Position numbers and translations under genes: made by a program | Notes under the pieces: model-generated | The model's input: the letters and a program-made list of their open reading frames with translations, nothing else | Database searches by the model: none | Told to the model about the DNA's origin: nothing | In this document: in pieces, positions 1 through 14,507 of the stretch | How positions within the stretch are numbered: the first letter of the stretch is position 1 | Layout of the letters: each line of letters starts with the position of its first letter | Source of the DNA: a virus | Taxonomy: Duplodnaviria > Heunggongvirae > Uroviricota > Caudoviricetes | IMG/VR virus record: IMGVR_UViG_2563366838_000011 | Reading direction: 5' to 3' (one strand) | DNA: 14,507 nucleotides

Positions 1-1254
1 ATGCTGGAACAAATGGGCATTGCCGCGAAGCAAGCCTCGTATAAATTAGCGCAACTCTCCAGCCGCGAAAAAAATCGCGTGCTGGAAAAAATCGCCGATG
101 AACTGGAAGCACAAAGCGAAATCATCCTCAACGCTAACGCCCAGGATGTTGCTGACGCGCGAGCCAATGGCCTTAGCGAAGCGATGCTTGACCGTCTGGC
201 ACTGACGCCCGCACGGCTGAAAGGCATTGCCGACGATGTACGTCAGGTGTGCAACCTCGCCGATCCGGTGGGGCAGGTAATCGATGGCGGCGTACTGGAC
301 AGCGGCCTGCGTCTTGAGCGTCGTCGCGTACCGCTGGGGGTTATTGGCGTGATTTATGAAGCGCGCCCGAACGTGACGGTTGATGTCGCTTCGCTGTGCC
401 TGAAAACCGGTAATGCGGTGATCCTGCGCGGTGGCAAAGAAACGTGTCGCACTAACGCTGCAACGGTGGCGGTGATTCAGGACGCCCTGAAATCCTGCGG
501 CTTACCGGCGGGTGCCGTGCAGGCGATTGATAATCCTGACCGTGCGCTGGTCAGTGAAATGCTGCGTATGGATAAATACATCGACATGCTGATCCCGCGT
601 GGTGGCGCTGGTTTGCATAAACTGTGCCGTGAACAGTCGACAATCCCGGTGATCACAGGTGGTATAGGCGTATGCCATATTTACGTTGATGAAAGTGTAG
701 AGATCGCTGAAGCATTAAAAGTGATCGTCAACGCGAAAACTCAGCGTCCGAGCACATGTAATACGGTTGAAACGTTGCTGGTGAATAAAAACATCGCCGA
801 TAGCTTCCTGCCCGCATTAAGCAAACAAATGGCGGAAAGCGGCGTGACATTACACGCAGATGCAGCTGCACTGGCGCAGTTGCAGGCAGGCCCTGCGAAG
901 GTGGTTGCTGTTAAAGCCGAAGAGTATGACGATGAGTTTCTGTCATTAGATTTGAACGTCAAAATCGTCAGCGATCTTGACGATGCCATCGCCCATATTC
1001 GTGAACACGGCACACAACACTCCGATGCGATCCTGACCCGCGATATGCGCAACGCCCAGCGTTTTGTTAACGAAGTGGATTCGTCCGCTGTTTACGTTAA
1101 CGCCTCTACGCGTTTTACCGACGGCGGCCAGTTTGGTCTGGGTGCGGAAGTGGCGGTAAGCACACAAAAACTCCACGCGCGTGGCCCAATGGGGCTGGAA
1201 GCACTGACCACTTACAAGTGGATCGGCATTGGTGATTACACCATTCGTGCGTAA
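1..1254 (+). CDS. proA: gamma-glutamyl phosphate reductase (glutamate-5-semialdehyde dehydrogenase), complete
   Basis: 417-aa ORF from ATG at 1 to TAA at 1252-1254; translation ([16 protein letters not shown]...[12 protein letters not shown]) recognised from memory as enterobacterial ProA; followed by tRNA-Thr as in the E. coli proA-thrW locus. Confidence 0.95.
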
Positions 1255-1368
1255 ATAAAACCGGGTGATGCAAAAGTAGCCATTTGATTCACAAGGCCAT
1301 TGACGCATCGCCCGGTTAGTTTTAACCTTGCCCACCGTGATTCACGTTCGTGAACATGTCCTTTCAGG

Positions 1369-1444
1369 GCCGATATAGCTCAGTTGGTAGAGCAGCGCAT
1401 TCGTAATGCGAAGGTCGTAGGTTCGACTCCTATTATCGGCACCA
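1369..1444 (+). tRNA. thrW: tRNA-Thr (anticodon CGU), 76 nt with encoded CCA
   Basis: GCCGATATAGCTCAGTTGGTAGAGCAGCGCATTCGTAATGCGAAGGTCGTAGGTTCGACTCCTATTATCGGCACCA: acceptor stem GCCGATA/TATCGGC, D-arm with AGCTCAGTTGGTAGAGC, anticodon CGT in loop TTCGTAA, T-arm GGTTCGACTCC, terminal CCA; integrase gene immediately downstream. Confidence 0.92.
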
Positions 1445-1461
1445 TTCAAACATCTCCCCAA

Positions 1462-1545
1462 GTCTACTAAAGTCTTTCAAAACCCCTTATAATCCGCGTA
1501 TTAAAGCCCCGTTCGTCTTTTGACGTCTACTAAAGTCCCTCAAAA
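1462..1545 (+). promoter_or_regulatory. att-proximal imperfect direct repeats GTCTACTAAAGTC(yyy)TCAAAA (1462-1482 and 1525-1545); candidate integrase arm-type or regulatory sites
   Basis: two copies of a 21-bp motif with a perfect 13-bp core GTCTACTAAAGTC, spaced 63 bp apart, between the tRNA 3' end and the integrase start. Confidence 0.35.
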
Positions 1546-1556
1546 TCTACGGTCAG

Positions 1557-1580
1557 ATGGGGGTACTTATGGGGGTATTT
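1557..1580 (+). repeat. tandem direct repeat ATGGGGGTACTT / ATGGGGGTATTT just upstream of the integrase RBS
   Basis: two adjacent 12-bp copies differing at one base; function unknown (possible protein-binding site in the int promoter region). Confidence 0.3.
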
Positions 1581-1609
1581 GCTGTTCGGTTTAGTGGAGG
1601 TACCCCCAA

Positions 1610-2824
1610 GTGAAACTCAATGCCCGTCAAATAGACACAGCCAAGCCAAAAGAGAAGGCTTACAAGCTGGCCGATGGTGGCGGTTTGTATCTCTTGGTAA
1701 AACCTAATGGAGGTAAATACTGGCGACTTAAATATCGTGTAGATGGTAAAGAGAAGCTATTGGCACTAGGTGTGTATCCTGAGGTTACTCTAGCCGATGC
1801 TCGGGCAAAACGTGAAGATGCGAAAAGAGGTATCGCTGGTGGTATCGATCCGATGGAAGCGAAACGAGAGGAAAAGATTGCCCGGGAAACGCAGTTAAAC
1901 AACACCTTCAAAGATATTGCCCTTGAGTGGCACAGCAGCAAATTAAAAAAATGGTCTGCTGGTTATGCTTCAGACATCCTCGAAGCCTTCAACAAAGATG
2001 TGTTCCCTTACATTGGCAAAAAACCAATCGCCGAAATCAAACCACTTGAACTTCTGAATGTGCTGCGGCGCATCGAGGGGCGCGGTGCTACAGAAAAAGC
2101 CAAAAAAGTGAGGCAGCGGTGCGGGGAAGTTTTCCGCTATGCAATAGTCACTGGTCGCGCAGAGTATAACCCTGCACCAGACCTTACTAGCGCGATGCAA
2201 GGCCATGAATCTAATCATTACCCTTTCCTTACAGCTAAAGAATTACCTGATTTTTTCAAGGCATTGTCCAGTTACTCAGGAAGCGCATTGGTTGTTATGG
2301 CGGCTCGTCTACTGATTATCACCGGCTTGCGGACTGGCGAACTACGTGGCGCATTATGGGATGAAATTGATTTCAACAAGGCTATCTGGGAGATACCCGC
2401 TTCACGTATGAAAATGCGGCGGCCTCATATTGTGCCATTGTCTGATCAGGCTCTTTCGCTTATTGGGAAGATTAGAGAAATAACAGGCAATTACCCTCTT
2501 ATGTTTCCCGGGCGCAATGATCCAAGGAAAACAATGAGTGAGGCCAGCATAAACCAAGTGTTTAAGCGCATTGGCTACGCTGGACGTGTAACTGGTCATG
2601 GGTTCCGGCACACTATGAGTACGATTTTGCATGAGCAGGGCTATAACACCGCGTGGATAGAAACGCAGCTCGCTCACGTTGATAAGAACTCAATTCGTGG
2701 CACATACAACCATGCGCAATATCTGGATGGAAGGCGGGAGATGCTTCAATGGTATGCCGACTATATGGATTCTCTCGAGCATGGCGGAAATGTGGTGCAT
2801 ATGGTGTTTGAAAAACACGCATGA
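1610..2824 (+). CDS. int: site-specific tyrosine recombinase, P4-type phage integrase
   Basis: 404-aa ORF with GTG start at 1610 preceded by GTGGAGG (1594-1600); N-terminal arm-binding-type region (AKPKEKAYKLADGGGLYLLVKPNGGKYWRLKYR), C-terminal catalytic region with HGFRHT and RGTYNHAQY motifs; placed directly beside a tRNA gene. Confidence 0.9.
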   Translation: MKLNARQIDTAKPKEKAYKLADGGGLYLLVKPNGGKYWRLKYRVDGKEKLLALGVYPEVTLADARAKREDAKRGIAGGIDPMEAKREEKIARETQLNNTFKDIALEWHSSKLKKWSAGYASDILEAFNKDVFPYIGKKPIAEIKPLELLNVLRRIEGRGATEKAKKVRQRCGEVFRYAIVTGRAEYNPAPDLTSAMQGHESNHYPFLTAKELPDFFKALSSYSGSALVVMAARLLIITGLRTGELRGALWDEIDFNKAIWEIPASRMKMRRPHIVPLSDQALSLIGKIREITGNYPLMFPGRNDPRKTMSEASINQVFKRIGYAGRVTGHGFRHTMSTILHEQGYNTAWIETQLAHVDKNSIRGTYNHAQYLDGRREMLQWYADYMDSLEHGGNVVHMVFEKHA

Positions 2825-2887
2825 AACAACTGGACAAGTATACAGAGGTTTACTAAAGTATAGGGGAGTAGATTGATAAAAACTCAC

Positions 2888-2937
2888 AGAGGATTGCTAT
2901 TTAACAGTTAGCCCTGGAGAAGGGCAATCGCTCTTTT
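2888..2937 (+). terminator. possible intrinsic terminator after int (imperfect stem AGAGGATTGC / GCAATCGCTCT followed by TTTT)
   Basis: about 10-bp imperfect stem with one bulge and a 26-nt loop containing an inner CCCT/AGGG hairpin, followed by TTTTAT; weak by sequence alone. Confidence 0.3.
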
Positions 2938-2967
2938 ATAAACGAAGGTGTATTGAGCCTTCTACGT

Positions 2968-3032
2968 CGCTGACAAAGCGGAATGTTCTTTAACAGGCTT
3001 TGGCGCTGACAAAGCGCAATTGTTCTTTAAAA
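2968..3032 (+). promoter_or_regulatory. 28-bp imperfect direct repeats CGCTGACAAAGCG-(G)AAT(T)-GTTCTTTAA (2968-2995 and 3004-3032); candidate operator sites in the int-alpA spacer
   Basis: two copies 36 bp apart, each with an internal CGCT/AGCG dyad; lie in the 428-bp non-coding spacer upstream of alpA. Confidence 0.4.
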
Positions 3033-3131
3033 CTACTGGATGTCACGCCTAATAGCGTGATCCTGCCGAAATGCAGGGTAGCTCTACCCTTGTGGAGCGA
3101 ACAAACCAAAACAATCTGACTATCTTTTATA

Positions 3132-3166
3132 AAAGACCGCAATATGTTTTTCATATTGTGGTCTTT
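3132..3166 (+). promoter_or_regulatory. 15-bp inverted repeat AAAGACCGCAATATG-TTTTT-CATATTGTGGTCTTT (one mismatch); candidate operator or RNA hairpin upstream of alpA
   Basis: near-perfect dyad with a 5-nt T spacer, about 90 bp upstream of the alpA start; not followed by a T-run, so not called a terminator. Confidence 0.35.
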
Positions 3167-3252
3167 GGCGTATTCGACATTTGACGCAAATAAAACTCTC
3201 GCCATTCGTTGCAGGAGGGGGTTATTGCGTCATTAGTACAGGATATTAATAA

Positions 3253-3456
3253 ATGGCTAATTACAATTCATTAATTCGTCTCTCTGAAGTTCAAAGGCGA
3301 ACTGGTTATAGCAAAGCATGGATTTATCGTCTTATTAGTCAGGGGAGGTTCCCTAAACAGGTAAAAATTGGAAGTCGGGCAATTGCTTTTGTTGAGTCTG
3401 AAATAGATGAATGGATTGAGAAGTGTATATTAGAATCTAGAGACGAGGTGGCCTGA
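3253..3456 (+). CDS. alpA: AlpA-family phage transcriptional regulator (small HTH DNA-binding protein)
   Basis: 67-aa ORF with AGGA 9 nt upstream; sequence LIRLSEVQRRTGYSKAWIYRLISQGRFPKQVKIGSRAIAFVESEIDEWI matches the AlpA/prophage CP4-57 regulator pattern; sits second after int as in P4-like islands and PICIs. Confidence 0.85.
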   Translation: MANYNSLIRLSEVQRRTGYSKAWIYRLISQGRFPKQVKIGSRAIAFVESEIDEWIEKCILESRDEVA

Positions 3457-3887
3457 TGGAAAAGAAAAACCGCCCATTACAGGCGGCTAATTCAGATATT
3501 CGTGTATCTGATGTTACGCCCCTTACAAAATCCCTTCAAGCACCAAAGCGCACACCGAAAAAGCATCGTGCCAGAGTCTATATGCTGCGTACTGGTATAG
3601 AGGGATGGACAGAAAATGACATTCTTCGCTACTGCCGTCTGTCTTCTGGTCGTAACTATGCAACAGAGTTAGAACGCCAGCTTGGAATCACTCTGGAGCG
3701 TATCGACGAAAAGAATCCTGATGGTATCGGAACACACCTTCGCTACCGTTTCTCCTGCCGTGGTGATGTTCTGAAAGTGATCACTCATATTAACCATCTT
3801 GCGAACATAAATGATCACAACGGACTTTCTCAGCAGGAAATTGCCGACATTCTGAAACTCTACCCGGACGCGTTTAACGCCGCCTAA
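3456..3887 (+). CDS. hypothetical protein, basic N-terminus, possible DNA-binding protein
   Basis: 143-aa ORF translationally coupled to alpA (TGATG overlap); Lys/Arg-rich N-terminal segment (PKRTPKKHRAR); no family recognised. Confidence 0.6.
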   Translation: MEKKNRPLQAANSDIRVSDVTPLTKSLQAPKRTPKKHRARVYMLRTGIEGWTENDILRYCRLSSGRNYATELERQLGITLERIDEKNPDGIGTHLRYRFSCRGDVLKVITHINHLANINDHNGLSQQEIADILKLYPDAFNAA

Positions 3888-3899
3888 CGGAGACTGAAA

Positions 3900-4733
3900 A
3901 TGAACATCGAAAAAAGCAGATTAATTTCTGAGGCCGCCCCTCATCTGAACGCCTCTCTGGGCACAATTAACGGTAATGAATTTGCCGCAATTGTCCCGGT
4001 TATTCCAGGTCACATCGGTGGGCGTGAAACCAATATTGTTAGCGCAAAAGCGTTACACAAAGCGTTGGGCGTGGGAAAAGACTTCTCTACATGGATCACT
4101 GATCGCATCTCTGAATATGACTTCACCATTGGGCACGATTACTCAGTCCATAAAACAATTTCCCCAAATTTGGGGAAAAGCCCGAATGGCACGGCTTACA
4201 GCAAGATTAAGCAGTCTGGCAGACCCGGCAAAGACTATCTGTTAAGTGTCGGAATGGCGAAAGAGCTGGCAATGATCGAACGCAATGATCAGGGTCGCGC
4301 TATCCGTCGTTATTTCATCCAGTGCGAGGAAGAATTACAGCGTAGCGTGCCTGAAATCGCCGCCCGCTATCGTCGCCAGCTAAAAGCCCGTATCAGTGCC
4401 GCAAACAACTTTAAGCCAATGTGCGATGCGCTGAATATGGCCCGTGCCGAGCAGGGGAAAACGACGCAGCAACACCACTACACAAACGAGAGCAATATGA
4501 TTTCTCGTATCGTTCTTGGAGGGCTAACTGCTAAGCAGTGGGCGCGGATAAATGGCTATTCTGGCGAACCTCGCGACCATATGAACGCAGAACAGCTTGA
4601 GCACCTCTCATATCTCGAAAGCACCAATATCACGTTAATTGATATGGGCATGGAATATGAGCAGCGCAAAGGAGAACTCACCCGCCTGTCGCAACGCTGG
4701 CTCGCCAAGCGTCTGGAGGCGGTCCATGTTTAA
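3900..4733 (+). CDS. phage antirepressor-like protein (AntA/Rha-type N-terminal domain)
   Basis: 277-aa ORF with GGAG 7 nt upstream; N-terminal motif SAKALHKALGVGKDFSTWITDRISEYDFTIGHDY resembles the conserved core of phage antirepressor (AntA/Rha) domains; assignment from motif memory only. Confidence 0.55.
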   Translation: MNIEKSRLISEAAPHLNASLGTINGNEFAAIVPVIPGHIGGRETNIVSAKALHKALGVGKDFSTWITDRISEYDFTIGHDYSVHKTISPNLGKSPNGTAYSKIKQSGRPGKDYLLSVGMAKELAMIERNDQGRAIRRYFIQCEEELQRSVPEIAARYRRQLKARISAANNFKPMCDALNMARAEQGKTTQQHHYTNESNMISRIVLGGLTAKQWARINGYSGEPRDHMNAEQLEHLSYLESTNITLIDMGMEYEQRKGELTRLSQRWLAKRLEAVHV

Positions 4734-4908
4734 GCCGACAGGAACACCACAACCTCAAAAACGCTACAAAGATGCCCACGGAGCACTCGTTACTGTCGAA
4801 AGCGTGTCTCACAACCGAGTGACGTTTTATCGCGACGGGTATCAATCGCCATGCGTACAACCGCTGGCGCGCTTCATGAAGGAGTTCGCGGAGGTTAACA
4901 AATGCTAA
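4726..4908 (+). CDS. small phage protein, DUF4222-like
   Basis: 60-aa ORF from ATG at 4726 with GGAGG 6 nt upstream, overlapping the upstream stop; pattern RYKDAHGALVTVESVSHNRVTFYRDGYQSPCVQPLARFMKEFAEV resembles small prophage proteins of the DUF4222 type (from memory). Confidence 0.5.
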   Translation: MFKPTGTPQPQKRYKDAHGALVTVESVSHNRVTFYRDGYQSPCVQPLARFMKEFAEVNKC

Positions 4909-5930
4909 CCGTCCAGAAGAAGATATTTTCACTGACTGCTATGTCGCAAAAATCCAGCAATATGACAGCAAAGTCTGGCATTAATACAGCAGATACAAGC
5001 AAAGCTTATCATTTTATGGTGGTAGGAGCGGATGCCTTAACTATGTCAGAAATTACGGTCGATGGTGTTAGCGTTGAGAAGGTCAGCGGCTGCGCCAGAG
5101 AATTTCTGGTCGTAGATGACCTGTTCTGCTCGCGTAGTGACTCCACAAAAATCTTCGTCCGCACGCGCGACGTTAACGAAATGAGCGCGATGTACTGTGC
5201 CTCTGGTTCTTCCAATAGTGAGTTTTCGGAGTCCATAAAAAAGAGCTTGCCGTTATGCGGCAACACGGTTTATGGTTATAAGGCACCTCATAAAACGGGT
5301 GCCGGGATTAGGACCCCGCAGGCAATCGAGGCGATACATGACGCGCCAGCGTCTTTTTTTGTATCGGCGCACACGCACACCTTATCAATGGTGGGCTGTA
5401 TGGGGCTGACTTCGGTCAGGCTGGTTTCCTTGATTGCCAGTAGTCCTAACCCTGTACAGTCCACCGCCAGCGAGCTTAGGACCTCCGGCGGTGGCTATAA
5501 ACCATCAATCAAGGAGGCTGCCACATGCTGGCTACTACCCCTACCCAAAAACCGCAATTTATCTGGATTATCGCCGCAGTTCGCCGCGATTGCCCGACAA
5601 TTACCGCCAAAATTCATCATATTGCTGCCGAGTCTGAACGCGATGCTCGCCGTTCTCTGGTGCGCGATCACATCTGCTTTTTTGCTGGTCGTATCCGCAT
5701 GGAGGTGGCACATGATTAAAACCTACGATGTGCATATGGATCCCCTCGAACGCACAAGCCAGATCATCACACTGACAGAAGTGATTAACGACATTCTGGT
5801 GAGCAACTCTCCCTCACGAGACGAAAGACTGAAGGCGTTACTCGCGATATTGGATCTCGCCGTTCGTGACGTTCATTTCCTGCTGGAAGGTGGACAAATG
5901 CCATGCAAAACGGGGGCAACCAATGAATAA
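4902..5930 (+). CDS. uncertain long ORF (342 codons); N-terminal about 125 codons protein-like, remainder of doubtful coding character
   Basis: ATG at 4902 overlaps the upstream stop (ATGCTAA) with GGAGG 9 nt upstream; the frame stays open for 1029 nt, but 5280-5520 translates to low-complexity S/T/P/L-rich sequence and contains hairpins and a terminator-like structure; the last 72 codons (from ATG 5712) look protein-like again. Confidence 0.3.
5340..5360 (+). terminator. terminator-like hairpin GACGC-GCCA-GCGTC followed by TTTTTTT, inside the long ORF
   Basis: 5-bp GC-rich stem, 4-nt loop, 7-T run at 5354-5360; a UUCG-tetraloop hairpin (CTGAC-TTCG-GTCAG, 5405-5418) and an 8-bp dyad (CCACCGCC...GGCGGTGG, 5461-5494) lie just downstream. 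Confidence 0.3.
5525..5719 (+). CDS. hypothetical small protein, alternative frame nested in the long ORF
   Basis: 64-aa ORF with strong SD (AAGGAGG) 7 nt upstream of ATG 5525; translation ([22 protein letters not shown]...RIRMEVAHD) is more protein-like than the overlapping frame of the long ORF. Confidence 0.35.
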   Translation: MLATTPTQKPQFIWIIAAVRRDCPTITAKIHHIAAESERDARRSLVRDHICFFAGRIRMEVAHD

Positions 5931-6117
5931 CTCAATTAATACCCCTCGCCTTACGTCCGCACTTCAATTAATCGAGCAAGCAGCGGCTGTCCTGGTTGCT
6001 GTCAGTCTTTCGGCTGAAGAAATGGACGCTGCTGATGTCGTGGATGCGATTAAAGCGTGCTCATCTTTGGTTAACGATGCCCGTGCCGAGCTGGTAATTC
6101 TTGGGGGTGAAAAATGA
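5923..6117 (+). CDS. hypothetical small protein (64 aa)
   Basis: ATG at 5923 overlapping the upstream stop (ATGAATAA); in frame with the track ORF 5866-6117; first gene of a coupled small-gene operon. Confidence 0.5.
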   Translation: MNNSINTPRLTSALQLIEQAAAVLVAVSLSAEEMDAADVVDAIKACSSLVNDARAELVILGGEK

Positions 6118-6377
6118 ATATCAACTTAATTTATCGTCATCCGTGTGAGCTGGAAATTGAATCATTGCTGGGGCGCGAAGAGCCATATCCAGACACATTC
6201 ACTCCCGCAGATTGCGCGACTGAACGGCTTACCAGAGCGCGCACAGGTCTGGTTCATGTGATGAATGAGATTGTTCCCTCGGTGGGAGGGGAACAGGCGA
6301 CAGTAATCAATAGCTGGCTACAAAAAGTTACCTCCCTGATAGATATCGGTTTAATCGATGTGGAGAGTGCGAAATGA
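6114..6377 (+). CDS. hypothetical protein (87 aa)
   Basis: ATGA start/stop overlap with the upstream gene, GGGGTG upstream; no family recognised. Confidence 0.55.
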   Translation: MNINLIYRHPCELEIESLLGREEPYPDTFTPADCATERLTRARTGLVHVMNEIVPSVGGEQATVINSWLQKVTSLIDIGLIDVESAK

Positions 6378-6595
6378 CCAACATCCAGCTCATTGAAGCG
6401 CAATGTCGCATCGAACAGGTTCAGACTGTTTTAGGGTTCTGGCTTGAAGGGGCCAGCCCCAGCAACAGAGACAAGTTAATGATTGGCGCGGTTATGTCAC
6501 TGCTCAATGGCGTACCAGAAGCTATTCAGGAAGCGGACGAATTGTTGGGCAAATATGAGTTACAGAATCATTCAGGCGAGGCGAAACATGAATAA
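6374..6595 (+). CDS. hypothetical protein (73 aa)
   Basis: ATGA overlap with the upstream gene, GGAGAG upstream; no family recognised. Confidence 0.55.
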   Translation: MTNIQLIEAQCRIEQVQTVLGFWLEGASPSNRDKLMIGAVMSLLNGVPEAIQEADELLGKYELQNHSGEAKHE

Positions 6596-7190
6596 TTTCT
6601 TAACTTTCCATGCAGAAGCAACGCCTGACGGCGTAAACATCATGTACCGCAGCAACGATGGCATGACAGAACGCGTTGAGACCGTCTCATATATTGATGC
6701 CGTAAATCGTCTGGATGCCGGGGATTATGACGATAAACCAGATGAAGGCATGTTTATACATCTCGCTATTGCCAGTGGCGGCAACCAGGGATATTTCGAT
6801 TACACATCACAGCATCACGTGATTATGTGGCGCTGGCTGATAGCAACAGCATTCATCAATGAAATGAGAAAGGAAAACGGCACTGTCAGCATCATTGATG
6901 ATACTGGCAATCCTTCCGAAGTGGCTGTTTATTCCAACGGCATCGTCGCCATGCCGCTGTATCCAGTAGCAGAGCGCCTCGCTATGGCAAACAACATTGA
7001 GGGCGCGATGATAGAACGTTTTGGCATCGAGTCTGGCACAGAACGCGCCATCATTTTCTACAGAGCCATGATGGATGTGGAACAAGGAGCACTGACTCCA
7101 TTTGGTCGTGAAACGCTTGCTGAACTTCACAACAGCTTTATAGCTGAACTGAATGAAAACGGCATGCCAGCGGAACCAGTGACGCACTGA
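6588..7190 (+). CDS. hypothetical protein (200 aa)
   Basis: ATG at 6588 overlapping the upstream stop by 8 nt, GAGG upstream; in frame with the track ORF 6483-7190, whose upstream extension would overlap the previous gene extensively; no family recognised. Confidence 0.6.
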   Translation: MNNFLTFHAEATPDGVNIMYRSNDGMTERVETVSYIDAVNRLDAGDYDDKPDEGMFIHLAIASGGNQGYFDYTSQHHVIMWRWLIATAFINEMRKENGTVSIIDDTGNPSEVAVYSNGIVAMPLYPVAERLAMANNIEGAMIERFGIESGTERAIIFYRAMMDVEQGALTPFGRETLAELHNSFIAELNENGMPAEPVTH

Positions 7191-7200
7191 GGATGGAGCC

Positions 7201-7542
7201 ATGATTACTAAAAATTTCCGACTGAATGCGCTGGCAAATAAGTATGCGTCAGCACTGTATAACCACATTACCTCCACCAGCGGCGGGGACTATTTCATGA
7301 TTGATGCGGACGGAGAGGCCGTCCGTGTGGAAATCGTCAATGGAGTAAAAGGCGTTCGCAGCCTGATCGATAGTTACGCACTGGCAGCCATGAAAGTGTT
7401 CTACCCGCAGTGGGAAACCGTGGGGATCGAGCTTCTTGATCGTTGCGTCACTAAGGACAGATTGACTGACGTCGGGCGTGAGATATGGCAAAGCATGGTT
7501 AATGACATGGGCGCAACTGTAGCGGGAGGTTCTCATGCGTGA
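7201..7542 (+). CDS. hypothetical protein (113 aa)
   Basis: ATG at 7201 with GAGGATGGAG upstream, 10 nt after the upstream stop; no family recognised. Confidence 0.6.
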   Translation: MITKNFRLNALANKYASALYNHITSTSGGDYFMIDADGEAVRVEIVNGVKGVRSLIDSYALAAMKVFYPQWETVGIELLDRCVTKDRLTDVGREIWQSMVNDMGATVAGGSHA

Positions 7543-7906
7543 AAATGTAGAAATGGCGCTTAGCTCCGCAATCGGAGAGCAGGTGGCAAAGATTGCTGGT
7601 GCTGTGTGGATTCATAACCTTCATTCTACTGGTGAAGAGAAAATGGCAATTCAGACGCCAGAGGGACGCACCATTACTACATCTCTGAAGCCGTCAGATG
7701 TTTGTGATCTGATTTGCGCATTCATGTACCCAGCAATGAGGACTGTCCACGGCGATAAGTGGAAACTTGCGACAACCGCTGAATTTGATATGTGGCTAAA
7801 CAATGATGGCATGCTGACTGATTACGGAATAACCAAGTGGCAGATGCTAGTTAGCCATATCGCAAACGCTATAGACCACGTGGGGTACGGTGATGCGAAA
7901 CATTGA
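7535..7906 (+). CDS. hypothetical protein (123 aa)
   Basis: ATG at 7535 with GGGAGG upstream, overlaps the upstream stop by 8 nt and the primase start; no family recognised. Confidence 0.6.
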   Translation: MRENVEMALSSAIGEQVAKIAGAVWIHNLHSTGEEKMAIQTPEGRTITTSLKPSDVCDLICAFMYPAMRTVHGDKWKLATTAEFDMWLNNDGMLTDYGITKWQMLVSHIANAIDHVGYGDAKH

Positions 7907-10649
7907 TCTTATCCGTCAGGTTATCAGTGCGTCTGAAAACAACTGGCCTCATGTGCTGGGCTGCCTGAACATAAATGTCCCTGACTCTCCGCGCCGTCAT
8001 GCTCCCTGCCCTGCATGTGGGGGCAAAGATCGATTCCGGTTCGATGACAACGGGCGCGGTAGCTTCATCTGTAATCAGTGCGGCGCTGGTGATGGGCTGG
8101 ATTTAATTAAACGCGTAAATAACTGCGACACAACAGAGGCGGCGCTTCTTGCCGCTGATGTTCTGGGTATTGATTACCGGACAACGGAAACACCAGAAGC
8201 CACCAGCCAGAAACGGGAACAACTGGAAACCGAGCGCCAGCGACGCGAACAGGAGCGCCTGAAAAGGGCAGAGAAGGACGAACAACAAAGACGGGATACG
8301 TTTTCCCGTCAGTTTGATGACATGCGCAGAAAGGCTGTAAACGGCAAATCTGATTATCTGGTTGCGAAAGGGGTAGGTGATTTTACATTCCCCGTGTTGC
8401 CCGATGGATCTCTGTTGCTGGCGCTGGTGGATAAATCCGGCGCAGTAACAGCAGCACAGACTATTACCTCACATGGTGAAAAAAGACTCCTGACAGGTTC
8501 AGCAAAGCGAGGGGCATATCACGCCATAAACGCACCAGAAACAACACAGAGCATCTTAATCGCAGAAGGGCTGGCAACGGCATTATCTGCCCATTTAATG
8601 CGTCCAGAGGCGCTGACAGTGGCGGCGATTGATGCCGGGAACCTGTTATATGTCGCCCAGGTACTGCGGGATAAATTTCCTTCAGCACAAATCATCATTG
8701 CTGCGGATAACGACCACAGCGAAGGAAGACAAAACACGGGGAGAATAGCAGCAGAAAAAGCAGCTTTATCTGTTTCTGGATGGGTGGCATTACCCCCGAC
8801 AGATCACAAAGCAGACTGGAATGATTACCACCAAAAACACGGCATTAAATGCGCCACAGAAGCGTTCAATAAGTCAATGTACCAACCACAGGGTAATGGC
8901 GTGAAACAGGAGCCACAGACCATTGAGGGAAGCGATTTTAAGGTTATGGATACCGATCCACTGAAACCAAGAATAGAAAGCCGCGAGGATGGTATTTATT
9001 GGGTATCTCCGAGAGCTGACAGCCAGAGTGGAGAAATCATCAATAACGAAAGCTGGTTATGTTCTCCGTTAAGCGTTATCGGTACTGGCAGAGACGATAA
9101 AGACCAGTATCTCATTCTTCGCTGGCTGTCGTTTGGTTCTGAAACGCCGACAACCGCTGCCATTCCACTGGCTGATATTGGTGAACGTGAAGGATGGCGC
9201 ACACTTAAAGCTGGTGGGGTAAATGTCACGACCAAAAGCAGCCTCAGAGCAATACTGGCAGACTGGCTACAACGCAGTGGCTCTCGTGAATTGTGGCGTG
9301 TTGCTCATGCCACTGGCTGGCAATGCGGAGCGTACATCATGCCTGATGGGGAAATCATCGGAACACCTGAAAATCCTGTGCTGTTCAGCGGGAGAAGCTC
9401 AGCCGCAGCCGGATATACCGTCTCAGGGAGCGCGAAAAGCTGGCGTGATAACGTGGCGCGTCTGGCCTTTGGTAACTATTCAATGATGACCGGGATCGGC
9501 GCAGCACTGGCAGCGCCATTGATTGGGCTGGTGGGCGCTGACGGGTTCGGCATTCATTTCTATGAGCAGTCGAGCGCAGGTAAGACCACCACGGCAAACG
9601 TGGCGAGCAGCTTATACGGCAACCCTGATTTACTGCGGCTGACGTGGTACGGAACCGCGCTGGGGCTGGCAAATGAGGCCGCCGCCCACAATGACGGACT
9701 AATGCCGCTTGATGAAGTTGGTCAGGGCGCTGATCCTGTCAGCGTTTCACAGTCTGCCTATGCGTTATTTAACGGTGTAGGGAAACTGCAAGGCGCTAAA
9801 GATGGTGGAAACCGGGATCTAAAACGCTGGCGTACAGTGGCAATCAGCACCGGAGAAATGGATTTAGAAACATTTATCGCTACTTCCGGGCGAAAAACCA
9901 AAGCCGGGCAACTGGTGCGACTGCTGAATATTCCGTTGAGTAAAGCAGTACGCTTTCACGATTACCAGAACGGAAAACAGCACGCAGACGCACTGAAAGA
10001 CGCTTACCAGCATCACCACGGCGCGTCCGGGCGTGAGTGGATTAAATGGCTGGCAGACCACCAGCAACAGGCTATTAAAACCGTTCGTGACTGCGAAAGC
10101 AGATGGAGAAGCCTGATCCCATCCGATTATGGTGAGCAGGTTCACCGTGTAGCCGCGCGATTTGCCATTCTGGAGGCCGCATTGTTGTTAGGCGAGGTTG
10201 TAACAGGCTGGGATGCTCAGACATGCCGTGATGCGATACAGCACAGCTATAACGCATGGTTGCGCGAGTTCGGCACAGGTAACAAAGAGCATCAGCAGAT
10301 TATTGAACAAACGGAGGCATTTCTTAATGCCTATGGGCTTAGCCGTTTTGCACCATTTCCATACAGCCCGGCAGATTTGCCCATCAAAGATTTAGCCGGA
10401 TACCGTCAGCGTGGAGAACATGACGAAAGCCCAATGATTTTCTACACATTCCCGGCCACATTTGAAAAGGAGATCGCATGTGGTTTCAACGCAAAACAGT
10501 TTGCTGAAGTGTTGAAAAAAGCCGGGATGCTAACCCCACCAAACAGCGGTCGTGGATACCAAAGAAAATCACCACGTATTCAGGGACGACAAATAAACGT
10601 TTATGTACTCAATTACCAGCCAGGAGATTATAACTCATCTGAAGAATGA
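7893..10649 (+). CDS. primase-helicase replication protein (P4 alpha-like / PICI Pri-Rep): zinc-ribbon, TOPRIM and P-loop NTPase domains
   Basis: 918-919-aa ORF (ATG 7893, or GTG 7890 as in the track); Cys motif CPACGG...CNQCG; TOPRIM-like segment ILIAEGLATALS...IIIAADNDH; Walker A motif SSAGKTT near residue 555; iteron origin immediately downstream. Confidence 0.88.
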   Translation: MRNIDLIRQVISASENNWPHVLGCLNINVPDSPRRHAPCPACGGKDRFRFDDNGRGSFICNQCGAGDGLDLIKRVNNCDTTEAALLAADVLGIDYRTTETPEATSQKREQLETERQRREQERLKRAEKDEQQRRDTFSRQFDDMRRKAVNGKSDYLVAKGVGDFTFPVLPDGSLLLALVDKSGAVTAAQTITSHGEKRLLTGSAKRGAYHAINAPETTQSILIAEGLATALSAHLMRPEALTVAAIDAGNLLYVAQVLRDKFPSAQIIIAADNDHSEGRQNTGRIAAEKAALSVSGWVALPPTDHKADWNDYHQKHGIKCATEAFNKSMYQPQGNGVKQEPQTIEGSDFKVMDTDPLKPRIESREDGIYWVSPRADSQSGEIINNESWLCSPLSVIGTGRDDKDQYLILRWLSFGSETPTTAAIPLADIGEREGWRTLKAGGVNVTTKSSLRAILADWLQRSGSRELWRVAHATGWQCGAYIMPDGEIIGTPENPVLFSGRSSAAAGYTVSGSAKSWRDNVARLAFGNYSMMTGIGAALAAPLIGLVGADGFGIHFYEQSSAGKTTTANVASSLYGNPDLLRLTWYGTALGLANEAAAHNDGLMPLDEVGQGADPVSVSQSAYALFNGVGKLQGAKDGGNRDLKRWRTVAISTGEMDLETFIATSGRKTKAGQLVRLLNIPLSKAVRFHDYQNGKQHADALKDAYQHHHGASGREWIKWLADHQQQAIKTVRDCESRWRSLIPSDYGEQVHRVAARFAILEAALLLGEVVTGWDAQTCRDAIQHSYNAWLREFGTGNKEHQQIIEQTEAFLNAYGLSRFAPFPYSPADLPIKDLAGYRQRGEHDESPMIFYTFPATFEKEIACGFNAKQFAEVLKKAGMLTPPNSGRGYQRKSPRIQGRQINVYVLNYQPGDYNSSEE

Positions 10650-10674
10650 GCTTCTTCATGTGCGTAGAAAAGGT

Positions 10675-10785
10675 GTTGGTTCAGTTGGTTCAGTTGGTTC
10701 AATTTGTAAAGAGTATTGTTTTATAAGGATTTTATTCTTTTTATTGAACCAACACTGAACCAACAACACGGTATTTTGAACCAAC
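10675..10785 (+). repeat. iteron-type replication origin: three tandem GTTGGTTCA (10675-10701), 43-bp AT-rich spacer, three inverted copies TGAACCAAC (10745-10753, 10756-10764, 10777-10785)
   Basis: read directly from sequence; sits just 3' of the primase-helicase gene, the usual ori position in P4-like satellites and PICIs; the track ORFs overlapping it (10656-10895 minus, 10716-10967 plus) are probably spurious. Confidence 0.7.
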
Positions 10786-10836
10786 ACAATGTGACTGAAT
10801 TGATGCGCACAACACCTGGCTGGCATCAGAGAGTGT

Positions 10837-10911
10837 TTTACGAGACTTTCGTAAAATCCTGTGTACAAGGGCGTGACGTTTTTGAAAGTGAGCACTACGA
10901 AATTTTCGTAG
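10837..10911 (+). promoter_or_regulatory. two related dyads TTTACGA-N5-TCGTAAA (10837-10855) and CTACGAA-ATT-TTCGTAG (10895-10911); candidate operator pair
   Basis: 7-bp perfect inverted arms sharing an ACGA/TCGT core, about 58 bp apart, in the non-coding region between the ori and the downstream operon. Confidence 0.3.
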
Positions 10912-11105
10912 TTCAGAAAACAGCCTCTGAGAAGTTGTTATGCCTGTTCAGCAAACCATCCGCATAGCTGATCGCGAATCAAATTACCAATGGAGCCAGA
11001 AGCAAGGGCAGAACTGAAAAGCGCCTGCCGTGAAGAGTAATGCGACACCATAAATATAGTTTTTAGAGTCCATAAAAAACCTGTCAAAACCTGACACACA
11101 GAACG

Positions 11106-11138
11106 ATGCCACCAGCTACTGAGCGGTGGCATTTTTTT
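11106..11138 (+). terminator. rho-independent terminator (8-bp stem ATGCCACC / GGTGGCAT, 11-nt loop, then TTTTTTT)
   Basis: perfect 8-bp GC-rich stem at 11106-11113 / 11125-11132 followed by 7 T at 11132-11138; oriented for + strand transcripts. Confidence 0.55.
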
Positions 11139-11233
11139 GTGCTATTTGTTTCATATTTTGCAATTACGATGATGAATATTGCGATTTGTGAAACTATAAT
11201 AACTGTTGTTTTATACAGTTCTAAGGGGGCGTT

Positions 11234-11395
11234 ATGGCTATTTCAGTAAAGCCGGTATTGATAAGTGAGAAGCAAATGGAAGCGATAAAGAAAATTCAGG
11301 AAGAGCAGCGTAAAAAATCAGGAATTGGAGTAGCGCCAACTCTGCATGAAATTGCACGAGGGTTAATAGATAAGGCGCTGGCAGGCTGTATGTGA
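11234..11395 (+). CDS. small protein (53 aa), possible ribbon-helix-helix-type DNA-binding regulator
   Basis: not in the ORF track (below its length cutoff); ATG at 11234 with AAGGGGG upstream and a TATAAT box at 11195-11200; translation MAISVKPVLISEKQMEAIKKIQEEQRKKSGIGVAPTLHEIARGLIDKALAGCM has a strand-helix-helix layout compatible with an RHH fold (inference). Confidence 0.45.
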   Translation: MAISVKPVLISEKQMEAIKKIQEEQRKKSGIGVAPTLHEIARGLIDKALAGCM

Positions 11396-11411
11396 AAATG
11401 GATGGCATCGC

Positions 11412-11873
11412 ATGGAACTAAAATTTATTGATAACCCTGTGCGATTACAGGCCTTTCTTAACGAGCCAGGCAATACCGAAAATATTGTTGAGCCGGGGCA
11501 CACGTACTACATCAAGCCTGATGCGGTATATCTCGGCATCTACGAAGGATTAGTGCTGGCTGGCGTTCATGAAGTGCGTAACTTCTGGCATAGCGTTGTT
11601 GAATGCCATGCGGTGTACGACCCCGGATTCCGTGGTGAATATGCACTGCAAGGACATCGATTATTCTGCAAATGGCTTCTCGAAAACTCACCATTCCTTA
11701 ACAGCATCACTATGGTTCCTGACACCACGAAATACGGACGGGCAATTATCCGTTTGCTTGGCGCTACCCGTGTTGGTCACCTTGATGATGCTTATATCAG
11801 ATGTGGTAAACCCGTCGGCGTAACGCTTTATCAGTTAACTCGGCAACAATATAAGGAATTCAGCGAATGTTAA
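11412..11873 (+). CDS. hypothetical phage protein (153 aa), first gene of the virion-protein-like operon
   Basis: ATG at 11412, 17 nt after the small ORF; its stop overlaps the next start (ATGTTAA); no family recognised; occupies the position of P22 gp14 in a 14-7-20-16-like gene order (positional inference only). Confidence 0.6.
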   Translation: MELKFIDNPVRLQAFLNEPGNTENIVEPGHTYYIKPDAVYLGIYEGLVLAGVHEVRNFWHSVVECHAVYDPGFRGEYALQGHRLFCKWLLENSPFLNSITMVPDTTKYGRAIIRLLGATRVGHLDDAYIRCGKPVGVTLYQLTRQQYKEFSEC

Positions 11874-12544
11874 TTACCCATATAGCTCATAAACATCTCA
11901 ATCGTGCCGTATACGAAAAAGGCGGTGATGGTGGTGCCTCTAAAGCTCAGGCGAAGGCCCAGCAGCAGGCAATTGATTTGCAGCGCGAGCAGTGGAATAC
12001 GGTGATGAATAATCTCAAGCCGTATGCAGAAGTCGGATTGCCTGCTTTACAACAACTACAAGGACTGATGACTCTGGAAGGGCAGAATAAAGCCGCGAAT
12101 GATTTCTTTGGTTCTGGTTTATATAAAACACAGGCAGATCAGGCCCGTTATCAGAACCTTGTCTCAGCAGAAGCTACCGGGGGGCTTGGCTCAACAGCTA
12201 CCAGTAACCAGTTATCTTCCATTGCGCCCATGCTTTATAACAATTGGCTTAGTGGGCAAATGCAAAATTATGGAAACCTGCTAAATGTCGGGATGAATGC
12301 GGCATCAGGGCAGGCAACGGCAGGGCAAAACTACGCCAATAATACCGGACAACTCTTGCAGGGGCTTGGCGCTATTCGTGCAGGTCAGGCGCAGCAGCCA
12401 TCCAGTCTTGCGCGTGGTATTGGTGGGGCAGCATCAGGCGCTTTAGCGGGTGCGCAACTTGGTTCCGTTGTTCCTGGAATAGGAACTGCGGCCGGCGCTA
12501 TTGGTGGTGGGCTTATTGGTCTTGTTGGGGGGCTTGGATTCTAA
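11867..12544 (+). CDS. putative phage DNA-ejection/internal virion protein with C-terminal glycine-zipper segment
   Basis: 225-aa ORF with AAGGA upstream; Gln/Asn/Ala-rich middle; C-terminus GIGGAASGALAGAQLGSVVPGIGTAAGAIGGGLIGLVGGLGF made of GxxxG/GxxxA repeats typical of membrane-inserting glycine zippers; size and position resemble P22 gp7-type ejection proteins (inference). Confidence 0.6.
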   Translation: MLITHIAHKHLNRAVYEKGGDGGASKAQAKAQQQAIDLQREQWNTVMNNLKPYAEVGLPALQQLQGLMTLEGQNKAANDFFGSGLYKTQADQARYQNLVSAEATGGLGSTATSNQLSSIAPMLYNNWLSGQMQNYGNLLNVGMNAASGQATAGQNYANNTGQLLQGLGAIRAGQAQQPSSLARGIGGAASGALAGAQLGSVVPGIGTAAGAIGGGLIGLVGGLGF

Positions 12545-13863
12545 TGGCGACATGGCAACTTGGCGGGCTGCCTAGCATGGCACCGCAAAATGATAATGCT
12601 CCTCGTTCTTCCGTTCCTCAGCCTGTGCAGTATCAGCAGCAGCCAAACGTAGGTTTAATGGCGCTACAGGGGCTAAGAGGCGTTGCTGAGATTAATCAGC
12701 AGGCGCAAATTTCCCAGCAGCTAAAAGAATATCAGGCACGGTTGGGTAGTGCGGTAGCTAATAATGATCGTGTTGGCGTGCATAAGTTAATGGCCCAGTA
12801 TCCCCAGTTTATGGCTGATTCTCAAAAACAGATGGGATTCATTGATGCTGAGCAAAATCGGCAGACCGCTGACGCTGCCATGAATCTGCGTCTTGCGTCA
12901 CAAACTGGAGATCCACTGACCATGCAGAAGGCCATTCAGCAGGCAAATCCAGTATTACAGCGATTTGGTCTTCCTGCTGAAGAGGTTTATCAGTCTTGGC
13001 AGAATGACCCACAGGAATTCAACAGAATCACTGACCTCATCCACCTCCATGCTGATCCAAATAGTTACTTTAGTGTTCAAGAGAAGCAGCAAGGGCAGAG
13101 TATTGCACAGCAGAACGCAGATACATCTGCATATAATGCTCAGGTTAATGCGGAGCAGGGTAATCGGCGGCTCGATATGGAGCAGTTCAAAGTCCTATCC
13201 GATAACCAACTACGCACGAGAGAAATGGTTCTGAAAGCACGACTTGGACGTGCTCAAAATGACATCGAGAGAGACAAGCTCAATGCTGAACTGAGCAAGG
13301 TACAGCAGGCGAAAGTGGAGAAGATGAACGATAAAATTAATACTGTTGCAGGTAATATCGACTCCTTGAACTCTGCGCTTGAAGTGGGTCATGAACTGGC
13401 GGGAATTGTAGGGAAACATCCTTCGGCCGTTACCCGTTCGCAGAACTATAACCCCCTGACGCTGGGGTTTGGATTCCTCCCTGATGTAGCAGAAGACACA
13501 CGAAGCCTACGCGCCAAAGCTGATGAATACAACCTAAAGGTTATTCTGCCTAGCCTAAAAGGTACTTTTGGCTCTAACCCAACCGAAGGGGAAAGGGCTG
13601 CCCTTATGCAATCTCAAAATGGCATTAAGTCAGCAACCAGCAATGAGGCATTTTTGCGAGAGTTGAATAAAGCGCAGGACGTAATTATTCGAATGCAGAA
13701 ACGACAGATTGCCGGGCTCGGTATTCCTGTAACCAAATCTAAGGACGAAGAAACTGATACCAAAATGCTGTTGCAGGATCCTTCACTGGTTAAGGATTAT
13801 GTGACCGCACATGGCTATCTGCCGGAAAGTTACTATCAGGCAAAACTTAAGGGATGGCAATGA
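12544..13863 (+). CDS. putative phage ejection/internal virion protein, Gln-rich coiled-coil protein (439 aa)
   Basis: start overlaps the upstream stop (TAATG); very Gln/Ala/Asn-rich with heptad-like charged stretches (LRTREMVLKARLGRAQNDIERDKLNAELSKVQQAKVEKMNDKIN); no family recognised; positional analog of P22 gp20 or T7 gp15 (inference). Confidence 0.6.
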   Translation: MATWQLGGLPSMAPQNDNAPRSSVPQPVQYQQQPNVGLMALQGLRGVAEINQQAQISQQLKEYQARLGSAVANNDRVGVHKLMAQYPQFMADSQKQMGFIDAEQNRQTADAAMNLRLASQTGDPLTMQKAIQQANPVLQRFGLPAEEVYQSWQNDPQEFNRITDLIHLHADPNSYFSVQEKQQGQSIAQQNADTSAYNAQVNAEQGNRRLDMEQFKVLSDNQLRTREMVLKARLGRAQNDIERDKLNAELSKVQQAKVEKMNDKINTVAGNIDSLNSALEVGHELAGIVGKHPSAVTRSQNYNPLTLGFGFLPDVAEDTRSLRAKADEYNLKVILPSLKGTFGSNPTEGERAALMQSQNGIKSATSNEAFLRELNKAQDVIIRMQKRQIAGLGIPVTKSKDEETDTKMLLQDPSLVKDYVTAHGYLPESYYQAKLKGWQ

Positions 13864-14370
13864 TGGCACAACTGACAGAAAAACAGAAAGCCTATTCCCG
13901 TCATCTCGATGAAAAATATGGTTTCCCATCAGGGACGATGGAAACATTAGTTGGCAATGAATCTAGTGGTAACGGAAGTGCCGAGTCACCGAAAGGAGCT
14001 AGAGGATTTGCTCAACTGATGCCCTCAGTAATGAGTGATGCTGGTTATCGTGGAACAGATCCGCGCTCACTGCCATTTGAAAAGCAAATGGATATCGCAG
14101 CAAACCATCTCAATAAAGGAATGAAGCGATTTGGTGATATAGGTATGGCATTGGCTGGGTATAATTCTGGCTATGCTCGTATTAATGCCGTAAGAAACGG
14201 TAAATCTACACTGCCAGATGAAACGGCTAATTACGTAAGTAAATTTGCAGATGCCGGAATAATCCCTGATGACAGTGAAATCTTGCAGTTTGCACAAACC
14301 AGTCAACATCGCAATCTTCAGCAGCCTGACTACTCAGAGCTTGATAAAGAAATCTCTCAGGTGGGAGATA
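13860..14370 (+). CDS. lytic transglycosylase (SLT) domain protein, N-terminal part of a phage internal virion/ejection-type protein, interrupted by an IS insertion
   Basis: ATG at 13860 (AAGGG 6 nt upstream, overlaps the upstream stop); SLT family-1 motifs in order: ES in VGNESSGN, GFAQLMP, AGYNSGY; the frame runs without a stop into the IS terminus at 14371, so the native 3' part is displaced. Confidence 0.6.
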
Positions 14371-14507
14371 TGAACCGCCCCGGGTTTCCTGGAGAGTGTT
14401 TTATCTGTGAACTCAGGCTGCCAGATCATCGTTTCCGATGGAAGCATAATAAGCTTTTTCTGCTTCTGCCGGAGGAGTATGGCCCAGCCTTTCCAGCAAT
14501 CGTCGAT
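14371..14507 (-). mobile_element. IS3-family insertion sequence terminus (IS629/IS1203-like), partial, continues beyond the window
   Basis: sequence from 14371 (TGAACCGCCCCGGGTTTCCTGGAGAGTG...) matches my recollection of the IS629 terminal inverted repeat; the minus strand encodes a typical IS3-family OrfB C-terminus. Confidence 0.7.
14413..14507 (-). CDS. IS3-family transposase OrfB, C-terminal fragment (5' end outside the window)
   Basis: minus-strand translation ends ...RRLLERLGHTPPAEAEKAYYASIGNDDLAA with stop TGA (complement of 14413-14415). Confidence 0.7.
   Translation of the reverse strand, partial: RRLLERLGHTPPAEAEKAYYASIGNDDLAA

Follow-up and report, generated by a model that had tools for sequence, protein, structure and literature searches.

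The window, the whole 14,507-nt stretch of viral DNA (Caudoviricetes; IMG/VR record IMGVR_UViG_2563366838_000011) analyzed here, carries a threonine tRNA gene followed by integrase, AlpA, and primase–helicase genes, an iteron array, and a set of phage late genes. The features up to and including the array are listed below.

1369..1444, plus strand: thrW, tRNA-Thr(CGT), the integration target (ARAGORN; Rfam tRNA, 71.8 bits)
1428..1446, plus strand: attL core TCCTATTATCGGCACCATT, the tRNA 3′ end, repeated at attR as TCCTATTATC-GCACCATT
1610..2824, plus strand: tyrosine integrase of the P4/CP4-57 type with arm-binding domain (Pfam Arm-DNA-bind_3, Phage_int_M, and Phage_integrase, E 1e-27 to 1e-35)
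3253..3456, plus strand: AlpA, master activator of the island cycle (PF05930, E 7e-20)
3456..3887, plus strand: conserved 143-aa backbone protein (57–100% conservation in most related loci)
3900..4733, plus strand: AntA/AntB-family antirepressor (PF08346, E 1e-21)
4726..4908, plus strand: DUF4222 protein (PF13973, E 6e-25)
5050..5156, minus strand: piece of 107 nt from a P22-type small-terminase gene (gene 3), lacking an intact ORF, a proposed pac-site mimic (comparison with P22 gene 3)
5283..5359, plus strand: isrK-family small RNA (Rfam RF01394, 63 bits against a gathering score of 50)
5384..5471, plus strand: C4 antisense RNA, as in P1/P7 immI (Rfam RF01695, 80.2 bits against a gathering score of 45)
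5525..5719, plus strand: Icd-like host cell-division inhibitor (NCBIfam NF033153, 70.4 bits against a cut-off of 25)
5712..7906, plus strand: seven small co-oriented ORFs, at 5712–5930, 5923–6117, 6114–6377, 6374–6595, 6588–7190, 7201–7542, and 7535–7906 (ORF list, RefSeq annotation)
7890..10649, plus strand: primase–helicase, the replication initiator (Pfam Zn_Ribbon_Prim, Toprim_3, and DUF927, E 3.5e-47; phrog_1139, E 2e-178)
10675..10785, unstranded: iteron origin, three direct copies of GTTGGTTCA, an A+T-rich spacer, and three inverted copies (motif count, shuffles, family conservation)

The first-pass annotation had described an integrase–alpA–primase–origin backbone inserted at tRNA-Thr, and each of these elements lies where it was placed, with the integrase gene starting 166 nt past the end of the tRNA. 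The left junction had been put at the tRNA 3′ end, and comparison with related strains and with the unoccupied K-12 site fixes attL there. The right junction falls beyond the window, as anticipated. In strain NCTC9040 it lies ~19.5 kb downstream as a direct, almost exact copy of the tRNA 3′ end (positions 37974–37992 of locus L001), and the sequence beyond attR is the one that follows thrW in K-12. The direct repeat reported for EcCIMP1 is TCCTATTATC (Pick et al., PMC11773190).

EcCIMP1 is a phage-inducible chromosomal island (PICI) of ~20 kb at thrW of E. coli MP1 (GenBank OR778291; Pick, Stadel, and Raivio, ISME J 2025, PMC11773190). Positions 1–14371 of the window are 97.8–98.3% identical to it at the nucleotide level, and the two AlpA proteins are identical. 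Judged by this comparison, the island is a copy (~98% identical) of the published EcCIMP1 and not a new element. The two share the thrW site beside proA, the direct repeat, and the gene order; they differ in that the window copy has an IS3-family insertion in its gp16-like gene, and a stretch of ~1.3 kb close to the right end, which in MP1 contains the second alpA, is not the same in intact copies of the window variant (e.g., that of NCTC9040). EcCIMP1 excises and circularizes only upon induction of its helper phage Kapi1, both int and alpA are needed for this, and Kapi1 transduces the island in helper particles, again only when Kapi1 is present (PMC11773190). The satellite reading of the backbone is thus supported by an experimentally studied near-identical element. 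The expectation that such elements vary among strains is borne out as well: of 5426 complete E. coli genomes, 129 contain at least 80% of the window and 360 the primase gene with its origin, and K-12 lacks the island. Two observations could have spoken for a different origin, an invariant block lacking attR or homology to a full-size temperate phage. The block proved variable and has its attR repeat, and a full-length close homolog of the primase was found in no full-size phage. We consider it highly probable that an EcCIMP1-family PICI, a satellite of P22-like (Lederbergvirus) phages, was inserted by its integrase at the 3′ end of thrW and that its left 13 kb lie in the window.

Residues 8–362 of the primase–helicase are 33% identical to P4 alpha (E 2e-34), and the protein also has a weak match to the SCCmec Cch helicase. 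In the array that follows, the three direct iterons span 10675–10701, the spacer is 43 nt long with 84% A+T, and the three inverted copies occupy 10745–10785. Six copies compare with 0.14 expected, a count reached in 0 of 200 shuffles. The same array lies just 3′ of the primase gene in ~70 of 82 related loci; a few lineages keep the position with a different iteron sequence.

The interval 3456–7906 had been regarded as mostly unassigned cargo. Most of it turns out to be a regulatory and packaging module (AntA, the pac-site fragment, the isrK and C4 RNAs, and icd); what stands of the earlier description is the group of seven small ORFs, whose PHROG matches are only to families of unknown function and which have no PADLOC match. 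The 143-aa backbone protein has no Pfam, PHROG, or PADLOC match, and PADLOC found no known defense system in the interval.

Both RNAs exceed their Rfam gathering thresholds in the window and in three relatives; isrK is also found in loci L001, L004, and L005. The C4 loop (5425–5436) is complementary to 5506–5515, which overlaps the icd Shine–Dalgarno sequence. The module is contained in an ORF annotated "Ash," and the Pfam Phage_ASH match coincides with the isrK and C4 RNA genes. As in P1/P7 immI (c4 RNA, icd, ant), a C4-family RNA precedes icd and has a loop complementary to the icd ribosome-binding site. Unlike immI, the island module lies upstream of a satellite replication operon, antA is upstream rather than downstream of the RNA, and an isrK-type RNA precedes C4. 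From homology and complementarity, we infer that C4 regulates this operon.

Across the annotated pac site, the terminase-gene fragment and P22 gene 3 share 92.5% identity. Its 22-bp pac position, at 5135–5156, reads GAAGATTTTTGTGGAGTCACTA on the minus strand and differs from the canonical P22 pac at five positions. The window 22-mer matches terS of the P22-like prophage L104 at 22 of 22 positions; the MP1 (EcCIMP1) version, with G in place of A at position 5, matches those of L094 and L103 equally well. In the P22-like prophages L094, L101, L103, and L104, the matching 22-mers sit in an intact terS followed by terL. A divergent relative, whose primase is 75% identical, keeps only ~36 nt of the fragment, at a different position, yet these include the same 22-mer, and its genome also has a P22-like prophage with that 22-mer. 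The 107-nt terS relic with its variant pac 22-mer is a likely packaging signal. Three observations count against this assignment. Kapi1, the one helper demonstrated experimentally, has a TerS unrelated to the terminase fragment of the island, so at least some transfer happens without the proposed pac match. Of the best matches listed from complete E. coli genomes, a single one, in strain MB1159, comes close to full identity (99.9%) with the L094-type terS–terL region, a figure that refers to the region as a whole. Finally, the P22-like prophage co-resident with the island in strain 24A16CRGN010 has the canonical P22 pac, unlike that of the island at 5 of 22 positions. The Kapi1 TerS mismatch does fit the very low Kapi1-mediated transfer of EcCIMP1 and the presence of a Kapi1-like prophage in only 2 of 21 EcCIMP1 strains (PMC11773190).

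Downstream of the origin, the window continues as follows.

11097..11141, plus strand: intrinsic-terminator-like stem–loop and T run, upstream of the ejection-gene module (sequence)
11234..11395, plus strand: conserved ORF of 53 aa, located ahead of the variable module in most of the family (ORF list, family comparison)
11412..11873, plus strand: P22 gp14 homolog (DUF2824; PF11039, E 1.5e-61), 84% amino acid identity to Kapi1 gp14
11867..12544, plus strand: P22 gp7 ejection protein (PF25688, E 7e-73)
12544..13863, plus strand: P22 gp20-type ejection protein, a satellite-specific allele (PF16928, Inj_translocase, E 2e-22)
13860..14371, plus strand: 5′ portion of the gene for the gp16-position ejection protein, truncated by the insertion sequence; lytic transglycosylase domain at the N terminus (PF01464, SLT)
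14372..14507, unstranded: one end of an IS3-family insertion sequence, by which the gp16-like gene is broken (window and intact copies diverge at 14371)

By family assignment and order, a complete P22 gp14/gp7/gp20/gp16 ejection-protein set follows the origin. P22 has the same order and matching Pfam families, in addition to the gene 3 resemblance across pac. The island genes differ from those of P22 in lying in a satellite without coat, portal, terminase, or tail genes; the gp16-position protein has 908 aa when intact and carries the transglycosylase domain at its N terminus, and the best match of gp20 in any phage record is ~28% identical. The gp16-position protein is 47% identical to gp16 of phages Dewey and Huey, and its allele, like that of gp20, was found only in satellites; for gp20, this holds for all alleles at least 80% identical to that of the island. 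Where the island has its ejection module, relatives sharing the backbone have a tape-measure protein, baseplate hub, spike, or small terminase (TerS). The terminal repeat of the insertion sequence reads TGAACCGCCCCGGG, and the closest genome match (H112) has IS3 family transposase genes beneath; we take the element to be IS629-like.

The gene order had been attributed to P4-family satellites and PICIs alike, and only the PICI part, as the EcCIMP1 family, holds. A P4-family satellite with a P2-like helper is scarcely credible. The island does share with P4 the integrase type, regulation of the AlpA type, a helicase joined to a Zn-ribbon/Toprim primase, the logic of an iteron-type origin, and a C4-class immunity RNA processed from the replication-operon leader, and the Phage_ASH match would have pointed the same way had it not coincided with the two RNA genes. 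However, the ORFs scanned include no homolog of Sid, Psu, or Delta/Ogr, the helicase half belongs to DUF927 and not to the P4 alpha type, the virion genes and packaging signal are of the P22 type with proposed pac/headful rather than cos packaging, and the experimentally shown helper is a P22-like podovirus, a Lederbergvirus (PMC11773190), not P2. Closer in organization are EcCICFT073 and EcCIEDL933 (Fillol-Salom et al. 2018, 2019, via PMC10085698 and PMC11773190), which, as summarized there, share the order int, alpA, primase–replicase, origin, the AlpA activator, a PerC-family gene, and helper-dependent induction. Compared with these, the ~20-kb island lacks the Rpp, Ppi, or TerS capsid/packaging-redirection module and the cos site, and instead has a pac-site fragment and virion ejection-protein genes. 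In the SatelliteFinder scheme, the island is only Type C, with 3 of 5 core genes.

It is also very improbable that the element is an inert product of fusion between an integrase-bearing island and a decayed P22-like prophage at thrW, whose few remaining late genes and terminase scrap would now be functionless. A noncoding terS scrap, just four P22 late genes, insertion sequences in several copies, and the initial description of the MP1 region as an incomplete prophage are what such a remnant would look like. But the att repeats are precise and the site is found unoccupied, Leclercia and further relatives show this architecture too (the ejection module has a dN/dS of 0.05–0.08 and dS above 1 against the Leclercia relative), and a distant relative retains just the pac 22-mer plus ~14 nt, elsewhere. 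The published helper-dependent excision and transfer of EcCIMP1 largely refutes this account (PMC11773190). A more serious possibility, though one we think unlikely, is that the ejection module serves against phages rather than in transfer, which would account for the augmented immunity of EcCIMP1 strains to Kapi1 superinfection (PMC11773190) where no known defense system was found by PADLOC. Island gp20 and gp16 could mix with the non-cognate pair of the helper at assembly and yield noninfectious particles, or expression of the module by the resident island could interfere with the channel through which superinfecting P22-like phages bring in their DNA. P22 particles readily incorporate foreign ejection proteins, mismatched gp16/gp20 pairs assemble into noninfectious P22 particles (PMC10883804), and identity to the Kapi1 counterparts is only 26% for island gp20 and 24% for island gp16. 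Against poisoning of virions, EcCIMP1 does not reduce the Kapi1 titer after induction (PMC11773190), and satellite-carrying particles would suffer equally; expression of the module from the integrated island is itself hypothetical.

For the favored reading, a PICI that exploits P22-like helpers, a life cycle can be proposed from EcCIMP1, 98% identical, and from the sequence. In the quiescent state, C4 RNA would pair with the icd ribosome-binding site and keep the downstream icd-to-primase operon silent, by analogy with P1 immI. In EcCIMP1, alpA is switched on once the helper phage enters lytic growth, AlpA and Int are needed to excise and circularize the island, and helper particles transfer it. 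After induction, the primase–helicase would start replication at the iteron origin directly 3′ of its own gene. The replicated DNA may be recognized via the 22-bp pac site on the terminase relic and packaged by the headful mechanism, with about two island copies per 40–43 kb head, and the island would supply its own gp14/gp7/gp20/gp16 ejection proteins to the particles. This last step is probably impaired in the present strain, since its gp16-like gene is broken by the insertion sequence; insertion sequences also occur in copies of the island from other strains, so some decay is under way.

The published account of EcCIMP1 suggests that genes after the primase might serve packaging; the pac fragment and the isrK/C4 RNAs are not described in it, and the word "ejection" does not occur in its text (PMC11773190). 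The features added here are the pac-type fragment, the isrK–C4–icd module, the P22-type ejection set, and the variable module in relatives. The functional element runs past the origin into the P22-type ejection-protein module.

Nucleotides 1-14371 of the window are 97.8-98.3% identical to EcCIMP1, the PICI of Escherichia coli MP1, and carry the same annotated series of genes. The element is thus already known: judged by its sequence, it is a published EcCIMP1-like PICI. EcCIMP1, 19,963 bp long, occupies tRNA-Thr between proA and yagU, is flanked by TCCTATTATC and was described by Pick, Stadel and Raivio (ISME J 2025; PMC11773190). It circularizes only when the prophage Kapi1 (Lederbergvirus) is present and induced, depends on its own integrase and alpA, and reaches recipients through Kapi1 transduction at very low frequency; it increases immunity to Kapi1 superinfection and leaves the Kapi1 titre unchanged (PMC11773190). 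Kapi1-like prophages were found in only 2 of 21 EcCIMP1 strains, and the authors rated the island as Type C #var01 in the SatelliteFinder scheme (PMC11773190). The first-pass annotation's reading of the region as a satellite is therefore supported by experiments on a near-identical element. The features of the insertion site and backbone are as follows.

1-1254, proA, which opens the window
1369-1444, tRNA-Thr(CGT), thrW
1428-1446, attL, the tRNA 3' end, TCCTATTATCGGCACCATT
1610-2824, plus strand, tyrosine integrase of 404 aa (Arm-DNA-bind_3, Phage_int_M, Phage_integrase)
3253-3456, plus strand, AlpA (PF05930, E 7e-20)
7890-10649, primase-helicase of 919 aa (primase zinc ribbon, Toprim_3, DUF927)
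10675-10701, three direct iterons, GTTGGTTCA, in tandem right after the primase stop codon
between the direct and inverted iterons, a spacer of 43 nt (84% A+T)
10745-10785, three inverted iterons
14372-14507, IS3-family end

The direct repeat TCCTATTATC flanks the island at the thrW 3' end, adjoining proA. The left junction had been predicted to lie at the tRNA 3' end and the right one outside the window, and comparison with an unoccupied proA-thrW locus bears out both. On the left is attL; in NCTC9040 the tRNA 3' end returns 19.5 kb downstream as TCCTATTATC-GCACCATT, which is attR, a direct repeat of the tRNA 3' end. Past attR, NCTC9040 matches the sequence downstream of thrW in K-12, an island-free strain that represents the empty site, and in strain N25 the pao genes follow directly after the island. 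Together, these junctions define a discrete insertion of ∼19.5 kb at thrW. Directly after attR, NCTC9040 also carries a CP4-6-like remnant (ykfI, yafW and neighbors; L001, the NCTC9040 copy, 38374-44570), and its island thus stands in tandem with an older thrW element; the remnant is absent from N25. E. coli matches cover the whole window, and 129 of 5426 complete genomes contain at least 80% of it; primase and origin are present in 360 genomes of the complete E. coli set.

At 14371/14372, the window departs from the intact copies into the IS3-family end with its terminal repeat TGAACCGCCCCGGG, which interrupts the gp16-like gene. The int, alpA and primase ORFs and the origin and pac features are intact in this copy. 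In other strains, IS elements have entered the island elsewhere; DLI.6n, for example, has an IS3 inside its primase gene.

The tRNA, integrase, AlpA, primase-helicase and iteron origin had been described correctly in all particulars. The integrase gene starts 166 nt past the tRNA, at one end of the island, with alpA beside it in the same orientation. The primase-helicase is matched along its full length by phrog_1139 (DNA primase); its N-terminal 355 aa (residues 8-362) share 33% identity with P4 alpha, and its C-terminal half is a DUF927 domain that is unrelated to P4 alpha and weakly resembles the SCCmec Cch helicase. The origin adjoins this primase-replicase gene, and six iteron matches were observed there against 0.14 expected, a number that no shuffled sequence attained.

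We compared these contents with the Gram-negative PICI criteria (Fillol-Salom 2018; SatelliteFinder model) and with the P4-like SatelliteFinder model, which consists of Int, AlpA, alpha, epsilon/Ash, Sid, Psu and Delta. The gene order had been assigned to P4-family satellites and PICIs alike, and the PICI part of that assignment holds: int, alpA, primase-replicase and origin form a PICI backbone. Membership of the P4 family was rejected, as the island ORFs scanned with Pfam and PHROG include none of the capsid-hijack genes Sid, Psu and Delta; the primase resembles P4 alpha in its N-terminal part only, its helicase half being DUF927 in place of the P4 alpha domain. The same scans found no Ppi, Rpp or TerS homolog among the island ORFs, terS being present only as a noncoding fragment, so that the EcCIMP1-type island differs from classical E. 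coli PICIs in lacking their capsid or packaging-redirection genes. Genes for coat, portal, terminase, tail and lysis proteins are absent from it. Gram-negative PICIs are expected to be free of structural genes, whereas this island has gp7, gp20 and gp16 genes, whose products are virion-internal proteins in P22 (PMC10883804).

Between alpA and the primase gene, the stretch 3456-7906 had been called mostly unassigned. That description stands for seven small ORFs, which match no family of known function in Pfam or PHROG, but not for the AntA and DUF4222 proteins, the RNA module and the pac relic, which were identified as listed here.

within 3456-7906, conserved 143-aa protein
3900-4733, AntA-family antirepressor
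within 3456-7906, DUF4222 protein
5050-5156, minus strand, terS relic of 107 nt, 92.5% identical to P22 gene 3 (small terminase)
5283-5359, isrK (Rfam, 63 bits, over the gathering threshold)
5384-5471, C4 antisense RNA (Rfam, 80 bits, over the gathering threshold)
5525-5719, Icd-like ORF (NF033153, 70 bits), with a strong Shine–Dalgarno sequence ahead of it

PADLOC found no defense system among the unassigned ORFs; its sole match was a weak one, of AntA to the candidate PDC-S22. Rfam also detects isrK and C4 in three relatives. The C4 loop (5425-5436) is complementary to 5506-5515, which overlaps the icd Shine–Dalgarno sequence; this complementarity and the order of C4 and then icd reproduce the arrangement of the P1 immI region. 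RefSeq annotates here a 342-aa ORF as an "ash family protein" that encloses the isrK and C4 genes and the icd-like ORF. The Pfam Phage_ASH match (nt 5271-5558) falls in the same place as the two RNA genes, and in a comparison of five sequences the stretch shows no third-position excess of variation in that frame. The Ash call is consequently doubtful, and what Phage_ASH matches here may be translated RNA genes. The icd-like ORF of NCTC9040 is frameshifted, as its T run at the position of 5678-5683 has five T rather than the six of the window. Ahead of isrK (5221-5242) stands a 22-nt motif, AGTTTTYRGAGTCCATAAAAAA, which recurs at 11057-11078, before the terminator in front of the ejection genes, with a weaker copy at 10900-10921; it may be a shared regulatory site.

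The terS relic, found by BLAST and by reference to the annotated P22 record, has lost its ORF and spans the annotated 22-bp P22 pac site (5135-5156). The 22-mer reads GAAGATTTATCTGAAGTCGTTA in P22, GAAGATTTTTGTGGAGTCACTA in the window and GAAGGTTTTTGTGGAGTCACTA in MP1, and the island version differs from that of P22 at five positions. The EcCIMP1 paper is silent on a terS or pac relic (PMC11773190). An exact search of IMG/VR with the 18-mer shared by the pac variants returned 20 loci. Fourteen are EcCIMP1-like islands with the sequence in the same place, between DUF4222 and isrK, and four are P22-like prophages (L094, L101, L103 and L104) with an intact P22-type terS followed by terL; the terS 22-mer is the MP1 version in L094 and L103 and the window version in L104. 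The remaining two (L099 and L107) represent a more distant relative, with a primase 75% identical, which keeps only ∼36 nt including the same 22-mer, elsewhere in the element. That a diverged relative retains the pac core alone argues that this sequence is functional.

Which phage might supply a matching terminase? Kapi1, the demonstrated helper, was rejected as the source of the fragment: its small terminase is a 143-aa protein unrelated to the P22-type relic, and Kapi1 contains no relic-like sequence. The very low transfer by Kapi1 and the scarcity of Kapi1-like prophages among EcCIMP1 strains fit a different natural helper. One genome, UViG 2845778185, holds both a P22-like prophage (L104) and a satellite (L107/L112), on contigs _000002 and _000001, with identical pac 22-mers; the gp20 of this satellite is 81% identical to that of the window. 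Among the matches listed from complete E. coli genomes, strain MB1159 (NZ_CP174273.1, near position 1,580,195) alone was near-identical to the L094-type terS-terL (99.9%, a figure for the terS-terL region and not for the pac 22-mer). The P22-like prophage that is co-resident with the island in 24A16CRGN010 was rejected as a matched helper; it has the canonical pac site rather than the island variant, and its ejection proteins are quite different.

Past the origin come a hairpin resembling a terminator, a conserved ORF of 53 aa and then four genes, which lie beyond the end at which the first-pass annotation had stopped. Together (11412-14371) they make up the full P22 gp14/gp7/gp20/gp16 set in the P22 gene order.

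DUF2824, the P22 gp14 homolog (E 1.5e-61)
P22_gp7 (E 7e-73)
Inj_translocase, the gp20 homolog (E 2e-22)
protein of 908 aa in the gp16 position, its N terminus bearing a lytic transglycosylase domain

The word "ejection" is absent from the EcCIMP1 paper, in which the genes after the primase were suggested to serve packaging (PMC11773190); the domain matches show them to be predicted ejection proteins rather than packaging factors. Identity to Kapi1 drops along the module, from 84% for gp14 to 58% for gp7, 26% for gp20 and 24% for gp16, and the highest identity to any sequenced phage is 28% for gp20 and 47% for gp16. In IMG/VR, all gp20 proteins at least 80% identical sit in a satellite context, none of them adjoining coat or portal genes, and the gp16 allele has likewise been seen in satellites alone; a gp20 scan of genome contigs returned two loci only. 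Comparison of the four module genes with those of the Leclercia relative gave dS above 1 and dN/dS of 0.05-0.08, and on such substitution patterns the gp20 and gp16 alleles are under purifying selection. Other E. coli copies have a backbone 96-100% identical yet carry a different gp20/gp16 pair, itself with ∼68% nucleotide identity at most to any phage.

The P22 determinants of escape from exclusion by SieA lie in gp16 and gp20; P22 also takes up foreign sets of ejection proteins in assembly, and particles with a mismatched gp16/gp20 pair are noninfectious (PMC10883804). The island's ejection proteins may thus help it to enter cells, or the module may be directed against phage. Its purpose could be entry into cells whose helper-type prophage blocks injection, as with SieA of P22; it could equally be the reverse, the exclusion of a superinfecting phage. 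The unchanged Kapi1 titre argues against simple poisoning of the helper.

Two further genes lie downstream of the ejection module in relatives. After the gp16-like gene of NCTC9040, just past the right end of the window, is a predicted lipoprotein of 232 aa (L001 33730-34428), for which we found no phage homolog and no family match; P22 has sieA at the corresponding position, and the lipoprotein is a candidate determinant of the superinfection immunity seen with EcCIMP1. The Leclercia relative (L004) has an abiF RNA at 15853-15889 (Rfam, 55.8 bits), which points to possible abortive-infection cargo there.

A scan with the primase recovered 80 loci of 52-100% identity. Across this family, the backbone and iteron array are conserved and the module past the 53-aa ORF is variable. 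A tape-measure protein occupies the module position at 17 loci; other module types comprise a TMP-like lytic tail protein, a baseplate hub, a gpV-type spike, a tail-completion protein and a tail-tip protein, and one type has a TerS homolog. Examples of alternative modules are L028 12113-15139, L040 10284-13407, L062 10906-14910 and L082 15391-17855. Most contigs with such modules are 12-24 kb long, too short for a full phage; the module contents are as read off these contigs, to which a neighboring prophage may contribute.

Our tentative proposal, which we rate as possible rather than probable, is that satellites of the EcCIMP1 family furnish the particles in which they travel with DNA-delivery proteins of their own, and that they are packaged via a minimal pac-site mimic naming a P22-like helper with matching terS, which is not Kapi1. 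The island integrates at thrW; the C4 RNA would silence the operon from icd to the primase until a helper triggers AlpA, upon which the island would excise and replicate from its iteron origin. Headful packaging would then start from the P22-type pac mimic, and the particles may carry the island's own ejection proteins too. The near-identical EcCIMP1 has been shown to integrate, to depend on a helper and to require int and alpA; from the sequence we infer C4 silencing, replication from the iterons, pac-directed headful packaging and the use of the island's own ejection proteins.

The window thus adds one more example of a satellite already in print. What makes it useful are two points left open by that publication, the packaging route of EcCIMP1 and its poor transfer by Kapi1. 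To these the sequence offers a proposed answer, a pac site of 22 bp that belongs to one P22-type terminase allele. Satellites are known to resize capsids, to redirect the terminase or to build their own capsids. If it is true that satellites of this family bring their own parts for DNA injection, theirs would be a hijacking strategy unlike the known ones.

Follow-up and report, generated by a model that had tools for sequence, protein, structure and literature searches.

A probable array of lambdoid nut modules between int and alpA in an Escherichia coli PICI

Results

The int-alpA spacer and its distribution

We analysed the spacer that separates int from alpA in a stretch of 14,507 nucleotides (IMG/VR record IMGVR_UViG_2563366838_000011, here called the window). 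The spacer is 428 bp long (positions 2825-3252), and the order thrW, int, spacer, alpA is that of the control region of a Gram-negative PICI of the EcCIMP1 type. EcCIMP1 is the PICI of E. coli MP1 and is mobilised by the P22-like phage Kapi1 (PMC11773190). The AlpA protein of the window (WP_000035054.1) is the protein annotated at the same position in MP1. On the 3' side of alpA we find an AntA-family gene, an Ash-family gene, a large primase gene and genes for P22-like head-morphogenesis and ejection proteins. Matches to the isrK and C4 RNAs were seen within the Ash-family gene. The features are listed in Table 1.

Table 1. Positions of the features around the int-alpA spacer; M0 to M4 are the probable nut modules
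Feature	Position	Strand	Description
proA	1-1254		
tRNA-Thr CGT	1369-1444		
int	1610-2824		tyrosine integrase
Candidate sigma-70 leader promoter	2831-2859	+	TGGACA, 17 nt, TAAAGT; predicted; just past the int stop codon
M0	2895-2925	+	boxA-like TGCTATTTAACAG, TTA, lambda-like boxB GCCCUGGAGAAGGGC
M1	2929-2981	+	boxA CGCTCTTTTATAAACG, hairpin GAAGG..CCUUC, linker UACG, boxB UCGCU-GACAA-AGCGG
M2	2984-3017	+	boxA-like TGTTCTTTAACAG, GCTTTG, boxB GCGCUGACAAAGCGC; the second of the "direct repeats"
M3	3021-3061	+	boxA-like TGTTCTTTAAAAC, TACTGGAT, phi21-type boxB GUCACGC-CUAAUA-GCGUGAU
M4	3061-3078	+	HK620-type boxB UCCUGC-CGAAAU-GCAGGG
Conserved hairpin	3081-3098	+	GCUCUAC-CCUU-GUGGAGC; folds in both island lineages
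C-rich, G-poor stretch	3099-3131	+	unstructured; possible Rho-utilisation site
Predicted intrinsic terminator	3132-3166	+	15-bp stem, U5 loop, UCUUUGG tail
alpA-proximal inverted repeat	3181-3232		conserved; TTGACGCAA ... TTGCGTCA enclosing AGGAGGGGG
alpA Shine-Dalgarno	3241-3244	+	AGGA
alpA	3253-3456	+	Pfam Phage_AlpA, 7.4e-20; proposed controlled gene

Among the 5426 complete genomes of E. coli, 281 carry the spacer with at least 90% identity, each time in the chromosome, and a version that is about 75% identical occurs in 13 more genomes, where it belongs to a sister island at tRNA-Gly. Searches of the complete genomes returned no further diverged E. coli lineages besides the thrW and tRNA-Gly islands. 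The MP1 spacer is 98.4% identical to that of the window, with seven positions differing. As the homologous fragment of EcCIMP1 is helper-responsive, this identity supports the proposal of a preliminary description of the DNA, namely that expression of the master switch alpA, and with it the island, is likely to be controlled from this spacer. That description had also suggested that the spacer might encode a small RNA, an idea which survives in the weak form of a terminated leader, about 300 nt long, that would be made without induction. Against Rfam, the covariance-model scan gave no match in 2825-3252 at E<=1 and chance-level hits only in the long variant of the spacer. A BLAST search with the whole spacer against the phage collection gave zero matches.

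Structures in the spacer

Five structures had been described in the spacer beforehand, and all five are present. The two direct repeats (2968-2995 and 3004-3032) share a 17-nt core with 94% identity and a second block that agrees at 10/10 positions, offset by a 1-nt indel. A degenerate 27-mer of the repeat matches the window once (3004-3030), the first copy being missed owing to this indel, and has no match in 200 shuffles. The palindrome TCACGC-N6-GCGTGA lies at 3043-3060, and the 15-nt inverted repeat (3132-3146 and 3152-3166) forms 14 Watson-Crick pairs and one G.T pair. The AGGGTA-GCTC-TACCCT hairpin at 3075-3090 exists in the sequence but is not conserved, unlike the hairpins that flank it at 3062-3077, where a compensatory change is seen, and at 3081-3098. 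The segment 2888-2937, thought to be a terminator of int, can form an imperfect hairpin (-14 kcal/mol) ahead of CUCUUUUAU, but it is not conserved in the tRNA-Gly islands and is better read as a boxA-like TGCTATTTAACAG (2895-2907), a lambda-like boxB GCCCTGGAGAAGGGC (2911-2925) and a boxA CGCTCTTTTA that begins at 2929.

Folded as RNA, the segment 2866-3260 is much more structured than 100 shuffled versions (z-score -5.9). On both strands of the window there are five boxA-like matches, four of which lie on the + strand within 2896-3030, and when we looked for a boxA with a hairpin behind it, all hits fell on the + strand of the spacer. The repeats, palindrome and hairpins are very probably boxA and boxB elements of lambdoid nut sites, which the preliminary description had not recognised, and this points to a logic of RNA-level antitermination instead of operator repeats.

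Five probable nut modules facing alpA

Interleaved boxA and boxB elements fill positions 2895-3078 of the + strand. Against the boxA consensus (C/U)GCUCUU(U)A(AC), position 2929 reads CGCTCTTTTA, and the boxA-like sites at 2895, 2984 and 3021 are each one base away from GCTCTTTAA. The boxA copies of the window (GTTCTTTAA, GCTATTTAA and GCTCTTTTA) each deviate from the consensus by one base, and it is the T-rich tail of each direct repeat that constitutes a boxA. Other versions of the spacer come closer to phage sites. The exact 12-mer TGCTCTTTAACA of the Kapi1 nutR boxA occurs in allelic and tRNA-Gly versions, as does CGCTCTTTGTAACAACG of the nutR of the CFT073 icd prophage in allelic and tRNA-Gly variants, and in M1 the boxA of the tRNA-Gly islands is identical to that prophage's nutR boxA at 17/17 positions.

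Several of the boxB hairpins are those of known lambdoid phages. The clearest case is M2, the boxB of which (GCGCTGACAAAGCGC, 3003-3017) is identical to the P22 nutL boxB at 15/15 positions and also to the nutL boxB of the E. coli phages 1H12 and Stx2_356; its boxA-boxB spacer of 6 nt is comparable to the 9 nt in P22, and the first base of this boxB is altered in MP1. Phages 1H12 and Stx2_356 were seen to encode P22 N homologues of about 70% and 68% identity. M1 has the four-part layout of both nutR and nutL of the CFT073 icd prophage, with which it is co-linear, and its two hairpins carry compensatory changes among alleles. The gene downstream of the prophage nutL encodes a Pfam N_peptide protein (1.5e-32). 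M3 aligns with the phi21/Kapi1 nutR through boxA, spacer and boxB; in its boxB (3042-3061) the loop reads CUAAUA, as against CUAACC in nutR and nutL of Kapi1, and its hairpin is kept in the tRNA-Gly islands through G.U wobbles. M4 has the CGAAAU hexaloop of HK620 and differs in one compensatory stem pair from UCCCGC-CGAAAU-GCGGGA, the sequence of the annotated HK620 nutL and nutR and of the corresponding IME10 and 611R6 sites. Its counterpart in the tRNA-Gly islands is CCCGC-CGAAA(A)-GCGGG-AAU. M4 has no boxA of its own, the nearest upstream boxA being 28 nt away.

The weakest module is M0. Its boxB (2911-2925) differs in one loop base from the lambda nutL boxB GCCCTGAAGAAGGGC, also written GCCCUGAAGAAGGGC, the SCU-172 allele has a disrupted stem here, and the tRNA-Gly islands lack the module. 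IMG/VR scans found no phage with the exact M0 boxB. Exact IMG/VR searches with TCACGCCTAATAGCGTGA, GAAGGTGTATTGAGCCTTC, CTTTYCTGATGCAGGAAAG, GCGGGATGGTTCGTCCCGC and a boxA followed by GCCCTGGAGAAGGGC returned island copies or chance hits only, and the extra hairpins of the long variant and the GGAGA-loop boxB are thus without an identified phage counterpart. Likewise, no phage counterpart was found for the conserved hairpin next to M4 (3081-3098).

All modules lie on the strand of alpA. Except in M4, boxA is 5' of boxB, as in nut sites, at spacings of 3 nt (M0), 6 nt (M2) and 8 nt (M3); in M1 a hairpin and UACG take the place of the spacer. Each boxB also precedes AAT and a boxA, several of them 3 nt upstream of the boxA, which is the order of the rrn leader and not that of lambda. 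The boxB types include those that known N proteins bind, namely the P22, HK620, phi21-like and near-lambda types. What the elements are, which phage sites they are homologous to, and on which strand and in which order they lie are direct observations, and we are highly confident that the elements are phage-derived nut modules, while the pairing of each module with a phage that it would answer to is putative.

It is questionable whether such an array could simply be debris of lambdoid recombination without a function, or a set of weak intrinsic terminators that insulate alpA from int. The two repeats do score as terminator-like (3 sites found against 0.4 expected), copy number varies by recombination between repeats and some modules have decayed. 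Generic terminators would not be expected to contain exact P22 and lambda boxB 15-mers and an exact boxA 12-mer, however, and the homology to entire phage nut sites is co-linear and includes their spacers. Two island lineages moreover share an array core of 93-95% identity although their int and alpA reach only 70-76%, and the array is retained in about 290 of the 5426 complete genomes. We therefore regard the debris explanation as very unlikely.

Allelic variation and selection on the RNA

To describe the alleles we took 60 evenly spaced records out of the 294 that match. In this sample the two-repeat form (427-428 bp) accounts for 41 and the one-repeat form (391-392 bp) for 10; there are five of the long form, three of the tRNA-Gly form and one that is cut by IS1. 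The long allele (651 bp, for example in SCU-172 and ETEC H10407) has additional units, and the exact lambda nutR boxB GCCCTGAAAAAGGGC is found in it and in one tRNA-Gly island; in S1-KEN the lambda boxB is broken. The indels start and stop inside the repeated boxB/boxA units, which indicates that copy number changes by recombination between units. Some modules have decayed in some alleles. The array as a whole is kept in about 290 of the 5426 complete E. coli genomes, ETEC H10407 included.

Many of the differences between alleles preserve pairing. Two-sided changes are found in hairpins (GAAGG/CCUUC against GAAGA/UCUUC, and CCUGC/GCAGG against CCCGC/GCGGG) and in the terminator (UAUG/CAUA against CAUG/CAUG), and further hairpin changes yield G.U pairs, which pair on the + strand only. 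This conservation with compensatory changes is a direct observation, though the covariation evidence is thin, coming from only two diverged lineages, and the M4 pairs were judged by per-sequence folds as the gaps of the MAFFT alignment are out of register there. As far as the alignments go, selection appears to act on the + strand RNA. The array core of the thrW long allele is 93-95% identical to that of a tRNA-Gly island, against 70% for int and 76% for alpA, which suggests either cassette exchange or strong constraint.

We considered and rejected several other identities for the repeats. They do not form a CRISPR-like array, as there are two copies without associated genes and the hairpins are phage boxBs. 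A ToxI-like type III toxin-antitoxin locus would have several tandem repeats of some 36 nt beside a gene for a ToxN-family endoribonuclease; it was dismissed on the grounds that there are just two copies, 36-37 nt apart, and that the neighbours are int and alpA, with no toxin family found. Alleles have between one and four copies of the repeat, which in the long variants are separated by unique sequence. Arm-type or attP sites of Int are contradicted by attL, which lies at the tRNA with int between it and the spacer, and by the G.U-only compensation, which indicates selection at the RNA level. Finally, the - strand does contain an ORF of 71 aa (2990-3205), but in the tRNA-Gly lineage every frame is interrupted there, and the 37-nt indel falls within this ORF. 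Judging from position and size, it is probably the small "UvrB-like" ORF EcCIMP1_002 that Pick et al. annotate between int and alpA (PMC11773190).

Signals flanking the array

A predicted promoter and a predicted, conserved terminator bracket the nut array. The candidate promoter agrees with the consensus at 9/12 positions and is one of two promoter-like sites on the + strand of the window and the sole one in the spacer. The tRNA-Gly islands retain it as TGGACA-17-TAACGT despite diverged downstream sequence, and we take it as the putative start site of a leader transcript. Downstream of the array, positions 3100-3131 contain seven C and one G in 32 nt and have a fold energy of 0.0 kcal/mol in every lineage; the 2015C allele has an extra CCAACC repeat in this stretch. 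From its composition, 3099-3131 is a possible rut site.

The segment 3132-3166 is predicted to be a Rho-independent terminator, with a stable stem-loop (-20.8 kcal/mol) and then a U-tract, and ends 87 nt before the alpA start codon. In the tRNA-Gly islands the stem shows one compensatory change from U.A to C.G and one from G.U to A.U. The U-tract of the window is mediocre; the tail in the tRNA-Gly islands, UUUUUG, is better. Transcripts would be expected to end here in vivo. Between terminator and alpA, both arms and the AGGAGGGG core of the inverted repeat at 3181-3232 are invariant between the lineages, in which the intervening sequence has diverged. This repeat may be a site of AlpA autoregulation, a proximal promoter or a leader RNA helix.

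Discussion

In this study we describe the spacer between int and alpA of an E. coli PICI as a probable array of nut modules placed between a candidate promoter and a predicted terminator. The identification of the sites is solid, while their function we infer. The same element has already been studied as the alpA "promoter region" of EcCIMP1 (Pick, Stadel and Raivio 2025, PMC11773190), which shares with our island the spacer, the thrW site and the AlpA protein. In that work a fragment from -449 to +50 of alpA was strongly induced upon Kapi1 induction, that is with the helper Kapi1 and mitomycin C, and mitomycin C gave no induction in a non-lysogen (PMC11773190). The fragment was still induced without AlpA, to a lower maximum (PMC11773190), and AlpA is reported to autoregulate (PMC11773190). 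This fragment corresponds to positions 2804-3302 of the window and thus takes in the array from end to end, together with the candidate promoter before it and the terminator after it. The layout of promoter, nut sites, terminator and gene, taken together with this helper-dependent and AlpA-independent induction, fits a model in which the N protein of the helper is the inducer.

We propose that the spacer would be a transcribed leader in which a nut array, serving four or five lambdoid specificities or more, precedes a probable Rho site and then the intrinsic terminator. As long as no helper is present, transcripts begun at the weak promoter, or reading through from int, would stop at this terminator, leaving alpA off. 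Once a lambdoid helper has been induced or has infected the cell, its earliest protein, N, would bind the matching boxB on the nascent island RNA and, with host NusA/B/E/G at boxA, would make RNA polymerase resistant to termination, so that it enters alpA. AlpA would then boost its own expression and drive excision. With several boxB types, one island could answer many helpers. We think it rather probable that the helper N binds the island transcript and so lets transcription pass the terminator and reach alpA. The broader proposal is that the satellite keeps a multi-specificity nut "keyring" in front of its master regulator, that any of several lambdoid N types would switch it on in trans, and that cassettes would be gained, lost, duplicated and exchanged with the helper repertoire; here we see the chances as evenly balanced.

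For Kapi1 itself the candidate target is M3. The arginine-rich motif of Kapi1 N is identical at 22/22 positions to the phi21 N peptide of PDB 1NYB, and M3 is a phi21-type module, the same type as Kapi1 N. In the phi21 boxB, UAAC forms a GNRA-like fold (PMC12550061). None of the modules is an exact copy of Kapi1's own boxB, and with a loop of CUAAUA against CUAACC the recognition of M3 by Kapi1 N is a candidate interaction only. In nature, loop position 6 of a phi21-type site can differ, as in an Stx1a phage, where the loop is CUAACA. The N motif of that phage was seen to differ from phi21's by one residue.

Another reading of the published induction would be that a DNA-binding activator or anti-repressor of the helper fires a promoter in the spacer, for example at TTGACGCAA...TTGCGTCA, with the nut-like elements incidental to induction. 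The invariant arms and AGGAGGGG core of the alpA-proximal inverted repeat, the reported autoregulation by AlpA and the antirepressors and CII encoded by Kapi1 are all compatible with this, as is EcCICFT073, which is helper-induced without a nut array. Such an activator would nevertheless leave unexplained the five alpA-facing, phage-derived nut modules, their compensatory evolution and the conserved terminator before alpA. By sequence inspection there is no credible conserved sigma-70 -10 element downstream of the terminator, and there is no TTGC-N6-TTGC site of the lambda CII type. We therefore consider an activator unlikely.

The array might also act as a decoy, the island RNA soaking up the N of a lambdoid phage and thereby delaying or excluding it, as a form of interference or superinfection immunity. 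Many boxBs of differing specificity in a row would suit a sponge, and EcCIMP1 does add to superinfection immunity against Kapi1 (PMC11773190). But EcCIMP1 has no effect on the titres of Kapi1 or on CI expression (PMC11773190), a sponge needs high constitutive transcription when the sole promoter candidate is weak, and it needs neither a terminator just before alpA nor co-orientation with alpA. A decoy as the main role is thus improbable in our opinion, less probable still than an activator, though decoy function and sensing could coexist. Antitermination by the helper N remains our preferred reading.

The arrangement in the island resembles known antitermination systems in several ways. As in the nut sites of lambda, P22, phi21 and HK620, there is a common boxA consensus with boxB hairpins, some of them identical base for base. 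In the pR-nutR-tR1-cII region of lambda, too, boxA is placed a few nt 5' of boxB, and access to the next gene is controlled by a terminator that comes after C-rich sequence. The island differs from lambdoid phages in that it is a satellite without an N gene and would need N in trans, in that a phage operon has one nut site where the island has at least five tandem modules of differing specificity, and in that several island boxBs precede a boxA rather than follow one. The last feature recalls the boxB-boxA-boxC leader of the E. coli rrn operons, since island relatives carry TGCTCTTTAACA with a boxB hairpin immediately 5' of boxA. In contrast to the island modules, the rrn boxB is dispensable and not phage-specific, and the rrn complex uses SuhB and S4, not N.

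Among satellites, P4 and the SaPIs similarly make their master switch depend on early or regulatory helper proteins (P2 Ogr for P4, and proteins that bind Stl for the SaPIs). Both systems act at the level of DNA and protein, by promoter activation or repressor sequestration, whereas in our proposal a transcript would capture the helper's RNA-binding antiterminator. Expression of Gram-negative PICIs has also been tied to helper transcription in the helper-embedded PICIs (Mageeney et al. 2023, PMC10111431). Those couple in cis, being integrated inside a late gene of the helper (PMC10111431), while our island sits at thrW and would couple in trans through N. That paper mentions neither nut sites nor antitermination (PMC10111431). 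The EcCIMP1 paper treats the element as a promoter fragment, and nut sites, terminators and antitermination are all unmentioned in it (PMC11773190). Our full-text literature searches found no paper that links PICIs or alpA with nut, boxB or antitermination.

The proposed mechanism is not general to PICIs. EcCICFT073 is induced by lambda and phi80 (PMC6092414), and no nut array was found in its int-alpA spacer. Among 80 alpA loci of other genera we saw no enrichment of boxA upstream of alpA, and one of the 80 (Providencia L072) has a nut-like site.

As to the way in which helpers induce Gram-negative PICIs, in the literature that we searched the phage inducer was described as "under study" in 2018 (PMC6092414), and the 2025 paper maps the response to a fragment and gives no mechanism. 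The reading of the spacer as a nut array predicts the inducing phages from their N type and explains the copy-number and cassette variation across about 290 of the 5426 genomes. Antitermination by N is a known mechanism, here in what would be a new biological role. If the model is true, one family of Gram-negative PICIs would have in N the inducer that has long been sought, and the island would be the first satellite to hijack the RNA-binding antiterminator of its helper. It would further mean that satellites can sense helpers in a new way, namely during transcription elongation, and such arrays would provide natural multi-input antitermination switches for synthetic biology.

Variation of the nut array among islands

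A thrW island carrying the long, 651-bp form of the spacer (L003 1501-2151) and a tRNA-Gly island (L005 2500-3141) share 93-95% identity at the centre of the nut array, against 70% in int and 76% in alpA, a difference which suggests that the nut cassette moves between islands. In the long allele, extra units bring five additional hairpins (L003 1690-1890), for example CUUUUCUG-AUG-CAGGAAAG and GCGGGA-UGGUUCG-UCCCGC, and some of the five lie 8-11 nt downstream of a perfect boxA. We found no phage counterparts of these hairpins, which could be boxBs for N types yet unsampled. The array can also be interrupted: in strain 23CRST038 (L004 2501-3351) the spacer is split by IS1 after its first 138 nt, at the equivalent of window position 2962 within module M1, and the remainder of the array and alpA are lost.

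In the classic PICI EcCICFT073, the spacer between int and alpA (L101 29160-29524) contains no nut array. Close to each of its ends there is a run of repeats of the GAACAAC / GACACAAC type, and one stretch, CACTCTTAAAAAT, is similar to the boxA of lambda nutL but is not accompanied by a boxB. In Providencia alcalifaciens, an alpA homologue is preceded at about 340 nt by TGCTCTTTAAAAT and, after 8 nt, GCUCCUG-CAU-CAGGAGC (L072 2100-2210), a nut-like site belonging to an unrelated island.

Other features of the window

Additional features and their positions in the window
Feature	Position	Strand	Remarks
71-aa ORF	2990-3205	-	overlaps nut array and terminator
Inverted repeat	3181-3232		just 5' of alpA ribosome-binding site
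Terminator-like site	3468-3488	-	9 pairs, UUUCUUUU tail; best such site in window
isrK and C4 antisense RNA	5283-5471	+	Rfam, 63 bits (isrK), 80 bits (C4)
Head morphogenesis homologue	within 11412-13863		phrog_651, 1e-66
Kapi1_056 homologue	within 11412-13863		58% identical
Kapi1_057 DNA-transfer protein homologue	within 11412-13863		26% identical

The inverted repeat before alpA, TTGACGCAA / TTGCGTCA around AGGAGGGGG, is unchanged across island lineages, although its arms enclose diverged sequence. The repeat may serve as a site of AlpA autoregulation or as a helix of the leader RNA.

The 71-aa ORF opposite the array is not conserved. It is probably EcCIMP1_002, called 'UvrB-like' and without phenotype in Pick et al. 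(PMC11773190), and probably also the RefSeq hypothetical protein of the long alleles. The terminator-like site on the same strand falls within the opening codons of the ORF downstream of alpA.

The late region of the island codes for homologues of the helper's P22-type proteins. Between alpA and this region, isrK and the C4 antisense RNA adjoin back to back within an ORF annotated as an Ash-family protein, a pair resembling the RNA immunity module of the P1/P4 type. The terminator in the isrK/C4 region (5340-5359) might be no barrier to N-modified polymerase arriving from the leader.

Follow-up and report, generated by a model that had tools for sequence, protein, structure and literature searches.

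A core gene of EcCIMP1-type phage satellites encodes an AntA-domain protein with a possibly DdrC-like C-terminal half

Phage satellites, antirepressors and DdrC

The phage-inducible island EcCIMP1 is a 20-kb element of E. coli MP1 that is inserted at a tRNA-Thr gene between proA and yagU and is mobilised by the temperate podovirus Kapi1 (Pick, Stadel & Raivio, ISME J 2025; PMC11773190). Its AlpA protein was shown to be the master regulator, a positive autoregulator that is required for both excision and transfer, and a reporter of the alpA promoter responded only in a Kapi1 lysogen exposed to mitomycin C; DNA damage by itself did not switch it on (PMC11773190). Deletion of the whole island left both the Kapi1 titre after mitomycin C and Kapi1 CI-lux unchanged (PMC11773190). 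In addition, EcCIMP1 raises the superinfection immunity of Kapi1 lysogens, and no known defence system was detected within it; a Kapi1-like prophage was present in only 2 of the 21 EcCIMP1 strains (PMC11773190). The most conserved parts of EcCIMP1-like elements are an antirepressor gene, an 'Ash' ORF and the primase, the 'antirepressor' label being taken from annotation (PMC11773190). A 2026 survey of Enterobacter reported BRO, AntA/AntB or Rha 'putative antirepressors' beside Icd-like genes in PICIs and cf-PICIs (PMC13612085), and antirepressor-type genes in satellites are therefore already known at the level of annotation.

Among the proteins that act on phage repression, Epsilon of the satellite P4 is a protein of 95 aa that derepresses the helper P2. 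Ant1 and Ant2 of phage P1 form a complex with the C1 repressor, and P1 Ant1 is a biochemically proven antirepressor; P1 Ant2 and P22 Ant likewise count as proven. The Ant protein of the Stx phage Phi24B is of the type that has a P22-type C-terminal domain, and its knockout lowers late-promoter output to ~30-55% after induction (PMC3064807). Our literature search found no experimentally tested AntA-domain antirepressor, no tested AntA-domain protein of the architecture described below, and no DNA-binding experiment on an AntA-domain protein.

[quoted passage not shown] The winged helix is acidic and the main DNA contact lies elsewhere. The dimer holds two DNA duplexes, for which it chiefly uses a basic linker of the C-terminal domain. 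It senses both nicks and ends, and it can compact nicked DNA and turn linear DNA into circles (PMC9303277, PMC11347143); it also bridges nicks (PMC11347143). DdrC was reported as having no homologs, and phages are unmentioned in these reports (PMC9303277, PMC11347143). No paper connecting DdrC with AntA proteins was found in the literature search.

The AntA-like gene in its satellite context

We analysed a stretch of 14,507 nucleotides from a tailed-phage record (IMG/VR IMGVR_UViG_2563366838_000011), below called the window. Its DNA is ~98% identical to EcCIMP1 over positions 1-14371, and the MP1 locus has the identical gene order. The following features were located:

1-1254: proA, at the start of the window
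1369-1444: tRNA-Thr(CGT), beside the integrase, left end of the island
1610..2824, + strand: tyrosine integrase, 43% identical to P4 Int
3253..3456, + strand: alpA (AlpA/Vis family; Pfam PF05930, E=7e-20), first gene of the putative operon
3456..3887, + strand: orf143, of no family, conserved upstream partner of the AntA-like gene
3900..4733, + strand: AntA-like CDS, 277 aa, the subject gene; 272/277 residues are those of the EcCIMP1 'antirepressor' WP_001019374.1
4726..4908, + strand: DUF4222 gene (Pfam PF13973, E=6e-25), end of a tight four-gene block
5283..5359, + strand: isrK-type RNA (Rfam RF01394, 63 bits), with a terminator-like hairpin at 5340-5353
5384..5471, + strand: C4/CI-type antisense immunity RNA (Rfam RF01695, 80.2 bits), with DNA homology to the P4 cI region
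5525..5719, + strand: Icd-like ORF of 64 aa with an AAGGAGG ribosome-binding site, first ORF past the C4 RNA
between the Icd-like ORF and the primase-helicase: several small ORFs
7890..10649, + strand: primase-helicase (zinc ribbon, Toprim, DUF927), the satellite replication gene, 34% identical to the N-terminal part of P4 alpha
11412-13863: P22-type DUF2824 and ejection-protein genes

The AntA-like ORF starts with ATG, with GGAG 7 nt upstream of it. Comparison with orthologs of 60-99% identity revealed purifying selection (dN/dS 0.09-0.18), the C-terminal domain being the most constrained portion of the protein. This is a genuine coding gene under selection. Its product has five substitutions relative to the EcCIMP1 'antA/AntB antirepressor family protein' (98% identity), and the alpA product has a single accession in the window and in EcCIMP1 (WP_000035054.1). 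The gene likewise follows int, alpA and orf143 in EcCIMP1, at the tRNA-Thr site beside proA. Thus, a published satellite carries an annotated gene of which the window gene is an almost identical allele. The island variant in the window departs from EcCIMP1 in a short segment at 5362-5419.

The first four genes of the block downstream of the integrase are closely packed. The alpA stop codon overlaps the orf143 start at 3456, a gap of 12 nt separates orf143 from the AntA-like gene, and the stop codon of the latter overlaps the DUF4222 start by 8 nt. A scan of the + strand found no terminator-like site within the alpA-DUF4222 block or before 5340. Because these genes abut or overlap, and because no terminator-like site precedes that of isrK on the + strand, a single alpA-orf143-antA-DUF4222 operon can fairly be inferred, and co-transcription after alpA, as put forward in the original prediction, is plausible from the sequence. 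The orf143 product gave no match in Pfam, PHROG, NCBIfam or PDB-profile searches. Its AlphaFold2 model, built from the single sequence, was poor (pLDDT 45), and a winged-helix-like topology is possible with low confidence; the gene co-occurs with the AntA-like gene in loci as far as Gilliamella. A LexA box, as in SOS-controlled antirepressors such as Tum, was not detected by our scan upstream of either alpA or the AntA-like gene. The sole perfect LexA box (11203-11218) precedes another operon.

We examined the distribution of the gene at several levels. The block at 3200-5000, from alpA to the DUF4222 gene, is present in 667 of the 5426 complete E. coli genomes, and EcCIMP1-type islands are therefore common. 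A search of 1.84 billion representative proteins returned 7450 relatives, mostly via the AntA domain, of which several dozen are full-length two-domain relatives with 32-56% identity; 34 of these full-length proteins make up the alignment that we refer to as A1. A scan of one genome per species with a 7-sequence query located ~50 loci with full-length relatives. Relatives extend across Enterobacterales, Orbaceae and Aeromonas. In most of these loci an integrase on the same strand lies ~3 kb upstream of the gene, a primase follows the gene, and the order is int-alpA-orf143-antA. The arrangement is kept in Escherichia, Enterobacter, Klebsiella, Raoultella, Cedecea and Pantoea, as well as in Serratia, Pectobacterium, Xenorhabdus, Photorhabdus, Gilliamella and Aeromonas, and the integrases of these loci are diverse (22% to 97% identity). 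According to Rfam scans of 22 related loci, a tRNA, an RNA motif between int and alpA, isrK and C4 follow each other in that order, the latter two right after the AntA-like gene; in Aeromonas, isrK begins less than 100 nt past its stop codon. The exceptions to this synteny are Edwardsiella prophages of the EPP-1 type and the Pasteurellaceae loci, and the EPP-1 type also provides the only full-length phage homolog (64.5% identity). Altogether, the AntA-like gene is a core gene of EcCIMP1-type satellites and one of the most conserved. The presence and conservation of the gene in EcCIMP1-like elements were already known (PMC11773190); its status as a widespread satellite core gene is added here.

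The island resembles P4 in several respects. Each is an integrative satellite that encodes a P4-type integrase, a Vis/AlpA protein and an alpha-like primase and has an immunity module with a CI/C4 RNA, and isrK is structurally homologous to the seqA leader element of P4 (PMC4825925). The Icd-like ORF is 37% identical to residues 68-130 of the P4 'cI orf' (E=5e-7), in agreement with the MP1 annotation, and the order of C4 RNA and Icd-like ORF is that of P1 immI (c4-icd-ant) and of the P4 cI region. However, protein and RNA homology between P4 and the window is limited to the integrase, the N-terminal part of the primase and the CI/C4 RNA region; P4 Sid, Delta, Psu, ORF151 and ORF106 are absent from the window ORFs. 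The 277-aa protein has no sequence similarity to the much shorter Epsilon, and tblastn of Epsilon against the whole window gave no match at E<=10, so neither the AntA-like gene nor any other window ORF qualified as its homolog. The arrangement differs as well. In P4 (vis-[cI RNA]-epsilon-orf151-orf106-alpha) the epsilon gene is downstream of the cI RNA, whereas in the window (alpA-orf143-antA-DUF4222-[isrK, C4]-icd-...-primase) the AntA-like gene is upstream of the RNA.

A similar difference separates the window from P1. The 'antirepressor' name is common to P1 and P22 Ant and the window protein, and P1 ant is tied to a c4 RNA-icd cassette of the type also found in the window. In P1, however, ant is downstream of c4-icd and controlled by C4, whereas the AntA-like gene ends at 4733 and has the C4 RNA (5384-5471) and the Icd-like ORF (5525-5719) downstream of it, which is not the placement of P1 immunity I. 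Because it lies upstream of the isrK/C4 module, the gene is outside the C4 RNA-controlled unit. A scan of inverted repeats for upstream C4-RNA target sites that would link the gene to the immunity RNA returned only short, chance-level matches.

Domain architecture of the AntA-like protein

The AlphaFold2 model of the 277-aa protein, computed with alignment A1, is confident (mean pLDDT 86.5). It has a disordered N-terminal tail (aa 1-24), followed by these parts:

4038..4286, + strand: AntA domain, aa 47-129; the folded domain covers ~aa 31-129 when the beta-hairpin before it is counted in
4155..4229, + strand: basic, disordered loop inside the AntA domain, aa 86-110, separating its two wing strands
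4287..4730, + strand: helical C-terminal half, aa 130-277, formed by two long helices and a helical bundle; matches to phrog_2657 and PADLOC PDC-S22

The original prediction had assigned the N-terminal segment to AntA/Rha-type antirepressor domains. The AntA part of this assignment is borne out by Pfam: AntA/AntB (PF08346) matches aa 47-129 with 77.7 bits (cutoff 27; E=1e-21), the model being covered in full (1-68) with an internal insertion, and the peptide SAKALHKALGVGKDFSTWITDRISEYDFTIGHDY (residues 48-81) falls within this match. The PHROG 'anti-repressor Ant' families phrog_5817 (E=1e-37) and phrog_377 (E=4e-26) also match. The Rha part does not hold, since Rha (PF09669), like Bro-N (PF02498), KilA-N (PF04383) and ANT/KilAC (PF03374), gave no Pfam match to the protein at E<=0.01. 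The likeness to KilA-N and Bro-N is structural only. In the model, the AntA domain consists of a beta-hairpin, a helix-turn-helix and two wing strands, with the loop inserted in the wing; this predicted winged-helix-like fold is similar to those of the DdrC N-terminal domain, Dachshund and KilA-N/Bro-N. Among viral predicted structures, the nearest are KilA-N, Bro-N, T5orf172 and 'antirepressor'-named proteins, and other relatives have tandem AntA domains or an AntA domain joined to KilA-N or Bro-N.

The loop at aa 86-110 stands apart from the rest of the domain. It has pLDDT below 50 in the AlphaFold2 model and a net charge of +4, and its length ranges from 0 to ~45 residues among the relatives in alignment A1. 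Within the loop pN is about equal to pS, at 0.5-0.8, in contrast to pN of 0.1-0.2 elsewhere; the loop evolves almost neutrally.

We compared the protein with named antirepressors. Stx-phage AntB has 47% identity over aa 31-150, and Ant of TP-J34 aligns with the family in its N-terminal domain only (hhalign 99.7%). These Ant/AntB proteins of Stx phages and of the S. thermophilus TP-J34/Sfi21 group have a homologous AntA domain and an RxYFIxCE helix, and TP-J34 ant has a comparable placement, directly after a small HTH regulator in an early operon. They are putative antirepressors, and their C-terminal parts differ and are not DdrC-like. P1 Ant1 contains ANT/KilAC (PF03374, E=1e-30) only and no AntA domain; it was considered as a relative and rejected (BLASTP E=0.03, hhalign 0.6%). 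Gifsy-1 AnrP, an 'anti-repressor' beside isrK, is an ORF6N-domain protein and was rejected as well (hhalign 0.1%).

The C-terminal half, which the original prediction had left unassigned, indeed has no Pfam family, and the NCBIfam search assigned no family to either the whole protein or the C-terminal domain. It can now be assigned as similar to the C-terminal domain of DdrC. [quoted passage not shown] A search of 177,635 PDB sequences with the family profile gave DdrC as the top match (E=0.14), over the C-terminal domain. Comparison with DdrC relatives by hhalign yielded 82.8% (E=9.4e-6), over aa 157-247 only and with a shallow DdrC alignment of 6 partial sequences. The motifs W..R, Y, VLG and RD.L are common to the C-terminal domain and DdrC. 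On the other side, identity to D. radiodurans DdrC (PDB 7qvb, 7udi, 8u0g) is ~15%, a PDB search with the single protein sequence gave no match, and neither did the NCBIfam equivalog model repair_DdrC (NF033622). DdrC and our model orient their domains differently, which keeps the TM-scores between them low (0.35-0.44). The DNA-contact residues of DdrC are not kept in place, since the columns of K158, R164, R167 and K170 hold L209, A215, N218 and G222; K212 and R216 are neighbouring basic residues, and Lys is the consensus residue of the family in the R164 column. The AntA-like protein also differs from DdrC in being encoded by an early gene of a mobile element and in having a Pfam-recognisable AntA domain with a hypervariable insertion. 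Taken together, the evidence for homology between the C-terminal half and the linker plus four-helix bundle of DdrC from Deinococcus is suggestive, not conclusive. It provides the first structural handle on the second half of the protein.

The same half matches the PADLOC model PDC-S22, with aa 165-266 collinear with model positions 156-259 of 281 (E=9.7e-11). PDC-S22 is an unvalidated single-gene phage defence candidate, and its match to the AntA-like protein is confined to the C-terminal domain. The protein as a whole is basic (pI 9.3), and 11 columns of the family alignment are at least 70% Lys/Arg. Together with the predicted fold and the KilA-N/Bro-N relatives, this charge points to a DNA-binding protein.

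Possible functions

Given that the hallmarks of antirepressors are missing and that the second half resembles DdrC, it is more likely that the AntA-like protein binds DNA than that it switches on a helper prophage. The best-supported mechanism, to which we give about even odds, is DNA binding by a core early satellite protein downstream of helper induction. The protein, composed of an AntA winged-helix-like domain of the KilA-N/Bro-N/DdrC-NTD kind and a DdrC-like linker and four-helix bundle, would be produced from the AlpA-controlled operon only once the helper is in its lytic cycle. It would bind DNA directly, probably as a dimer by analogy with DdrC. The target may be satellite or helper DNA; acting on it by regulating transcription or by handling DNA, the protein would advance mobilisation, and the inactivation of the helper repressor would have another trigger. 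This mechanism draws on two sources. Our own analysis showed the domains, the similarity of fold, the conserved gene order, the purifying selection and the missing ANT/KilAC and Epsilon features; published work on the 98%-identical element showed when the operon is expressed and that the island has no effect on helper induction. On this basis we infer that the protein binds DNA and dimerises, and which DNA it targets.

The 'antirepressor' name, if passed on by annotation pipelines, would suggest instead a P4-like induction of the helper, and the original prediction had proposed a helper derepressor modelled on Epsilon. We found no positive support for such a derepressor, and the lack of an Epsilon homolog and of PF03374, the expression after helper induction and the predicted DNA-binding fold speak against it; the sequence and the published island data do not support the name, and for this architecture it has no experimental basis. 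A genuine antirepressor would bind the CI-type repressor of the Kapi1-like helper, or of other resident prophages, and inactivate it non-covalently. We regard this as improbable, and we are similarly doubtful of an Epsilon-like role in which the protein would reinforce helper induction once begun or induce a helper upon arrival of the satellite in a lysogen. The family name and the PHROG labels speak for a role of this kind, some phage Ant proteins fuse AntA to a P22/P1-type ANT domain, and the effect of the Phi24B Ant knockout on late-promoter output (PMC3064807) fits it. The hypervariable loop could be a fast-evolving surface of protein-protein specificity, and a broad inducer would be useful to a satellite because so few EcCIMP1 strains hold a Kapi1-like prophage. 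However, the architecture differs from those of P1 Ant1, TP-J34 Ant and AnrP, there is no LexA box upstream, and the gene is outside the C4 RNA-controlled unit that governs P1 ant. Moreover, expression follows helper induction, and the island deletion changed neither Kapi1 titre nor CI-lux (PMC11773190), although SOS induction in those experiments could have masked an antirepressor effect.

The DdrC likeness also permits a more specific role, in which a dimer grips two breaks or ends and thus protects and circularises the linear satellite DNA after injection. The satellite of ~20 kb is transduced by a P22-like headful-packaging phage, whose ejection-protein genes it also holds, and incoming DNA must therefore be circularised; DdrC itself circularises linear DNA and bridges nicks (PMC11347143), and the suggested C-terminal homology comes with a matching overall architecture. 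Against this role, which we judge quite unlikely, the lesion-sensing and DNA-contact residues of DdrC are not conserved, the operon is induced in the donor after helper induction and not obviously in the recipient, and homologs occur at non-early positions in ordinary prophages such as Edwardsiella phage EPP-1. A variant in which the protein stabilises replication or packaging intermediates seems to us just as unlikely. The PDC-S22 match, for its part, suggests an effector of anti-phage defence or superinfection immunity, which alone or with orf143 would be behind the immunity that EcCIMP1 adds in Kapi1 lysogens; no known defence system was found in the island. Yet PDC systems are unvalidated candidates derived from genomic association, satellites cluster with defence islands, which can produce such associations, and the match is limited to the C-terminal domain. 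The P22-type ejection proteins and other island genes are equally good candidates. Since the AntA-like gene occupies a fixed core position in the operon rather than being variable cargo, and since the PDC models are association-based, the case for a defence role is weak and we consider it very unlikely. DNA binding downstream of helper induction remains the preferred reading.

A broader proposal is that AntA 'antirepressors' with a DdrC-like C-terminal domain are not antirepressors at all and are mobile-element relatives of DdrC, dimers that grasp ends or nicks and protect, bridge or circularise satellite DNA or trap phage DNA. We hold this to be rather unlikely as a whole. If true, it would give DdrC, described as having no homologs, a large family of mobile-element relatives, and DdrC, so far known from Deinococcus only, would be a domesticated phage or satellite protein; the trapping of incoming phage DNA could then account for the superinfection immunity of the island. 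Besides the core-gene status, the present analysis adds to the published description the DdrC-like half of the protein and the finding on its 'antirepressor' name.

E. coli DinD was considered separately as a relative and was not supported, since neither the AntA-like family profile nor the DdrC profile reached 1% when aligned by hhalign with a single DinD sequence. A fragment of DdrC has a weak match to the NCBIfam DinD model (E=0.096), and DinD carries a Bro-N domain.

Late module and candidate control sites

P22-type virion proteins have homologs in the late part of the satellite, at 11412-13863 and further on past that interval (25526-33445 in L001, a locus from another genome), and no capsid or terminase genes were found in the satellite alongside them. 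Such cargo is unusual for phage-inducible islands (PICIs), and it is consistent with Kapi1, a P22-like phage, as the helper. The features in and before this module are as follows:

10677-10700 and 10748-10790, just 3' of the primase stop, GGTTCAGTT present as three direct repeats and, after these, repeats of the GAACCAACAC type that run the opposite way
11193-11222, LexA-box-like perfect palindrome AACTGTTGTTTTATACAGTT
11234, ORF53, first gene of the operon for DUF2824 and P22-type ejection proteins
virion-type cargo, in order: DUF2824/gp14-like, gp7-like and gp20-like ejection proteins, followed by a lytic transglycosylase

The palindrome is the sole site in the window that matches CTGT-N8-ACAG with zero mismatches. 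It lies directly after a TATAAT and approximately 15 nt 5' of the ORF53 ribosome-binding site, and this placement of a perfect LexA-box-like site suggests, from sequence, that the late module of the satellite may be under SOS control. The repeats downstream of the primase gene are candidate replication-origin iterons.

Early region and the RNA cassette

Many related islands carry the int-alpA RNA motif (Rfam RF02996) between int and alpA (e.g. 4197-4262 in L005 and 4558-4626 in L041, both loci from other genomes). This motif was not found in the window, even at E<=1, and the int-alpA interval (2824-3253) contains two direct repeats in its place. The early features considered here are:

2967-2992 and 3003-3030, two direct repeats of ~26 nt, CGCTGACAAAGCG(G/C)AAT(G/T)TTCTTTAA
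3456-3887, orf143, 143 aa, no recognised family
4902-5930, ORF of 342 aa, 'ash family protein'
5283-5719, cassette of isrK (P4 seqA-like), C4/CI RNA and an Icd-like ORF

The cassette mixes features of the P1 immI region (c4-icd-ant) with those of the P4 cI region. The Icd-like ORF has 37% identity to aa 68-130 of the P4 'cI ORF'; whereas ant follows c4-icd in P1 immI, small ORFs and the primase gene occupy that place in the window.

The ash ORF covers both RNAs of the cassette, as well as the Icd-like ORF in a different frame, and its Pfam Phage_ASH match (aa 124-219) coincides with the RNA region. Its counterpart in strain MP1 is annotated as a pseudogene, and homology between the window and MP1 is interrupted at 5362-5419, within the ORF. 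The ash ORF is probably not a genuine protein gene; the idea of 'ash' as a helper derepressor is repeated in a 2026 paper.

The orf143 and AntA-like genes co-occur across genera, as far as Gilliamella (~50% identity). Ten orf143 orthologs share 38 invariant residues, and searches of Pfam, PHROGs, NCBIfam, PADLOC and PDB gave no match for the product, the secondary structure of which hints at a winged helix.

A possible relative, and a tandem arrangement, of the AntA-like gene

The SOS-inducible DinD protein of E. coli K-12 (dinD, L088:2261-3085) contains a Bro-N domain. A fragment of DdrC, a Deinococcus DNA-binding repair protein, weakly matches the C-terminal part of DinD (NCBIfam, E=0.096). 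The alignment of DinD with the AntA-like family is collinear but non-significant; it hints that DinD might share the same two-domain superfamily, a placement that the present data do not support. In Rodentibacter caecimuris (L050:6001-7500), the AntA-like gene occurs twice in tandem (38% and 34% identity) with an integrase downstream on the opposite strand, a gene arrangement unlike that of the enterobacterial islands.

Follow-up and report, generated by a model that had tools for sequence, protein, structure and literature searches.

An open frame across the immunity RNAs of a P4/PICI-type satellite at thrW: a probable eta-like read-through frame

In the 14,507-nt viral sequence analysed here (Caudoviricetes; IMG/VR record IMGVR_UViG_2563366838_000011; referred to as the window), a frame of 342 codons stays open on the plus strand from an ATG at 4902 to position 5930, and the question that it raises is what, if anything, this frame encodes. 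In RefSeq, its product is an 'ash family protein' (WP_024192463.1). A first-pass annotation of the same DNA had considered the frame unlikely to be open by chance and its start to be properly coupled to the upstream gene, and both observations hold: none of 3000 dinucleotide shuffles kept 4902-5930 open, and the ATG, which follows a Shine-Dalgarno (SD) sequence read directly from the DNA (GGAGG, 4890-4894, +; spacing GGAGG-N7-ATG), overlaps the end of the upstream DUF4222 gene (TAA, 4906-4908). Probably, the region is the immunity and early-control module of a P4/PICI-type satellite integrated at tRNA-Thr (thrW), and the long frame an eta-like read-through frame.

The middle of the frame does not resemble a protein and is occupied by two RNA genes, both on the plus strand. 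The first is a leader RNA of the isrK or P4 SeqA type at 5283-5359 (Rfam RF01394, 63 bits against a gathering threshold of 50, E 9e-12). It contains two target sites that covary with the downstream C4 RNA, a1 (TTAGGA, 5308-5313) and b1 (GGCAATCGAGG, 5321-5331), and an intrinsic terminator at 5340-5360 (GACGCGCCAGCGTC followed by TTTTTTT), which is part of the Rfam match and was also scored by a terminator scan (5340-5353 plus the T-run); the hairpin with seven Ts had been noticed in the first-pass annotation, with the end of the T-run misplaced by 1 nt. Upstream of the leader and inside the ORF, a PLE-like promoter is predicted at 5247-5276 (+; -35 TTGCCG 5247-5252, 18-nt spacer, -10 TATGGT 5271-5276). 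A simple sigma-70 scan made no call here; in P4 as in every island class, the pattern TTGxxx-18-TAxxxT keeps a fixed distance from the 5' end of isrK, with differing sequences. Transcription presumably starts at ~5283.

The second RNA gene, at 5384-5471, is a C4 antisense RNA of the P4 CI type (full-length match to Rfam RF01695, 80.2 bits against a gathering threshold of 45, E 9.5e-15). A UUCG-tetraloop hairpin previously placed at 5405-5418 is its hairpin 1 (CTGAC-UUCG-GUCAG) and occupies 5406-5419; segments b' (TCCTTGATTGCC, 5427-5438) and a' (TCCTAA, 5444-5449) follow. The 3' strand of the closing stem (CCACCGCC, 5461-5468) alternatively pairs with GGCGGTGG (5487-5494), and this covarying helix (5461-5494, +), known from the first-pass annotation as an 8-bp dyad at exactly these positions, has target site a2 in its loop (TTAGGA, 5476-5481, +). 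Target site b2 (CAATCAAGGAGG, 5506-5517, +) spans the SD sequence of the next gene, icd (AAGGAGG, 5511-5517), and forms 10 Watson-Crick pairs with the C4 loop.

Stem pairing and compensatory changes were scored in 59 distinct relatives, together with shifted controls. The closing stem of C4 is 99.7% paired, with compensatory changes in 9 of 17 pairs; hairpin 1 is 100% paired (5/5 compensatory) and so is hairpin 2, at control values of 7-51%. The alternative helix is paired at 97.5% (4 of 8 pairs compensatory; controls 25-36%) and a'/a2 at 99.4% (5/6 compensatory). The offset of b2 from the C4 end is constant (+35/36, with single loop types at +33 and +37). Twenty-five types of b' loop were distinguished, each with matching b1 and b2 at fixed positions, the mean complementarity to b1 and b2 being 8.6 and 10.6 for cognate as against 6.1 and 6.8 for non-cognate combinations; likewise, each of nine a' types has its matching a1 and a2. 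Substitutions in the stretch of isrK, C4 and target sites track RNA pairing, for instance with hairpin stems exchanged wholesale and UUCG replaced by GNRA loops. The two RNAs occur together in all 18 tested related loci that keep the module, and related loci are also matched by the Rfam c4-a1b1 family. Stable RNAs of the C4 type arise through cleavage of a longer precursor by RNase P, and in P4 PNPase also takes part. A P4-like regulatory RNA embedded in the frame, offered as speculation in the first-pass annotation, is borne out by C4 and isrK matches both here and at cI/seqA of P4.

Two small genes complete the 3' half of the frame. At 5525-5719 (+), a 64-codon gene matches the Icd/Kil-like family (NCBIfam NF033153, 70.4 bits against a cutoff of 25, E 1e-19) as well as PHROG families named 'transcriptional repressor', and its product, which aligns to the C-terminus of the P4 eta/kil ORF, is predicted to be an Icd/Kil-like cell-division inhibitor. 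The first-pass annotation had given this nested ORF and its SD sequence with exact coordinates. The gene, icd, is offset by 1 nt from the long ORF, which occupies the icd+1 frame, and is under purifying selection in its own frame, where 59% of codon differences are synonymous, compared with 9% in the long frame and 5% in the remaining one. Its stop codon overlaps the ATG of a predicted 72-codon gene (ATGATTAA; 5712-5930, +), which shares the frame of the long ORF. Codons 271-342 of the long frame are a separate gene under purifying selection: the synonymous share of codon differences is 50% in its own frame versus 0% and 17% in the others, it is annotated by PGAP as stand-alone in two related loci (L002 and L003), and the largest clusters in a search with its product are 72-aa stand-alone proteins, all close relatives. 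The 72-aa product has no match in Pfam, NCBIfam or PHROG. The suggestion of overlapping genes thus applies twice, to icd in another frame and to the 72-aa gene in the same one. Among 54 loci that carry Icd, the out-of-phase layout seen here is found in 24 and a P4-like layout in 30.

Does the long frame then encode a protein whose sequence matters? Among its codons, only the last 72 are constrained at the amino-acid level. In codon differences among relatives, constraint of this kind was found neither in 4902-5282, where 22% of the differences are synonymous in the long frame and variable sites distribute 20/13/17 over the three codon positions, nor over icd. A functional N-terminal domain was considered and rejected, as frame-specific constraint is missing. 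As constraint is limited to these codons, the disordered-linker reading of the first-pass annotation is not supported, in the sense of a protein whose sequence matters, and the S/T/P/L-rich low-complexity stretch (codons ~125-205) coincides with both RNA genes and the sites that they target.

It is quite improbable that the frame specifies a genuine 342-aa regulatory protein of the 'Ash/Bro-network' kind, with a functional sequence in which the RNA motifs would be secondary features of the mRNA. This possibility draws on the RefSeq name, on the listing of Phage_ASH among the Bro-network domains (PMC10111431) and on a match to Pfam PF10554 (Phage_ASH; 54.3 bits against a gathering threshold of 26). 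The match, however, covers aa 124-219 (nt 5271-5558), which is exactly the stretch of isrK, C4 and the a2/b2 target sites, and PF10554 equally matches the obsolete 'cI protein' ORF of P4 over the CI RNA. Selection as a protein family was not found for PF10554 in the matched stretch, where variation follows base pairing. The remainder of the putative protein is no more supportive: residues 209-270 are an out-of-frame reading of a constrained gene, and the N-terminal 127 aa, with no match in Pfam, NCBIfam or PHROGs and no codon-position bias, have close relatives only (35 of 36 protein matches are at least 73% identical, and all matches come from copies of the island in E. coli or Salmonella); in sister islands, unrelated sequence takes their place. 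Phage_ASH is essentially a translation of the isrK/C4 RNAs.

If the amino-acid sequence is of so little consequence, the frame might be nothing but an annotation artefact: only the two RNAs, icd and the 72-aa gene would be real, and the 342-codon frame would be untranslated, its openness owed to structured, conserved RNA and an out-of-frame stretch that by luck contain no stops. We regard this explanation as unlikely. It accords with the unconstrained first 270 codons and with the share of shuffles that remain open over parts of the frame, 0.065 (6.5%) for the RNA stretch (5283-5522) and 0.12 (12%) for the icd overlap (5526-5711). For the 127-codon 5' part (4902-5282), in contrast, it is just 0.0003 (0.03%), and for 5712-5927 it is 0.026. 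PGAP also divides the region differently among near-identical genomes, and four phage-borne copies of the module, two from Stx phages and one each from a P1-like phage and a lambdoid prophage, have the frame open from within isrK onward, across C4; openness across C4 could, in part, simply be inherited with the conserved RNA sequence. In the same four copies, however, every frame has a stop within isrK or C4, and an ORF entering the module from upstream was not found.

Related islands also speak against luck. They were collected by an exact-pattern scan of IMG/VR for the isrK terminator; the sample is therefore biased to islands sharing this terminator, and counts across the loci overstate their independence because the loci share ancestry. 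In 96 of 97 distinct related loci, no stop codon interrupts the frame over a stretch that begins 97 nt or more before the terminator and extends 377 nt or more beyond it; in the other two frames, a stop is reached after tens to a few hundred nucleotides. The distance from terminator to C4 falls into six spacing classes (46, 73, 85, 109, 121 and 130 nt) of a single phase; the distances between the starts of isrK and C4, ranging from 98 to 185 nt, leave a remainder of 2 on division by 3 in every case. The six classes of linker are not homologous, and the phase is nonetheless kept. No stop codon occurs in the long frame in any of 50 distinct leader-to-C4 linkers, as opposed to 24 and 23 linkers with stops in the other frames. 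Where icd is out of phase, all 20 genes are stop-free in the eta frame, compared with 14 of 27 for the same frame where its openness is immaterial. Finally, the start codon overlaps or abuts the upstream stop in 47 of 55 distinct, non-identical upstream variants, and most of these 47 have GGAGG-N7-9-ATG over this stop. For P4, moreover, eta is reported to be translated and functional: in PMC10111431, its translation from late transcripts is described as preventing termination. The openness of the long frame is not due to chance, contrary to the earlier idea of stop codons missing by accident, which conflicts with a frame that is open across many divergent relatives and in phase across linkers of variable length. 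Selection appears to act on the openness of the frame and not on its amino-acid sequence, and the frame seems to be kept open for ribosome read-through.

The openness is not without exceptions. In the T-run of the terminator, locus L138 has T6 where L008 has T7; the frame is broken and the product reduced to 155 aa, a form shared by a cluster of 37 members, and variants of 210 aa among near-identical islands look like T8. Such variants, which also count in favour of an artefact, mean that the intact frame is not universal, unless they are decayed copies or assembly errors. Single-base changes that alter the frame among relatives might likewise suggest that the window itself holds a pseudogene or a sequencing frameshift joining formerly separate genes. 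This is extremely improbable: the open frame is the common state among relatives, the fused arrangement recurs with differing linker lengths, and 4600-6200 is 100% identical in four independent complete genomes. Since the sequence is identical in these genomes, the frameshift or sequencing error entertained in the first-pass annotation is rejected. Of the readings listed there, overlapping genes and embedded RNAs are supported, while chance openness, a frameshift and a sequence-dependent protein are not.

Within the 5' third of the frame, the minus strand carries part of a small-terminase gene of the P22 type (nt 268-374 of gene 3) at 5050-5156; in this fragment, 99 of 107 nt are identical to P22-type gene 3. 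The pac site marks its precise beginning: in BK000583, the annotation places P22 pac at 4-25, and the matching segment runs from 4 to 110. A pac-like 22-mer at the start of the fragment (5135-5156, -) agrees with the published pseudo-pac expression at 16 of 17 positions. The general idea that eta 5' ends are captured pac sites is unsupported, as one island (L055) has P22-like ejection genes without the pac-type fragment and no phage match in its 5' region; most loci are too short for this comparison. A more specific proposal for this island lineage, which we consider doubtful, is that the frame has been re-phased such that it skips Kil/Icd and feeds ribosomes into the 72-aa gene, with its 5' third lying over a captured P22-type pac region. 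If it were true, the T-run (T6, T7 and probably T8) could serve as a length-variable on/off switch for immunity-insensitive expression, and a P4/PICI-type satellite could be packaged by P22-like podophages from a pac inside a translated ORF.

The preferred reading, an immunity module with an eta-like read-through frame, may operate in the following manner: In the immune state, the promoter inside the long ORF would, by homology, initiate transcripts at ~5283, most of which would end at the leader terminator (5340-5360), giving an IsrK/SeqA-like small RNA. Transcripts that read through would include the C4/CI-like RNA (5384-5471), to be processed into a stable antisense RNA, whose segments a' and b' may bind their counterparts both in the leader (a1/b1) and downstream (a2/b2), where b2 spans the SD sequence of the icd/kil-like gene. 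If icd is not translated, premature termination (Rho-dependent in P4) would be able to act on the transcript, and downstream genes, including the primase at 7890, would remain off. In the activated state, a promoter further upstream, again postulated by homology, would give rise to transcripts through the alpA-like, AntA and DUF4222 genes. Ribosomes would then enter the 4902 ORF by stop/start coupling and continue through the promoter, the leader, its terminator, C4 and icd; such translation may shield the transcript from termination, a role shown experimentally for P4 eta, and render expression insensitive to immunity.

Because a P4-type layout has been described before, the region is ordinary in kind; the P4 model would remain unchanged and would come to include an island at thrW whose frames are arranged differently. 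The 25 b-types and nine a-types of covarying RNA/target triplets amount to a catalogue of satellite immunity specificities. The annotation is affected more widely: hundreds of E. coli and Salmonella genomes label the region 'ash family protein', with ~480 full-length copies in E. coli, sister islands carry an over-long 'Icd-like protein', and in the RefSeq record of P4, the region of the cI RNA is still entered as a CDS for a 'transcriptional repressor'. The same error may have passed to PF10554 and to those PHROG 'transcriptional repressor' families that match the Icd-like gene. A better annotation would comprise both RNA genes, a small gene of toxin-like character and a frame that apparently serves only for read-through translation, and would end the inference of function from a protein that probably has none.

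Among known systems, the immunity region of P4 (PLE-seqA-cI-seqC-kil/eta) is the closest. It shares the two Rfam families in the same order, with matches at cI/seqA, the promoter geometry upstream of the leader, the three-way complementarity between leader, antisense RNA and a site over the SD sequence of the next gene, an Icd/Kil-like gene in this next position and a primase downstream. The P4 ORF of 214 codons that spans isrK and C4 ends in Icd-like sequence. According to Forti et al. 1999, as summarized in PMC10111431, eta contains a constitutive promoter as well as CI and seqA, and Kil is a truncated Eta. In both systems, the long ORF begins ahead of the internal promoter, has a start coupled to the preceding gene and extends over both RNAs. 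P4 kil, however, is the in-frame end of eta, whereas here icd is out of phase and the frame runs into the 72-aa gene. The leader-to-C4 gap measures 24 nt here versus 107 nt in P4, three extra genes separate the alpA-like gene from the ORF, and the 5' third, with its P22 pac-type fragment on the opposite strand, is unrelated to P4.

The immI region of P1 and P7 (c4-icd-ant) similarly has a C4 RNA with a' and b', a1/b1 upstream and a2/b2 downstream over the icd ribosome-binding site. The specificities of P1 and P7 differ by covarying bases, as computed here for the a- and b-types. In contrast to the window, the copy in a P1-like phage has no ORF entering the module from upstream, and in P1 an antirepressor follows icd, whereas here an AntA-type gene is situated upstream.

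In the isrK-orf45-anrP locus of Gifsy-1 (Salmonella; PMC4825925), an isrK-family leader with its own terminator, read-through into the downstream message, a processed CI-like RNA downstream (STnc1160) and a short frame translated across STnc1160 are found together, and IsrK is described as a structural homolog of P4 SeqA (PMC4825925). The orf45 AUGs at +107 and +119 correspond to the ATGs at 5388 and 5400 of the window, both in the frame of the long ORF. The locus differs in being part of a prophage, with no frame entering from upstream, and in that IsrK acts in trans there, activating a 45-codon upstream ORF coupled to the antirepressor (PMC4825925). The island as a whole follows the organization of Gram-negative PICIs with a Bro zone that holds immunity RNAs (PMC10111431), the same four zones being present: integrase and AlpA; AntA/'Ash' genes with the C4 and isrK matches; primase; and captured helper late genes. 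Phage_ASH is treated in PMC10111431 as a protein domain of the Bro network, whereas here this domain coincides with RNA genes.

The frame at 4902-5930 runs for 342 codons without a stop and stayed open in none of 3000 dinucleotide shuffles, which bears out the view of the first-pass annotation that a frame of this length is improbable by chance. Its ATG (4902) overlaps the stop codon of the DUF4222 gene and is served by the SD GGAGG (4890-4894). Downstream follow a GC hairpin with a T7 run (5340-5360), a UUCG hairpin (5406-5419), a dyad of CCACCGCC (5461-5468) and GGCGGTGG (5487-5494), and the SD AAGGAGG (5511-5517) upstream of a nested ORF of 64 codons (5525-5719); all elements noticed at first reading are present, displaced by at most 1 nt. 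Sequence related to 4600-6200 occurs in about 1000 records, and RefSeq labels the entire frame 'ash family protein' (WP_024192463.1). The suggestion that the frame results from a frameshift is wrong: four complete E. coli genomes carry 4600-6200 with 100% identity.

A scan of the whole window against Rfam at gathering thresholds gave two matches within the frame: isrK at 5283-5359 (63 bits; gathering score, 50), whose 3' end is the GC hairpin with its T7 run, and C4 antisense RNA at 5384-5471 (80.2 bits; gathering score, 45), whose first internal hairpin is the UUCG hairpin. The earlier idea of an embedded P4-like regulatory RNA was thus right. IsrK has been described as a structural homolog of P4 SeqA, with a processed CI-like RNA located downstream of it (PMC4825925). 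The sole Pfam match of the 342-aa product, Phage_ASH over residues 124-219, corresponds to nt 5271-5558, exactly isrK, C4 and the stretch up to the start of the nested gene, icd. On the minus strand of the P4 genome, the isrK and C4 families match at 8615-8692 (the seqA leader) and 8420-8507 (the CI RNA), and an obsolete P4 CDS, 'cI gene product', also gives a Phage_ASH match, which lies over the CI RNA. Since the matches in the window and in P4 coincide with RNA genes, Phage_ASH is in effect a conceptual translation of immunity RNAs. The RefSeq P4 record (L012, NC_001609) annotates the CI RNA region, 8168-8584, as a 137-aa 'transcriptional repressor' CDS; PHROGs 1743 and 6928, both matched by the Icd-like protein of the window, carry the same label, probably propagated from that CDS.

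Coding was assessed in ungapped relatives, compared with the window, as the share of codon differences that are synonymous in each frame. For icd (5525-5719), which matches the NCBIfam model 'host cell division inhibitor Icd-like' with 70 bits (cutoff 25), this share is 59% in its own frame, 9% in the long-ORF frame and 5% in the third. The 72 codons that close the long frame (5712-5930), annotated by PGAP as a gene of their own in near-identical genomes, give 50% in the long-ORF frame, which is their own, and 0% and 17% in the others; the DUF4222 gene, as a control, gives 55% in its own frame and 23% and 14% in the others. In the 5' third (4902-5282) the long-ORF frame reaches 22% and the other two 14% and 27%; because variable sites are distributed 20/13/17 over the codon positions, no frame of this segment is constrained among the ungapped relatives. 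Sister islands carry unrelated sequence in its place, and a search of 5.8 billion proteins returned close relatives only, 35 of 36 matches being at least 73% identical. Protein-like behaviour in the long frame is confined to its last 72 codons. Two ATGs in the long-ORF frame, at 5388-5390 and 5400-5402 (+106 and +118 of the leader transcript), are the counterparts of the Gifsy-1 orf45 start codons (+107 and +119); neither has an obvious SD ahead of it in the window.

Covariation was examined in 120 related loci from IMG/VR, found by exact matching to the isrK terminator, and in E. coli loci from a genome search; all counts refer to loci sharing common ancestry and selected via one terminator sequence. 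In a set of 59 distinct sequences covering C4 and the part downstream, pairing reaches 99.7% in the C4 closing stem, with compensatory changes in 9 of 17 pairs, and 100% in hairpin 1 (5 of 5 pairs compensatory), as against 7-51% for shifted controls. The b' loop of C4 (5427-5438 in the window) occurs in 25 sequence types, every one with a matching leader site (b1, 5321-5331) at isrK +39 to +42 and a second match (b2, 5506-5517) at or near C4 end +35/36, over the GGAGG of the next gene. Likewise, each of nine types of the a' segment (5444-5449) has a matching a1 in the loop of the leader's second hairpin (5308-5313) and a downstream a2 (5476-5481). The Rfam c4-a1b1 family matches in two relatives. 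The dyad 5461-5468/5487-5494 is paired at 97.5% in the same 59 sequences, 4 of 8 pairs being compensatory; in it, the 3' strand of the closing stem binds a second copy of the 5' strand that lies further downstream, so that before processing the transcript could adopt this helix instead of the C4 fold. Alternative structures have been reported at the homologous Gifsy-1 locus (PMC4825925). The RNA module of the window (5283-5546) is 88-91% identical to that of Stx and lambdoid prophages (L005, L136, L137); in Stx-converting phages that module is placed upstream of a Rha-type antirepressor gene. As the prophage b' loop differs by one base and the b2 target is identical, there might be cross-reaction between the immunity RNAs of satellite and prophage.

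The possibility that stop codons are missing from the RNA region by chance is refuted by the same loci. The same frame lacks stops in 96 of 97 distinct loci over a stretch that begins 97 nt or more upstream of the terminator, ahead of the leader start (55 nt upstream of it), and reaches 377 nt or more past it; the other two frames meet stops within about 10-190 nt on the upstream side and 10-820 nt on the downstream side. The sole locus with a closed frame has lost both RNAs. The linkers between leader and C4 are non-homologous and fall into six length classes, all in one phase. The distance from isrK start to C4 start is 98, 101, 125, 128, 140, 176 or 185 nt, every value being 2 mod 3. None of 50 distinct linkers contains a stop in the long frame, whereas 24 and 23 do so in the other two. 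All 20 distinct icd genes lying out of phase are stop-free in the long frame, compared with 14 of 27 where that frame is irrelevant. Of 55 distinct upstream variants, 47 have a start codon that overlaps or abuts the stop of a co-directional upstream ORF, mostly with GGAGG 7-9 nt ahead. Four phage-borne copies served as controls (a lambdoid prophage, two Stx phages and a P1-like phage): there, a strong promoter of its own precedes the module, stops within isrK or C4 close every frame, and isrK and C4 stand in a phase other than that of the islands. The long frame is not open by chance but kept open by selection.

Many relatives (L003, L008, L015, L020, L033 and others) carry a 38-nt insertion between leader terminator and C4 (about 1960-2021 in L003 and L008), which keeps the reading frame and contains TGTATAAT, an extended -10-like motif; these relatives may have a separate promoter for C4, absent from the window. 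Some near-identical islands differ solely in the length of the terminator T-run (5354-5360 in the window; T6 in L138, T7 in L008, T8 variants being probable), so that the long frame is broken in some and intact in others; phase variation, decay or faulty assembly could each account for this.

The island is located at proA/tRNA-Thr and encodes, in order, an integrase, an AlpA-like HTH gene, an AntA/AntB gene, DUF4222, the long-ORF region, a TOPRIM-DUF927 primase and P22-like ejection genes (gp14/7/20/16-type), the same four-zone layout as in Gram-negative PICIs (PMC10111431). The homologues of P22 gp14/gp7/gp20 on this P4/PICI-type island (11412-14507, continuing in the related locus L133 at 20412-25580) are joined by a 906-aa lytic-transglycosylase gp16-like ejection protein, and the cluster is also present where the island occupies a second site in the chromosome (L001). 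On the minus strand of the long ORF's 5' third, 5050-5156 is a copy of nt 268-374 of a P22-type gene 3 (small terminase) with its start exactly at P22 pac as annotated; its pac-like 22-mer (5135-5156) is identical to P22 pac at 17 of 22 positions, identity in the adjoining 85 bp is about 96%, and the terminase reading frame is not kept. Together with the ejection genes, this fragment suggests a P22-like helper.

The first-pass observation is confirmed as a whole, and its chief practical value lies in annotation correction. The a1b1/a'b'/a2b2 layout is that of P1 c4, and likewise of seqA/seqB/seqC in P4. In P4, eta contains a constitutive promoter whose transcript ends prematurely through CI/seqA interactions and is processed to CI, and Kil is a truncated Eta (PMC10111431, summarising Forti et al. 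1999). A 214-codon P4 ORF spans the same RNAs, with Icd-like sequence at its end, and the candidate promoter of the window (5247-5276) has the same geometry as in P4. Over its -35 and spacer lies an inverted repeat (TTGCCG-TTATG-CGGCAA, 5247-5263) with an A-run ahead, which scores as an intrinsic terminator on the minus strand; other island classes and P4 have different yet self-complementary sequences at this position. Because the window appears to fit the P4 model point for point, the candidate promoter included, 4902-5930 is read as an eta-type read-through ORF. The anatomy, the covariation, the selection for openness and the coupling signals stand as results; by homology, promoter activity, RNA processing, Rho dependence and a role in anti-termination would be expected. 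Whereas a kil nested in eta is a defining feature of P4, icd is one base out of phase in the window, and the long frame extends across it to the end of the following gene. Among 54 Icd-carrying loci, 24 have the layout of the window and 30 are P4-like, the eta stop being the icd stop. The region is a further case of the known P4-type arrangement with a frame layout different from that of P4, and its element presumably works like P4 eta in a variant arrangement.

Follow-up and report, generated by a model that had tools for sequence, protein, structure and literature searches.

In the immI regions of P1 and P7 (c4, icd, ant), the C4 RNA blocks the ribosome-binding site of icd, and the downstream genes need icd translation. 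In the satellite P4, reportedly the one element in which its function has been tested, Cnr is a copy-number regulator of replication and acts on alpha. The cnr family fills the interval between epsilon and alpha in 90% of P4-like satellites (PMC8628076). [quoted passage not shown] EcCIMP1, the phage-inducible chromosomal island of Escherichia coli MP1 with helper Kapi1, has been experimentally mobilised (Pick, Stadel and Raivio 2025, PMC11773190). It confers superinfection immunity to Kapi1, and the six genes considered below appear in the paper as hypothetical proteins, with no function given (PMC11773190).

Here we describe the early region of a closely similar island, contained in a stretch of 14,507 nucleotides that was analysed as a whole (the window). 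From thrW to beyond 14.3 kb, the window shares 98.3% nucleotide identity with EcCIMP1 and has an identical gene array, all six genes included. The original prediction of a satellite or PICI at thrW was right. The two islands differ in their C4 alleles, with the alignment breaking at 5363-5418, and in an eta-like open reading frame (ORF) that is intact in the window and a pseudogene in MP1. The six-gene block is not free-standing cargo, but belongs to a known E. coli satellite type, EcCIMP1. We consider it probable that the six genes form the centre of a single coupled, C4-gated early/replication operon of an EcCIMP1-type island, patterned on the left operon of P4. The features of this region are as follows.

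4902-5930, + strand: eta-like ORF of the Ash family, 342 codons, crossing the isrK and C4 RNA genes and ending in frame with g0
5283-5359, + strand: isrK-like RNA (Rfam RF01394, 63 bits), counterpart of the P4 seqA/upstream target region
5384-5471, + strand: C4/CI-type antisense immunity RNA (Rfam RF01695, 80.2 bits)
5476-5517, + strand: C4 target sites TTAGGAC (5476-5482) and CAATCAAGGA (5506-5515) in the leader of the first ORF
5525-5719, + strand: Icd/Kil-like ORF, 64 aa, first translated gene of the chain (NCBIfam NF033153, E 9.8e-20)
5712-5930, + strand: g0, 72 aa, acidic, no family match, at the place of epsilon in P4, omitted from the six genes of the original prediction
5923-6117, + strand: g1, 64 aa, pI 4.2, an orphan without family match
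6114-6377, + strand: g2, 87 aa, without Pfam or PDB match
6374-6595, + strand: g3, 73 aa, phrog_20558 (unknown function)
6588-7190, + strand: g4, 200 aa, net charge -18, N-terminal domain and C-terminal Cnr-like domain
7201-7542, + strand: g5, 113 aa, phrog_37628 (unknown function)
7535-7906, + strand: g6, 123 aa, member of a rare family (21 clusters)
7893-10649, + strand: primase-helicase with zinc ribbon, Toprim_3 and DUF927 (Pfam, PHROG), last in the coupled chain
10673-10787: origin-like iterons directly after the primase gene, three direct copies of GTTGGTTCA, an AT-rich spacer and three inverted copies of TGAACCAAC

In the ORF list, g1 to g6 (5923-7906, + strand; 64, 87, 73, 200, 113 and 123 codons) all lie where they had been placed and continue into the primase gene, whose start is overlapped by the end of the block, as predicted, by 14 nt (start ATG at 7893) or 17 nt (start GTG at 7890). 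The proposed chaining by ATGA or 8-nt overlaps holds for g1/g2 and g2/g3 (both ATGA, 4 nt) and for g3/g4 (ATGAATAA) and g5/g6 (ATGCGTGA, both 8 nt), but not for g4/g5, which are separated by a 10-nt gap with a Shine-Dalgarno-like GAGGATGGAG. A purine-rich Shine-Dalgarno-like motif, located within the preceding gene, stands ahead of every start. The chain begins two ORFs before g1, where the Icd-like ORF overlaps g0 by 8 nt and g0 in turn overlaps g1 by 8 nt, and in its entirety comprises nine genes ending in primase. Each chain gene is under purifying selection (pN/pS 0.0-0.5; 0.22 for g0 and 0.13 for g1), and at 90% identity the g4 family numbers 551 clusters, the g5 family 137 and the g6 family 21.

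A chain of the same kind, joined by 4- or 8-nt overlaps and broken by a single gap after g4 (7-16 nt, usually 9-10 nt), is repeated in 17 loci that represent at least 10 enterobacterial genera; the arrangement exceeds chance. The order of g2, g3, g4 and g5 is kept between genera, with cassette swaps. Islands exchange the 5' portion of the chain, which involves families G, H, I, J, L and M. A check of presence and absence across related islands, which had been suggested for these genes, found g2 in 14 of 17 loci, more than any other small chain family; g3 is present in nine, with an unrelated 66-aa family in its place in seven others, and 11 have g5 between g4 and primase. Both g1 and g6 are lineage-restricted, g5 and g6 are missing from many islands with the same primase, and g0 is confined, among the loci compared, to E. 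coli-type islands. Of 5426 complete E. coli genomes, 490 (about 9%) carry g0 and g1 at an identity of at least 95%, and across these the two are 95-100% conserved. An apparent association of g5 with yfdR proved to be a rearrangement junction.

Upstream of the chain lies an RNA region with the hallmarks of an antisense gate. The isrK-like RNA contains TTAGGAC (5308-5314), complementary to C4, and at its 3' end the terminator scan found a terminator-like hairpin (5340-5353) followed by a T run. By folding and complementarity, the C4 loop TCCTTGATTG (5427-5436) and a single-stranded GTCCTAA (5443-5449) are complementary to the downstream targets, of which CAATCAAGGA matches the loop exactly over 10 nt and overlaps the Icd Shine-Dalgarno AAGGAGG (5511-5517). 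An exact complementarity of 8-11 nt between the C4 loop and the site at -17 to -22 from the icd start is present in all 17 elements compared, P4 among them; these elements have at least 10 different loop sequences, with loop and target varying together (compensatory covariation). Rfam models place the C4 and isrK pair in P4 and in all but one of 16 related island loci. Sequence and covariation both show the C4-Icd pairing. An AntA/AntB gene is also present upstream of the RNA genes in the window.

The eta-like ORF that runs across these RNA genes is translationally coupled to a DUF4222 gene (ATGCTAA). Pfam Phage_ASH matches its aa 124-219, which correspond to the RNA region, so that the Pfam 'Ash' annotation overlies RNA genes; the same family matches the P4 137-aa eta/kil ORF, and not epsilon. 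In the related loci checked, an open frame of 237-356 codons spans C4 and, in non-E. coli loci, is in frame with icd. The ORF is broken in EcCIMP1/MP1 and in strain W46, and since EcCIMP1 is functional, it cannot be essential.

The early region matches the P4 left operon in layout. Both have the order isrK-like RNA, C4/CI RNA and Icd/Kil-like first ORF, the same complementarity between loop and ribosome-binding site, and a long eta-like ORF across the RNA genes; the Icd-like ORF shares 41% identity with the kil portion at the C terminus of the P4 137-aa ORF, and the 8-nt overlaps at kil/epsilon and epsilon/orf151 are like those that follow Icd in the window. In both, a Cnr-homologous domain is encoded just before a zinc-ribbon/Toprim primase, and the window primase is 33% identical to the N-terminal part of P4 alpha. 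The helicase halves differ, being D5_N/Pox_D5 in P4 and DUF927 in the window. Where P4 has epsilon and orf151, the window has six or seven unrelated small proteins: no chain product matches epsilon (PF25738) in Pfam, P4 epsilon aligned with none of the chain families in hhalign, and an orf151 homologue was not found in the chain. Unlike P4, the window has its iteron origin after the primase gene. P4-like satellites as defined by SatelliteFinder (psu, delta, sid, alpA, epsilon, alpha, int) also differ from the window in having sid, delta and psu, families that were absent among the window proteins scanned against Pfam; the late genes after primase are instead P22-like (DUF2824, P22 gp7, injectosome translocase/proteins). 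The window follows the Gram-negative PICI zone plan, with int and alpA leading to Bro-network genes and immunity RNAs, then primase and an adjacent origin, then helper-derived late genes. The predicted position of the block between a regulatory zone and the replication gene is confirmed, its flanks being the isrK/C4/Icd-like region and primase. P1 and P7 immI have in common with the window an RNA and an Icd ORF of the same families, together with their complementarity, but have an antirepressor 3' of icd where the window has a nine-gene chain ending in primase. The early region of a P22-helper PICI is linked to the P4 left operon, and this link favours a shared origin for the control and replication modules of two satellite classes whose late genes are entirely different.

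On the P4 plan, C4 antisense RNA in the quiescent island would pair with the ribosome-binding site of the Icd/Kil-like first ORF; with that ORF untranslated, ribosomes would stay out of the chain and the genes down to primase would be silent. A premature termination and polarity step, carried over by analogy from P1 and from P4, where the termination is Rho-dependent and relieved when kil/eta is translated, may form part of this silencing. The trigger would presumably be transcription set off by the helper from the alpA side, or else read-through of the eta-like ORF. Once repression is overcome, ribosomes would be handed along the 4- and 8-nt overlaps and g0 to g6 would be made together with primase, so that no chain gene would be expressed until the C4 gate at the Icd ORF had opened. 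The small, acidic products of g0, g1, g2 and g3, which occupy the position of P4 epsilon and orf151, would most likely have accessory roles early on, binding proteins of the helper or the host.

Among the six genes, only g4 gives a lead to function. Its product has an N-terminal domain (about residues 1-117) with an MWRW motif and a C-terminal domain (about 120-200) homologous to P4 ORF106/Cnr (DUF5375). The C-terminal 80 or so residues align to Cnr residues 35-101, with the motifs xIEGxxIxxxGxExG and LSxxGxxVxxEL in common. Comparison of the g4 C-domain with Cnr by hhalign gave a probability of 94.5% (E 7.5e-8), and with the C-domain HMM P4 Cnr reaches 22.4 bits (E 4.9e-9), where none of 300 shuffles exceeded 4.0 bits. 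The g4-family profile retrieved 146 representatives, one of which (P0401) is a bona fide DUF5375 protein; a phmmer search with Cnr as the query reached 11 representatives at E<0.005, and DUF5375 is the sole Pfam family matched by more than one g4-family member, although the g4-Cnr match itself falls below the Pfam gathering threshold. The link is clear only with the diverse family profile: direct BLASTP and hhalign comparisons of g4, g5 and g6 alignments with the single Cnr sequence were weak (E 0.014-0.3), and the Cnr relatives in viral contigs were 80 near-identical copies from P4, of no use for profile building. An AlphaFold model of g4 from 27 close homologues (pLDDT 52) was set aside for an AF2 model from an 86-sequence alignment (pLDDT 93), which has no structural neighbour among solved folds.

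The genomic setting of the g4 family also resembles that of Cnr, which in P4 is likewise encoded upstream of the primase gene. In 19 of 19 contexts, a g4-family gene lies upstream of the primase gene, either directly or with g5 between them (g5 and g6 in the window), and g4-family genes accompany primases of two kinds, in which the C-terminal half is DUF927 or of the P4 type. Phage phi467 has a g4-like gene that does not neighbour the primase gene. Compared with P4 Cnr, g4 is twice as long and has an extra N-terminal domain of about 115 aa; its C-domain is a distant Cnr relative, fused and divergent, at the level of remote homology. From this homology we infer that g4 most likely acts at the primase-helicase/origin complex, where it would set or limit island replication.

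The view that none of the six has a recognisable family stands at the level of curated thresholds, since g1 to g6 matched no family at threshold in Pfam, NCBIfam or PADLOC, and gives way for g4 with its Cnr/DUF5375 homology. Three products (g3, g4 and g5) belong to PHROG families of unknown function, and searches of PDB sequences with g2, g3, g4 and g5 profiles found nothing. Paralogy among g0, g1, g2 and g3, suspected from similar helix-loop-helix patterns, was rejected (blastp E>0.2, hhalign E>0.004); g1, g2 and g3 stay orphans. Between g4 and the primase gene, g5 and g6 are probably distant paralogues, diverged duplicates of one another.

The block had been proposed as accessory or interference cargo, possibly with anti-phage or toxin-like modules. 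The cargo label is at odds with a scan of the + strand of 5923-7906 in which promoter-like or terminator-like sites were not found, with a composition that shows no break across the block, with the conserved order and single coupled C4-gated operon, and with the replication-regulator domain carried by g4. In PADLOC at E<=0.01, five of the six had no match and g1 had two sub-threshold CARF matches (E 0.008), and no toxin, antitoxin, defence or anti-defence-related family in Pfam, NCBIfam or PADLOC was matched by any of the six. A toxin-antitoxin pair or growth-arrest set among the small overlapping ORFs, acting as a toxin-like or abortive-infection module, is accordingly very improbable: overlapping small gene pairs do look like toxin-antitoxin layouts, and the neighbouring Icd/Kil-like ORF is in a cell-division inhibitor/killer family (compare P4 kil), but the overlaps form a uniform nine-gene chain rather than pairs, there is no autoregulatory promoter within the block, and icd, the sole member of a toxic family, lies outside the six. 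Rather unlikely, in our judgement, is a role in helper interference or superinfection exclusion, by which at least one of g0-g3, g5 and g6 would bind helper (Kapi1/P22-like) or host proteins and stop the helper from reproducing, divert packaging or produce the Kapi1 immunity of EcCIMP1. Such a role would suit products that are small and acidic (pI 4.2-5.6), like many phage-encoded protein inhibitors, as well as the swapping of the 5' part of the chain and the presence at the equivalent P4 position of epsilon, a helper-directed protein. The defence and anti-defence searches lend it nothing, however, and the conservation of g0 and g1 in the 490 E. coli genomes, with purifying selection, is not an arms-race pattern, nor is the order of g2 to g5 kept between genera in its favour. 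The EcCIMP1 immunity gene could lie within the block, but C4 would repress the chain in the resting island and constitutive lysogen immunity from chain genes is therefore unlikely. The five genes other than g4 may still interfere with the helper, though none of these results supports such a role.

It is also unlikely that the whole block consists of replication accessories, with g4, g5 and g6 as diverged Cnr-like primase-helicase modulators and g1-g3 as origin or helicase-loading helpers. The g4 C-domain agrees with such a role, as do the position of g4, g5 and g6 directly before the primase gene, with the iteron origin after it, and the relatedness of g5 and g6, which hhalign aligns over 90 columns (E 1.7e-4) and blastp over 97 aa at 22.7% identity. 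The g5 family also aligns with the g4 C-domain over 43 columns with a common LTxxGRE motif, at an E of 8.5e-4 that is only suggestive because about 170 profile pairs were compared. As Cnr-like domains, however, g5 and g6 were rejected, scoring 6.9 and 3.6 bits on the g4 C-domain HMM where shuffles reached 10.9. Both are dispensable in many islands that share the primase, a g5-like gene in the Stx phage phi467 is apart from the replication genes, and g1-g3 are without any support for such a role. Nor did the six prove to be ordinary replication accessories shared by all relatives, as only one of them could be assigned, g1 and g6 are restricted to lineages and g5 is absent from six of the 17 loci.

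A single coupled, C4-gated operon remains our preferred reading, and it places a block of hypothetical genes found in about 9% of complete E. coli genomes in a regulatory and functional frame. The fused, divergent Cnr-family member offers a route to studying replication control in EcCIMP1-type islands, and the other five genes are candidates for helper manipulation in a system with the helper Kapi1 and genetics at hand.

A further observation concerns g6, whose profile matched ubiquitin as the sole family in the PDB, weakly, at E 0.4-1.5 per single domain. The score was reached by none of 2000 shuffles, NEDD8 scored only 2.6 bits, and in the reciprocal test no Pfam ubiquitin family matched any of 15 g6-family members. 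This evidence mostly points to chance, and that g6, and perhaps also its paralogue g5, is a ubiquitin-like beta-grasp protein in a phage satellite seems highly improbable. If it were true, g6 might be a decoy or modifier in bacterial ubiquitin-like conjugation, or a binder of helper proteins. Two ubiquitin signature stretches do occur in order in g6 (GRTITTSLKPSDV against GKTITLEVEPSDT, and DGMLTDYGITK against DGRTLSDYNIQK).

The six small genes g1 to g6 (64, 87, 73, 200, 113 and 123 codons; 5923-7906, plus strand) are present exactly where the original prediction had placed them, in an island with the following layout.

1-1254, proA
1369-1444, thrW tRNA-Thr
1610-2824, integrase
3253-3456, AlpA
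after AlpA, in order: a 143-aa ORF (h143), an AntA/AntB antirepressor, a DUF4222 protein, a long 'Ash' ORF and the small-gene chain
5283-5359, same strand as the chain, isrK-like RNA (Rfam)
5384-5471, same strand as the chain, C4 antisense RNA (Rfam), immediately 5' of an Icd-like ORF
7893-10649, zinc-ribbon/Toprim/DUF927 primase
3' of the primase, P22-like genes (DUF2824, gp7, injectosome)

The junctions g1/g2 and g2/g3 are ATGA, g3/g4 and g5/g6 overlap by 8 nt, and g6 overlaps the primase start by 14 nt. The chain had been predicted to overlap without a break, which holds for these junctions but not for g4/g5, where a 10-nt gap contains a Shine-Dalgarno sequence. Its proposed members are likewise correct but its start is not: the chain opens earlier, at the Icd-like ORF (5525-5719; NCBIfam NF033153, E 1e-19), which is followed by g0, a 72-codon ORF (5712-5930) that overlaps both the Icd-like ORF and g1 by 8 nt. 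Coupling is also seen further upstream, with overlaps of 1 nt at alpA/h143, 8 nt at antA/DUF4222 and 7 nt at DUF4222/'Ash'.

The six ORFs are real genes. The same chained architecture occurs in 17 loci drawn from Escherichia, Kluyvera, Shimwellia, Scandinavium, Enterobacter, Kosakonia, Lonsdalea, Klebsiella, Cedecea, Atlantibacter and Salmonella, with overlaps of 4 or 8 nt and, following the g4 family, one gap of 7-16 nt (usually 9-10 nt). Every gene has a pN/pS of 0.0-0.5, against E. coli variants as well as against other genera. Genes run in the order Icd, variable small genes, g2, g3, g4, g5, g6 and primase. Members of the g2 family are present in 14 of the 17 loci and those of g5 in 11; g3 occurs in 9, a different 66-aa family occupies its position in 7, and g6 is rare. 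This pattern identifies the block as an operon of conserved order in which cassettes have been replaced, mainly at both ends. Clustering at 90% identity gives 551, 137 and 21 clusters for the g4, g5 and g6 families, all restricted to Enterobacterales and every one labelled 'hypothetical', and g0 together with g1 is carried at ≥95% identity by 490 of 5426 complete E. coli genomes.

The arrangement upstream of the chain, with the isrK and C4 families ahead of an Icd/Kil ORF, is shared by phage P4 and by 15 of the 16 related island loci. In the predicted fold of the window C4 RNA, TCCTTGATTG is exposed in a loop and is exactly complementary to CAATCAAGGA (5506-5515), a site that overlaps the Icd Shine-Dalgarno sequence. 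GTCCTAA, also exposed, is complementary to two copies of TTAGGAC, one downstream (5476-5482) and one upstream (5308-5314). The loop differs between islands, one relative (L003) carrying the allele TCCTTCAGA in place of TCCTTGATTG. Among 17 elements there are at least 10 loop variants, and in every element the exact complement, 8-11 nt long, lies at -17 to -22 relative to the Icd start, which constitutes compensatory covariation. This is strong comparative evidence that the C4 RNA gates translation of the chain's first ORF, and the covariation of loop and leader target, with at least 10 specificities in 17 elements, suggests that many immunity types exist among these islands.

The arrangement recalls the left operon of P4, in which the CI RNA is the Rfam C4 match (8420-8507), kil is the Icd-like C-terminal part of an annotated 137-aa ORF, 8-nt overlaps join kil/epsilon and epsilon/orf151, and cnr (ORF106, DUF5375) lies 5' of alpha, the primase-helicase gene. 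The Pfam model Phage_ASH matches this 137-aa eta/kil ORF of P4, not epsilon, and PF10554 serves as the epsilon marker in PMC8628076. In the window, Phage_ASH matches the portion of the 342-codon 'Ash' ORF (4902-5930) lying over the isrK and C4 RNA genes. In the relatives checked, C4 lies inside an uninterrupted reading frame of 237-356 codons. This frame is shared with g0 in the E. coli islands and with icd elsewhere, an arrangement that recalls the nested eta/kil genes of P4 (for the logic of which see PMC10111431, section 20). The frame is broken in the functional island EcCIMP1 of E. coli MP1 and thus is not essential. PGAP labels for near-identical islands alternate between 'ash', 'Icd-like' and pseudogene, and g0 is often left unannotated.

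Within the chain, profile comparison shows g4 to be a remote homologue of P4 Cnr, an assignment that is new. The g4 profile, run with HMMER against 1.84 billion cluster representatives, returned 146 family members (105 at E ≤ 1e-10). They depict a protein of two domains, of which the C-terminal one (~85 aa) is found on its own as well. Cnr limits P4 replication through the alpha primase-helicase at the origin. It scores 22.4 bits (E 4.9e-9) with the g4 C-domain HMM, against at most 4.0 bits for shuffled sequences, and hhalign aligns this domain with Cnr residues 35-101 at a probability of 94.5% (E 7.5e-8). In phmmer, Cnr recovers 11 representatives at E<0.005; DUF5375 is the sole Pfam family matched by several g4 family members, and among the representatives is one true DUF5375 protein, its gene lying in a kil-like context. 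Gene position agrees, since in all 19 contexts seen the g4-family gene lies directly 5' of the primase gene or with only g5 between (g5 and g6 in the window), and PMC8628076 places the cnr family between epsilon and alpha in 90% of P4-like satellites. The g4 product has a net charge of -18. In the early-left region of the Escherichia Stx phage phi467 (LN997803.1; L100/L102; 26.9-28.5 kb), an ORF6N antirepressor-type gene also has a relative of g4 on one side (35-40% identity over about 172 aa; the annotated gene is probably too short) and a relative of g5 on the other (63% identity).

The products of g1-g6 are all acidic (pI 4.2-5.6), and g3, g4 and g5 fall into PHROGs of unknown function. From their sequences g5 and g6 are probably old duplicates (hhalign E 1.7e-4 over 90 columns; 22.7% identity by blastp). 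A relationship of this pair to the Cnr domain is only suggestive: hhalign gives E 8.5e-4 among about 170 comparisons, and neither scores above shuffles with the Cnr-like domain HMM. For g1, g2 and g3, no relatives were detected outside these islands, nor was kinship demonstrable to one another, to P4 epsilon or to orf151. The only PDB match of the g6 family profile (7535-7906) is ubiquitin, a statistically borderline hit at E about 1 per domain, with co-linear motifs (GRTITTSLKPSDV with GKTITLEVEPSDT; DGMLTDYGITK with DGRTLSDYNIQK). The profile gives no score with NEDD8, no g6 family member matches the Pfam ubiquitin models in a reciprocal scan, and the resemblance is probably due to chance.

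The window is 98.3% identical to EcCIMP1 from thrW to beyond 14.3 kb, with the same gene array, and it is for this PICI that excision, circularisation and transduction by the P22-like helper phage Kapi1, as well as a requirement for alpA, have been demonstrated experimentally (PMC11773190). The sole break in the alignment, at 5363-5418, lies precisely in the 5' half of the C4 RNA, so that the two islands probably differ in immunity specificity. The late zone (11412-13863 and beyond) holds P22-like virion and ejection genes (DUF2824, gp7, injectosome translocase), DUF2824 being annotated as possibly involved in head morphogenesis (PMC11773190); this set fits a P22-like helper such as Kapi1.

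The original prediction had also offered the block as candidate interference, anti-phage or toxin cargo, and this part finds no positive support. Its observation is confirmed, with the minor corrections given above, and its interpretation is supported in part. EcCIMP1 contributes to superinfection immunity and has its g1-g6 counterparts listed as hypothetical proteins (PMC11773190); the gene responsible could lie in this block, and the five genes other than g4 may have such a role. Against it, scans of g1-g6 with Pfam, NCBIfam and PADLOC returned no family at threshold, the six-gene block contains no promoter-like or terminator-like sites of its own on the plus strand, and there is no compositional break. 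The best-supported reading is that g1-g6 belong to a P4-type, RNA-gated, translationally coupled early/replication operon, for which we have documented the coupling geometry, the RNA with its complementarity and covariation, the Icd/Kil and Cnr homologies, synteny and purifying selection. In such an operon, a block on Icd translation would silence the chain by polarity and helper-induced transcription from the alpA side would override the gate; g4 may modulate the activity of primase or origin, and the other small acidic products may bind proteins of the helper or the host. The block amounts to a left operon of the P4 kind, carried by an already known PICI, the new element being the remote homology of one gene.

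Several further features accompany the operon. In E. coli F5656C1 (L105), a natural deletion variant has the 143-aa ORF fused to g0, with antA, the DUF4222 gene, the RNA genes and icd lost, and its chain g1-g4-primase directly follows alpA without the C4 gate. The Rfam int-alpA RNA (RF02996) lies between int and alpA in a number of related islands (L004, L007, L011, L013, L016-L018 and L099) and was not found in the window at the gathering threshold; in the window that position (2967-3020) contains two direct copies of a 17-nt repeat, with terminator-like hairpins. Mosaic primases in L004, L005, L007 and L017 are 71-73% identical to that of the window over the first ~346 residues, where zinc ribbon and Toprim lie, with a C-terminal half of either DUF927 or P4-family type. 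Directly 3' of the primase stop codon lies an origin-like structure (10673-10787), in which the iteron GTTGGTTCA occurs three times in direct orientation, spaced at 9 bp; after these come an AT-rich spacer of ~40 bp and TGAACCAAC, present three times in inverted orientation. A 22-nt repeat, AGTTTT(C/T)(G/A)GAGTCCATAAAAAA, sits upstream of the isrK/C4 region (5221-5242) and again downstream of the primase gene (11058-11079 and 10901-10922; 91% and 77% identity), recalling the repeats common to P4 ori and crr.

Follow-up and report, generated by a model that had tools for sequence, protein, structure and literature searches.

The six 9-bp repeats between positions 10675 and 10785 of the DNA analysed here (14,507 nucleotides, hereafter the window) are probably the cognate replication origin of Pri-Rep, the primase-helicase of a Gram-negative PICI-type satellite island; comparison of sequences leads us to put the probability of this reading at about 0.8. 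A primase-helicase-loaded iteron origin had been proposed for this site in an initial annotation, and the proposal is now supported by an architecture conserved in approximately 50 related elements, by co-variation of the iterons with the C-terminal tail of Pri-Rep, and by the homology of Pri-Rep to SaPIbov1 Rep and Cch. It should be noted that both the type of origin and the protein family are already known from staphylococcal islands, and that the layout is known from other Gram-negative PICIs. The reading would assign a function to a conserved non-coding block of ~6-10% of complete E. coli genomes and many other Enterobacterales, and would extend the SaPI-type combination of a self-loading initiator-helicase and an iteron ori to a TOPRIM-DUF927 fusion in Gram-negative satellites.

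The iteron array and the Pri-Rep gene

The features of the array and of the gene that precedes it are:

7893-10649, + strand: Pri-Rep gene, starting at ATG 7893; its product, 918 aa long, is a fused primase-helicase-initiator
10335-10622, + strand: C-terminal winged-helix-like domain (approximately residues 816-911), the putative iteron-binding domain
10563-10601, + strand: predicted beta-hairpin 'wing', residues 892-904 (RKSPRIQGRQINV), with the candidate specificity residues that co-vary with iteron class
10657-10667, + strand: CATGTGCGTAG box, just 5' of the first iteron; relatives have CACATGCGTAG or CACRTG, and in alignments the box is kept whatever the iteron class
10675-10701, + strand: left iteron set, three tandem GTTGGTTCA with a 9-bp period
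10702-10744, no strand: 43-bp spacer of 84% A+T, presumed to be where melting occurs; contains the conserved TTGTTTTATAAGG
10745-10785, - strand: right iteron set, three TGAACCAAC at 10745, 10756 and 10777
10815-10825, + strand: CCTGGCTGGCA motif, conserved 3' of the right iteron set in every iteron class, and present beside the iterons of an unrelated replicase cassette as well

Both the sequence itself and a repeat finder give the direct copies of GTTGGTTCA as an exact 9-bp tandem starting at 10675, 10684 and 10693, followed by the A+T-rich stretch and the three copies of its reverse complement TGAACCAAC, as initially described. These six are the only exact copies in the whole 14.5-kb window. 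With one mismatch or fewer allowed, the window contains 9 matches against 3.4 expected, a number reached by 0 of 200 dinucleotide-preserving shuffles. The array is held in a non-coding stretch of 585 bp between the primase-helicase gene and a small ORF, and its first iteron lies 26 bp past the stop codon of the former (10647-10649), in agreement with the position directly 3' of the replication gene that had been claimed for it. The 'irregular spacing' ascribed to the inverted copies needs revision: start to start they are 11 and 21 bp apart, i.e. approximately one and two helical turns, and since nearly all relatives keep these distances the copies are phased, not irregular.

The array is a strong inverted repeat (ssDNA fold z = -7.35). 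It is for this reason that an Rfam scan of 10500-11450 matched plant microRNA hairpins, only by chance and below threshold, and the reading of the region as a known RNA was rejected. Searches of the window for the DnaA-box and IHF consensus sequences found neither which, as weak negative evidence, fits a self-loading origin that is independent of host initiators.

A hairpin across the primase stop codon, also described in the initial annotation, is indeed present on the + strand (GAAGAA-TGAGC-TTCTTC, 10641-10657), but its significance is not borne out: with an RNA dG of -9.7 kcal/mol (z = -0.81), it is matched in folding by 35 of 200 shuffles. Its 5' arm corresponds to the Glu-Glu codons of the acidic C-terminus, no T-run follows 3' of it, and a terminator scan made no call at this position. 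The hairpin was thus rejected as a terminator or other feature.

Pri-Rep is named 'TOPRIM and DUF927 domain-containing protein' in RefSeq and has Pfam matches to Zn_Ribbon_Prim, Toprim_3 and DUF927. Residue numbers given here count GTG 7890, the ORF start set by the program, as residue 1, and the RefSeq number is one lower. With the primase domain of phage P4 alpha, Pri-Rep shares 33% identity over residues 8-362 (E 4e-34). Its residues 403-814 match PDB 8TCH, the SaPIbov1 Rep initiator-helicase (E 1.4e-11), as well as 5DGK (SCCmec Cch), and the C-terminal domain also matches SaPIbov1 Rep. DUF927 helicases have been grouped with Cch and SaPIbov1 Rep (PMC10061031), and the helicase and C-terminal domain of Pri-Rep belong to this family of initiator-helicases. 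Searches of phage databases gave nothing relevant at the DNA level and partial homologues at the protein level, the best known of which is the P4 alpha primase domain. In the window the pri-rep ORF is intact, and its product is identical to a cluster of proteins that has 2326 members. In E. coli DLI.6n (L080 7993-12062), an IS3-family element interrupts pri-rep, and some copies of the island would therefore be replication-defective.

The C-terminal 178 residues were modelled with 46 diverse homologues taken from a representative search (pLDDT 92.3), an earlier model from a 12-sequence alignment (pLDDT 51) having been unusable. In the predicted model, the residues that co-vary with the iterons sit in a beta-hairpin, or 'wing', after two short helices, and residues 892-904 are thereby predicted to lie in a DNA-contacting wing.

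Conservation of the array and co-variation with the primase tail

In order to follow the array in relatives, we used a scan based on primase alignment with one genome per species, which gave 68 loci that are 43-99% identical and nearly all from Enterobacterales. Approximately 50 related elements, from many genera of this order, show the same architecture 3' of a homologous primase gene, and the iteron cluster occurs with the same layout in nearly every locus in which the 3' end of the primase gene is intact. The distance from the stop codon to the first iteron is 23-30 bp in most of these ~50 relatives and no more than 83 bp in the most divergent. The tandem set usually has three slots, the middle one often degenerate, and is followed by a spacer of ~43 bp containing TTGaTTTATAAGG, by three inverted iterons (11 and 21 bp apart), and then by CTGGCTGG.

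Conservation is concentrated in the iterons. Among the 26 elements that carry the iteron of the window (class A), the iteron slots are 98% identical vs. 69% for the spacer and 61% for other positions; slot by slot, conservation is 92-100% in the left set and 98-100% in the right. The spacer is exactly 43 bp long in 24 of the 26, with an A+T content of 65-86%. Three motifs outside the iterons are kept in every iteron class, namely: CCTGGCTGGCA, CA(C)ATGCGTAG and TTGTTTTATAAGG (10815-10825, 10657-10667 and 10714-10726 of the window, respectively). The CTGGCTGG element includes two CTG triplets. CTG is the preferred start site of DnaG-type primases, and any bearing of this on CTGGCTGG is speculative.

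Many relatives have a longer, contiguous array of 10-12 iterons over ~260 bp, which goes on with two further inverted iterons and a direct one, then with a G+C-rich motif (CCCAG..TGGCGCGG) and a tandem set of three inverted iterons. The window corresponds to the left half of the long array only, i.e. a short form with six iterons, and since long arrays are common its copy could be a truncated, less active origin. The six-iteron short form is found with identical geometry in Lonsdalea, Pantoea, Erwinia, Rosenbergiella, Serratia, Leclercia, Cedecea and Pectobacterium.

Within E. coli, 558 of 5426 complete genomes match the 701-bp region around the repeats, 344 of them over its full length (~6-10%), and the left set has three or four copies of GTTGGTTCA depending on the strain. 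Four tandem copies, a gain of 9 bp, are found in strain Combat13F7 (L002 546-581; also H43). In some strains, such as E143 (L003 783-1241; also H47), a hypothetical-protein gene of ~460 bp is inserted between the iterons and the late module. The possibility that the repeats are part of a coding sequence in relatives, raised in the initial annotation as an objection to an origin, is ruled out by this additional 9-bp copy together with the indels of 1 and 2 nt in the iteron region of relatives and the absence of any RefSeq gene over the repeats.

A few loci are of unusual provenance or structure. Yersinia pekkanenii (L037) has three iteron clusters in 6 kb (8154-8421, 12736-13003 and 13917-14214) next to a frame-disrupted primase match, and may contain a tandem or rearranged set of islands. 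An assembly titled Chryseobacterium sp. 18061, and thus labelled Bacteroidota, has primase loci of Enterobacterales type (L009 and L064; 68-78% identical) with class-A iterons, which probably reflects contamination or mislabelling of the assembly.

The relatives fall into seven iteron classes, namely: TGAACCAAC, which is the majority class; TGAGACAACA; TAACCCGT; TGAACCGAC; AAAACCGAC; TTATCCCA; and TGAAACCAC / TGAAACCCAT. The iterons of Buttiauxella and Scandinavium (L059, L061 and L068), TTATCCCA / TGGGATAA, resemble the DnaA box TTATCCACA. When long origins are aligned, all 10-12 slots switch class together and the non-iteron motifs remain unchanged.

The initial annotation had suggested comparing iteron and primase sequences across related islands for co-variation, and the outcome is positive: in the aligned sequences, iteron class tracks a few residues (892-897) of the C-terminal tail of the primase. 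In an alignment of 45 primase ORFs, positions 892, 893, 894 and 897 are the only ones at which four of four class-B proteins have a residue in common that none of 29 class-A proteins has, counts that come from related sequences and not from independent events, three of the four class-B C-terminal domains being identical. The hexapeptide reads R-K-S-P-R-I in class A vs. G-R-V-(gap)-R-E in class B. Protein-wide, class-B proteins have 8-11 substitutions foreign to class A, and four of these fall within residues 892-897. Ser894 is present in all 31 class-A proteins and in none of the 14 others, and column 894 has the highest mutual information with iteron class, followed by 895, 903 and 892.

The tripeptide 892-894 is RKS in class A, GRV in B, RKT in D, KKT in E, SRT in F and VLT in G, and is variable in class C. 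A change of a single iteron base, CCAAC to CCGAC, accompanies S894T in two separate lineages. If these correspondences amount to a specificity code, RKS would read CCAAC, RKT would read CCGAC and GRV would read the GACAAC-type iteron. Replacement of RKSPRI by GRV-RE would then shift specificity from GTTGGTTCA to TGTTGTCTC iterons, and S894T would shift it to GTCGGTTCA. With such a code, one could predict whether co-resident islands cross-replicate or are incompatible, or build orthogonal replicons.

Island context, cassette exchange and a mirrored iteron unit

All genes of the window are on one strand, in the order proA, tRNA-Thr(CGU), tyrosine integrase, AlpA, AntA, DUF4222, Ash, small ORFs and the primase-helicase. 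On the 3' side of the latter come the non-coding stretch, the small ORF and homologues of P22 ejection genes (DUF2824, gp7 homologue and injectosome translocase). Two of the upstream genes are:

1610-2824, + strand: integrase, adjoining tRNA-Thr
3253-3456, + strand: AlpA (PF05930, E 7e-20)

In E. coli NCTC9040, the island extends from thrW to ~20 kb downstream, and the same module is found at yicC-dinD with a different integrase. In the published plan of Gram-negative PICIs (PMC6092414, PMC10111431), int and alpA are accompanied by a 'Bro zone', by replication genes whose ori lies downstream of pri, and by a 'late zone' made up of late genes captured from prophages. The island has the unidirectional integrase, AlpA and pri-rep genes, the specific att site and the size (~10-20 kb) of this group; by its gene content, the island integrated at thrW is of the Gram-negative PICI type. 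Positions 11412-14507 encode DUF2824, the gp7 homologue, the injectosome translocase and a gp16-like lytic transglycosylase, and the island is without capsid, terminase and tail genes. As a set of captured late genes this is unusual, and its likeness to P22 hints at a P22-like helper. Two palindromes with a common half-site, TTTTACGAGACTTTCGTAAAA (10836-10856) and ACTACGAAATTTTCGTAGT (10894-10912), are separated by 57 bp within the late-module leader and belong to a module that is common to islands with another replicase; in appearance they resemble the operators of a dimeric regulator.

The island of E. coli ECONIH1 shares its upstream genes and late module with the window, and has a DUF5906 replicase in place of the TOPRIM-DUF927 gene (L078 3318-7000 vs. 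7893-10828 of the window). This replicase is followed by iterons of its own, ACCT[AG]TACCA, at L078 5699-5802 and 6809-6912. 'TTCTTCTGGCTGGC' follows these iterons, and the CTGGCTGG motif stands beside the iterons in both cassettes. Homology between the window and islands carrying another replicase resumes at 10829-10835. With ECONIH1, homology picks up again at 10829; replicase gene and iterons (up to ~10826) therefore behave as a single exchangeable unit. In these alignments, CCTGGCTGGCA marks the right end of the replication cassette, with the junction at ~10826-10829.

The same island has a second iteron unit, a mirror image of the first, ~8.2 kb downstream of it and outside the window. 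It was located at:

L075 32839-32959: mirrored unit in E. coli NCTC9040 (thrW)
L001 22418-22538: mirrored unit in strain cq9

In the mirrored unit, three GTTGGTTCA spaced 21 bp apart are separated by an AT-rich spacer from three TGAACCAAC in tandem. The unit ends ~45 bp before a perC-family gene, and the two units bracket the P22-like late genes. A distal unit is found in nine short-origin loci, from Cedecea, Leclercia, Rosenbergiella, Chimaeribacter, Pantoea, Lonsdalea and Serratia, and is absent from the long-origin loci. In E. coli, perC-linked GTTGGTTCA units are also found without a nearby DUF927 primase (L004, L005, L006 6011-6130, and L079 1030-1150). These orphan units occur in island remnants and in one island with a different replicase, and in them the iterons are exact and the spacer has diverged. 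Since such units persist without a DUF927 gene, the iterons can outlive a cis-encoded primase or act independently of it.

A split origin, in which Pri-Rep would bind both the unit after pri-rep and a mirror unit 5-9 kb downstream, and the two would cooperate, for example by looping in the manner of P4 ori and crr or by serving as two opposed origins, is a tentative reading that we regard as doubtful. If true, it would be a new origin architecture for satellites and the interval between the units would be a preferred site of cargo capture; residues 892-897 of the wing would likewise be a simple, engineerable code of protein-DNA recognition.

Alternative readings and comparison with known systems

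The mirrored unit also bears on whether the iterons are operators, through which the C-terminal domain of Pri-Rep or another island protein would mainly regulate transcription without initiating replication, with either pri-rep (autoregulation through read-through) or the downstream late or perC genes as targets. In the mirrored unit and in the long arrays, terminal tandem iterons lie ~45 bp upstream of the next gene start, with a conserved T-rich/TATA-like stretch (CTATTTCTGCTTAT, TTGCTTATCTATATAAT) after them, and islands that lack the DUF927 gene keep the perC-linked unit. Autoregulation is also common among initiators of iteron replicons, a point that counts for this explanation. We nevertheless consider it unlikely: no sigma-70 consensus promoter was found in or near the iterons of the window, the perC unit or one long array; the array of the window sits after pri-rep, not before it; and the fixed 43-bp A+T-rich spacer between opposed sets has the geometry of a melting region. 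Moreover, Pri-Rep is a homologue of helicase-initiators, and the roles of operator and origin are compatible. That the array is instead a decayed or inactive remnant of a longer origin, which would have lost its right half on capture of the P22-like late module and would owe its conservation to recent descent only, appears quite improbable. Homology to the 10-12-iteron arrays does end right after CCTGGCTGGCA, at ~10826, where the late module begins, and the primase gene is IS-disrupted in some strains; however, the short form has identical geometry in many genera with iterons 98% conserved, two iterons per side suffice in SaPI origins (PMC9371898), and pri-rep is intact in the window.

Other DNA transactions, such as a packaging pac/cos site, integrase/excisionase arm sites or an inversion site, as well as chance slippage repeats or a small gene, are readings that we consider very improbable. 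The strength of the inverted repeat (z = -7.35 as folded ssDNA) speaks for a site of this sort, and a mirrored copy ~8 kb away could in principle permit inversion. Yet the same iterons occur with two integrases and at two att sites (thrW and yicC-dinD), co-vary with the tail of the primase and not with the integrase, and move with the replicase gene as one cassette. A small gene or chance repeats are at odds with the lack of a RefSeq CDS over the iterons and with the 1-2-nt indels and the 9-bp changes in copy number among relatives, and the Rfam matches are confined to the sub-threshold plant microRNA hairpins.

The preferred reading, an origin cognate to Pri-Rep, takes its mechanism from the SaPIs. 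SaPI Reps recognise iterons via a winged-helix domain within the C-terminal domain and need no loader; in their origins, 6-12 iterons directly follow rep and are arranged around an AT-rich centre, with two or more on each side in opposite orientation (PMC9371898). The island has the corresponding elements: a putative ori directly 3' of pri-rep, 3 + 3 opposed iterons flanking an AT-rich spacer, and a candidate initiator that is a helicase with a C-terminal winged-helix-like domain. By this analogy we infer origin function, iteron binding, melting and helicase loading. Via its C-terminal winged-helix-like domain, Pri-Rep would bind the 9-bp iterons to the left and right of the spacer, with wing residues ~892-904 reading the iteron sequence, and the oppositely oriented protein assemblies on the two sets would melt the 43-bp A+T-rich spacer. 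Self-loading of the DUF927 helicase, independent of DnaA and DnaC, would follow, and the first primers would be made by the fused TOPRIM primase.

The island differs from the SaPI systems (SaPIbov1 Rep, 8TCH; SaPI1 and SaPI5, PMC9371898; SCCmec Cch, 5DGK) in its Gram-negative host, in its iterons, which are 9-10 bp long in this family vs. 5-6 bp in SaPIs, and in the fusion of the helicase to a Zn-ribbon/TOPRIM primase related to P4 alpha. In addition, many relatives have contiguous arrays of 10-12 iterons with extra conserved non-iteron motifs, and some, this island included, have the second mirrored unit kilobases away.

Among Gram-negative PICIs, EcCICFT073 is the closest point of reference, its pri-rep-ori having been found to drive the replication of a plasmid (Fillol-Salom et al. 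2018, PMC6092414). The two islands are alike in having an integrase, AlpA, unidirectional genes, pri-rep, ori, accessory/late genes and perC cargo, with the ori 3' of pri-rep and two iteron sets flanking an AT-rich region. In contrast, EcCICFT073 Pri-Rep is a 584-aa D5_N/DUF5906/Pox_D5 protein without detectable similarity to the Pri-Rep studied here (BLASTP E > 1), and its iterons are GGTAGACAG-like, unlike GTTGGTTCA. The replicase of EcCIRM13514 is a protein of ~607 aa annotated as 'DNA primase family'. Identity with the published Gram-negative PICI replicases was thus rejected, the EcCICFT073 protein being unrelated and that of EcCIRM13514 a ~600-aa 'DNA primase family' protein. In the literature text searched, neither the TOPRIM-DUF927 allele nor the GTTGGTTCA iterons are described, and matches to the iteron sequence there were unrelated.

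P4 alpha resembles Pri-Rep in being a fused primase-helicase-origin-binding protein with a homologous N-terminal primase domain. P4 has short (8-9 bp) iterons, both direct and inverted, and its ori and crr iteron clusters are several kb apart. The island likewise has two iteron clusters several kb apart (P4 ori/crr are mentioned in PMC6092414). A role of the distal perC unit as a strict crr-like partner of Pri-Rep is weakened by ECONIH1, which keeps the unit with a different replicase; as the distal cluster is retained in islands without this primase, a crr-like requirement is unsupported. The similarity to P4 alpha is confined to residues 8-362, the helicase being DUF927/SaPIbov1-Rep-like and the iteron sequence different, and Pri-Rep lacks the P4 alpha-type combination of primase, D5-type helicase and type I iteron-binding C-terminus.

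Classical plasmid iteron origins (RepA/pi/RepE) have direct repeats of 17-22 bp, DnaA boxes, IHF sites and an initiator that is not a helicase. The window differs from them in having 9-bp iterons in both orientations, no DnaA or IHF consensus and a helicase-bearing initiator. Finally, the complex of TcpK with oriT of plasmid pCW3 (PDB 5VFX) offers a resemblance in fold only, at 8% identity, TcpK being a relaxosome accessory protein that acts at a transfer origin and not an initiator.

Follow-up and report, generated by a model that had tools for sequence, protein, structure and literature searches.

A putative module of decayed cargo, insulating terminator and LexA-repressed late promoter in an EcCIMP1-type phage-inducible chromosomal island

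EcCIMP1 is a published phage-inducible chromosomal island (PICI) whose helper-dependent mobilisation has been demonstrated with the P22-like phage Kapi1 (PMC11773190). The genes downstream of its primase have been presented as candidate packaging or morphogenesis genes, and nothing on a terminator, LexA, antitermination, nut or boxB turned up in text searches of that paper (PMC11773190). In the satellites of Staphylococcus aureus, the packaging module, SaPI operon I, is LexA-controlled according to PMC5052747, which cites Ubeda 2007. For Gram-negative PICIs, a literature search turned up no report of such LexA control. EcCIMP1-type islands are common in Escherichia coli and carry copies of P22-type ejection proteins. 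If the late promoter described below is indeed repressed by LexA, this would give a simple account of the timing of the ejection-protein genes, and it would extend the principle of SaPI operon I, in which virion-related genes are timed by the host SOS response, to a Gram-negative satellite.

The window analysed here, a 14,507-nt stretch of DNA taken as a whole, is an EcCIMP1-type PICI. It is 97.8–98.3% identical to EcCIMP1 of E. coli MP1 along its full length, it shares the proA/tRNA-Thr integration site and the gene order with that island, and it carries the features by which a PICI is recognised: an integrase at a tRNA gene, an AlpA-type regulator, a primase and an iteron-containing origin. 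The region under study extends from 10,786 to 11,233, and the last origin iteron ends at its left edge (10787). Here, the window differs from EcCIMP1 by five substitutions and one iteron indel, the latter a 10-nt indel in the EcCIMP1 of strain MP1. Among 5426 complete E. coli genomes searched with megablast, 574 carry a match to the region. The window contains the following genes and elements:

Window start: 417-aa ORF, which corresponds to proA in the EcCIMP1 locus
1369–1444: tRNA-Thr(CGU) gene, after the proA-like ORF
1610–2824, plus strand: integrase
3253–3456, plus strand: AlpA-type HTH gene
Between the alpA-type gene and isrK/C4, plus strand: AntA/B antirepressor gene
5283–5471: isrK and C4 RNA genes, from Rfam
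7890–10649, plus strand: 919-aa primase with Zn-ribbon, Toprim and DUF927 domains, from Pfam
10675–10787, plus strand: replication origin, with three GTTGGTTCA iterons, an AT-rich spacer and three inverted TGAACCAAC iterons
11223–11229, plus strand: Shine-Dalgarno (SD) sequence AAGGGGG
11234–11395, plus strand: 53-aa gene, with its ATG at 11234
Downstream of the 53-aa gene, plus strand: homologues of P22 gp14 (DUF2824), gp7 and gp20, from a domain search

Every large ORF from 3253 on lies on the plus strand and matches annotated genes of relatives. In all relatives examined the late operon opens with the 53-aa gene, and the late module consists of this small gene followed by P22-like gp14/gp7/gp20/gp16 ejection-protein genes. 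Capsid or terminase genes were not seen in the window, which ends inside the island. The studied region is the boundary between the early module (alpA to primase and origin) and the late module, which form two transcription units. An initial annotation of this DNA had suggested a late-operon switch here; the meeting of the two units and a predicted regulated promoter serving the downstream operon agree with that suggestion. The features that it listed were confirmed and the boundary and terminator role that it assigned were supported, whereas its operator function for two palindromes and its small RNA were not.

Overall, we consider it probable that the region combines decayed cargo, an insulating terminator and a LexA-repressed late promoter equipped with a candidate protein-binding inverted repeat. 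At 10835–11053, a frameshifted piece of an antirepressor gene appears to be fused to the tail of another gene, together representing decayed cargo. The terminator at 11105–11138 would halt RNA polymerase arriving from the upstream plus-strand genes and the origin, and would shield the late promoter. The late promoter itself (11149–11220) would be made up of a perfect −10, a poor −35 lying within a conserved inverted repeat, and a LexA box over the start. LexA would hold the late operon off until DNA damage elicits the SOS response, the signal that also induces helper prophages, and DNA damage would in this way turn on expression of both the 53-aa gene and the ejection-protein genes. The sequence features, with their conservation and scores, were observed directly, and from them we deduce termination, the binding of LexA and induction by SOS. 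The dyads and the orphan terminator are probably ordinary, and the conserved, probably LexA-controlled late promoter is the main new detail.

The 280–330 bp upstream of the small gene were aligned for 12 loci from six genera (Escherichia, Serratia, Citrobacter, Leclercia, Klebsiella and Raoultella), and one IMG/VR contig, L123, was read separately from this alignment. The elements assigned to the late promoter are:

11149–11193, no strand assigned: inverted repeat TTTCA-N6-GCAAT-N13-ATTGC-N6-TGAAA, conserved in the 12-locus alignment and in L123
11172–11177: −35-like ATGAAT at the centre of the inverted repeat, with three of six consensus matches
11195–11200, plus strand: −10 TATAAT of the late (ejection-protein) promoter
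11201–11220, no strand assigned: LexA (SOS) box AACTGTTGTTTTATACAGTT, with the core CTGT-N8-ACAG at 11203–11218

The TATAAT box and the SD ahead of the ORF at 11234 had been pointed out earlier, and both are present and conserved across genera: TATAAT was found in 11 of the 12 aligned sequences, with TAAAAT in one Klebsiella, and the SD remained G-rich. Among 11 E. coli-type copies, TATAAT, the SD and the LexA core were invariant, and the remaining polymorphism was too even to tell functional from neutral segments. A promoter scan of 10300–11700 did not call the late promoter, because its −35 matches the consensus at only three of six positions. With so weak a −35, the promoter may need an activator. 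When the promoter pattern was searched in one genome per species, four matches in Enterobacteriaceae (Raoultella, Leclercia, Klebsiella and Escherichia) aligned with the promoter; those beyond the family, scattered over unrelated AT-rich genomes, seem to be chance occurrences.

The arms of the inverted repeat vary independently, GCAAT occurring with ATTTC and GAAAT with ATTGC. As no compensating pairs were observed, the repeat behaves as a DNA site, and an RNA helix at 11149–11193 was ruled out by the lack of covariation between the arms. It is probably a protein-binding site. These operator-like elements at the promoter itself, the inverted repeat and the LexA box, are absent from the initial annotation.

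The pattern CTGT-N8-ACAG occurs once in the 14.5-kb window, with 0.19 occurrences expected by chance. A LexA position weight matrix was built from textbook E. coli sites, with the recovery of dinD as its one check. By this matrix the island 20-mer scored 20.0 bits, compared with a minimum of 13.4, a median of 19.7 and a maximum of 26.9 bits among the training sites, and with a best score of 18.9 bits in 200 shuffled windows. When dinD was left out of the training and a 28.8-kb locus (L001) was scanned, the island box (19.4 bits) was outscored only by the genuine dinD box (25.8 bits). In phages Kapi1 and P22, no site exceeded 11 bits by the matrix. The box starts at 11201, right after the conserved TATAAT, and covers the expected transcription start; since it directly follows the −10, bound LexA would occlude the start site. 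From the box, the small gene and the ejection-protein operon are predicted to be SOS-inducible.

The arrangement resembles that of the E. coli SOS promoters dinD, uvrB and recA, in that CTGT-N8-ACAG overlaps the −10/+1 region and scores in the known range. Unlike those promoters, the island box sits on a mobile element, is accompanied by a 45-bp inverted repeat with a weak −35 at its centre, and lacks canonical spacing in one clade of relatives. The likeness to SaPI operon I is that in both satellites the module dealing with helper virion functions follows the replication module and answers to the host SOS repressor, which is predicted from sequence here. The two differ in the LexA motif, which is of the Gram-positive kind in SaPI operon I, and in gene content, since terS, cpmAB and pti are unrelated to the P22-type ejection-protein genes found here.

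Both CTGT and ACAG were retained, with a varied spacer, in the E. coli, Serratia, Citrobacter, Leclercia and L123 types (13–22 bits). The four Klebsiella/Raoultella relatives have CTG-N9-CAG, which is one base short, and score 5–7 bits. LexA control was probably lost in these versions and hence is not universal, and the promoter palindrome might serve another protein. One such possibility is that the palindrome and the inverted repeat are operators for a protein of the island, for instance a ribbon-helix-helix-like autorepressor encoded by the 53-aa gene, the likeness to LexA sites being coincidental. The small gene and the late promoter are always found together, and the Klebsiella-type relatives keep the palindrome with its non-LexA spacing. 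The 53-aa protein was modelled, with moderate confidence (pLDDT 75), with an extended N-terminus and then two helices, which is the element order of Arc/MetJ-type repressors. NikR, a ribbon-helix-helix protein, came top in the Foldseek search, although it was not significant. However, the 53-aa protein had no significant match in Pfam, in the PDB or by fold, so it was not accepted as an established ribbon-helix-helix protein. The box also scores like real LexA sites, with CTGT and ACAG exact while the spacer drifts. We regard an island-encoded repressor as quite improbable, and LexA repression is the reading retained here.

Between the late promoter and the remainder of the studied region lies one strong hairpin:

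11105–11138, plus strand: intrinsic terminator, with the stem GATGCCACC/GGTGGCATT at 11105–11133, an 11-nt loop region and T7 at 11132–11138

The canonical terminator reported earlier at 11106–11138 is present. Its fold has an energy of −25.1 kcal/mol (z = −6.8), none of 200 shuffles was as stable, the extended helix spans 11097–11141, and a terminator scan found it. On the minus strand the hairpin is followed by ATCGTTCTG instead of a U-run, suggesting that the terminator is mainly unidirectional. E. coli-type islands share the stem GATGCCACC/GGTGGCATT. At the same position, Citrobacter and Leclercia have the stem GCCACC/GGTGGC with T6, and L123 has CACCACT/AGTGGTG with T8; all these hairpins sit between a 22-nt repeated motif and the inverted repeat. 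That the structure is retained while the sequence changes argues for a terminator function. No convincing hairpin was found at this position in Serratia (z = +0.8), and the hairpin is absent from it in the Klebsiella/Raoultella clade. In relatives, intact plus-strand cargo genes extend up to the terminator position, and thus the ending of upstream transcripts is its simplest role. The terminator most likely ends the upstream (primase/ori-side) operon and insulates the late promoter. The earlier proposal that it stops read-through from the primase operon is, on this comparison, the best reading.

The terminator could also be a conditional barrier within a long helper-dependent transcript, with a helper N protein acting at P22-type nut sites to give read-through into the late genes, possibly together with LexA. 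Candidate sites lie on the approach to alpA:

2831–2859: promoter-like site, overlapping a weaker LexA-like site (14 bits)
2929–3018: nut-like sites, upstream of alpA
2968–2980: further boxB core
2985–2995: boxA-like sequence, compared with P22 nutL
3004–3018: boxB, with the hairpin GCGCUGACAAAGCGC, compared with P22 nutL
3132–3166: terminator-like hairpin (−20.8 kcal/mol), before alpA

Positions 2985–3018 read TGTTCTTTAAC-8 nt-GCGCTGACAAAGCGC, and P22 nutL reads CGCTCTTTAAC-9 nt-GCGCTGACAAAGCGC. The boxB is therefore identical at 15 of 15 positions, the boxA-like spacing is 8 nt here against 9 nt in P22, and the parts of a P22-type nut site (boxA, a short spacer and a boxB hairpin) are all present. 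BLAST of the nut-like region against phages gave no match because the motifs are too short, and they were found by direct comparison with P22. The conditional barrier is further favoured by the second boxB core, the promoter-like site and the hairpin that flank the approach to alpA, and by the plus-strand orientation shared by all large ORFs from 3253 onward. In EcCIMP1, an alpA reporter spanning −449 to +50 was induced only with the helper present and still responded without AlpA, as described in the searched text of PMC11773190. However, Kapi1, the one proven helper, carries boxB sequences of the phi21 type and none of the P22 type, so that a matching N type was not found in this helper. In strain MP1 the first boxB is degraded and one boxB core is left. 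These boxB sequences are missing from islands that combine the same late region with another int-alpA module, and the late operon has its own conserved promoter. The setting also departs from that of P22 nutL, as the island sites lie 8 kb upstream of the studied region. We consider a conditional barrier unlikely and prefer an insulating terminator that ends upstream transcripts.

The 22-nt motif upstream of the hairpin is present twice in the window:

11058–11079, plus strand: 22-nt motif AGTTTTTAGAGTCCATAAAAAA (also given as AGTTTTnnGAGTCCATAAAAAA)
5221–5242, plus strand: second copy, identical at 20 of 22 positions, directly upstream of the isrK −35

Relatives carry the motif at the same two positions, in tandem in Citrobacter and Leclercia and always on the plus strand. 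A scan of IMG/VR found it in at least 120 contigs. Among the matches listed, most were coding sequence (..F-x-E-S-I-K-K-G-K..) in small-terminase genes, and at least 16 were isrK promoters. In one E. coli class of small terminases with the motif, the C-terminus equals that of Kapi1 TerS. The Kapi1 genome contains neither the 22-nt motif nor a P22-type boxB, and Kapi1 was rejected as the source of either on account of this absence. The P22 pac site was likewise discarded as a relative, as it is unrelated. Candidate roles for the motif are those of an UP-element-like or activator site and of a packaging-site mimic.

A combined model would have the late operon gated by two inputs that flank the terminator, LexA at 11203–11218 and a P22-type N acting from the nut sites 8 kb upstream, with the 22-nt motif perhaps a further signal read by the helper, for example as a mimic of the packaging site in the small-terminase gene of certain P22-like phages. 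We judge this two-input model distinctly unlikely.

The initial annotation had also raised a short non-coding RNA ending at the terminator. In this reading, the terminator would close a gene for a small non-coding RNA or for a short peptide at about 11040–11138, with the dyads as regulators. The window has no intact gene ahead of the strong terminator, and the 22-nt motif, which lies 27 nt upstream of the hairpin, also precedes the isrK small-RNA gene in its copy at 5221–5242. However, a scan of 10300–11700 found no sigma-70-like promoter, and the hexamers were poor by eye. Rfam gave no match in the region even at E ≤ 1. The sequence from the motif to the hairpin is completely different among E. 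coli, Citrobacter and L123, leaving no conserved transcribed body. A minus-strand ORF across the 22-nt motif is not conserved either, stopping after three codons in Citrobacter by our own reading, and the intact plus-strand cargo genes of relatives suffice to explain the terminator. The absence of a called promoter, of an Rfam match and of a body conserved between genera makes a small RNA or peptide gene highly improbable, and we keep to the ending of upstream transcripts as the role of the hairpin.

The two palindromes and the gene fragments around them occupy the left part of the region:

10835–10855, no strand assigned: dyad 1, TTTTACGA-N5-TCGTAAAA, with the core TACGAGACTTTCGTA at 10839–10853
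10894–10912, no strand assigned: dyad 2, ACTACGAAA-T-TTTCGTAGT, with the core TACGAAATTTTCGTA at 10896–10910
10870–10985, plus strand: antirepressor gene fragment (P1 Ant/KilA-N-like N-terminal domain), from tblastn with phiKp_30 gp080
10934–11053, plus strand: remnant of the 3′ end of a 153-aa cargo gene, from tblastn and DNA alignment
11032–11053, plus strand: junction motif AAGAGTAATGCGACACCATAAA, the left edge of a block common to Serratia, Citrobacter and Leclercia

Both related palindromes are present as first listed, and they exceed chance: by an arithmetic estimate, 450 bp of sequence should contain a perfect 9+1+9 palindrome about 0.002 times. The two cores are 87% alike and 57 nt apart, and the left half of dyad 1 fits the GTTTTNNGAGNC pattern. 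It had been noted that no convincing plus-strand gene lies upstream of the terminator, and this was borne out. The ORFs found here are one of 83 aa with a TTG start (10716–10967) and short pieces. The 54/83-aa ORF over the dyads belonged to no Pfam or PHROG family, and tblastn with it matched only the phiKp_30 fragment. A conceptually repaired 83-aa protein had no intact parent among 5.8 billion proteins and matched the same E. coli ORF only. For want of a family and an intact parent, the ORF was rejected as a real gene. RefSeq places no CDS here in any retrieved genome carrying the block. Minus-strand ORFs of 64 and 42 aa were also dismissed as genes, because they start inside the hairpin and the Citrobacter version ends after three codons.

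The sole phage match for the studied region lay within gp080 of Klebsiella phage phiKp_30, whose relatives are annotated as anti-repressor or Ant1/2 and whose N-terminal domain matches P1 Ant1/Ant2. By tblastn, gp080 residues 49–74 matched in one frame and residues 64–88 in another, and a gap in the DNA alignment placed a 1-nt deletion that disables the fragment at about 10930–10935. The adjoining remnant is homologous to a 153-aa gene of which E. coli EC931 has an intact copy. The final 39 codons of the EC931 gene matched window positions 10934–11053 with 16 of 39 identities and a shared ...KSNATP* end by tblastn; the window's copy is interrupted by an in-frame TGA at 11015–11017, and the EC931 gene terminates inside the junction motif AAGAGTAATGCGACACCATAAA.

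Dyad 1 coincides with an exact mosaic junction, at which similarity to E. coli variant L002 begins and similarity to L003 ends. Many E. coli megablast matches begin only at about 10833, behind a different replication module, and similarity to EC931 breaks off within dyad 1, where the 153-aa gene comes next. In L002, a natural variant, a C-to-T change at 10850 disrupts dyad 1, and no compensating change was seen. Dyad 2 reads TAC GAA ATT TTC GTA, the codons Y-E-I-F-V, and its full span at 10894–10912 corresponds to H-Y-E-I-F-V-V.

The slot between the origin and the small gene is filled differently among relatives, including contigs that encode relatives of the 53-aa protein. Citrobacter has SSB-ProQ-329 aa genes there, one Klebsiella has three genes on the minus strand, another has an IS together with other genes, and locus L010 has an IS. 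In Serratia it measures about 420 bp, with the 22-nt motif within about 25 nt of the last iteron and no dyad block. The Serratia, Citrobacter, Leclercia, Klebsiella and Raoultella relatives and the L123 contig all lack the dyad block and keep the promoter; in EC931 the 153-aa gene takes the place of the block from mid-dyad 1 onward, again with the promoter kept. Because the cargo varies between relatives and conservation is seen closer to the small gene, the slot is, as judged from these alignments, a variable cargo site and the dyad block is dispensable cargo.

The dyads had been proposed as operators of the downstream operon. They lie 285–355 bp upstream of the −10, with the strong terminator in between, dyad 2 consists of YEIFV codons, the L002 change breaks dyad 1, and relatives keep the promoter without the block. 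These observations speak against an operator function. The dyads are most likely inert gene wreckage, dyad 2 being inherited coding sequence and dyad 1 a recombination joint, and a conspicuous false lead is thereby removed. One detail concerns the core of dyad 2. The identical 15-mer TACGAAATTTTCGTA occurs within the antirepressor coding sequences of phiKp_30, a Stx-type phage and Klebsiella phage ZX1. Synonymous changes occur near it in these three phage genes, and TACGAAATTTTCGTA itself is exactly conserved, which leaves room for a role of dyad 2 at the DNA level.

The DUF2824 gene of the island (P22 gp14-like; 11412-12001) was 81% identical at the DNA level to its counterpart in the helper phage Kapi1 (L235, positions 27948-28536). 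The content of the late operon varied among related islands, some of which carried gp14-gp7-gp20-gp16 and others gp20-gp16 only; in a Klebsiella relative, the same small gene and promoter were followed by an unrelated operon including a small-terminase gene. In the RefSeq annotation of E. coli E54 (L109 675-977), the small gene is prolonged upstream across the promoter and predicted LexA box to give a 100-aa CDS, the start of which was probably called too far upstream.

Upstream of this operon, the origin iteron region (10744-10787) differed from that of EcCIMP1 of E. coli MP1 (L108) by a 10-nt indel. The 15-nt perfect palindrome TACGAAATTTTCGTA (10896-10910) was found unchanged within one antirepressor gene from each of three phages (L005, L104, and L105), and the codons flanking it in these genes varied at synonymous positions. 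The palindrome may have a DNA-level role in the phage antirepressor genes.

A 22-nt motif, AGTTTTnnGAGTCCATAAAAAA, occurred in two + strand copies in the window, one upstream of the isrK promoter (5221-5242) and the other upstream of the late-region terminator (11058-11079), and it was conserved between genera at both positions (loci listed for the motif: L002-L004, L006, L007, L012-L014, L031, L091, L123, and L231). Among the IMG/VR matches listed, the same string encodes F-x-E-S-I-K-K in many small-terminase genes.

Tandem isrK and C4 antisense RNA genes were located at 5283-5471 (63 and 80 bits, respectively), within an ORF annotated as an 'ash family protein'; in relatives, an Icd-like gene is annotated immediately downstream. 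By eye, isrK contains complements of both C4 loops, with CAAUCGAGG and UUAGGAC matching loops CCUUGAUUG and GUCCUAA, and a further complement, UUAGGAC, was seen at 5476-5482. This arrangement resembles that of P1-type immI.

P22-type nut-like sites (2929-3018) were recognized ahead of alpA; the elements in and around them were as follows:

2831-2859, promoter-like site upstream of the nut-like sites
within 2828-2859, weaker LexA-like site AACTGGACAAGTATACAGAG (14 bits), overlapping the promoter-like site
2929-2938, boxA-like CGCTCTTTTA
2967-2981, first boxB hairpin
2985-2995, boxA-like TGTTCTTTAAC
3004-3018, second boxB hairpin, identical to the P22 nutL boxB
3132-3166, hairpin (-20.8 kcal/mol) downstream of the nut-like sites and ahead of alpA

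In the known helper Kapi1, the boxB sequences are phi21-type.

Follow-up and report, generated by a model that had tools for sequence, protein, structure and literature searches.

Why would a phage satellite carry genes for DNA ejection directly behind its replication module? Some known satellites redirect capsid size or packaging, and others build capsids of their own. The cf-PICIs and the remodelling satellites of the P4 and SaPI types supply some virion-related proteins themselves, namely capsid, portal, terminase or size-redirecting proteins, and take the rest from the helper. In contrast, the island in the 14,507-nucleotide stretch of viral DNA analysed here (the window; IMG/VR record IMGVR_UViG_2563366838_000011) encodes only internal proteins of the kind that exit the capsid to form a DNA conduit. 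No satellite has been described that supplies envelope-crossing DNA-delivery proteins, and a literature search for satellites with ejection proteins returned a single paper, that on EcCIMP1.

Identity and boundaries of the island

The window is approximately 98% identical along its full length to EcCIMP1, the PICI of E. coli MP1 whose helper is the P22-like phage vB_EcoP_Kapi1 (Pick, Stadel and Raivio, ISME J 2025, PMC11773190), and the same genes appear in the EcCIMP1 annotation. Both have the same tRNA-Thr site (between proA and the yagU side), att core, gene order and five-gene unit after the primase; only the window copy of the two has an IS3-family insertion in gp16. The element belongs to the EcCIMP1 type of phage-inducible chromosomal island (PICI) and is a satellite of P22-like podoviruses. 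The satellite context that had been read from the order of integrase, alpA, primase and origin is borne out by this assignment, the P22-like helper having been demonstrated experimentally.

All genes and regulatory features described below lie on the forward strand, apart from the insertion sequence. The integration target is a tRNA-Thr (CGT) gene at 1369–1444, identified with ARAGORN and Rfam. Inside it, at 1428–1437, is the att core TCCTATTATC, identical to the core reported for EcCIMP1; a second copy at 30350–30359 of the relative L001 constitutes attR. The tyrosine integrase (1610–2824; Pfam Arm-DNA-bind_3, Phage_int_M and Phage_integrase) is 100% identical to that of EcCIMP1. It is followed by the AlpA regulator (3253–3456), the master regulator in EcCIMP1, and by a primase/replicase (7890–10649) with Zn-ribbon, Toprim and DUF927 regions in Pfam and a match to the PHROG DNA primase family phrog_1139 (2.4e-178). 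A repeat search located a candidate replication origin at 10673–10787, to which no strand is assigned. It consists of three GTTGGTTCA iterons, an AT-rich spacer and three inverted TGAACCAAC iterons, an arrangement that makes the origin proposed upstream of the block plausible.

The layout is that of a Gram-negative PICI, with an integrase at a tRNA att site, AlpA, a primase/replicase with an adjacent origin, and a size of approximately 10–20 kb (EcCIMP1 measures 19,963 bp; PMC11773190). The island lacks genes for coat, portal, terminase, tail and lysis but does encode three virion-internal proteins, and thus the usual definition of a PICI as an element with no structural or lysis genes holds only in part. 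Neither the window nor the complete relatives L001 and L014 have a major capsid protein, portal or terminase of their own, and family searches gave no small terminase, Rpp-like or scaffold-like match. When compared with P4-like satellites, a C4/CI-type antisense RNA and isrK are present in addition to the large primase; the scanned ORFs, which took in some of the small ones, gave no match to the Sid, Psu and Delta families.

EcCIMP1 excises only when Kapi1 is present, requires alpA and int to do so and is transduced by Kapi1, and its sequenced excision boundaries enclose the ejection block (PMC11773190). Transfer by Kapi1 occurs at low frequency, and Kapi1 titres after induction are unaffected by the island (PMC11773190). 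A Kapi1-like prophage is found in only 2 of 21 EcCIMP1 strains. By analogy with these experiments on a 98%-identical element, the island in the window would likewise depend on a helper for its excision, replication and transfer. In the same study, the genes behind the primase are labelled "DNA transfer/DUF2824" and taken as candidates for packaging, and phage-like structural genes are reported as not found (PMC11773190); neither the 14-7-20-16 ejection set nor its cassette variation was identified. The island family has therefore been published before, whereas the injection genes in EcCIMP1 were previously unrecognised as such.

Composition of the ejection operon

The replication module is separated from the ejection operon by a hairpin and T-run resembling an intrinsic terminator (11097–11141), which the Salmonella and Leclercia islands retain although the sequence of the stem differs. 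Downstream of it, five aligned islands of E. coli, Salmonella and Leclercia share a conserved region (11157–11200) with an imperfect inverted repeat, TTGCAAT..ATTGCGA, a weak −35 element and an invariant −10 element, TATAAT (11195–11200). From the alignment and a reading of its sequence, this region may act as the promoter of the operon. A search for known RNAs across the spacer (10600–11450) gave chance-level matches only.

The original prediction placed four genes after the origin. The four are present; however, they are preceded by a conserved 53-aa ORF (11234–11395) that is part of the same unit and comes first in the operon in all of the island variants. This ORF was found in E. coli, Salmonella, Leclercia, Serratia, Pectobacterium and one metagenomic island, with dN/dS values of 0.03–0.14. 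It matched no family in Pfam or PHROGs and a sequence search of the PDB was empty; the AlphaFold model, composed of two helices (pLDDT = 78), retrieved no match with Foldseek. A ribbon-helix-helix regulator was also considered and is unsupported, the hhalign comparison against an Arc/Mnt alignment giving a probability of 1%.

The sizes and coupling of the four genes were as predicted: ORFs of 153, 225 and 439 aa and a fourth that runs from 13863 into the insertion sequence, with overlaps of 7, 1 and 1 nt (ATGA/TGATG type). Family and pairwise searches agree with the proposed relationship to P22 gp14-gp7-gp20-gp16, including an N-terminal transglycosylase like that of T7 gp16. By sequence homology, the four translationally coupled genes are true homologues of P22 genes 14, 7, 20 and 16, and they are ordered 14-7-20-16 in one coupled operon as in P22. 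The gene 14 homologue (11412–11873) matches Pfam DUF2824 (1.5e-61) and phrog_651 (1e-66) and is 84% identical to Kapi1 gp14 and 23% identical to P22 gp14; no sequence relatives were found for it in the PDB.

The gp7 homologue (11867–12544) matches Pfam P22_gp7 (PF25688, 6.6e-73; 245.8 bits, cut-off 28). It shares 56% identity with P22 gp7 and 58% with Kapi1 gp7, retains the invariant KGG maturation motif at the mature N-terminus, and ends in the glycine-zipper tail that had been noted earlier (36% Gly, seven GxxxG motifs). The gp20 homologue (12544–13863) matches Inj_translocase (PF16928, 2.3e-22; 80.2 bits, cut-off 29.7) as well as phrog_917 and phrog_2534 (1e-42 to 2e-44). It has 28% identity to P22 gp20 and 26% to Kapi1 gp20; its Gln-rich composition was confirmed (11.4% Gln) and its dN/dS of 0.07–0.12 indicates purifying selection. 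In both the gp7 and the gp20 of the island, the N-terminal parts are the best-conserved regions.

The fourth gene is an SLT-gp16 fusion of 906 aa when intact, of which the window holds the first 169 codons (13863–14370). The expected SLT domain is complete (Pfam SLT, 1e-13) with its ES33, GFAQ48 and GYNSG99 motifs intact, and the insertion sequence cuts off the gp16 body. Its identity as a gp16 could be established from a full-length relative (99.98% identical up to the insertion) that matches phrog_770 over residues 187–862 (5e-120) and PF26808, Phage_P22_gp16, after the SLT domain. The window protein is 46% identical to P22 gp16 over 76 aa, and island gp16 is 24% identical to Kapi1 gp16; a sequence search of the PDB returned no relatives. 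Similar SLT-gp16 fusions occur in P22-like phages and prophages (Dewey, Huey, Klebsiella electrica and Serratia).

Two known systems provide a useful comparison. The P22-like phages (Lederbergvirus) have the same protein families, order and coupling, and the gp7 maturation motif, glycine zipper and N-terminal part of gp20 are conserved. In contrast to these phages, the island genes reside in a 20-kb satellite without coat, portal, scaffold, terminase, tail or lysis genes, and the block is headed by the 53-aa ORF and its own promoter-like region rather than placed inside a late operon. The island proteins may likewise be packaged in virions and released before the DNA. T7 gp14, gp15 and gp16 are a functional analogue, three internal proteins that form a trans-envelope channel, the largest with an N-terminal lytic transglycosylase; however, no homology extends beyond the SLT domain (phrog_342 matches SLT only) and the island proteins belong to P22 families.

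The interruption of gp16 is caused by the end of an IS3-family insertion sequence on the reverse strand (14371–14507), with its junction at 14370/14371; it is identical (100%) to the terminal stretch of an annotated element of this family in L001. Since gp16 is disrupted, the copy of the ejection module in the window is probably defective. An insertion sequence in gp16 is also present in strain M15 and a decayed copy of the module was found in the relative L022; together with the window, these cases indicate that the module is sometimes lost.

Conservation and cassette exchange among relatives

The arrangement of primase, origin, 53-aa ORF and 14-7-20-16 recurs in Salmonella, Leclercia, Pectobacterium, Serratia and a metagenome, as surveyed from protein-database matches and contig look-ups; a scan of species-representative genomes with the gp20 protein identified two loci. 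Searches of 5426 complete E. coli genomes with three query segments gave 71, 253 and 318 genomes, respectively, in which at least 80% of the segment was covered. The ORFs of the relatives are intact and the block evolves with a dN/dS of 0.06–0.12 at a dS of approximately 1–2.4, although part of this divergence could predate the transfer from phage to island.

Relatives free of the insertion sequence, including EcCIMP1, have no coat, portal, terminase or tail genes and no late genes on either side of the block. What follows downstream is a 232-aa lipoprotein, PerC and small ORFs, and then core genes. A tblastn search with P22 terminase, portal, coat, gp4, gp10, gp26 and gp9 identified none of these in the island loci and all of them in true prophage loci. 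The small ORFs located 3' of gp16 in islands and prophages showed no similarity to P22 SieA.

Among near-identical E. coli islands, the gp20/gp16 pair has been swapped for other types. Three relatives (L012, L013 and L017) are 99–100% identical to the window across the 53-aa ORF and the gene 14 and gp7 homologues and differ in gp20 and gp16; those of L012 are of the Kapi1 type (66% and 41% identical, respectively). The mosaic junctions are sharp and are positioned at gene borders and within the N-terminus of gp20. In a neighbour-joining tree, island gp20s occupy at least three separate positions among phage gp20s. Two further relatives, L018 and L021, carry only the 53-aa ORF, gp20 and gp16, the gene 14 homologue and gp7 being missing. 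The minimal conserved cargo is a matched gp20 and gp16 pair.

Role of the module and competing explanations

The probable explanation is that the ejection block is an integral and selected module of the island, and that the satellite equips helper capsids with ejection proteins of its own. Of the possibilities originally raised, cargo that modifies the ejection machinery of the helper is the best supported and a repurposed envelope-acting module is a minor rival. Once a P22-like helper begins lytic growth, the island would excise and replicate from its primase and origin, and the operon starting at the 53-aa ORF would then be transcribed. The helper scaffolding protein would recruit island gp7, gp20 and gp16 into helper procapsids. 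In the next cell these three proteins would exit the particle first and form a trans-envelope conduit, the SLT domain would cut peptidoglycan, and island DNA would pass through. In P22, ejection proteins enter procapsids by means of the scaffolding protein, through the N-terminal parts of gp7 and gp20 (PMC8402733), and very divergent foreign sets are incorporated and functional if gp20 and gp16 are from the same source (PMC10883804). Mixed P22/Sf6 pairs of gp16 and gp20 produce non-infectious particles, and escape from SieA maps to gp16 and gp20 (PMC10883804). Since gp20 and gp16 must be co-adapted and are the target of SieA-type exclusion, the likely benefit to the island would be independence from the ejection-protein type of the helper, or entry into cells that exclude that type. 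As a counterpoint, island gp20 and gp16 share only 26% and 24% identity with their Kapi1 counterparts, and mismatched pairs might fail if both sets were loaded.

A P22-like prophage remnant was among the options originally raised; in this reading, tandem integration, recombination or an IS-mediated deletion would have brought the block to the island, where it would serve no function. The reading is contradicted by the data and extremely improbable. P22-like prophages do share the gene order, the gene 14 homologue has 81–87% nucleotide identity to E. coli P22-like phages, and insertion sequences are found in and near the block. However, the block is within experimentally mapped excision boundaries, the IS-free relatives, EcCIMP1 among them, have no late region downstream or elsewhere around it, and the homology searches placed its products in virion families. 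The same junction is present in five genera with intact ORFs and a dN/dS of approximately 0.1, and the gp20/gp16 cassettes have been replaced rather than decayed. Homology to Kapi1 begins exactly at the start codon of gene 14, so there is no gp26 remnant; a defective P22-like prophage was further rejected from the lack of sieA, immI and tailspike remnants and of a lambdoid early region. Packaging of island DNA or capsid morphogenesis, suggested by Pick et al. from the position after the primase, is very improbable. The position does match that of such modules in other PICIs and DUF2824/phrog_651 is labelled "head morphogenesis", but for three of the four products the homology is specifically to gp7, gp20 and gp16. 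P22 can assemble DNA-filled particles without these three proteins, which have their role in DNA delivery (PMC10883804, PMC8402733). Moreover, matches to a small terminase, Rpp-like or scaffold-like protein are lacking, and variants without the gene 14 homologue still retain gp20 and gp16.

Two further explanations assign the module a function other than transfer. An anti-phage role, in which mismatched island gp20 and gp16, either made in the resident cell or incorporated into helper particles during assembly, poison ejection by the helper or related phages, or block incoming DNA as a form of interference or superinfection exclusion, is unlikely. It draws on the observation that EcCIMP1 adds superinfection immunity against Kapi1, in Kapi1 lysogens only and with no known defence system found, on the non-infectious mixed P22/Sf6 particles, and on the strong difference between the island types and those of the helper. 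Kapi1 titres after induction are nonetheless not lowered by EcCIMP1, the proteins are without signal peptides whereas incoming conduits assemble from outside, and poisoning would also hurt island-carrying particles; the predicted lipoprotein just downstream is a more conventional candidate for exclusion. Alternatively, the module might be a reservoir of gp20/gp16 cassettes that recombine into P22-like phages, to the benefit of helper or phage and with no direct role in transfer. The sharp mosaic junctions described above, the interleaving of island and phage gp20s in the tree, and a report that EcCIMP1 aids its helper in another manner, by excisionase crosstalk, are in keeping with such a reservoir. 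It is nonetheless very improbable, as it explains neither the dedicated conserved promoter region and 53-aa leader ORF nor why the entire block has long diverged together by vertical descent in the islands.

If island proteins are indeed loaded into helper capsids, the ejection apparatus would be a new point of both conflict and cooperation between phage and satellite, and the extreme gp20/gp16 diversity of P22-like phages would gain an additional driver. A more tentative proposal is that EcCIMP1-type islands form a distinct class of satellites that pirate DNA delivery, an interchangeable gp20/gp16 cassette of their own taking the place of the helper conduit and allowing entry past, for example, SieA-like exclusion by resident P22-like prophages. 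Were this the case, the type of ejection protein would be a determinant of satellite host range and of compatibility between helper and satellite. Since a tractable trio of E. coli MP1, EcCIMP1 and Kapi1 exists, the system is directly testable. EcCIMP1-type islands are common in E. coli and present in several other enterobacterial genera, and among the regulators on them are some, such as PerC, with an influence on the expression of virulence genes.

The P22-type ejection genes

The block at 11412–14370 contains four ORFs, overlapping by 7, 1 and 1 nt, whose family assignments are unambiguous. The first is a homologue of gene 14 (DUF2824 / phrog_651, E = 1.5e-61), the second of gp7 (P22_gp7, E = 6.6e-73) and the third of gp20 (Inj_translocase / phrog_917, E = 2.3e-22), and the fourth carries an SLT domain (E = 1e-13) with intact catalytic motifs. 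In pairwise comparisons with the P22 proteins, the identity was 23% for gp14, 56% for gp7, 28% over the N-terminal 200 residues of gp20 and 46% over a 76-residue core of gp16. The fourth ORF is interrupted at 14370/14371 by an IS3-family element; the intact protein, at 906 aa, is found in E. coli DLI.6n (locus L001), which is 99.98% identical and free of the gp16 insertion. There, the SLT domain (residues 14–138) is followed by a gp16 body (phrog_770, 5e-120; PF26808). Fusions of SLT and gp16 are likewise encoded by genuine P22-like phages, namely Dewey and Huey (46.5% identity across residues 19–901), and by complete Klebsiella electrica and Serratia prophages. Thus, from the family matches, the pairwise identities and the fusion structure of the intact relative, the original prediction of homology to P22 gp14-gp7-gp20-gp16 was right in every detail. 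Since its gp16 gene is interrupted, the window copy of the module is probably defective.

Island organization and identity with EcCIMP1

The window starts within proA. A tRNA-Thr gene (1369–1444) comes next, then a tyrosine integrase (1610–2824) and AlpA (3253–3456); the island also contains several small ORFs besides an AntA-type antirepressor. Right after the stop codon of the Zn-ribbon/Toprim/DUF927 primase (7890–10649), a repeat search identified three direct 9-nt iterons GTTGGTTCA and three inverted ones with an AT-rich spacer between them (10673–10787), a likely island origin of the typical iteron type. A terminator-like hairpin (11097–11141) and a promoter-like region (11157–11200), in which TATAAT is invariant, precede a 53-aa ORF (11234–11395) that forms one unit with the four ejection genes behind it. 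The -35 position of this putative promoter coincides with part of an imperfect inverted repeat (TTGCAAT, 13 nt, ATTGCGA). Repeat and promoter-like region are both conserved in islands of E. coli, Salmonella and Leclercia; the repeat looks like a candidate operator or activator site of the ejection operon. Elsewhere in the window, Rfam matches to isrK (5283–5359, + strand, 63 bits) and to a C4/CI-type antisense RNA (5384–5471, + strand, 80 bits) point to a P4/P1-like RNA-based immunity. Since both fall inside a 342-aa ORF (4902–5930), annotated elsewhere as "ash family protein", this ORF call is doubtful.

The window element is a member of a published PICI family. EcCIMP1, a 19,963-bp PICI of E. 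coli MP1 (Pick, Stadel and Raivio, ISME J 2025, PMC11773190), resides at the tRNA-Thr adjoining proA with the att core TCCTATTATC. The island depends on alpA and int, and its excision and circularisation occur only with Kapi1, a P22-like temperate phage, present; Kapi1 transduces it at low frequency (PMC11773190). Over its whole length, the window matches EcCIMP1 at ~98% identity, and the genes annotated there for MP1 in RefSeq are the same. The att core is found at 1428–1437, with a second copy 24.9 kb downstream in the DLI.6n locus. With the att core on both sides and the match to EcCIMP1, the ejection block therefore lies inside the mobile unit. The published study identified no phage-like structural genes in EcCIMP1 and classed EcCIMP1_017-019 as "DNA transfer/DUF2824" packaging candidates (PMC11773190). 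The island is thus already known and its complete ejection set so far unrecognised. Besides that paper, literature searches found no other satellites with ejection proteins. A satellite with a complete ejection module that is under selection and swaps its cassettes does not appear to have been recognised before.

Maintenance and exchange of the ejection module

That the block is a module and not a prophage remnant is supported on four counts. In IS-free relatives, including EcCIMP1, coat, portal, terminase, tail and lysis genes are absent on both sides of the block, and tblastn with P22 late proteins gave matches in true prophage loci and none in the island loci. The islands share the order int, alpA, antirepressor, primase, optional cargo, 53-aa ORF and then 14-7-20-16, an architecture also found in Salmonella, Leclercia, Serratia, Pectobacterium and one metagenomic contig. 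The ORFs of the block are all intact in the compared islands, with a dN/dS of 0.06–0.12 at a dS of ~1–2.4 between the E. coli and the Salmonella or Leclercia copies. Finally, from sequence comparison, the gp20/gp16 pair is replaced rather than decayed. The remnant option of the original prediction is thereby refuted, and its reading as a satellite with an ejection block is supported.

In three related islands (L012, L013 and L017), the 53-aa ORF, gp14 and gp7 are 99–100% identical to the window, and a switch to other gp20/gp16 types starts at approximately codon 54 of gp20; one replacement type is Kapi1-like (66% and 41% identity). In L018, with a third type, and the metagenomic island L021, gp14 and gp7 are absent and the 53-aa ORF adjoins the gp20 and gp16 pair. 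The smallest conserved cargo across the variants is exactly this co-adapted pair. In a neighbour-joining tree, island gp20s branch among phage gp20s at three or more positions, with the window type in its own clade spanning several genera; gp20 homologues with an identity of 51% or lower belong to complete prophages.

The replication module is mosaic too, since the C-terminal half of the primase differs between identical flanking genes (DUF5906 in L012:4602–6953, DUF927 in the window). Islands with the DUF5906 primase have two extra ORFs ahead of the ejection operon. Variable cargo sits between primase and operon or after the operon, and includes a ProQ-domain protein with two ORFs without known function in Salmonella islands (L003:6531–8450) and an Abi_2 abortive-infection gene in the metagenomic island (L021:16471–17433).

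At 80% coverage or more, three query segments were found in 71, 253 and 318 of 5,426 complete E. coli genomes, respectively. Decay is seen as IS insertions in gp16 of the window and, at another site, of strain M15, and as one eroded copy (L022). Copies of one 1.3-kb IS3-family element (L001:14204–15417, L019:12607–13820, window 14371–14507) lie in the primase of DLI.6n, at two gp16 positions (one in the window, the other in M15) and, again in M15, between small ORFs; they inserted independently in different strains, and the islands are frequent IS targets. In many O157:H7 genomes, a fragment of 287 bp annotated as a DUF2824 protein (e.g., NZ_CP017444.1, 1522572–1522858) matches the gene-14 homologue at 97.6% identity; it presumably belongs to the remnant of a P22-like prophage that has no relation to the window island.

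Possible roles of the ejection proteins

In P22, gp7, gp20 and gp16 are all needed for DNA delivery. They enter the procapsid via scaffolding protein, for which gp7 and gp20 use their N-terminal parts, and DNA-filled heads form without the three proteins (PMC8402733). Foreign sets at only 22–26% identity work in P22 if gp20 and gp16 share a source phage; this pair is the target of SieA exclusion, which the HK620 set evades (PMC10883804). Compared to Kapi1, island gp14 is close (84% identity) and gp7 moderately close (58%), with only 26% and 24% for gp20 and gp16. Taken with the minimal gp20/gp16 cargo, these data lead us to propose that island-encoded ejection proteins may be loaded into helper procapsids, where they would build a conduit for island DNA. 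The gain could be independence from the helper's own ejection type, or evasion of exclusion aimed at that type. The timing of expression, particle incorporation and selective benefit are what we infer here.

The packaging role suggested by Pick et al. (PMC11773190) agrees with the position of the genes in the island but not with their protein families. Were the islands purely a reservoir of gp20/gp16 cassettes, it would be left unexplained why the operon has a dedicated 53-aa leader ORF and why its promoter region is conserved. An anti-phage role, in which island proteins poison helper ejection complexes or exclude phage, would fit the superinfection immunity of lysogens that is reported to depend on EcCIMP1. 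Two observations weaken this reading: Kapi1 titres are unchanged, and a stronger exclusion candidate lies directly downstream. Just 3' of the intact gp16 gene, past the window end, a 232-aa protein (L001:22082–22780) is predicted to have a lipoprotein signal peptide and the lipobox LLAGC (MIKNLLLILSLSLLAGC). It gave no family match, is conserved in Salmonella islands (89% identity; dN/dS 0.04) and is a candidate for the protein behind the EcCIMP1 superinfection immunity.

Follow-up and report, generated by a model that had tools for sequence, protein, structure and literature searches.

A glycine-zipper protein of an EcCIMP1-type phage satellite belongs to the P22 gp7 family of ejection proteins

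Why would an island without capsid or tail genes encode a protein with a C-terminus that looks suited to enter a membrane? The question is raised by a 225-aa open reading frame in a 14,507-nucleotide stretch of DNA from a caudoviricete virus record (IMG/VR IMGVR_UViG_2563366838_000011; the window hereafter). A sequence-only reading had noted that the last 40 or so residues are almost entirely G, A, I, L and V in GxxxG/GxxxA spacing, a pattern it attributed to membrane-inserting helices of phage ejection proteins or small pore-forming toxins. It suggested that the protein, if expressed from the island without a virion context, could perturb the inner membrane.

Profile searches placed the protein in a known family. 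It matched P22_gp7 (PF25688; cut-off 28) with 245.8 bits, residues 16–223 aligning with positions 19–229 of the 230-position profile, and phrog_598, which is annotated as 'DNA ejection'. Judged by these matches, it is a full-length member of the P22_gp7 family, and the suggestion of a phage ejection protein was correct. The family includes proteins of phage L, Sf6, CUS-3, HK620, APSE and Kapi1; the island protein has 225 residues versus 229 in P22 and aligns over its full length at 55–62% identity (P22 gp7 55%, Kapi1 gp7 58%, phage L gp7 62%). The copy in EcCIMP1, an island of E. coli strain MP1, is 98.7% identical (three substitutions). The gene runs from ATG to TAA and is preceded by a Shine-Dalgarno-like AAGGAA. 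A sequence search of the PDB gave nothing relevant (best match a nanobody, E 0.21); a P22 gp7 model was evidently absent from the copy searched.

We then analysed the tail. Among the last 40 residues (GGAASGALAGAQLGSVVPGIGTAAGAIGGGLIGLVGGLGF), 34 (85%) are G, A, I, L or V, 15 are glycine and none is charged, compared with 42% GAILV and 12% glycine in the remainder of the protein. Nine Gxxx[G/A] motifs lie within the last 45 residues. Shuffling the whole protein gave at least nine such motifs in any 45-residue window in 61 of 5,000 trials, so the compositional patch is not due to chance. Shuffling the tail only gave at least nine in 1,840 of 5,000 trials and thus, for a single sequence, the spacing is a consequence of composition. 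Evidence that the glycine register is real comes from conservation across 42 homologues (57–86% identity): G187, G191, A192, G195, G210 and G218 are invariant, and conservation is 90% or higher at G199, P203, G206, G214 and G221 (G206 and G221 98%, G214 90%). The tail is laid out as two arms of G-x3-G-x3-G(-x3-G) with a proline turn in between (Table 1). Both the composition and the spacing described by the sequence-only reading were therefore borne out.

The same C-terminus has been visualized in P22. In situ cryo-EM showed it as a V-shaped helix pair in the outer membrane, where 12 gp7 subunits contribute 24 helices which, with 12 helices of gp20, form a pore of 36 outer-membrane helices (preprint 10.64898/2026.09.03.749273). 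Residues I191, L204, I208, I218, I222, L224, L225 and F229 are embedded in the membrane, residues 90–126 of the gp7* dodecamer bind gp10, wedged between tail-hub subunits, and residues 1–20 are removed before virion assembly. P22 gp7 enters the outer membrane from the exterior of the infected cell, in the form of a dodecamer for which gp10 is the template and which gp20 stabilises (all from the same preprint).

The sequence likeness to P22 gp7 extends over the propeptide site, the gp10-docking fingertip, the residues of gp7–gp7 hydrogen bonds, the two-armed glycine-zipper C-terminus and its hydrophobic positions. Seven of the eight embedded P22 positions are hydrophobic in the island protein: P22 I191/L204/I208 align with I185/L198/V202 in arm 1, and I222/L224/L225/F229 with I217/L219/V220/F225 in arm 2. 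The P203-G204 turn is compatible with the V shape of the P22 C-terminus. For these comparisons MAFFT alignments were used instead of tblastn, which masks the low-complexity tail against phage records (coverage ends near residue 172). Aligned in this way, the glycine-rich tail corresponds to the conserved C-terminal two-helix hairpin of the family and is already explained by it, and the expectation of a membrane-inserting helical tail holds by analogy with the P22 orthologue. All four gp10-contact positions are identical (P22 100, 101, 108 and 123; island R94, Y95, E102 and S117), as are 14 of 15 residues in gp7–gp7 hydrogen bonds. Only 3 of 5 gp20-contact residues are, which is expected since the island gp20 itself is merely 26–28% identical. 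Within the fingertip, E102–A111 is invariant in 42 sequences. The propeptide site, Y16-E17/K18-G19-G20, is conserved as well (K18 at least 90%, G19 invariant in 42 homologues), and cleavage would fall between E17 and K18. Both the outer-membrane hairpin and propeptide removal have been shown for P22 only.

Predictors give a weaker picture of the tail. The Kyte-Doolittle maximum over 19 residues is 1.61 (residues 205–223), borderline for a transmembrane call, and the helper homologue Kapi1_056 carries the DeepTMHMM note 'outside 1-225' in GenBank, that is, no transmembrane helix is predicted; standard predictors would probably miss the tail. An AlphaFold2 monomer model from a 42-sequence alignment had a mean pLDDT of 41.6, a pTM of 0.31 and an unstructured, non-helical C-terminus, and was unusable, in keeping with a protein whose folding requires assembly into a templated dodecamer. 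As the monomer is uninformative, the hairpin is drawn from the P22 alignment and not from an independent prediction.

Could the protein nevertheless be a toxin, a glycine-zipper pore-former that is expressed in the cytoplasm and depolarises the inner membrane like a holin or bacteriocin? Its tail is uncharged, Gly-rich and hydrophobic, and glycine zippers are found in some pore-forming peptides. However, the homology to gp7 is full-length, P22_gp7 was the sole Pfam match at E<=1 with no glycine-zipper or toxin family, PADLOC matched none of the cassette proteins, and NCBIfam had no match for this protein and no useful name for the cassette. Its conserved partners in the operon are ejection proteins throughout, phages themselves produce gp7 in the cytoplasm whenever a lytic cycle reaches its late phase, and the hydrophobicity is borderline, with no predicted transmembrane helix in the Kapi1 homologue. 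Moreover, the P22 tail requires gp10 templating and gp20 for a stable seat in the outer membrane. We consider such a toxin highly improbable, and the inner membrane, proposed as target before, is not the one that P22 gp7 enters.

The neighbouring genes complete a P22-type set (Table 1). The gp14-, gp7-, gp20- and gp16-like genes follow each other in the order known from P22 and phage L, gp7 lying between gp14 and gp20 as in P22, with overlapping stops and starts that indicate translational coupling: the gp14-like gene overlaps the start of gp7 by 7 nt, and the gp20-like start overlaps the gp7 stop (TAATG). The gp14-like protein shares 85% of its residues with Kapi1 gp14 and 23% with P22 gp14, the gp20-like protein 26–28% with its counterparts in Kapi1, P22 and L. 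The island gp20 and gp16 are 24–26% identical to those of Kapi1, and only 24–28% to those of known phages. Unlike in the P22-type set, the island gp16 bears an additional SLT domain: in the intact copy (L001), SLT (PF01464) spans residues 15–117 and phrog_770 residues 187–862, and for the Citrobacter orthologue PF26808 (Phage_P22_gp16) is recorded. In the window this gene is cut by an IS3-family element, the identity to L001 stopping at 14371/14372. The thousands of E. coli matches to 'IS3 family transposase' are due to this terminal segment. With its gp16 partner cut, the cassette as a set is probably non-functional in the strain of the window. The 53-aa ORF ahead of the cassette has counterparts in the islands of Citrobacter (91% identity), Leclercia (85%) and Pectobacterium (48%), and had no Pfam, PHROG, NCBIfam or PADLOC match. 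A sigma-70 scan of 10500–14400 found no plus-strand promoter, and terminator-like matches were unconvincing.

Table 1. Features of the window, with coordinates, strand and supporting evidence
Feature	Position	Strand	Evidence or remark
tRNA-Thr(CGT), integration site	1369..1444	+	ARAGORN
Tyrosine integrase	1610..2824	+	Arm-DNA-bind_3, Phage_int_M, Phage_integrase on L001 copy (protein 100% identical)
AlpA-type regulator	3253..3456	+	100% identical to protein at EcCIMP1 alpA position, MP1
Zn-ribbon/Toprim/DUF927 primase-helicase, replication module	7890..10649	+	Pfam on L001 copy (protein 100% identical); phrog_1139 on window copy
53-aa ORF ahead of cassette	11234..11395	+	Present upstream of gp14 in every island examined
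gp14-like (DUF2824), cassette gene 1	11412..11873	+	PF11039 E 1.5e-61; phrog_651
P22 gp7-family ejection protein, 225 aa	11867..12544	+	PF25688 E 6.6e-73; phrog_598 E 3.2e-70
Predicted N-terminal propeptide, residues 1-17	11867..11917	+	Aligns with P22 gp7 1-20
'Fingertip', residues 84-120 (= P22 gp7 90-126)	12116..12226	+	Most conserved family block
Glycine-zipper arm 1, residues 185-202 (IGGAASGALAGAQLGSVV)	12419..12472	+	G187/G191/A192/G195 invariant, G199 90%
Pro-Gly turn P203-G204, joins arms	12473..12478	+	P203 90% conserved
Glycine-zipper arm 2, residues 205-225 (IGTAAGAIGGGLIGLVGGLGF)	12479..12541	+	G210/G218 invariant
gp20-like ejection protein, 439 aa	12544..13863	+	PF16928 Inj_translocase E 2.3e-22; phrog_917, phrog_2534
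SLT-gp16-like ejection protein, 5' part	13860..14371	+	Intact = 906 aa; IS-truncated in window
IS3-family element end, interrupts gp16-like gene	14372..14507		Divergence from intact islands starting at 14372

The element that carries this cassette could be named. Positions 1254–14371 of the window are 98.3% identical at the nucleotide level to EcCIMP1, the phage-inducible chromosomal island (PICI) of E. coli MP1 (Pick, Stadel & Raivio, ISME J 2025; PMC11773190), and share its integration site at tRNA-Thr beside proA, its att core and its gene order. On this identity, the island is an allele of EcCIMP1. It differs in the IS3 inside the gp16-like gene and in a 342-aa ORF of the ash region, where the MP1 annotation has pseudogenes. 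The att core TCCTATTATC, defined by experiment in EcCIMP1 (PMC11773190), lies at 1428–1437; in L001 the core recurs 19.5 kb further downstream and in MP1 after 19,963 bp, which puts attR outside the window. A 24-nt repeat of the tRNA 3' end that could serve as attR was not found, whether exact or with three mismatches, and attR in relatives was located with the published 10-bp core. The island has what defines a PICI, namely an integrase at one end, a tRNA site, AlpA and a primase module, and it has no capsid, tail, terminase or lysis genes. In the best E. coli match, nominally '100%' (strain DLI.6n), the IS3 sits within the primase and the match is pieced together from segments.

EcCIMP1 excises only when the P22-like phage Kapi1 is present, needs its alpA for excision and transfer, and is transduced by Kapi1, albeit inefficiently; a Kapi1-like prophage occurs in only 2 of 21 EcCIMP1-carrying strains (PMC11773190). 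Helper-dependent excision and transfer, shown by experiment for EcCIMP1 with Kapi1, may extend to the allele of the window, which is 98.3% identical to EcCIMP1, and regulation of the cassette is presumably AlpA-dependent, as in EcCIMP1. The premise of an island without virion context is not supported, because EcCIMP1, of which the island is an allele, is packaged and transferred by Kapi1. The EcCIMP1 authors labelled the cassette 'DNA transfer'/DUF2824-like, not as a complete gp14/7/20/16 ejection set, and for EcCIMP1_017-019 they proposed only a possible packaging role (PMC11773190). A literature search for satellites with ejection proteins yielded, besides this paper, only a transcriptome follow-up in which these genes are not treated.

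In contrast to P22 gp7, the island protein is encoded beside a primase in a capsid-less, tail-less satellite and not after the tail-needle gene 26. This setting is shared by its closest relatives. In all contexts read in which gp7 was at least 72% identical (E. coli, Citrobacter, Leclercia, Pectobacterium and one food metagenome), the gene stood beside a PICI primase, and no coat, gp4, gp10 or gp26 homologues were found in these island loci. All loci read with gp7 at most 66% identical were in complete P22-like prophages. Since no phage record has a gp7 more than 70% identical, the island gp7 forms a separate clade and represents an old lineage of its own, not a recent fragment. The order primase-53aa-gp14-gp7-gp20-gp16 recurs in islands from four or more genera, at differing integration sites, and between genera gp7 has a dN/dS of 0.04–0.07 at saturated dS (>1.5), that is, it is under purifying selection. 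The best 25 E. coli records show intact cassette ORFs under ordinary CDS annotation.

These data also bear on the view that the cassette is inert, functionless and left behind by a P22-like prophage, either one formerly resident at thrW or one that underwent recombination with the island. The MP1 region was originally scored as an incomplete prophage (PMC11773190), the high identity of gp14 to that of Kapi1 points to exchange with phages of the helper type, an IS interrupts the gp16-like gene in the window, and the island genes ash and icd are pseudogenes in some alleles. Yet the order conserved across genera and sites, the low dN/dS, the intact ORFs and the lack of a close phage gp7 all speak against decay, and we think an inert remnant improbable.

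We therefore favour, as the likely explanation, that the ORF is the gp7 part of a P22-type genome-ejection machine whose carrier is not a phage but a phage satellite. Modelled on P22 and EcCIMP1, the process would begin when a P22-like helper such as Kapi1 enters the lytic cycle and the island is induced. The coupled gp14-gp7-gp20-(SLT)gp16 operon would then be expressed, and gp7 would shed about 17 N-terminal residues and be loaded with gp20 and gp16 into procapsids built by the helper. At the next cell, 12 gp7 subunits would exit through the tail, their fingertips (about 84–120) docking on the hexameric gp10 hub and their central helices forming an extracellular tube. The C-terminal hairpin (185–202, Pro-Gly turn, 205–225) would enter the outer membrane of the recipient with two helices per subunit, each such pair packing against a single N-terminal helix of gp20 and the whole giving a pore of 36 helices. 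Small Gly/Ala faces would permit tight helix–helix packing, with the interspersed I, L, V and F turned towards lipid. Family membership, synteny, residue conservation, island identity and purifying selection stand on the data above, and we infer that island proteins are loaded into helper capsids and used for island transfer. There is a precedent: foreign gp7/gp20/gp16 triads assemble into working P22 virions even when gp16 is only 22–26% identical; gp16 and gp20 have to match each other, and gp7 can be swapped alone (Leavitt et al. 2024). These swap rules fit a satellite that bears the whole set. What counts against this explanation is that the helper already supplies E-proteins of its own, that Kapi1 transduces EcCIMP1 inefficiently and its like is found in few EcCIMP1 carriers, that an IS3 cuts the gp16 partner in the window, and that neither the monomer model nor transmembrane prediction independently recovers the hairpin.

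It is possible, though we hold it only tentatively, that EcCIMP1-type satellites go further and load a complete delivery machine of their own (gp14, gp7, gp20 and SLT-armed gp16) into stolen P22-like capsids, so that entry is independent of the helper's ejection proteins. A satellite so equipped could pass SieA-type exclusion, which targets gp20/gp16, or envelopes barred to the helper. Replacement of the virion's internal cargo, as opposed to capsid size or packaging specificity, would be undescribed for satellites in the literature searched.

The island ejection proteins might instead interfere with the phage, spoiling or blocking its DNA delivery either by forming mismatched virions with helper E-proteins or by contributing to the superinfection immunity that EcCIMP1 gives to Kapi1 lysogens. 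PICIs often interfere with their helpers. The island gp20 and gp16 are far from those of the helper, and mismatched gp16/gp20 pairs yield non-infectious P22 particles (Leavitt et al. 2024). Furthermore, EcCIMP1 makes Kapi1 lysogens more resistant to superinfection by Kapi1, the gene responsible being unmapped, but it leaves Kapi1 titres from induced lysogens unaltered (PMC11773190). The N-terminus of the gp7-like protein (MLITHIAHKHLNRAVYEKGGDGG), as read from the sequence, lacks the hydrophobic core of a signal peptide, so the outer membrane and periplasm would be unreachable from inside the cell. The cassette proteins also had no PADLOC match, and a co-adapted set of four genes under strong purifying selection, gp10-docking residues included, exceeds what a decoy needs. 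Interference is thus unlikely, if less so than an inert remnant, and we retain the satellite-borne ejection machine.

A comparable logic is known from T7, in which the internal virion proteins gp14, gp15 and gp16 are ejected and form a trans-envelope channel. Of these, gp14 is ascribed to the outer membrane and gp16 has an N-terminal lytic transglycosylase domain, as does the island gp16-like protein. However, architecture and stoichiometry of the T7 core differ from the island set, T7 is not the helper type for the island, and no sequence similarity was detected, the PDB search with the island gp7 having given nothing relevant.

The picture of the gp7 family itself is hardly altered: a glycine zipper at the C-terminus is what marks this known group of ejection proteins, and its structure and role were recently resolved in P22. 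Of moderate interest is that satellites of one clade, found in four or more enterobacterial genera and devoid of capsid or tail genes, carry under strong purifying selection a full ejection set that has diverged from the helper's. Should helper capsids take up these proteins, a satellite would be able to refit the entry machinery of a stolen virion, with consequences for the host range of satellites, for escape from superinfection exclusion and for engineering transducing particles.

The 225-residue protein is a full-length match to the Pfam family P22_gp7 (E 6.6e-73; 245.8 bits, cut-off 28) and also matches PHROG 598 'DNA ejection'. It is 55% identical to gp7 of P22, 62% to that of phage L and 58% to that of the P22-like phage Kapi1. 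The ejection-module genes around it follow the same order as in P22 and phage L, and the stops and starts within the cassette overlap (…GAATGTTAA, TAATG, ATGATG), which indicates translational coupling. In alignment with P22, the propeptide cleavage context Y-E|K-G-G is kept; together with both family matches, this supports the sequence-only reading of an ejection protein with a putative propeptide. The protein is a new, satellite-borne addition to a known family, and the island that carries it is already published.

Features of the ejection cassette and adjoining regions (window positions unless stated)
Feature	Position	Strand	Remark
Ash-region ORF	4902-5930		unbroken 342-aa frame
Primase to 53-aa ORF	10650-11233		~580 bp, no convincing gene
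53-aa ORF	11234-11395		MAISVKPVLISEKQMEAIKKIQEEQRKK...
DUF2824/gp14 homologue	11412-11873
gp7-like ORF	11867-12544	+	225 residues
Glycine arms of gp7 tail	residues 185-202 and 205-225		joined by Pro-Gly turn
gp20 homologue (Inj_translocase)	12544-13863
gp16 homologue with N-terminal lytic transglycosylase domain	from 13860
Interrupted gp16-like frame	13860-14507		continues into IS sequence up to window end

The glycine-zipper C-terminus proposed earlier was confirmed. G, A, I, L and V account for 85% of the final 40 residues (15 glycines, no charged residue) and for 42% of the remainder, and nine Gxxx[G/A] motifs lie within the final 45. This count was matched by only 61 of 5,000 whole-protein shuffles, so the patch is not chance; 1,840 of 5,000 shuffles of the tail alone did, so within this single sequence the spacing follows from composition. 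It is conservation among 42 homologues (57-86% identity) that argues for a real glycine register: G187, G191, A192, G195, G210 and G218 are invariant, and conservation reaches 90% or more at G199, P203, G206, G214 and G221. These positions define a tail of two G-x3-G-x3-G arms and a Pro-Gly turn. Generic transmembrane measures were borderline (Kyte-Doolittle maximum 1.61; the Kapi1 homologue carries the DeepTMHMM note 'outside'), and the AlphaFold2 monomer model was uninformative (pLDDT 41.6).

In the in situ cryo-EM structure of infecting P22 (2026 preprint, 10.64898/2026.09.03.749273), processed gp7, with residues 1-20 removed, is a dodecamer. Its residues 90-126 are wedged between gp10 tail-hub subunits, its central helices build the extracellular tube, and its 'V-shaped C terminus' places two helices per subunit in an outer-membrane pore of 36 helices (24 from gp7, 12 from gp20), with I191, L204, I208, I218, I222, L224, L225 and F229 embedded in the bilayer. 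When these positions were transferred to the island gp7 through alignment, 7 of the 8 bilayer-embedded positions were hydrophobic, and identity was found at all 4 gp10-contact positions, at 14 of the 15 gp7-gp7 hydrogen-bond residues and at 3 of the 5 gp20-contact residues. The weaker conservation of the gp20 contacts fits a divergent partner, the island gp20 being just 26-28% identical to known gp20 proteins. Structure and mapped positions together point to the glycine zipper as the outer-membrane hairpin of the gp7 family; by analogy with P22, the target would be the outer membrane of the recipient, which a templated oligomer would enter from the outside. Perturbation of the inner membrane without a virion, as suggested from the sequence, is unsupported, since the P22 gp7 tail enters the recipient outer membrane and the published form of the island is transduced by Kapi1.

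This island is an allele of EcCIMP1, a 19,963-bp phage-inducible chromosomal island (PICI) of E. coli MP1 described in 2025 (PMC11773190); window 1254-14371 is 98.3% identical to the MP1 chromosome across it. EcCIMP1 excises only with prophage Kapi1 present, depends on its integrase and alpA both to excise and to transfer, and is transduced by Kapi1, itself without generalised transduction (PMC11773190). The published att core, TCCTATTATC, was found at window 1428, and its second copy is downstream, at a distance of 19.5 kb in an intact relative and of 19,963 bp in MP1. EcCIMP1_017-019 were likened by the authors to 'DNA transfer' and DUF2824 proteins, with a suggested packaging role; the complete gp14/7/20/16 set was not recognised as such (PMC11773190), and the genes are not discussed in a follow-up paper on the transcriptome.

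The gene order in the window is proA, tRNA-Thr(CGT), tyrosine integrase, AlpA-type regulator, AntA-type antirepressor, Ash-region ORF, several small ORFs, Zn-ribbon/Toprim/DUF927 primase, 53-aa ORF and ejection cassette. Strain DLI.6n has an Ash-region ORF of equal length, annotated as ash family protein; for NCTC9040 and MP1, the annotation there shows ash and icd-like fragments or pseudogenes, and window 5362-5419 has no alignment to MP1. The gap between primase and 53-aa ORF, which in Citrobacter islands and a second E. coli island holds an SSB, a ProQ-domain protein and a 329-aa protein (L004 6719-9106; L026 7198-9108), looks like a slot for variable cargo. Tandem elements occupy thrW (intact relative L001, 24379-31772; L009, 1-7826): in NCTC9040 a CP4-6-like remnant (ykfI/yafW and others) comes after the island, and in MP1 a vat/MarR island does. 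Both strains carry a PerC-family regulator inside the PICI boundaries, close to the far end.

At least 80% of window 10600-14507 is present in about 71 of 5,426 complete E. coli genomes. Genomic context was read for each gp7 relative that could be fetched. All read loci with gp7 at least 72% identical lie beside a primase in the order 53aa-gp14-gp7-gp20-gp16, and none has coat, gp4, gp10 or gp26 homologues; they come from E. coli (thrW and a second site near xseA/guaB), the Citrobacter freundii complex, Leclercia adecarboxylata, Pectobacterium polonicum and a food metagenome. All read loci at 66% or less are complete P22-like prophages (coat-gp4-gp10-gp26-gp14-gp7-gp20-gp16) of Klebsiella aerogenes, Kluyvera, Proteus, Morganella, Providencia, Arsenophonus and one further enterobacterium. 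The island gp7 proteins form a clade of their own that is under purifying selection (dN/dS 0.04-0.07 between genera, dS >1.5), and none of 50,697 phage genomes has a gp7 above 70% identity. Rather than a recent prophage fragment, the cassette is a long-maintained satellite-borne lineage.

All islands examined have the 53-aa ORF ahead of gp14 (91% identity in Citrobacter, 48% in Pectobacterium), whereas in the examined phages genes 26 and 14 directly adjoin, with no such ORF between. It had no family match in four libraries and may serve as a small cassette regulator. Gp14 type and gp7 propeptide type co-vary (window 11412-11917 versus L002, L003, L010, L012, L017-L022 and L030): P22-type gp14 is paired with '..FKLGRKLRGEEPxYPE|KGG', and the Kapi1/island type, 23% identical to P22 gp14, with 'MLIxQIANKHLxRAVYx|KGG'. 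A possible reading is that gp14 acts on the gp7 propeptide, but the pairing could also come from simple linkage of adjacent genes. Against the experimentally demonstrated helper Kapi1 (window 11412-14371; L010 5547-10181), identity drops sharply through the cassette, from 85% for gp14 to 58% for gp7, 26% for gp20 and 24% for gp16. The first 17 residues of the island gp7 are far nearer Kapi1 than P22, and the pattern resembles a mosaic junction within gene 7.

At its N-terminus, the island gp16 carries an SLT lytic-transglycosylase domain (aa ~8-138) joined to the gp16 body (window 13860-14371; L001 17261-19981), an arrangement that recalls T7 gp16; the Pectobacterium island gp16 is without the domain. 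Against 50,697 phage records the SLT part gave 33 matches, all below 60%; the best 15 of the 33 were at 32-40% and included no P22-like phage. In this copy the match to intact islands ends at 14371/14372, where the end of an IS3-family element starts, so the SLT-gp16 gene, whose product has 906 aa in intact relatives, is truncated after ~171 codons. In P22, gp16 and gp20 must be a matched pair and gp7 is swappable alone (Leavitt et al. 2024). Since the helper gp16 is only 24% identical, the cassette is probably non-functional as a set in this strain, with gp7 itself intact.

For the island, we infer that helper induction would lead to expression of the four cassette genes, that gp7 would be processed and then loaded into helper procapsids, and that at the next cell it would form the outer section of the channel for DNA. 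P22 virions do take up foreign gp7/gp20/gp16 triads whose gp16 is just 22-26% identical, and these triads function (Leavitt et al. 2024). The main rival is a role of the cassette in interference or immunity: EcCIMP1 adds to superinfection immunity in lysogens, yet it leaves helper titres unchanged, and the 225-residue protein is without a signal peptide and has no defence-family match (PADLOC). The favoured candidate is that the satellite keeps its own ejection set for independence from the helper's ejection proteins. Such independence may consist in evading SieA-type exclusion, which acts on gp20/gp16 and which the HK620 gp7/gp20/gp16 triad partly escapes, or in an added peptidoglycan hydrolase. 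The point of continuing interest is a possible satellite-encoded ejectosome.

Follow-up and report, generated by a model that had tools for sequence, protein, structure and literature searches.

An IS629 insertion in a putative DNA-transfer gene of an EcCIMP1-like island at thrW of Escherichia coli

Introduction

Why does a gene that opens with an SLT lytic-transglycosylase domain leave its expected sequence partway and run into what looks like the end of an insertion sequence (IS), 137 bp before the available sequence itself stops? The question is raised by the IMG/VR virus record IMGVR_UViG_2563366838_000011 (Duplodnaviria; Heunggongvirae; Uroviricota; Caudoviricetes), here called the window, by which we mean the whole 14,507-nucleotide stretch of DNA that was analysed. 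A mobile element may have landed in the gene, it may have taken the rest of the gene and of the surrounding element with it, or the join may be a product of assembly. Our reading, to which we give a probability of roughly 93%, is that an IS629 copy transposed into the DNA-transfer gene of an EcCIMP1-like island at thrW, after gene nucleotide (nt) 511, and that the triplet ATA was duplicated in the process.

The host island and the disrupted gene

Over positions 1-14371 the window shares 97.8-98.3% nucleotide identity with the proA-thrW-EcCIMP1 region of E. coli MP1. It starts in proA and carries tRNA-Thr(CGT) at 1369-1444, after which follow genes for an integrase, an AlpA-type regulator, an AntA-type antirepressor, an Ash-family protein, a primase and ejection proteins (Table 1). 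As in EcCIMP1-type islands, an integrase, AlpA, primase and PerC set was found at a tRNA, with no capsid, tail or lysis genes, and by these sequence comparisons the window is assigned to an EcCIMP1-like phage-inducible chromosomal island at proA-thrW, of which it forms the left part. Pfam families found upstream of the SLT gene are P22_gp7 (6.6e-73), Inj_translocase (2.3e-22) and DUF2824, and the order 14-7-20-16 is the gene order of P22. EcCIMP1 of MP1 is a phage-inducible chromosomal island that is excised and transduced with helper phage Kapi1, and its ejection-type genes have been called 'DNA transfer' or hypothetical and proposed as packaging candidates (Pick, Stadel & Raivio 2025, PMC11773190). 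Satellites equipped with ejection proteins of their own seem to have received little description. Elsewhere in the island, a 65-89-nt stretch between the primase and gp14 genes (window 10668-10754) has an inverted copy upstream of the perC-like gene (L011 8356-8442, L022 19909-19973; 87-95% identity).

Table 1. Features of the window (window coordinates) and IS events in the disrupted gene (gene nt, in coordinates of the intact 2721-nt gene).
Feature	Position	Strand	Basis or occurrence
Integrase gene (int)	1610-2824		
Ash-family gene	4902-5930		Open 342-codon ORF
TOPRIM/DUF927 primase gene	7890-10649		
P22-order ejection cassette: DUF2824 (gp14-like), P22_gp7, Inj_translocase (gp20-like), SLT-gp16	11412-14370		
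5' fragment of EcCIMP1-type DNA-transfer gene (SLT lytic-transglycosylase module)	13860-14370	+	Pfam SLT; match to A20 gene
ATA, left copy of 3-bp target-site duplication	14368-14370	.	IS-free sequence compared with sister scaffold
Right-end 137 bp of IS629 copy, running off window end	14371-14507	- (transposase)	137/137 vs AP019709.1 IS629
Right terminal inverted repeat (IRR), begins TG	14371-14395	.	23/25 vs IRL of full-length copies
3' end of transposase orfB: last 30 codons (14416-14505) and TGA stop (14413-14415)	14413-14507	-	Translation RRLLERLGHTPPAEAEKAYYASIGNDDLAA, then stop
IS629	gene nt 29/30		Metagenome contig L004
IS629, duplication CTG	gene nt 352-354		Strain M15 (L007)
IS4, 12-bp duplication	gene nt 497-508		M15 and L014; proteins ending GVMP(V/I)S
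IS629, duplication ATA	gene nt 509-511		Window, L002, L003
IS629 with 6-kb deletion back into primase gene, no duplication	gene nt 511/512		L008, L010, L011, L015, L016
IS629, opposite orientation	gene nt 521-523		L021
IS629, 97.4% sub-type	gene nt 567-569		L018-L020

The start of the SLT gene overlaps the stop of the upstream gp20-like gene (ATGA), and its native part comprises 170 codons from ATG 13860 or 169 from ATG 13863. The preliminary description, made from the letters of the window, had the frame running through to 14370, and this is borne out: the plus-strand ORF is open to the window end, its part from 14371 being derived from the IS. Pfam places the SLT domain at residues 14-117 (E=1e-13), and the translation of the module contains ES, GFAQLM and GYNSG, which we take to be the three family-1 lytic-transglycosylase motifs. 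Positions 13860-14370 are identical to nt 1-511 of a 2721-nt gene in strain A20 (L001 6461-9181), and in IS-free E. coli the intact gene has this length, or 906 codons.

Beyond the SLT module, the 906-codon gene matches gene 16 of phages HK620, CUS-3 and epsilon34 with 48-52% identity over residues 175-899 (tblastn, E down to 1e-175) and the DNA-transfer proteins of Dewey and Huey with 46.6% identity over 97% of its length, while the match to gp16 of P22 itself is restricted to residues 235-310. A local Pfam scan of the full 906-aa protein returned SLT and did not return the gp16 family, and the gene-16 homology was therefore set by tblastn against phages; the Phage_P22_gp16 family is on record for the 684-aa 3' fragment. 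Lying downstream of gp14, gp7 and gp20 homologues and being homologous to P22-like gene 16, the disrupted gene is, as judged from homology and gene order, a gene-16 DNA-transfer (ejection) protein gene of the HK620/epsilon34 type with an added SLT module. The insertion sits at the boundary between the two modules, the SLT module spanning residues 1 to about 170 and the gp16-like body starting at about 175. The earlier expectation that a large C-terminal part of an internal virion protein had been cut off is thus matched by the 2721-nt gene-16-type gene of the IS-free genomes.

The right end of IS629 in the window

The sequence TGAACCGCCCCGGG, taken earlier as an IS terminus, starts exactly at 14371 and occurs once in the window, which from this position begins TGAACCGCC. 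Positions 14371-14507 agree without a mismatch with bases 1-137 (the IRR, orfB side) of a 1310-bp element on plasmid pO145_122715_1 (AP019709.1), which carries the depositor label 'IS629 transposase OrfA/OrfB'. The same stretch has 24,886 matching places in 4,091 of the 5,426 complete E. coli genomes (E=1e-64); many of these are 100% matches labelled 'IS3 family transposase', and the label 'IS3-like element IS1203 family transposase' is also in use in plasmid records. On the minus strand, the transposase C-terminus that had been noticed earlier reads RRLLERLGHTPPAEAEKAYYASIGNDDLAA and is the same as that of OrfB in a full IS629 copy.

Several properties of the element agree with the IS3 family and with IS629 in particular. 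Its ends, in the window and in the sister scaffold described below, have the form 5'-TG...CA-3' and are imperfect inverted repeats, IRR and IRL of full copies agreeing at 30 of 40 positions when 40 nt are compared. The window holds the last 30 orfB codons; in full copies at allelic sites there are ORFs with HTH_Tnp_1 and HTH_21/rve domains, and in the copy of strain M15, PGAP has annotated a programmed frameshift and an AL1L pseudoknot. Full IS629 copies at neighbouring sites in the same gene (M15, GCA_050192505.1 and GCA_045573325.1) are 1310 bp long and 98.7-99.0% identical to the annotated IS629, with M15 at 98.7%. In ISfinder practice, at least 95% nucleotide identity is the convention for isoforms, and the high identity to the annotated copy AP019709.1 places the element in the IS629/IS1203/IS3411 isoform group. 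The name IS629 as used here follows depositor or PGAP annotation and the study of Rump et al. (2011, PMC3271280) rather than an ISfinder comparison. In that study, IS1203 and IS3411 are treated as isoforms of IS629, with sub-types 4-5% apart; target duplications are 3-4 bp, 62% of the copies lie within prophage-like elements, and the targets showed no sequence specificity (Rump et al. 2011, PMC3271280). The element is of an already known kind, and there is nothing new about the IS itself.

The breakpoint and the far side of the insertion

All alignments of the 72 complete E. coli genomes that hold the locus stop at 14371, and none of the 72 enters the IS. IS-free homologues are identical to the window up to this position, after which they read on as ...GATATTTCTGCATGG; a frame conserved through 14371-14507 was looked for among them, and they depart at 14371. 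Strain A20 (L001) has GGGAGATATTTCTG at the site, with a single ATA, and reads GGGAGATATTTCTGCATGG where the window has GGGAGATA followed by TGAACCGCC. In A20 coordinates, the IS entered after gene nt 511, at codon 170/171.

Sister contigs were found by look-up of the upstream ejection protein. Scaffold KE136920.1 (L002, GCA_000408145.1) is 100% identical to the window over 11,948 bases with the junction included, and contig KB731894.1 of E. coli KTE120 (L003, protein ELI46278.1) is 100% identical over 11,964 bases and stops one base past the window end. The junction of the window occurs in two separate assemblies, GCA_000326925.1 and GCA_000408145.1. L002 also continues to the other side: it reads GGGAGATA, then the IS (TGAACC...GGTTCA), then ATA and TTTCTG, with ATA at both IS ends and the far IS end reading ...GGCGGTTCA. 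Within the IS this scaffold has an N gap estimated at 1020, so that of the IS only 121 bp on one side and 379 bp on the other were read, and it is the assembler's scaffolding that connects them; after the gap come the 379 bp of the orfA-side end (...CCCGGGGCGGTTCA), ATA and TTTCTGCATGGG. Beyond the IS, gene nt 509-2721 are present at 99.95% identity with the frame open, and the island genes, perC included, continue downstream of the split gene. The two read parts of the IS match the AP019709.1 IS629 at 121/121 and 366/379 (96.6%) and the M15 copy at 120/121 and 379/379, which marks an M15-like sub-type.

The junction of the window is a simple IS629 insertion with a 3-bp ATA duplication and no flanking loss, as read in the sister scaffold L002; it is an insertion and not a deletion because L002 has the other IS end, the second ATA and an intact remainder of the gene. 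The 3-bp duplication, within the 3-4 bp of IS3-family elements, is complete in L002, and the window holds its left copy only. The window end is a draft-assembly break inside a multi-copy IS repeat, not the end of the island; short-read assemblies break in such repeats, which is why the window includes just 137 bp of the IS.

Alternative explanations

The proposal in the preliminary description that the IS may have deleted the rest of the element amounts to an IS-associated deletion, in which IS629 would have eliminated from the genome of the window the gene's 3' portion and possibly the remainder of the island. There is precedent for it, since IS629-linked deletions of about 6 kb are known at the same locus (L008, L010, L011, L015, L016) and excision enhancer (IEE)-promoted adjacent deletions that leave IS629 intact have been described (PMC9330008); moreover, the window stops inside the IS, with its own far side outside the window. 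However, the deletions at this locus take the upstream side, which the window retains, and L002, the only IS-spanning assembly with the exact junction, shows ATA cleanly duplicated and retains both the complete 3' part and the genes downstream. We regard such a loss as very unlikely. The target-site duplication and the remainder of the SLT gene, both of which the preliminary description had proposed to seek beyond the IS, were found in this scaffold as ATA and nt 509-2721.

That a repeat end was wrongly joined to the contig, with no real insertion behind it, is a natural suspicion for a feature at the extreme end of both the window and the KTE120 contig, where mis-joins are commonest. The same junction is nevertheless present in GCA_000326925.1 and GCA_000408145.1, and the latter has the opposite junction as well, with the duplicated 3 bp in agreement. 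A chance mis-join would not give such a pair, and an artefact is extremely improbable. The identity of the element might be questioned instead, as a hybrid or another isoform of the IS3 family could share its terminal 140 bp or so with IS629; the far 379 bp of L002 reach only 96.6% identity with the pO145 IS629 copy, and IS629 sub-types differ by 4-5% (PMC3271280). The same 379 bp nonetheless match, at 379/379, the 1310-bp M15 copy, which is itself 98.7% identical to annotated IS629 over its full length, and Rump et al. (PMC3271280) treat variation of this extent as internal to the IS629/IS1203/IS3411 isoform group, so a different IS3-family member is highly improbable. An insertion of IS629 remains the preferred reading, and the claim that an IS3-family, IS629-like element truncates the SLT-domain gene agrees with the 137/137 match on one side and the IS-free gene of 906 codons on the other.

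Predicted consequences of the insertion

In the proposed scenario, an IS629 copy would have transposed into the P22/HK620 gene-16-type ejection gene of an EcCIMP1-like island at thrW, duplicating the target triplet ATA on insertion after gene nt 511 and coming to lie with its transposase antisense to the DNA-transfer gene. By analogy with other IS3-family elements, the mechanism was probably copy-out-paste-in. The genome from which the window derives would be expected to have the same far side as L002, with a predicted far junction of the form IRL-ATA-TTTCTGCATGG within about 1.3 kb.

The 5' product is predicted to be a protein of about 222 aa, made of 169 native residues (from ATG 13863) and 53 IS-encoded ones, when the 5' fragment is joined in silico to one full IS629 copy. 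The 3' fragment would be promoterless and would lack a start at the junction, its first in-frame ATG giving 684 aa, and the full-length ejection protein is probably lost. Neither form of the predicted 222/223-aa SLT-IS fusion has an exact match in the protein collection, where only partial proteins from contig ends, such as that of 216 aa from KTE120, are present. Annotation pipelines will report such a split gene as a 'lytic transglycosylase' of about 220 aa and a 684-aa fragment. The split gene is also a natural knock-out, from which it may be asked whether a satellite needs its own ejection protein for transfer by a P22-like helper; transfer of the island after the split depends on whether gp16 of the helper can substitute.

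The outward-facing IS end had been thought relevant to the expression of neighbouring genes, and for this effect we found no support. A consensus promoter scan of 13700-14507 gave no sigma-70-like site, either at the IS end or spanning the junction; its single hit, at 13860-13832 on the minus strand, is no more than shuffles give. As the transposase is antisense to the gene, any transcription leaving the IRR would run antisense to the genes for the ejection proteins. Inside the IRR there is a weak terminator-like hairpin at 14380-14392 on the plus strand, with a 5-bp stem followed by a T-rich run (a consensus match only), which might reduce transcription passing from the truncated gene into the IS.

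Distribution of the junction

The gene is present at 99% identity or more in 74 of 5,426 complete RefSeq E. coli genomes, and the 300-nt region around the site is uninterrupted in 71 of the 72 complete genomes that match it, on which ground the idea that IS disruption is common in complete genomes was rejected. The junction of the window was found in none of the 72 complete locus-bearing RefSeq E. coli genomes and was seen in draft assemblies only. An exact scan for the 36-nt junction in contigs with one genome per species gave no match, which is uninformative because the junction is strain-specific, and a comparison of 13400-14507 with phage and plasmid collections matched the IS part alone.

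These counts bear on lineage typing, the other use that had been suggested for the IS end. With absence from the 72 complete genomes and presence in at least two draft assemblies, use of the junction as a lineage marker is plausible, and it would offer a cheap PCR marker for the KTE120-like lineage.

Other IS events in the same gene

The gene has been entered by IS elements more than once (Table 1). The first 570 of its 2721 nt (equivalent to window 13888-14430) contain one IS4 insertion and at least six IS629 insertions of independent origin, and four independent junctions, one of IS4 (497-508) and three of IS629 (509-511, 511/512 and 521-523), lie within 27 nt. Several of the alleles were found via clusters of N-terminal protein fragments, so that the sample is biased. 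In the IS-free gene the two arms of an 11-nt imperfect palindrome, AGAAATCTCTC / GAGATATTTCT, flank the site; they are 91% complementary and 6 nt apart (L001 6949-6959 and 6966-6976; window 14348-14358 and 14365-14370, the right arm being cut by the IS). The SLT-gp16 linker could be a genuine insertion hot spot, through palindrome-directed targeting or through repeated selection against the ejection protein, and we hold this only as a tentative and rather doubtful suggestion.

In the deletion allele (L008, L010, L011, L015, L016), the left end of IS629 is at gene nt 512 and its right end at the primase gene. The IS629 is intact, the primase side lies at about codon 163, no target sequence is duplicated, and the equivalent of window 8383-14373 (about 6 kb) has been lost, which takes away gp14, gp7, gp20 and the SLT region as well as most of the primase gene. 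Descent of this allele (L008, L011) from that of the window was considered and rejected because its left-end junction lacks the ATA triplet. IS629-adjacent deletions have been attributed to the excision enhancer IEE (PMC9330008).

Comparison with known systems

The closest relative of the island is EcCIMP1 of MP1, with which it has in common the proA-thrW site, the gene order and 97.8-98.3% identity over 1-14371. The two differ in that the 906-codon gene (SID94_RS17330) is intact in MP1 and split by IS629 here, whereas the Ash-family gene is an incomplete pseudogene in MP1 and an open 342-codon ORF here. The disrupted gene resembles the gene-16 proteins of HK620, CUS-3 and epsilon34 in sequence (48-52% identity) and in its place after gp14 (DUF2824), gp7 and gp20 homologues, and an N-terminal SLT module is common to the satellite gene and the SLT-gp16 fusions of phages Dewey and Huey. 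Unlike in P22-like phages, however, the DNA-transfer gene lies here on a satellite island without head, tail or lysis genes.

The deletion allele fits 'type d' of the IEE/IS629-associated deletions of EHEC (PMC9330008), whereas the allele of the window has no deletion. The inserted element is like IS629 and its isoforms IS1203 and IS3411 in its visible 137 bp, which are identical, in its TG...CA ends and in its 3-bp duplication; its location in a prophage-like element is also typical. The full copies at allelic sites have the orfA/orfB arrangement with a frameshift and a length of 1310 bp. Compared with IS629 of Shigella and E. coli, the element itself, as far as it is read, shows no differences, and what sets this copy apart is an insertion site absent from complete RefSeq E. 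coli genomes.
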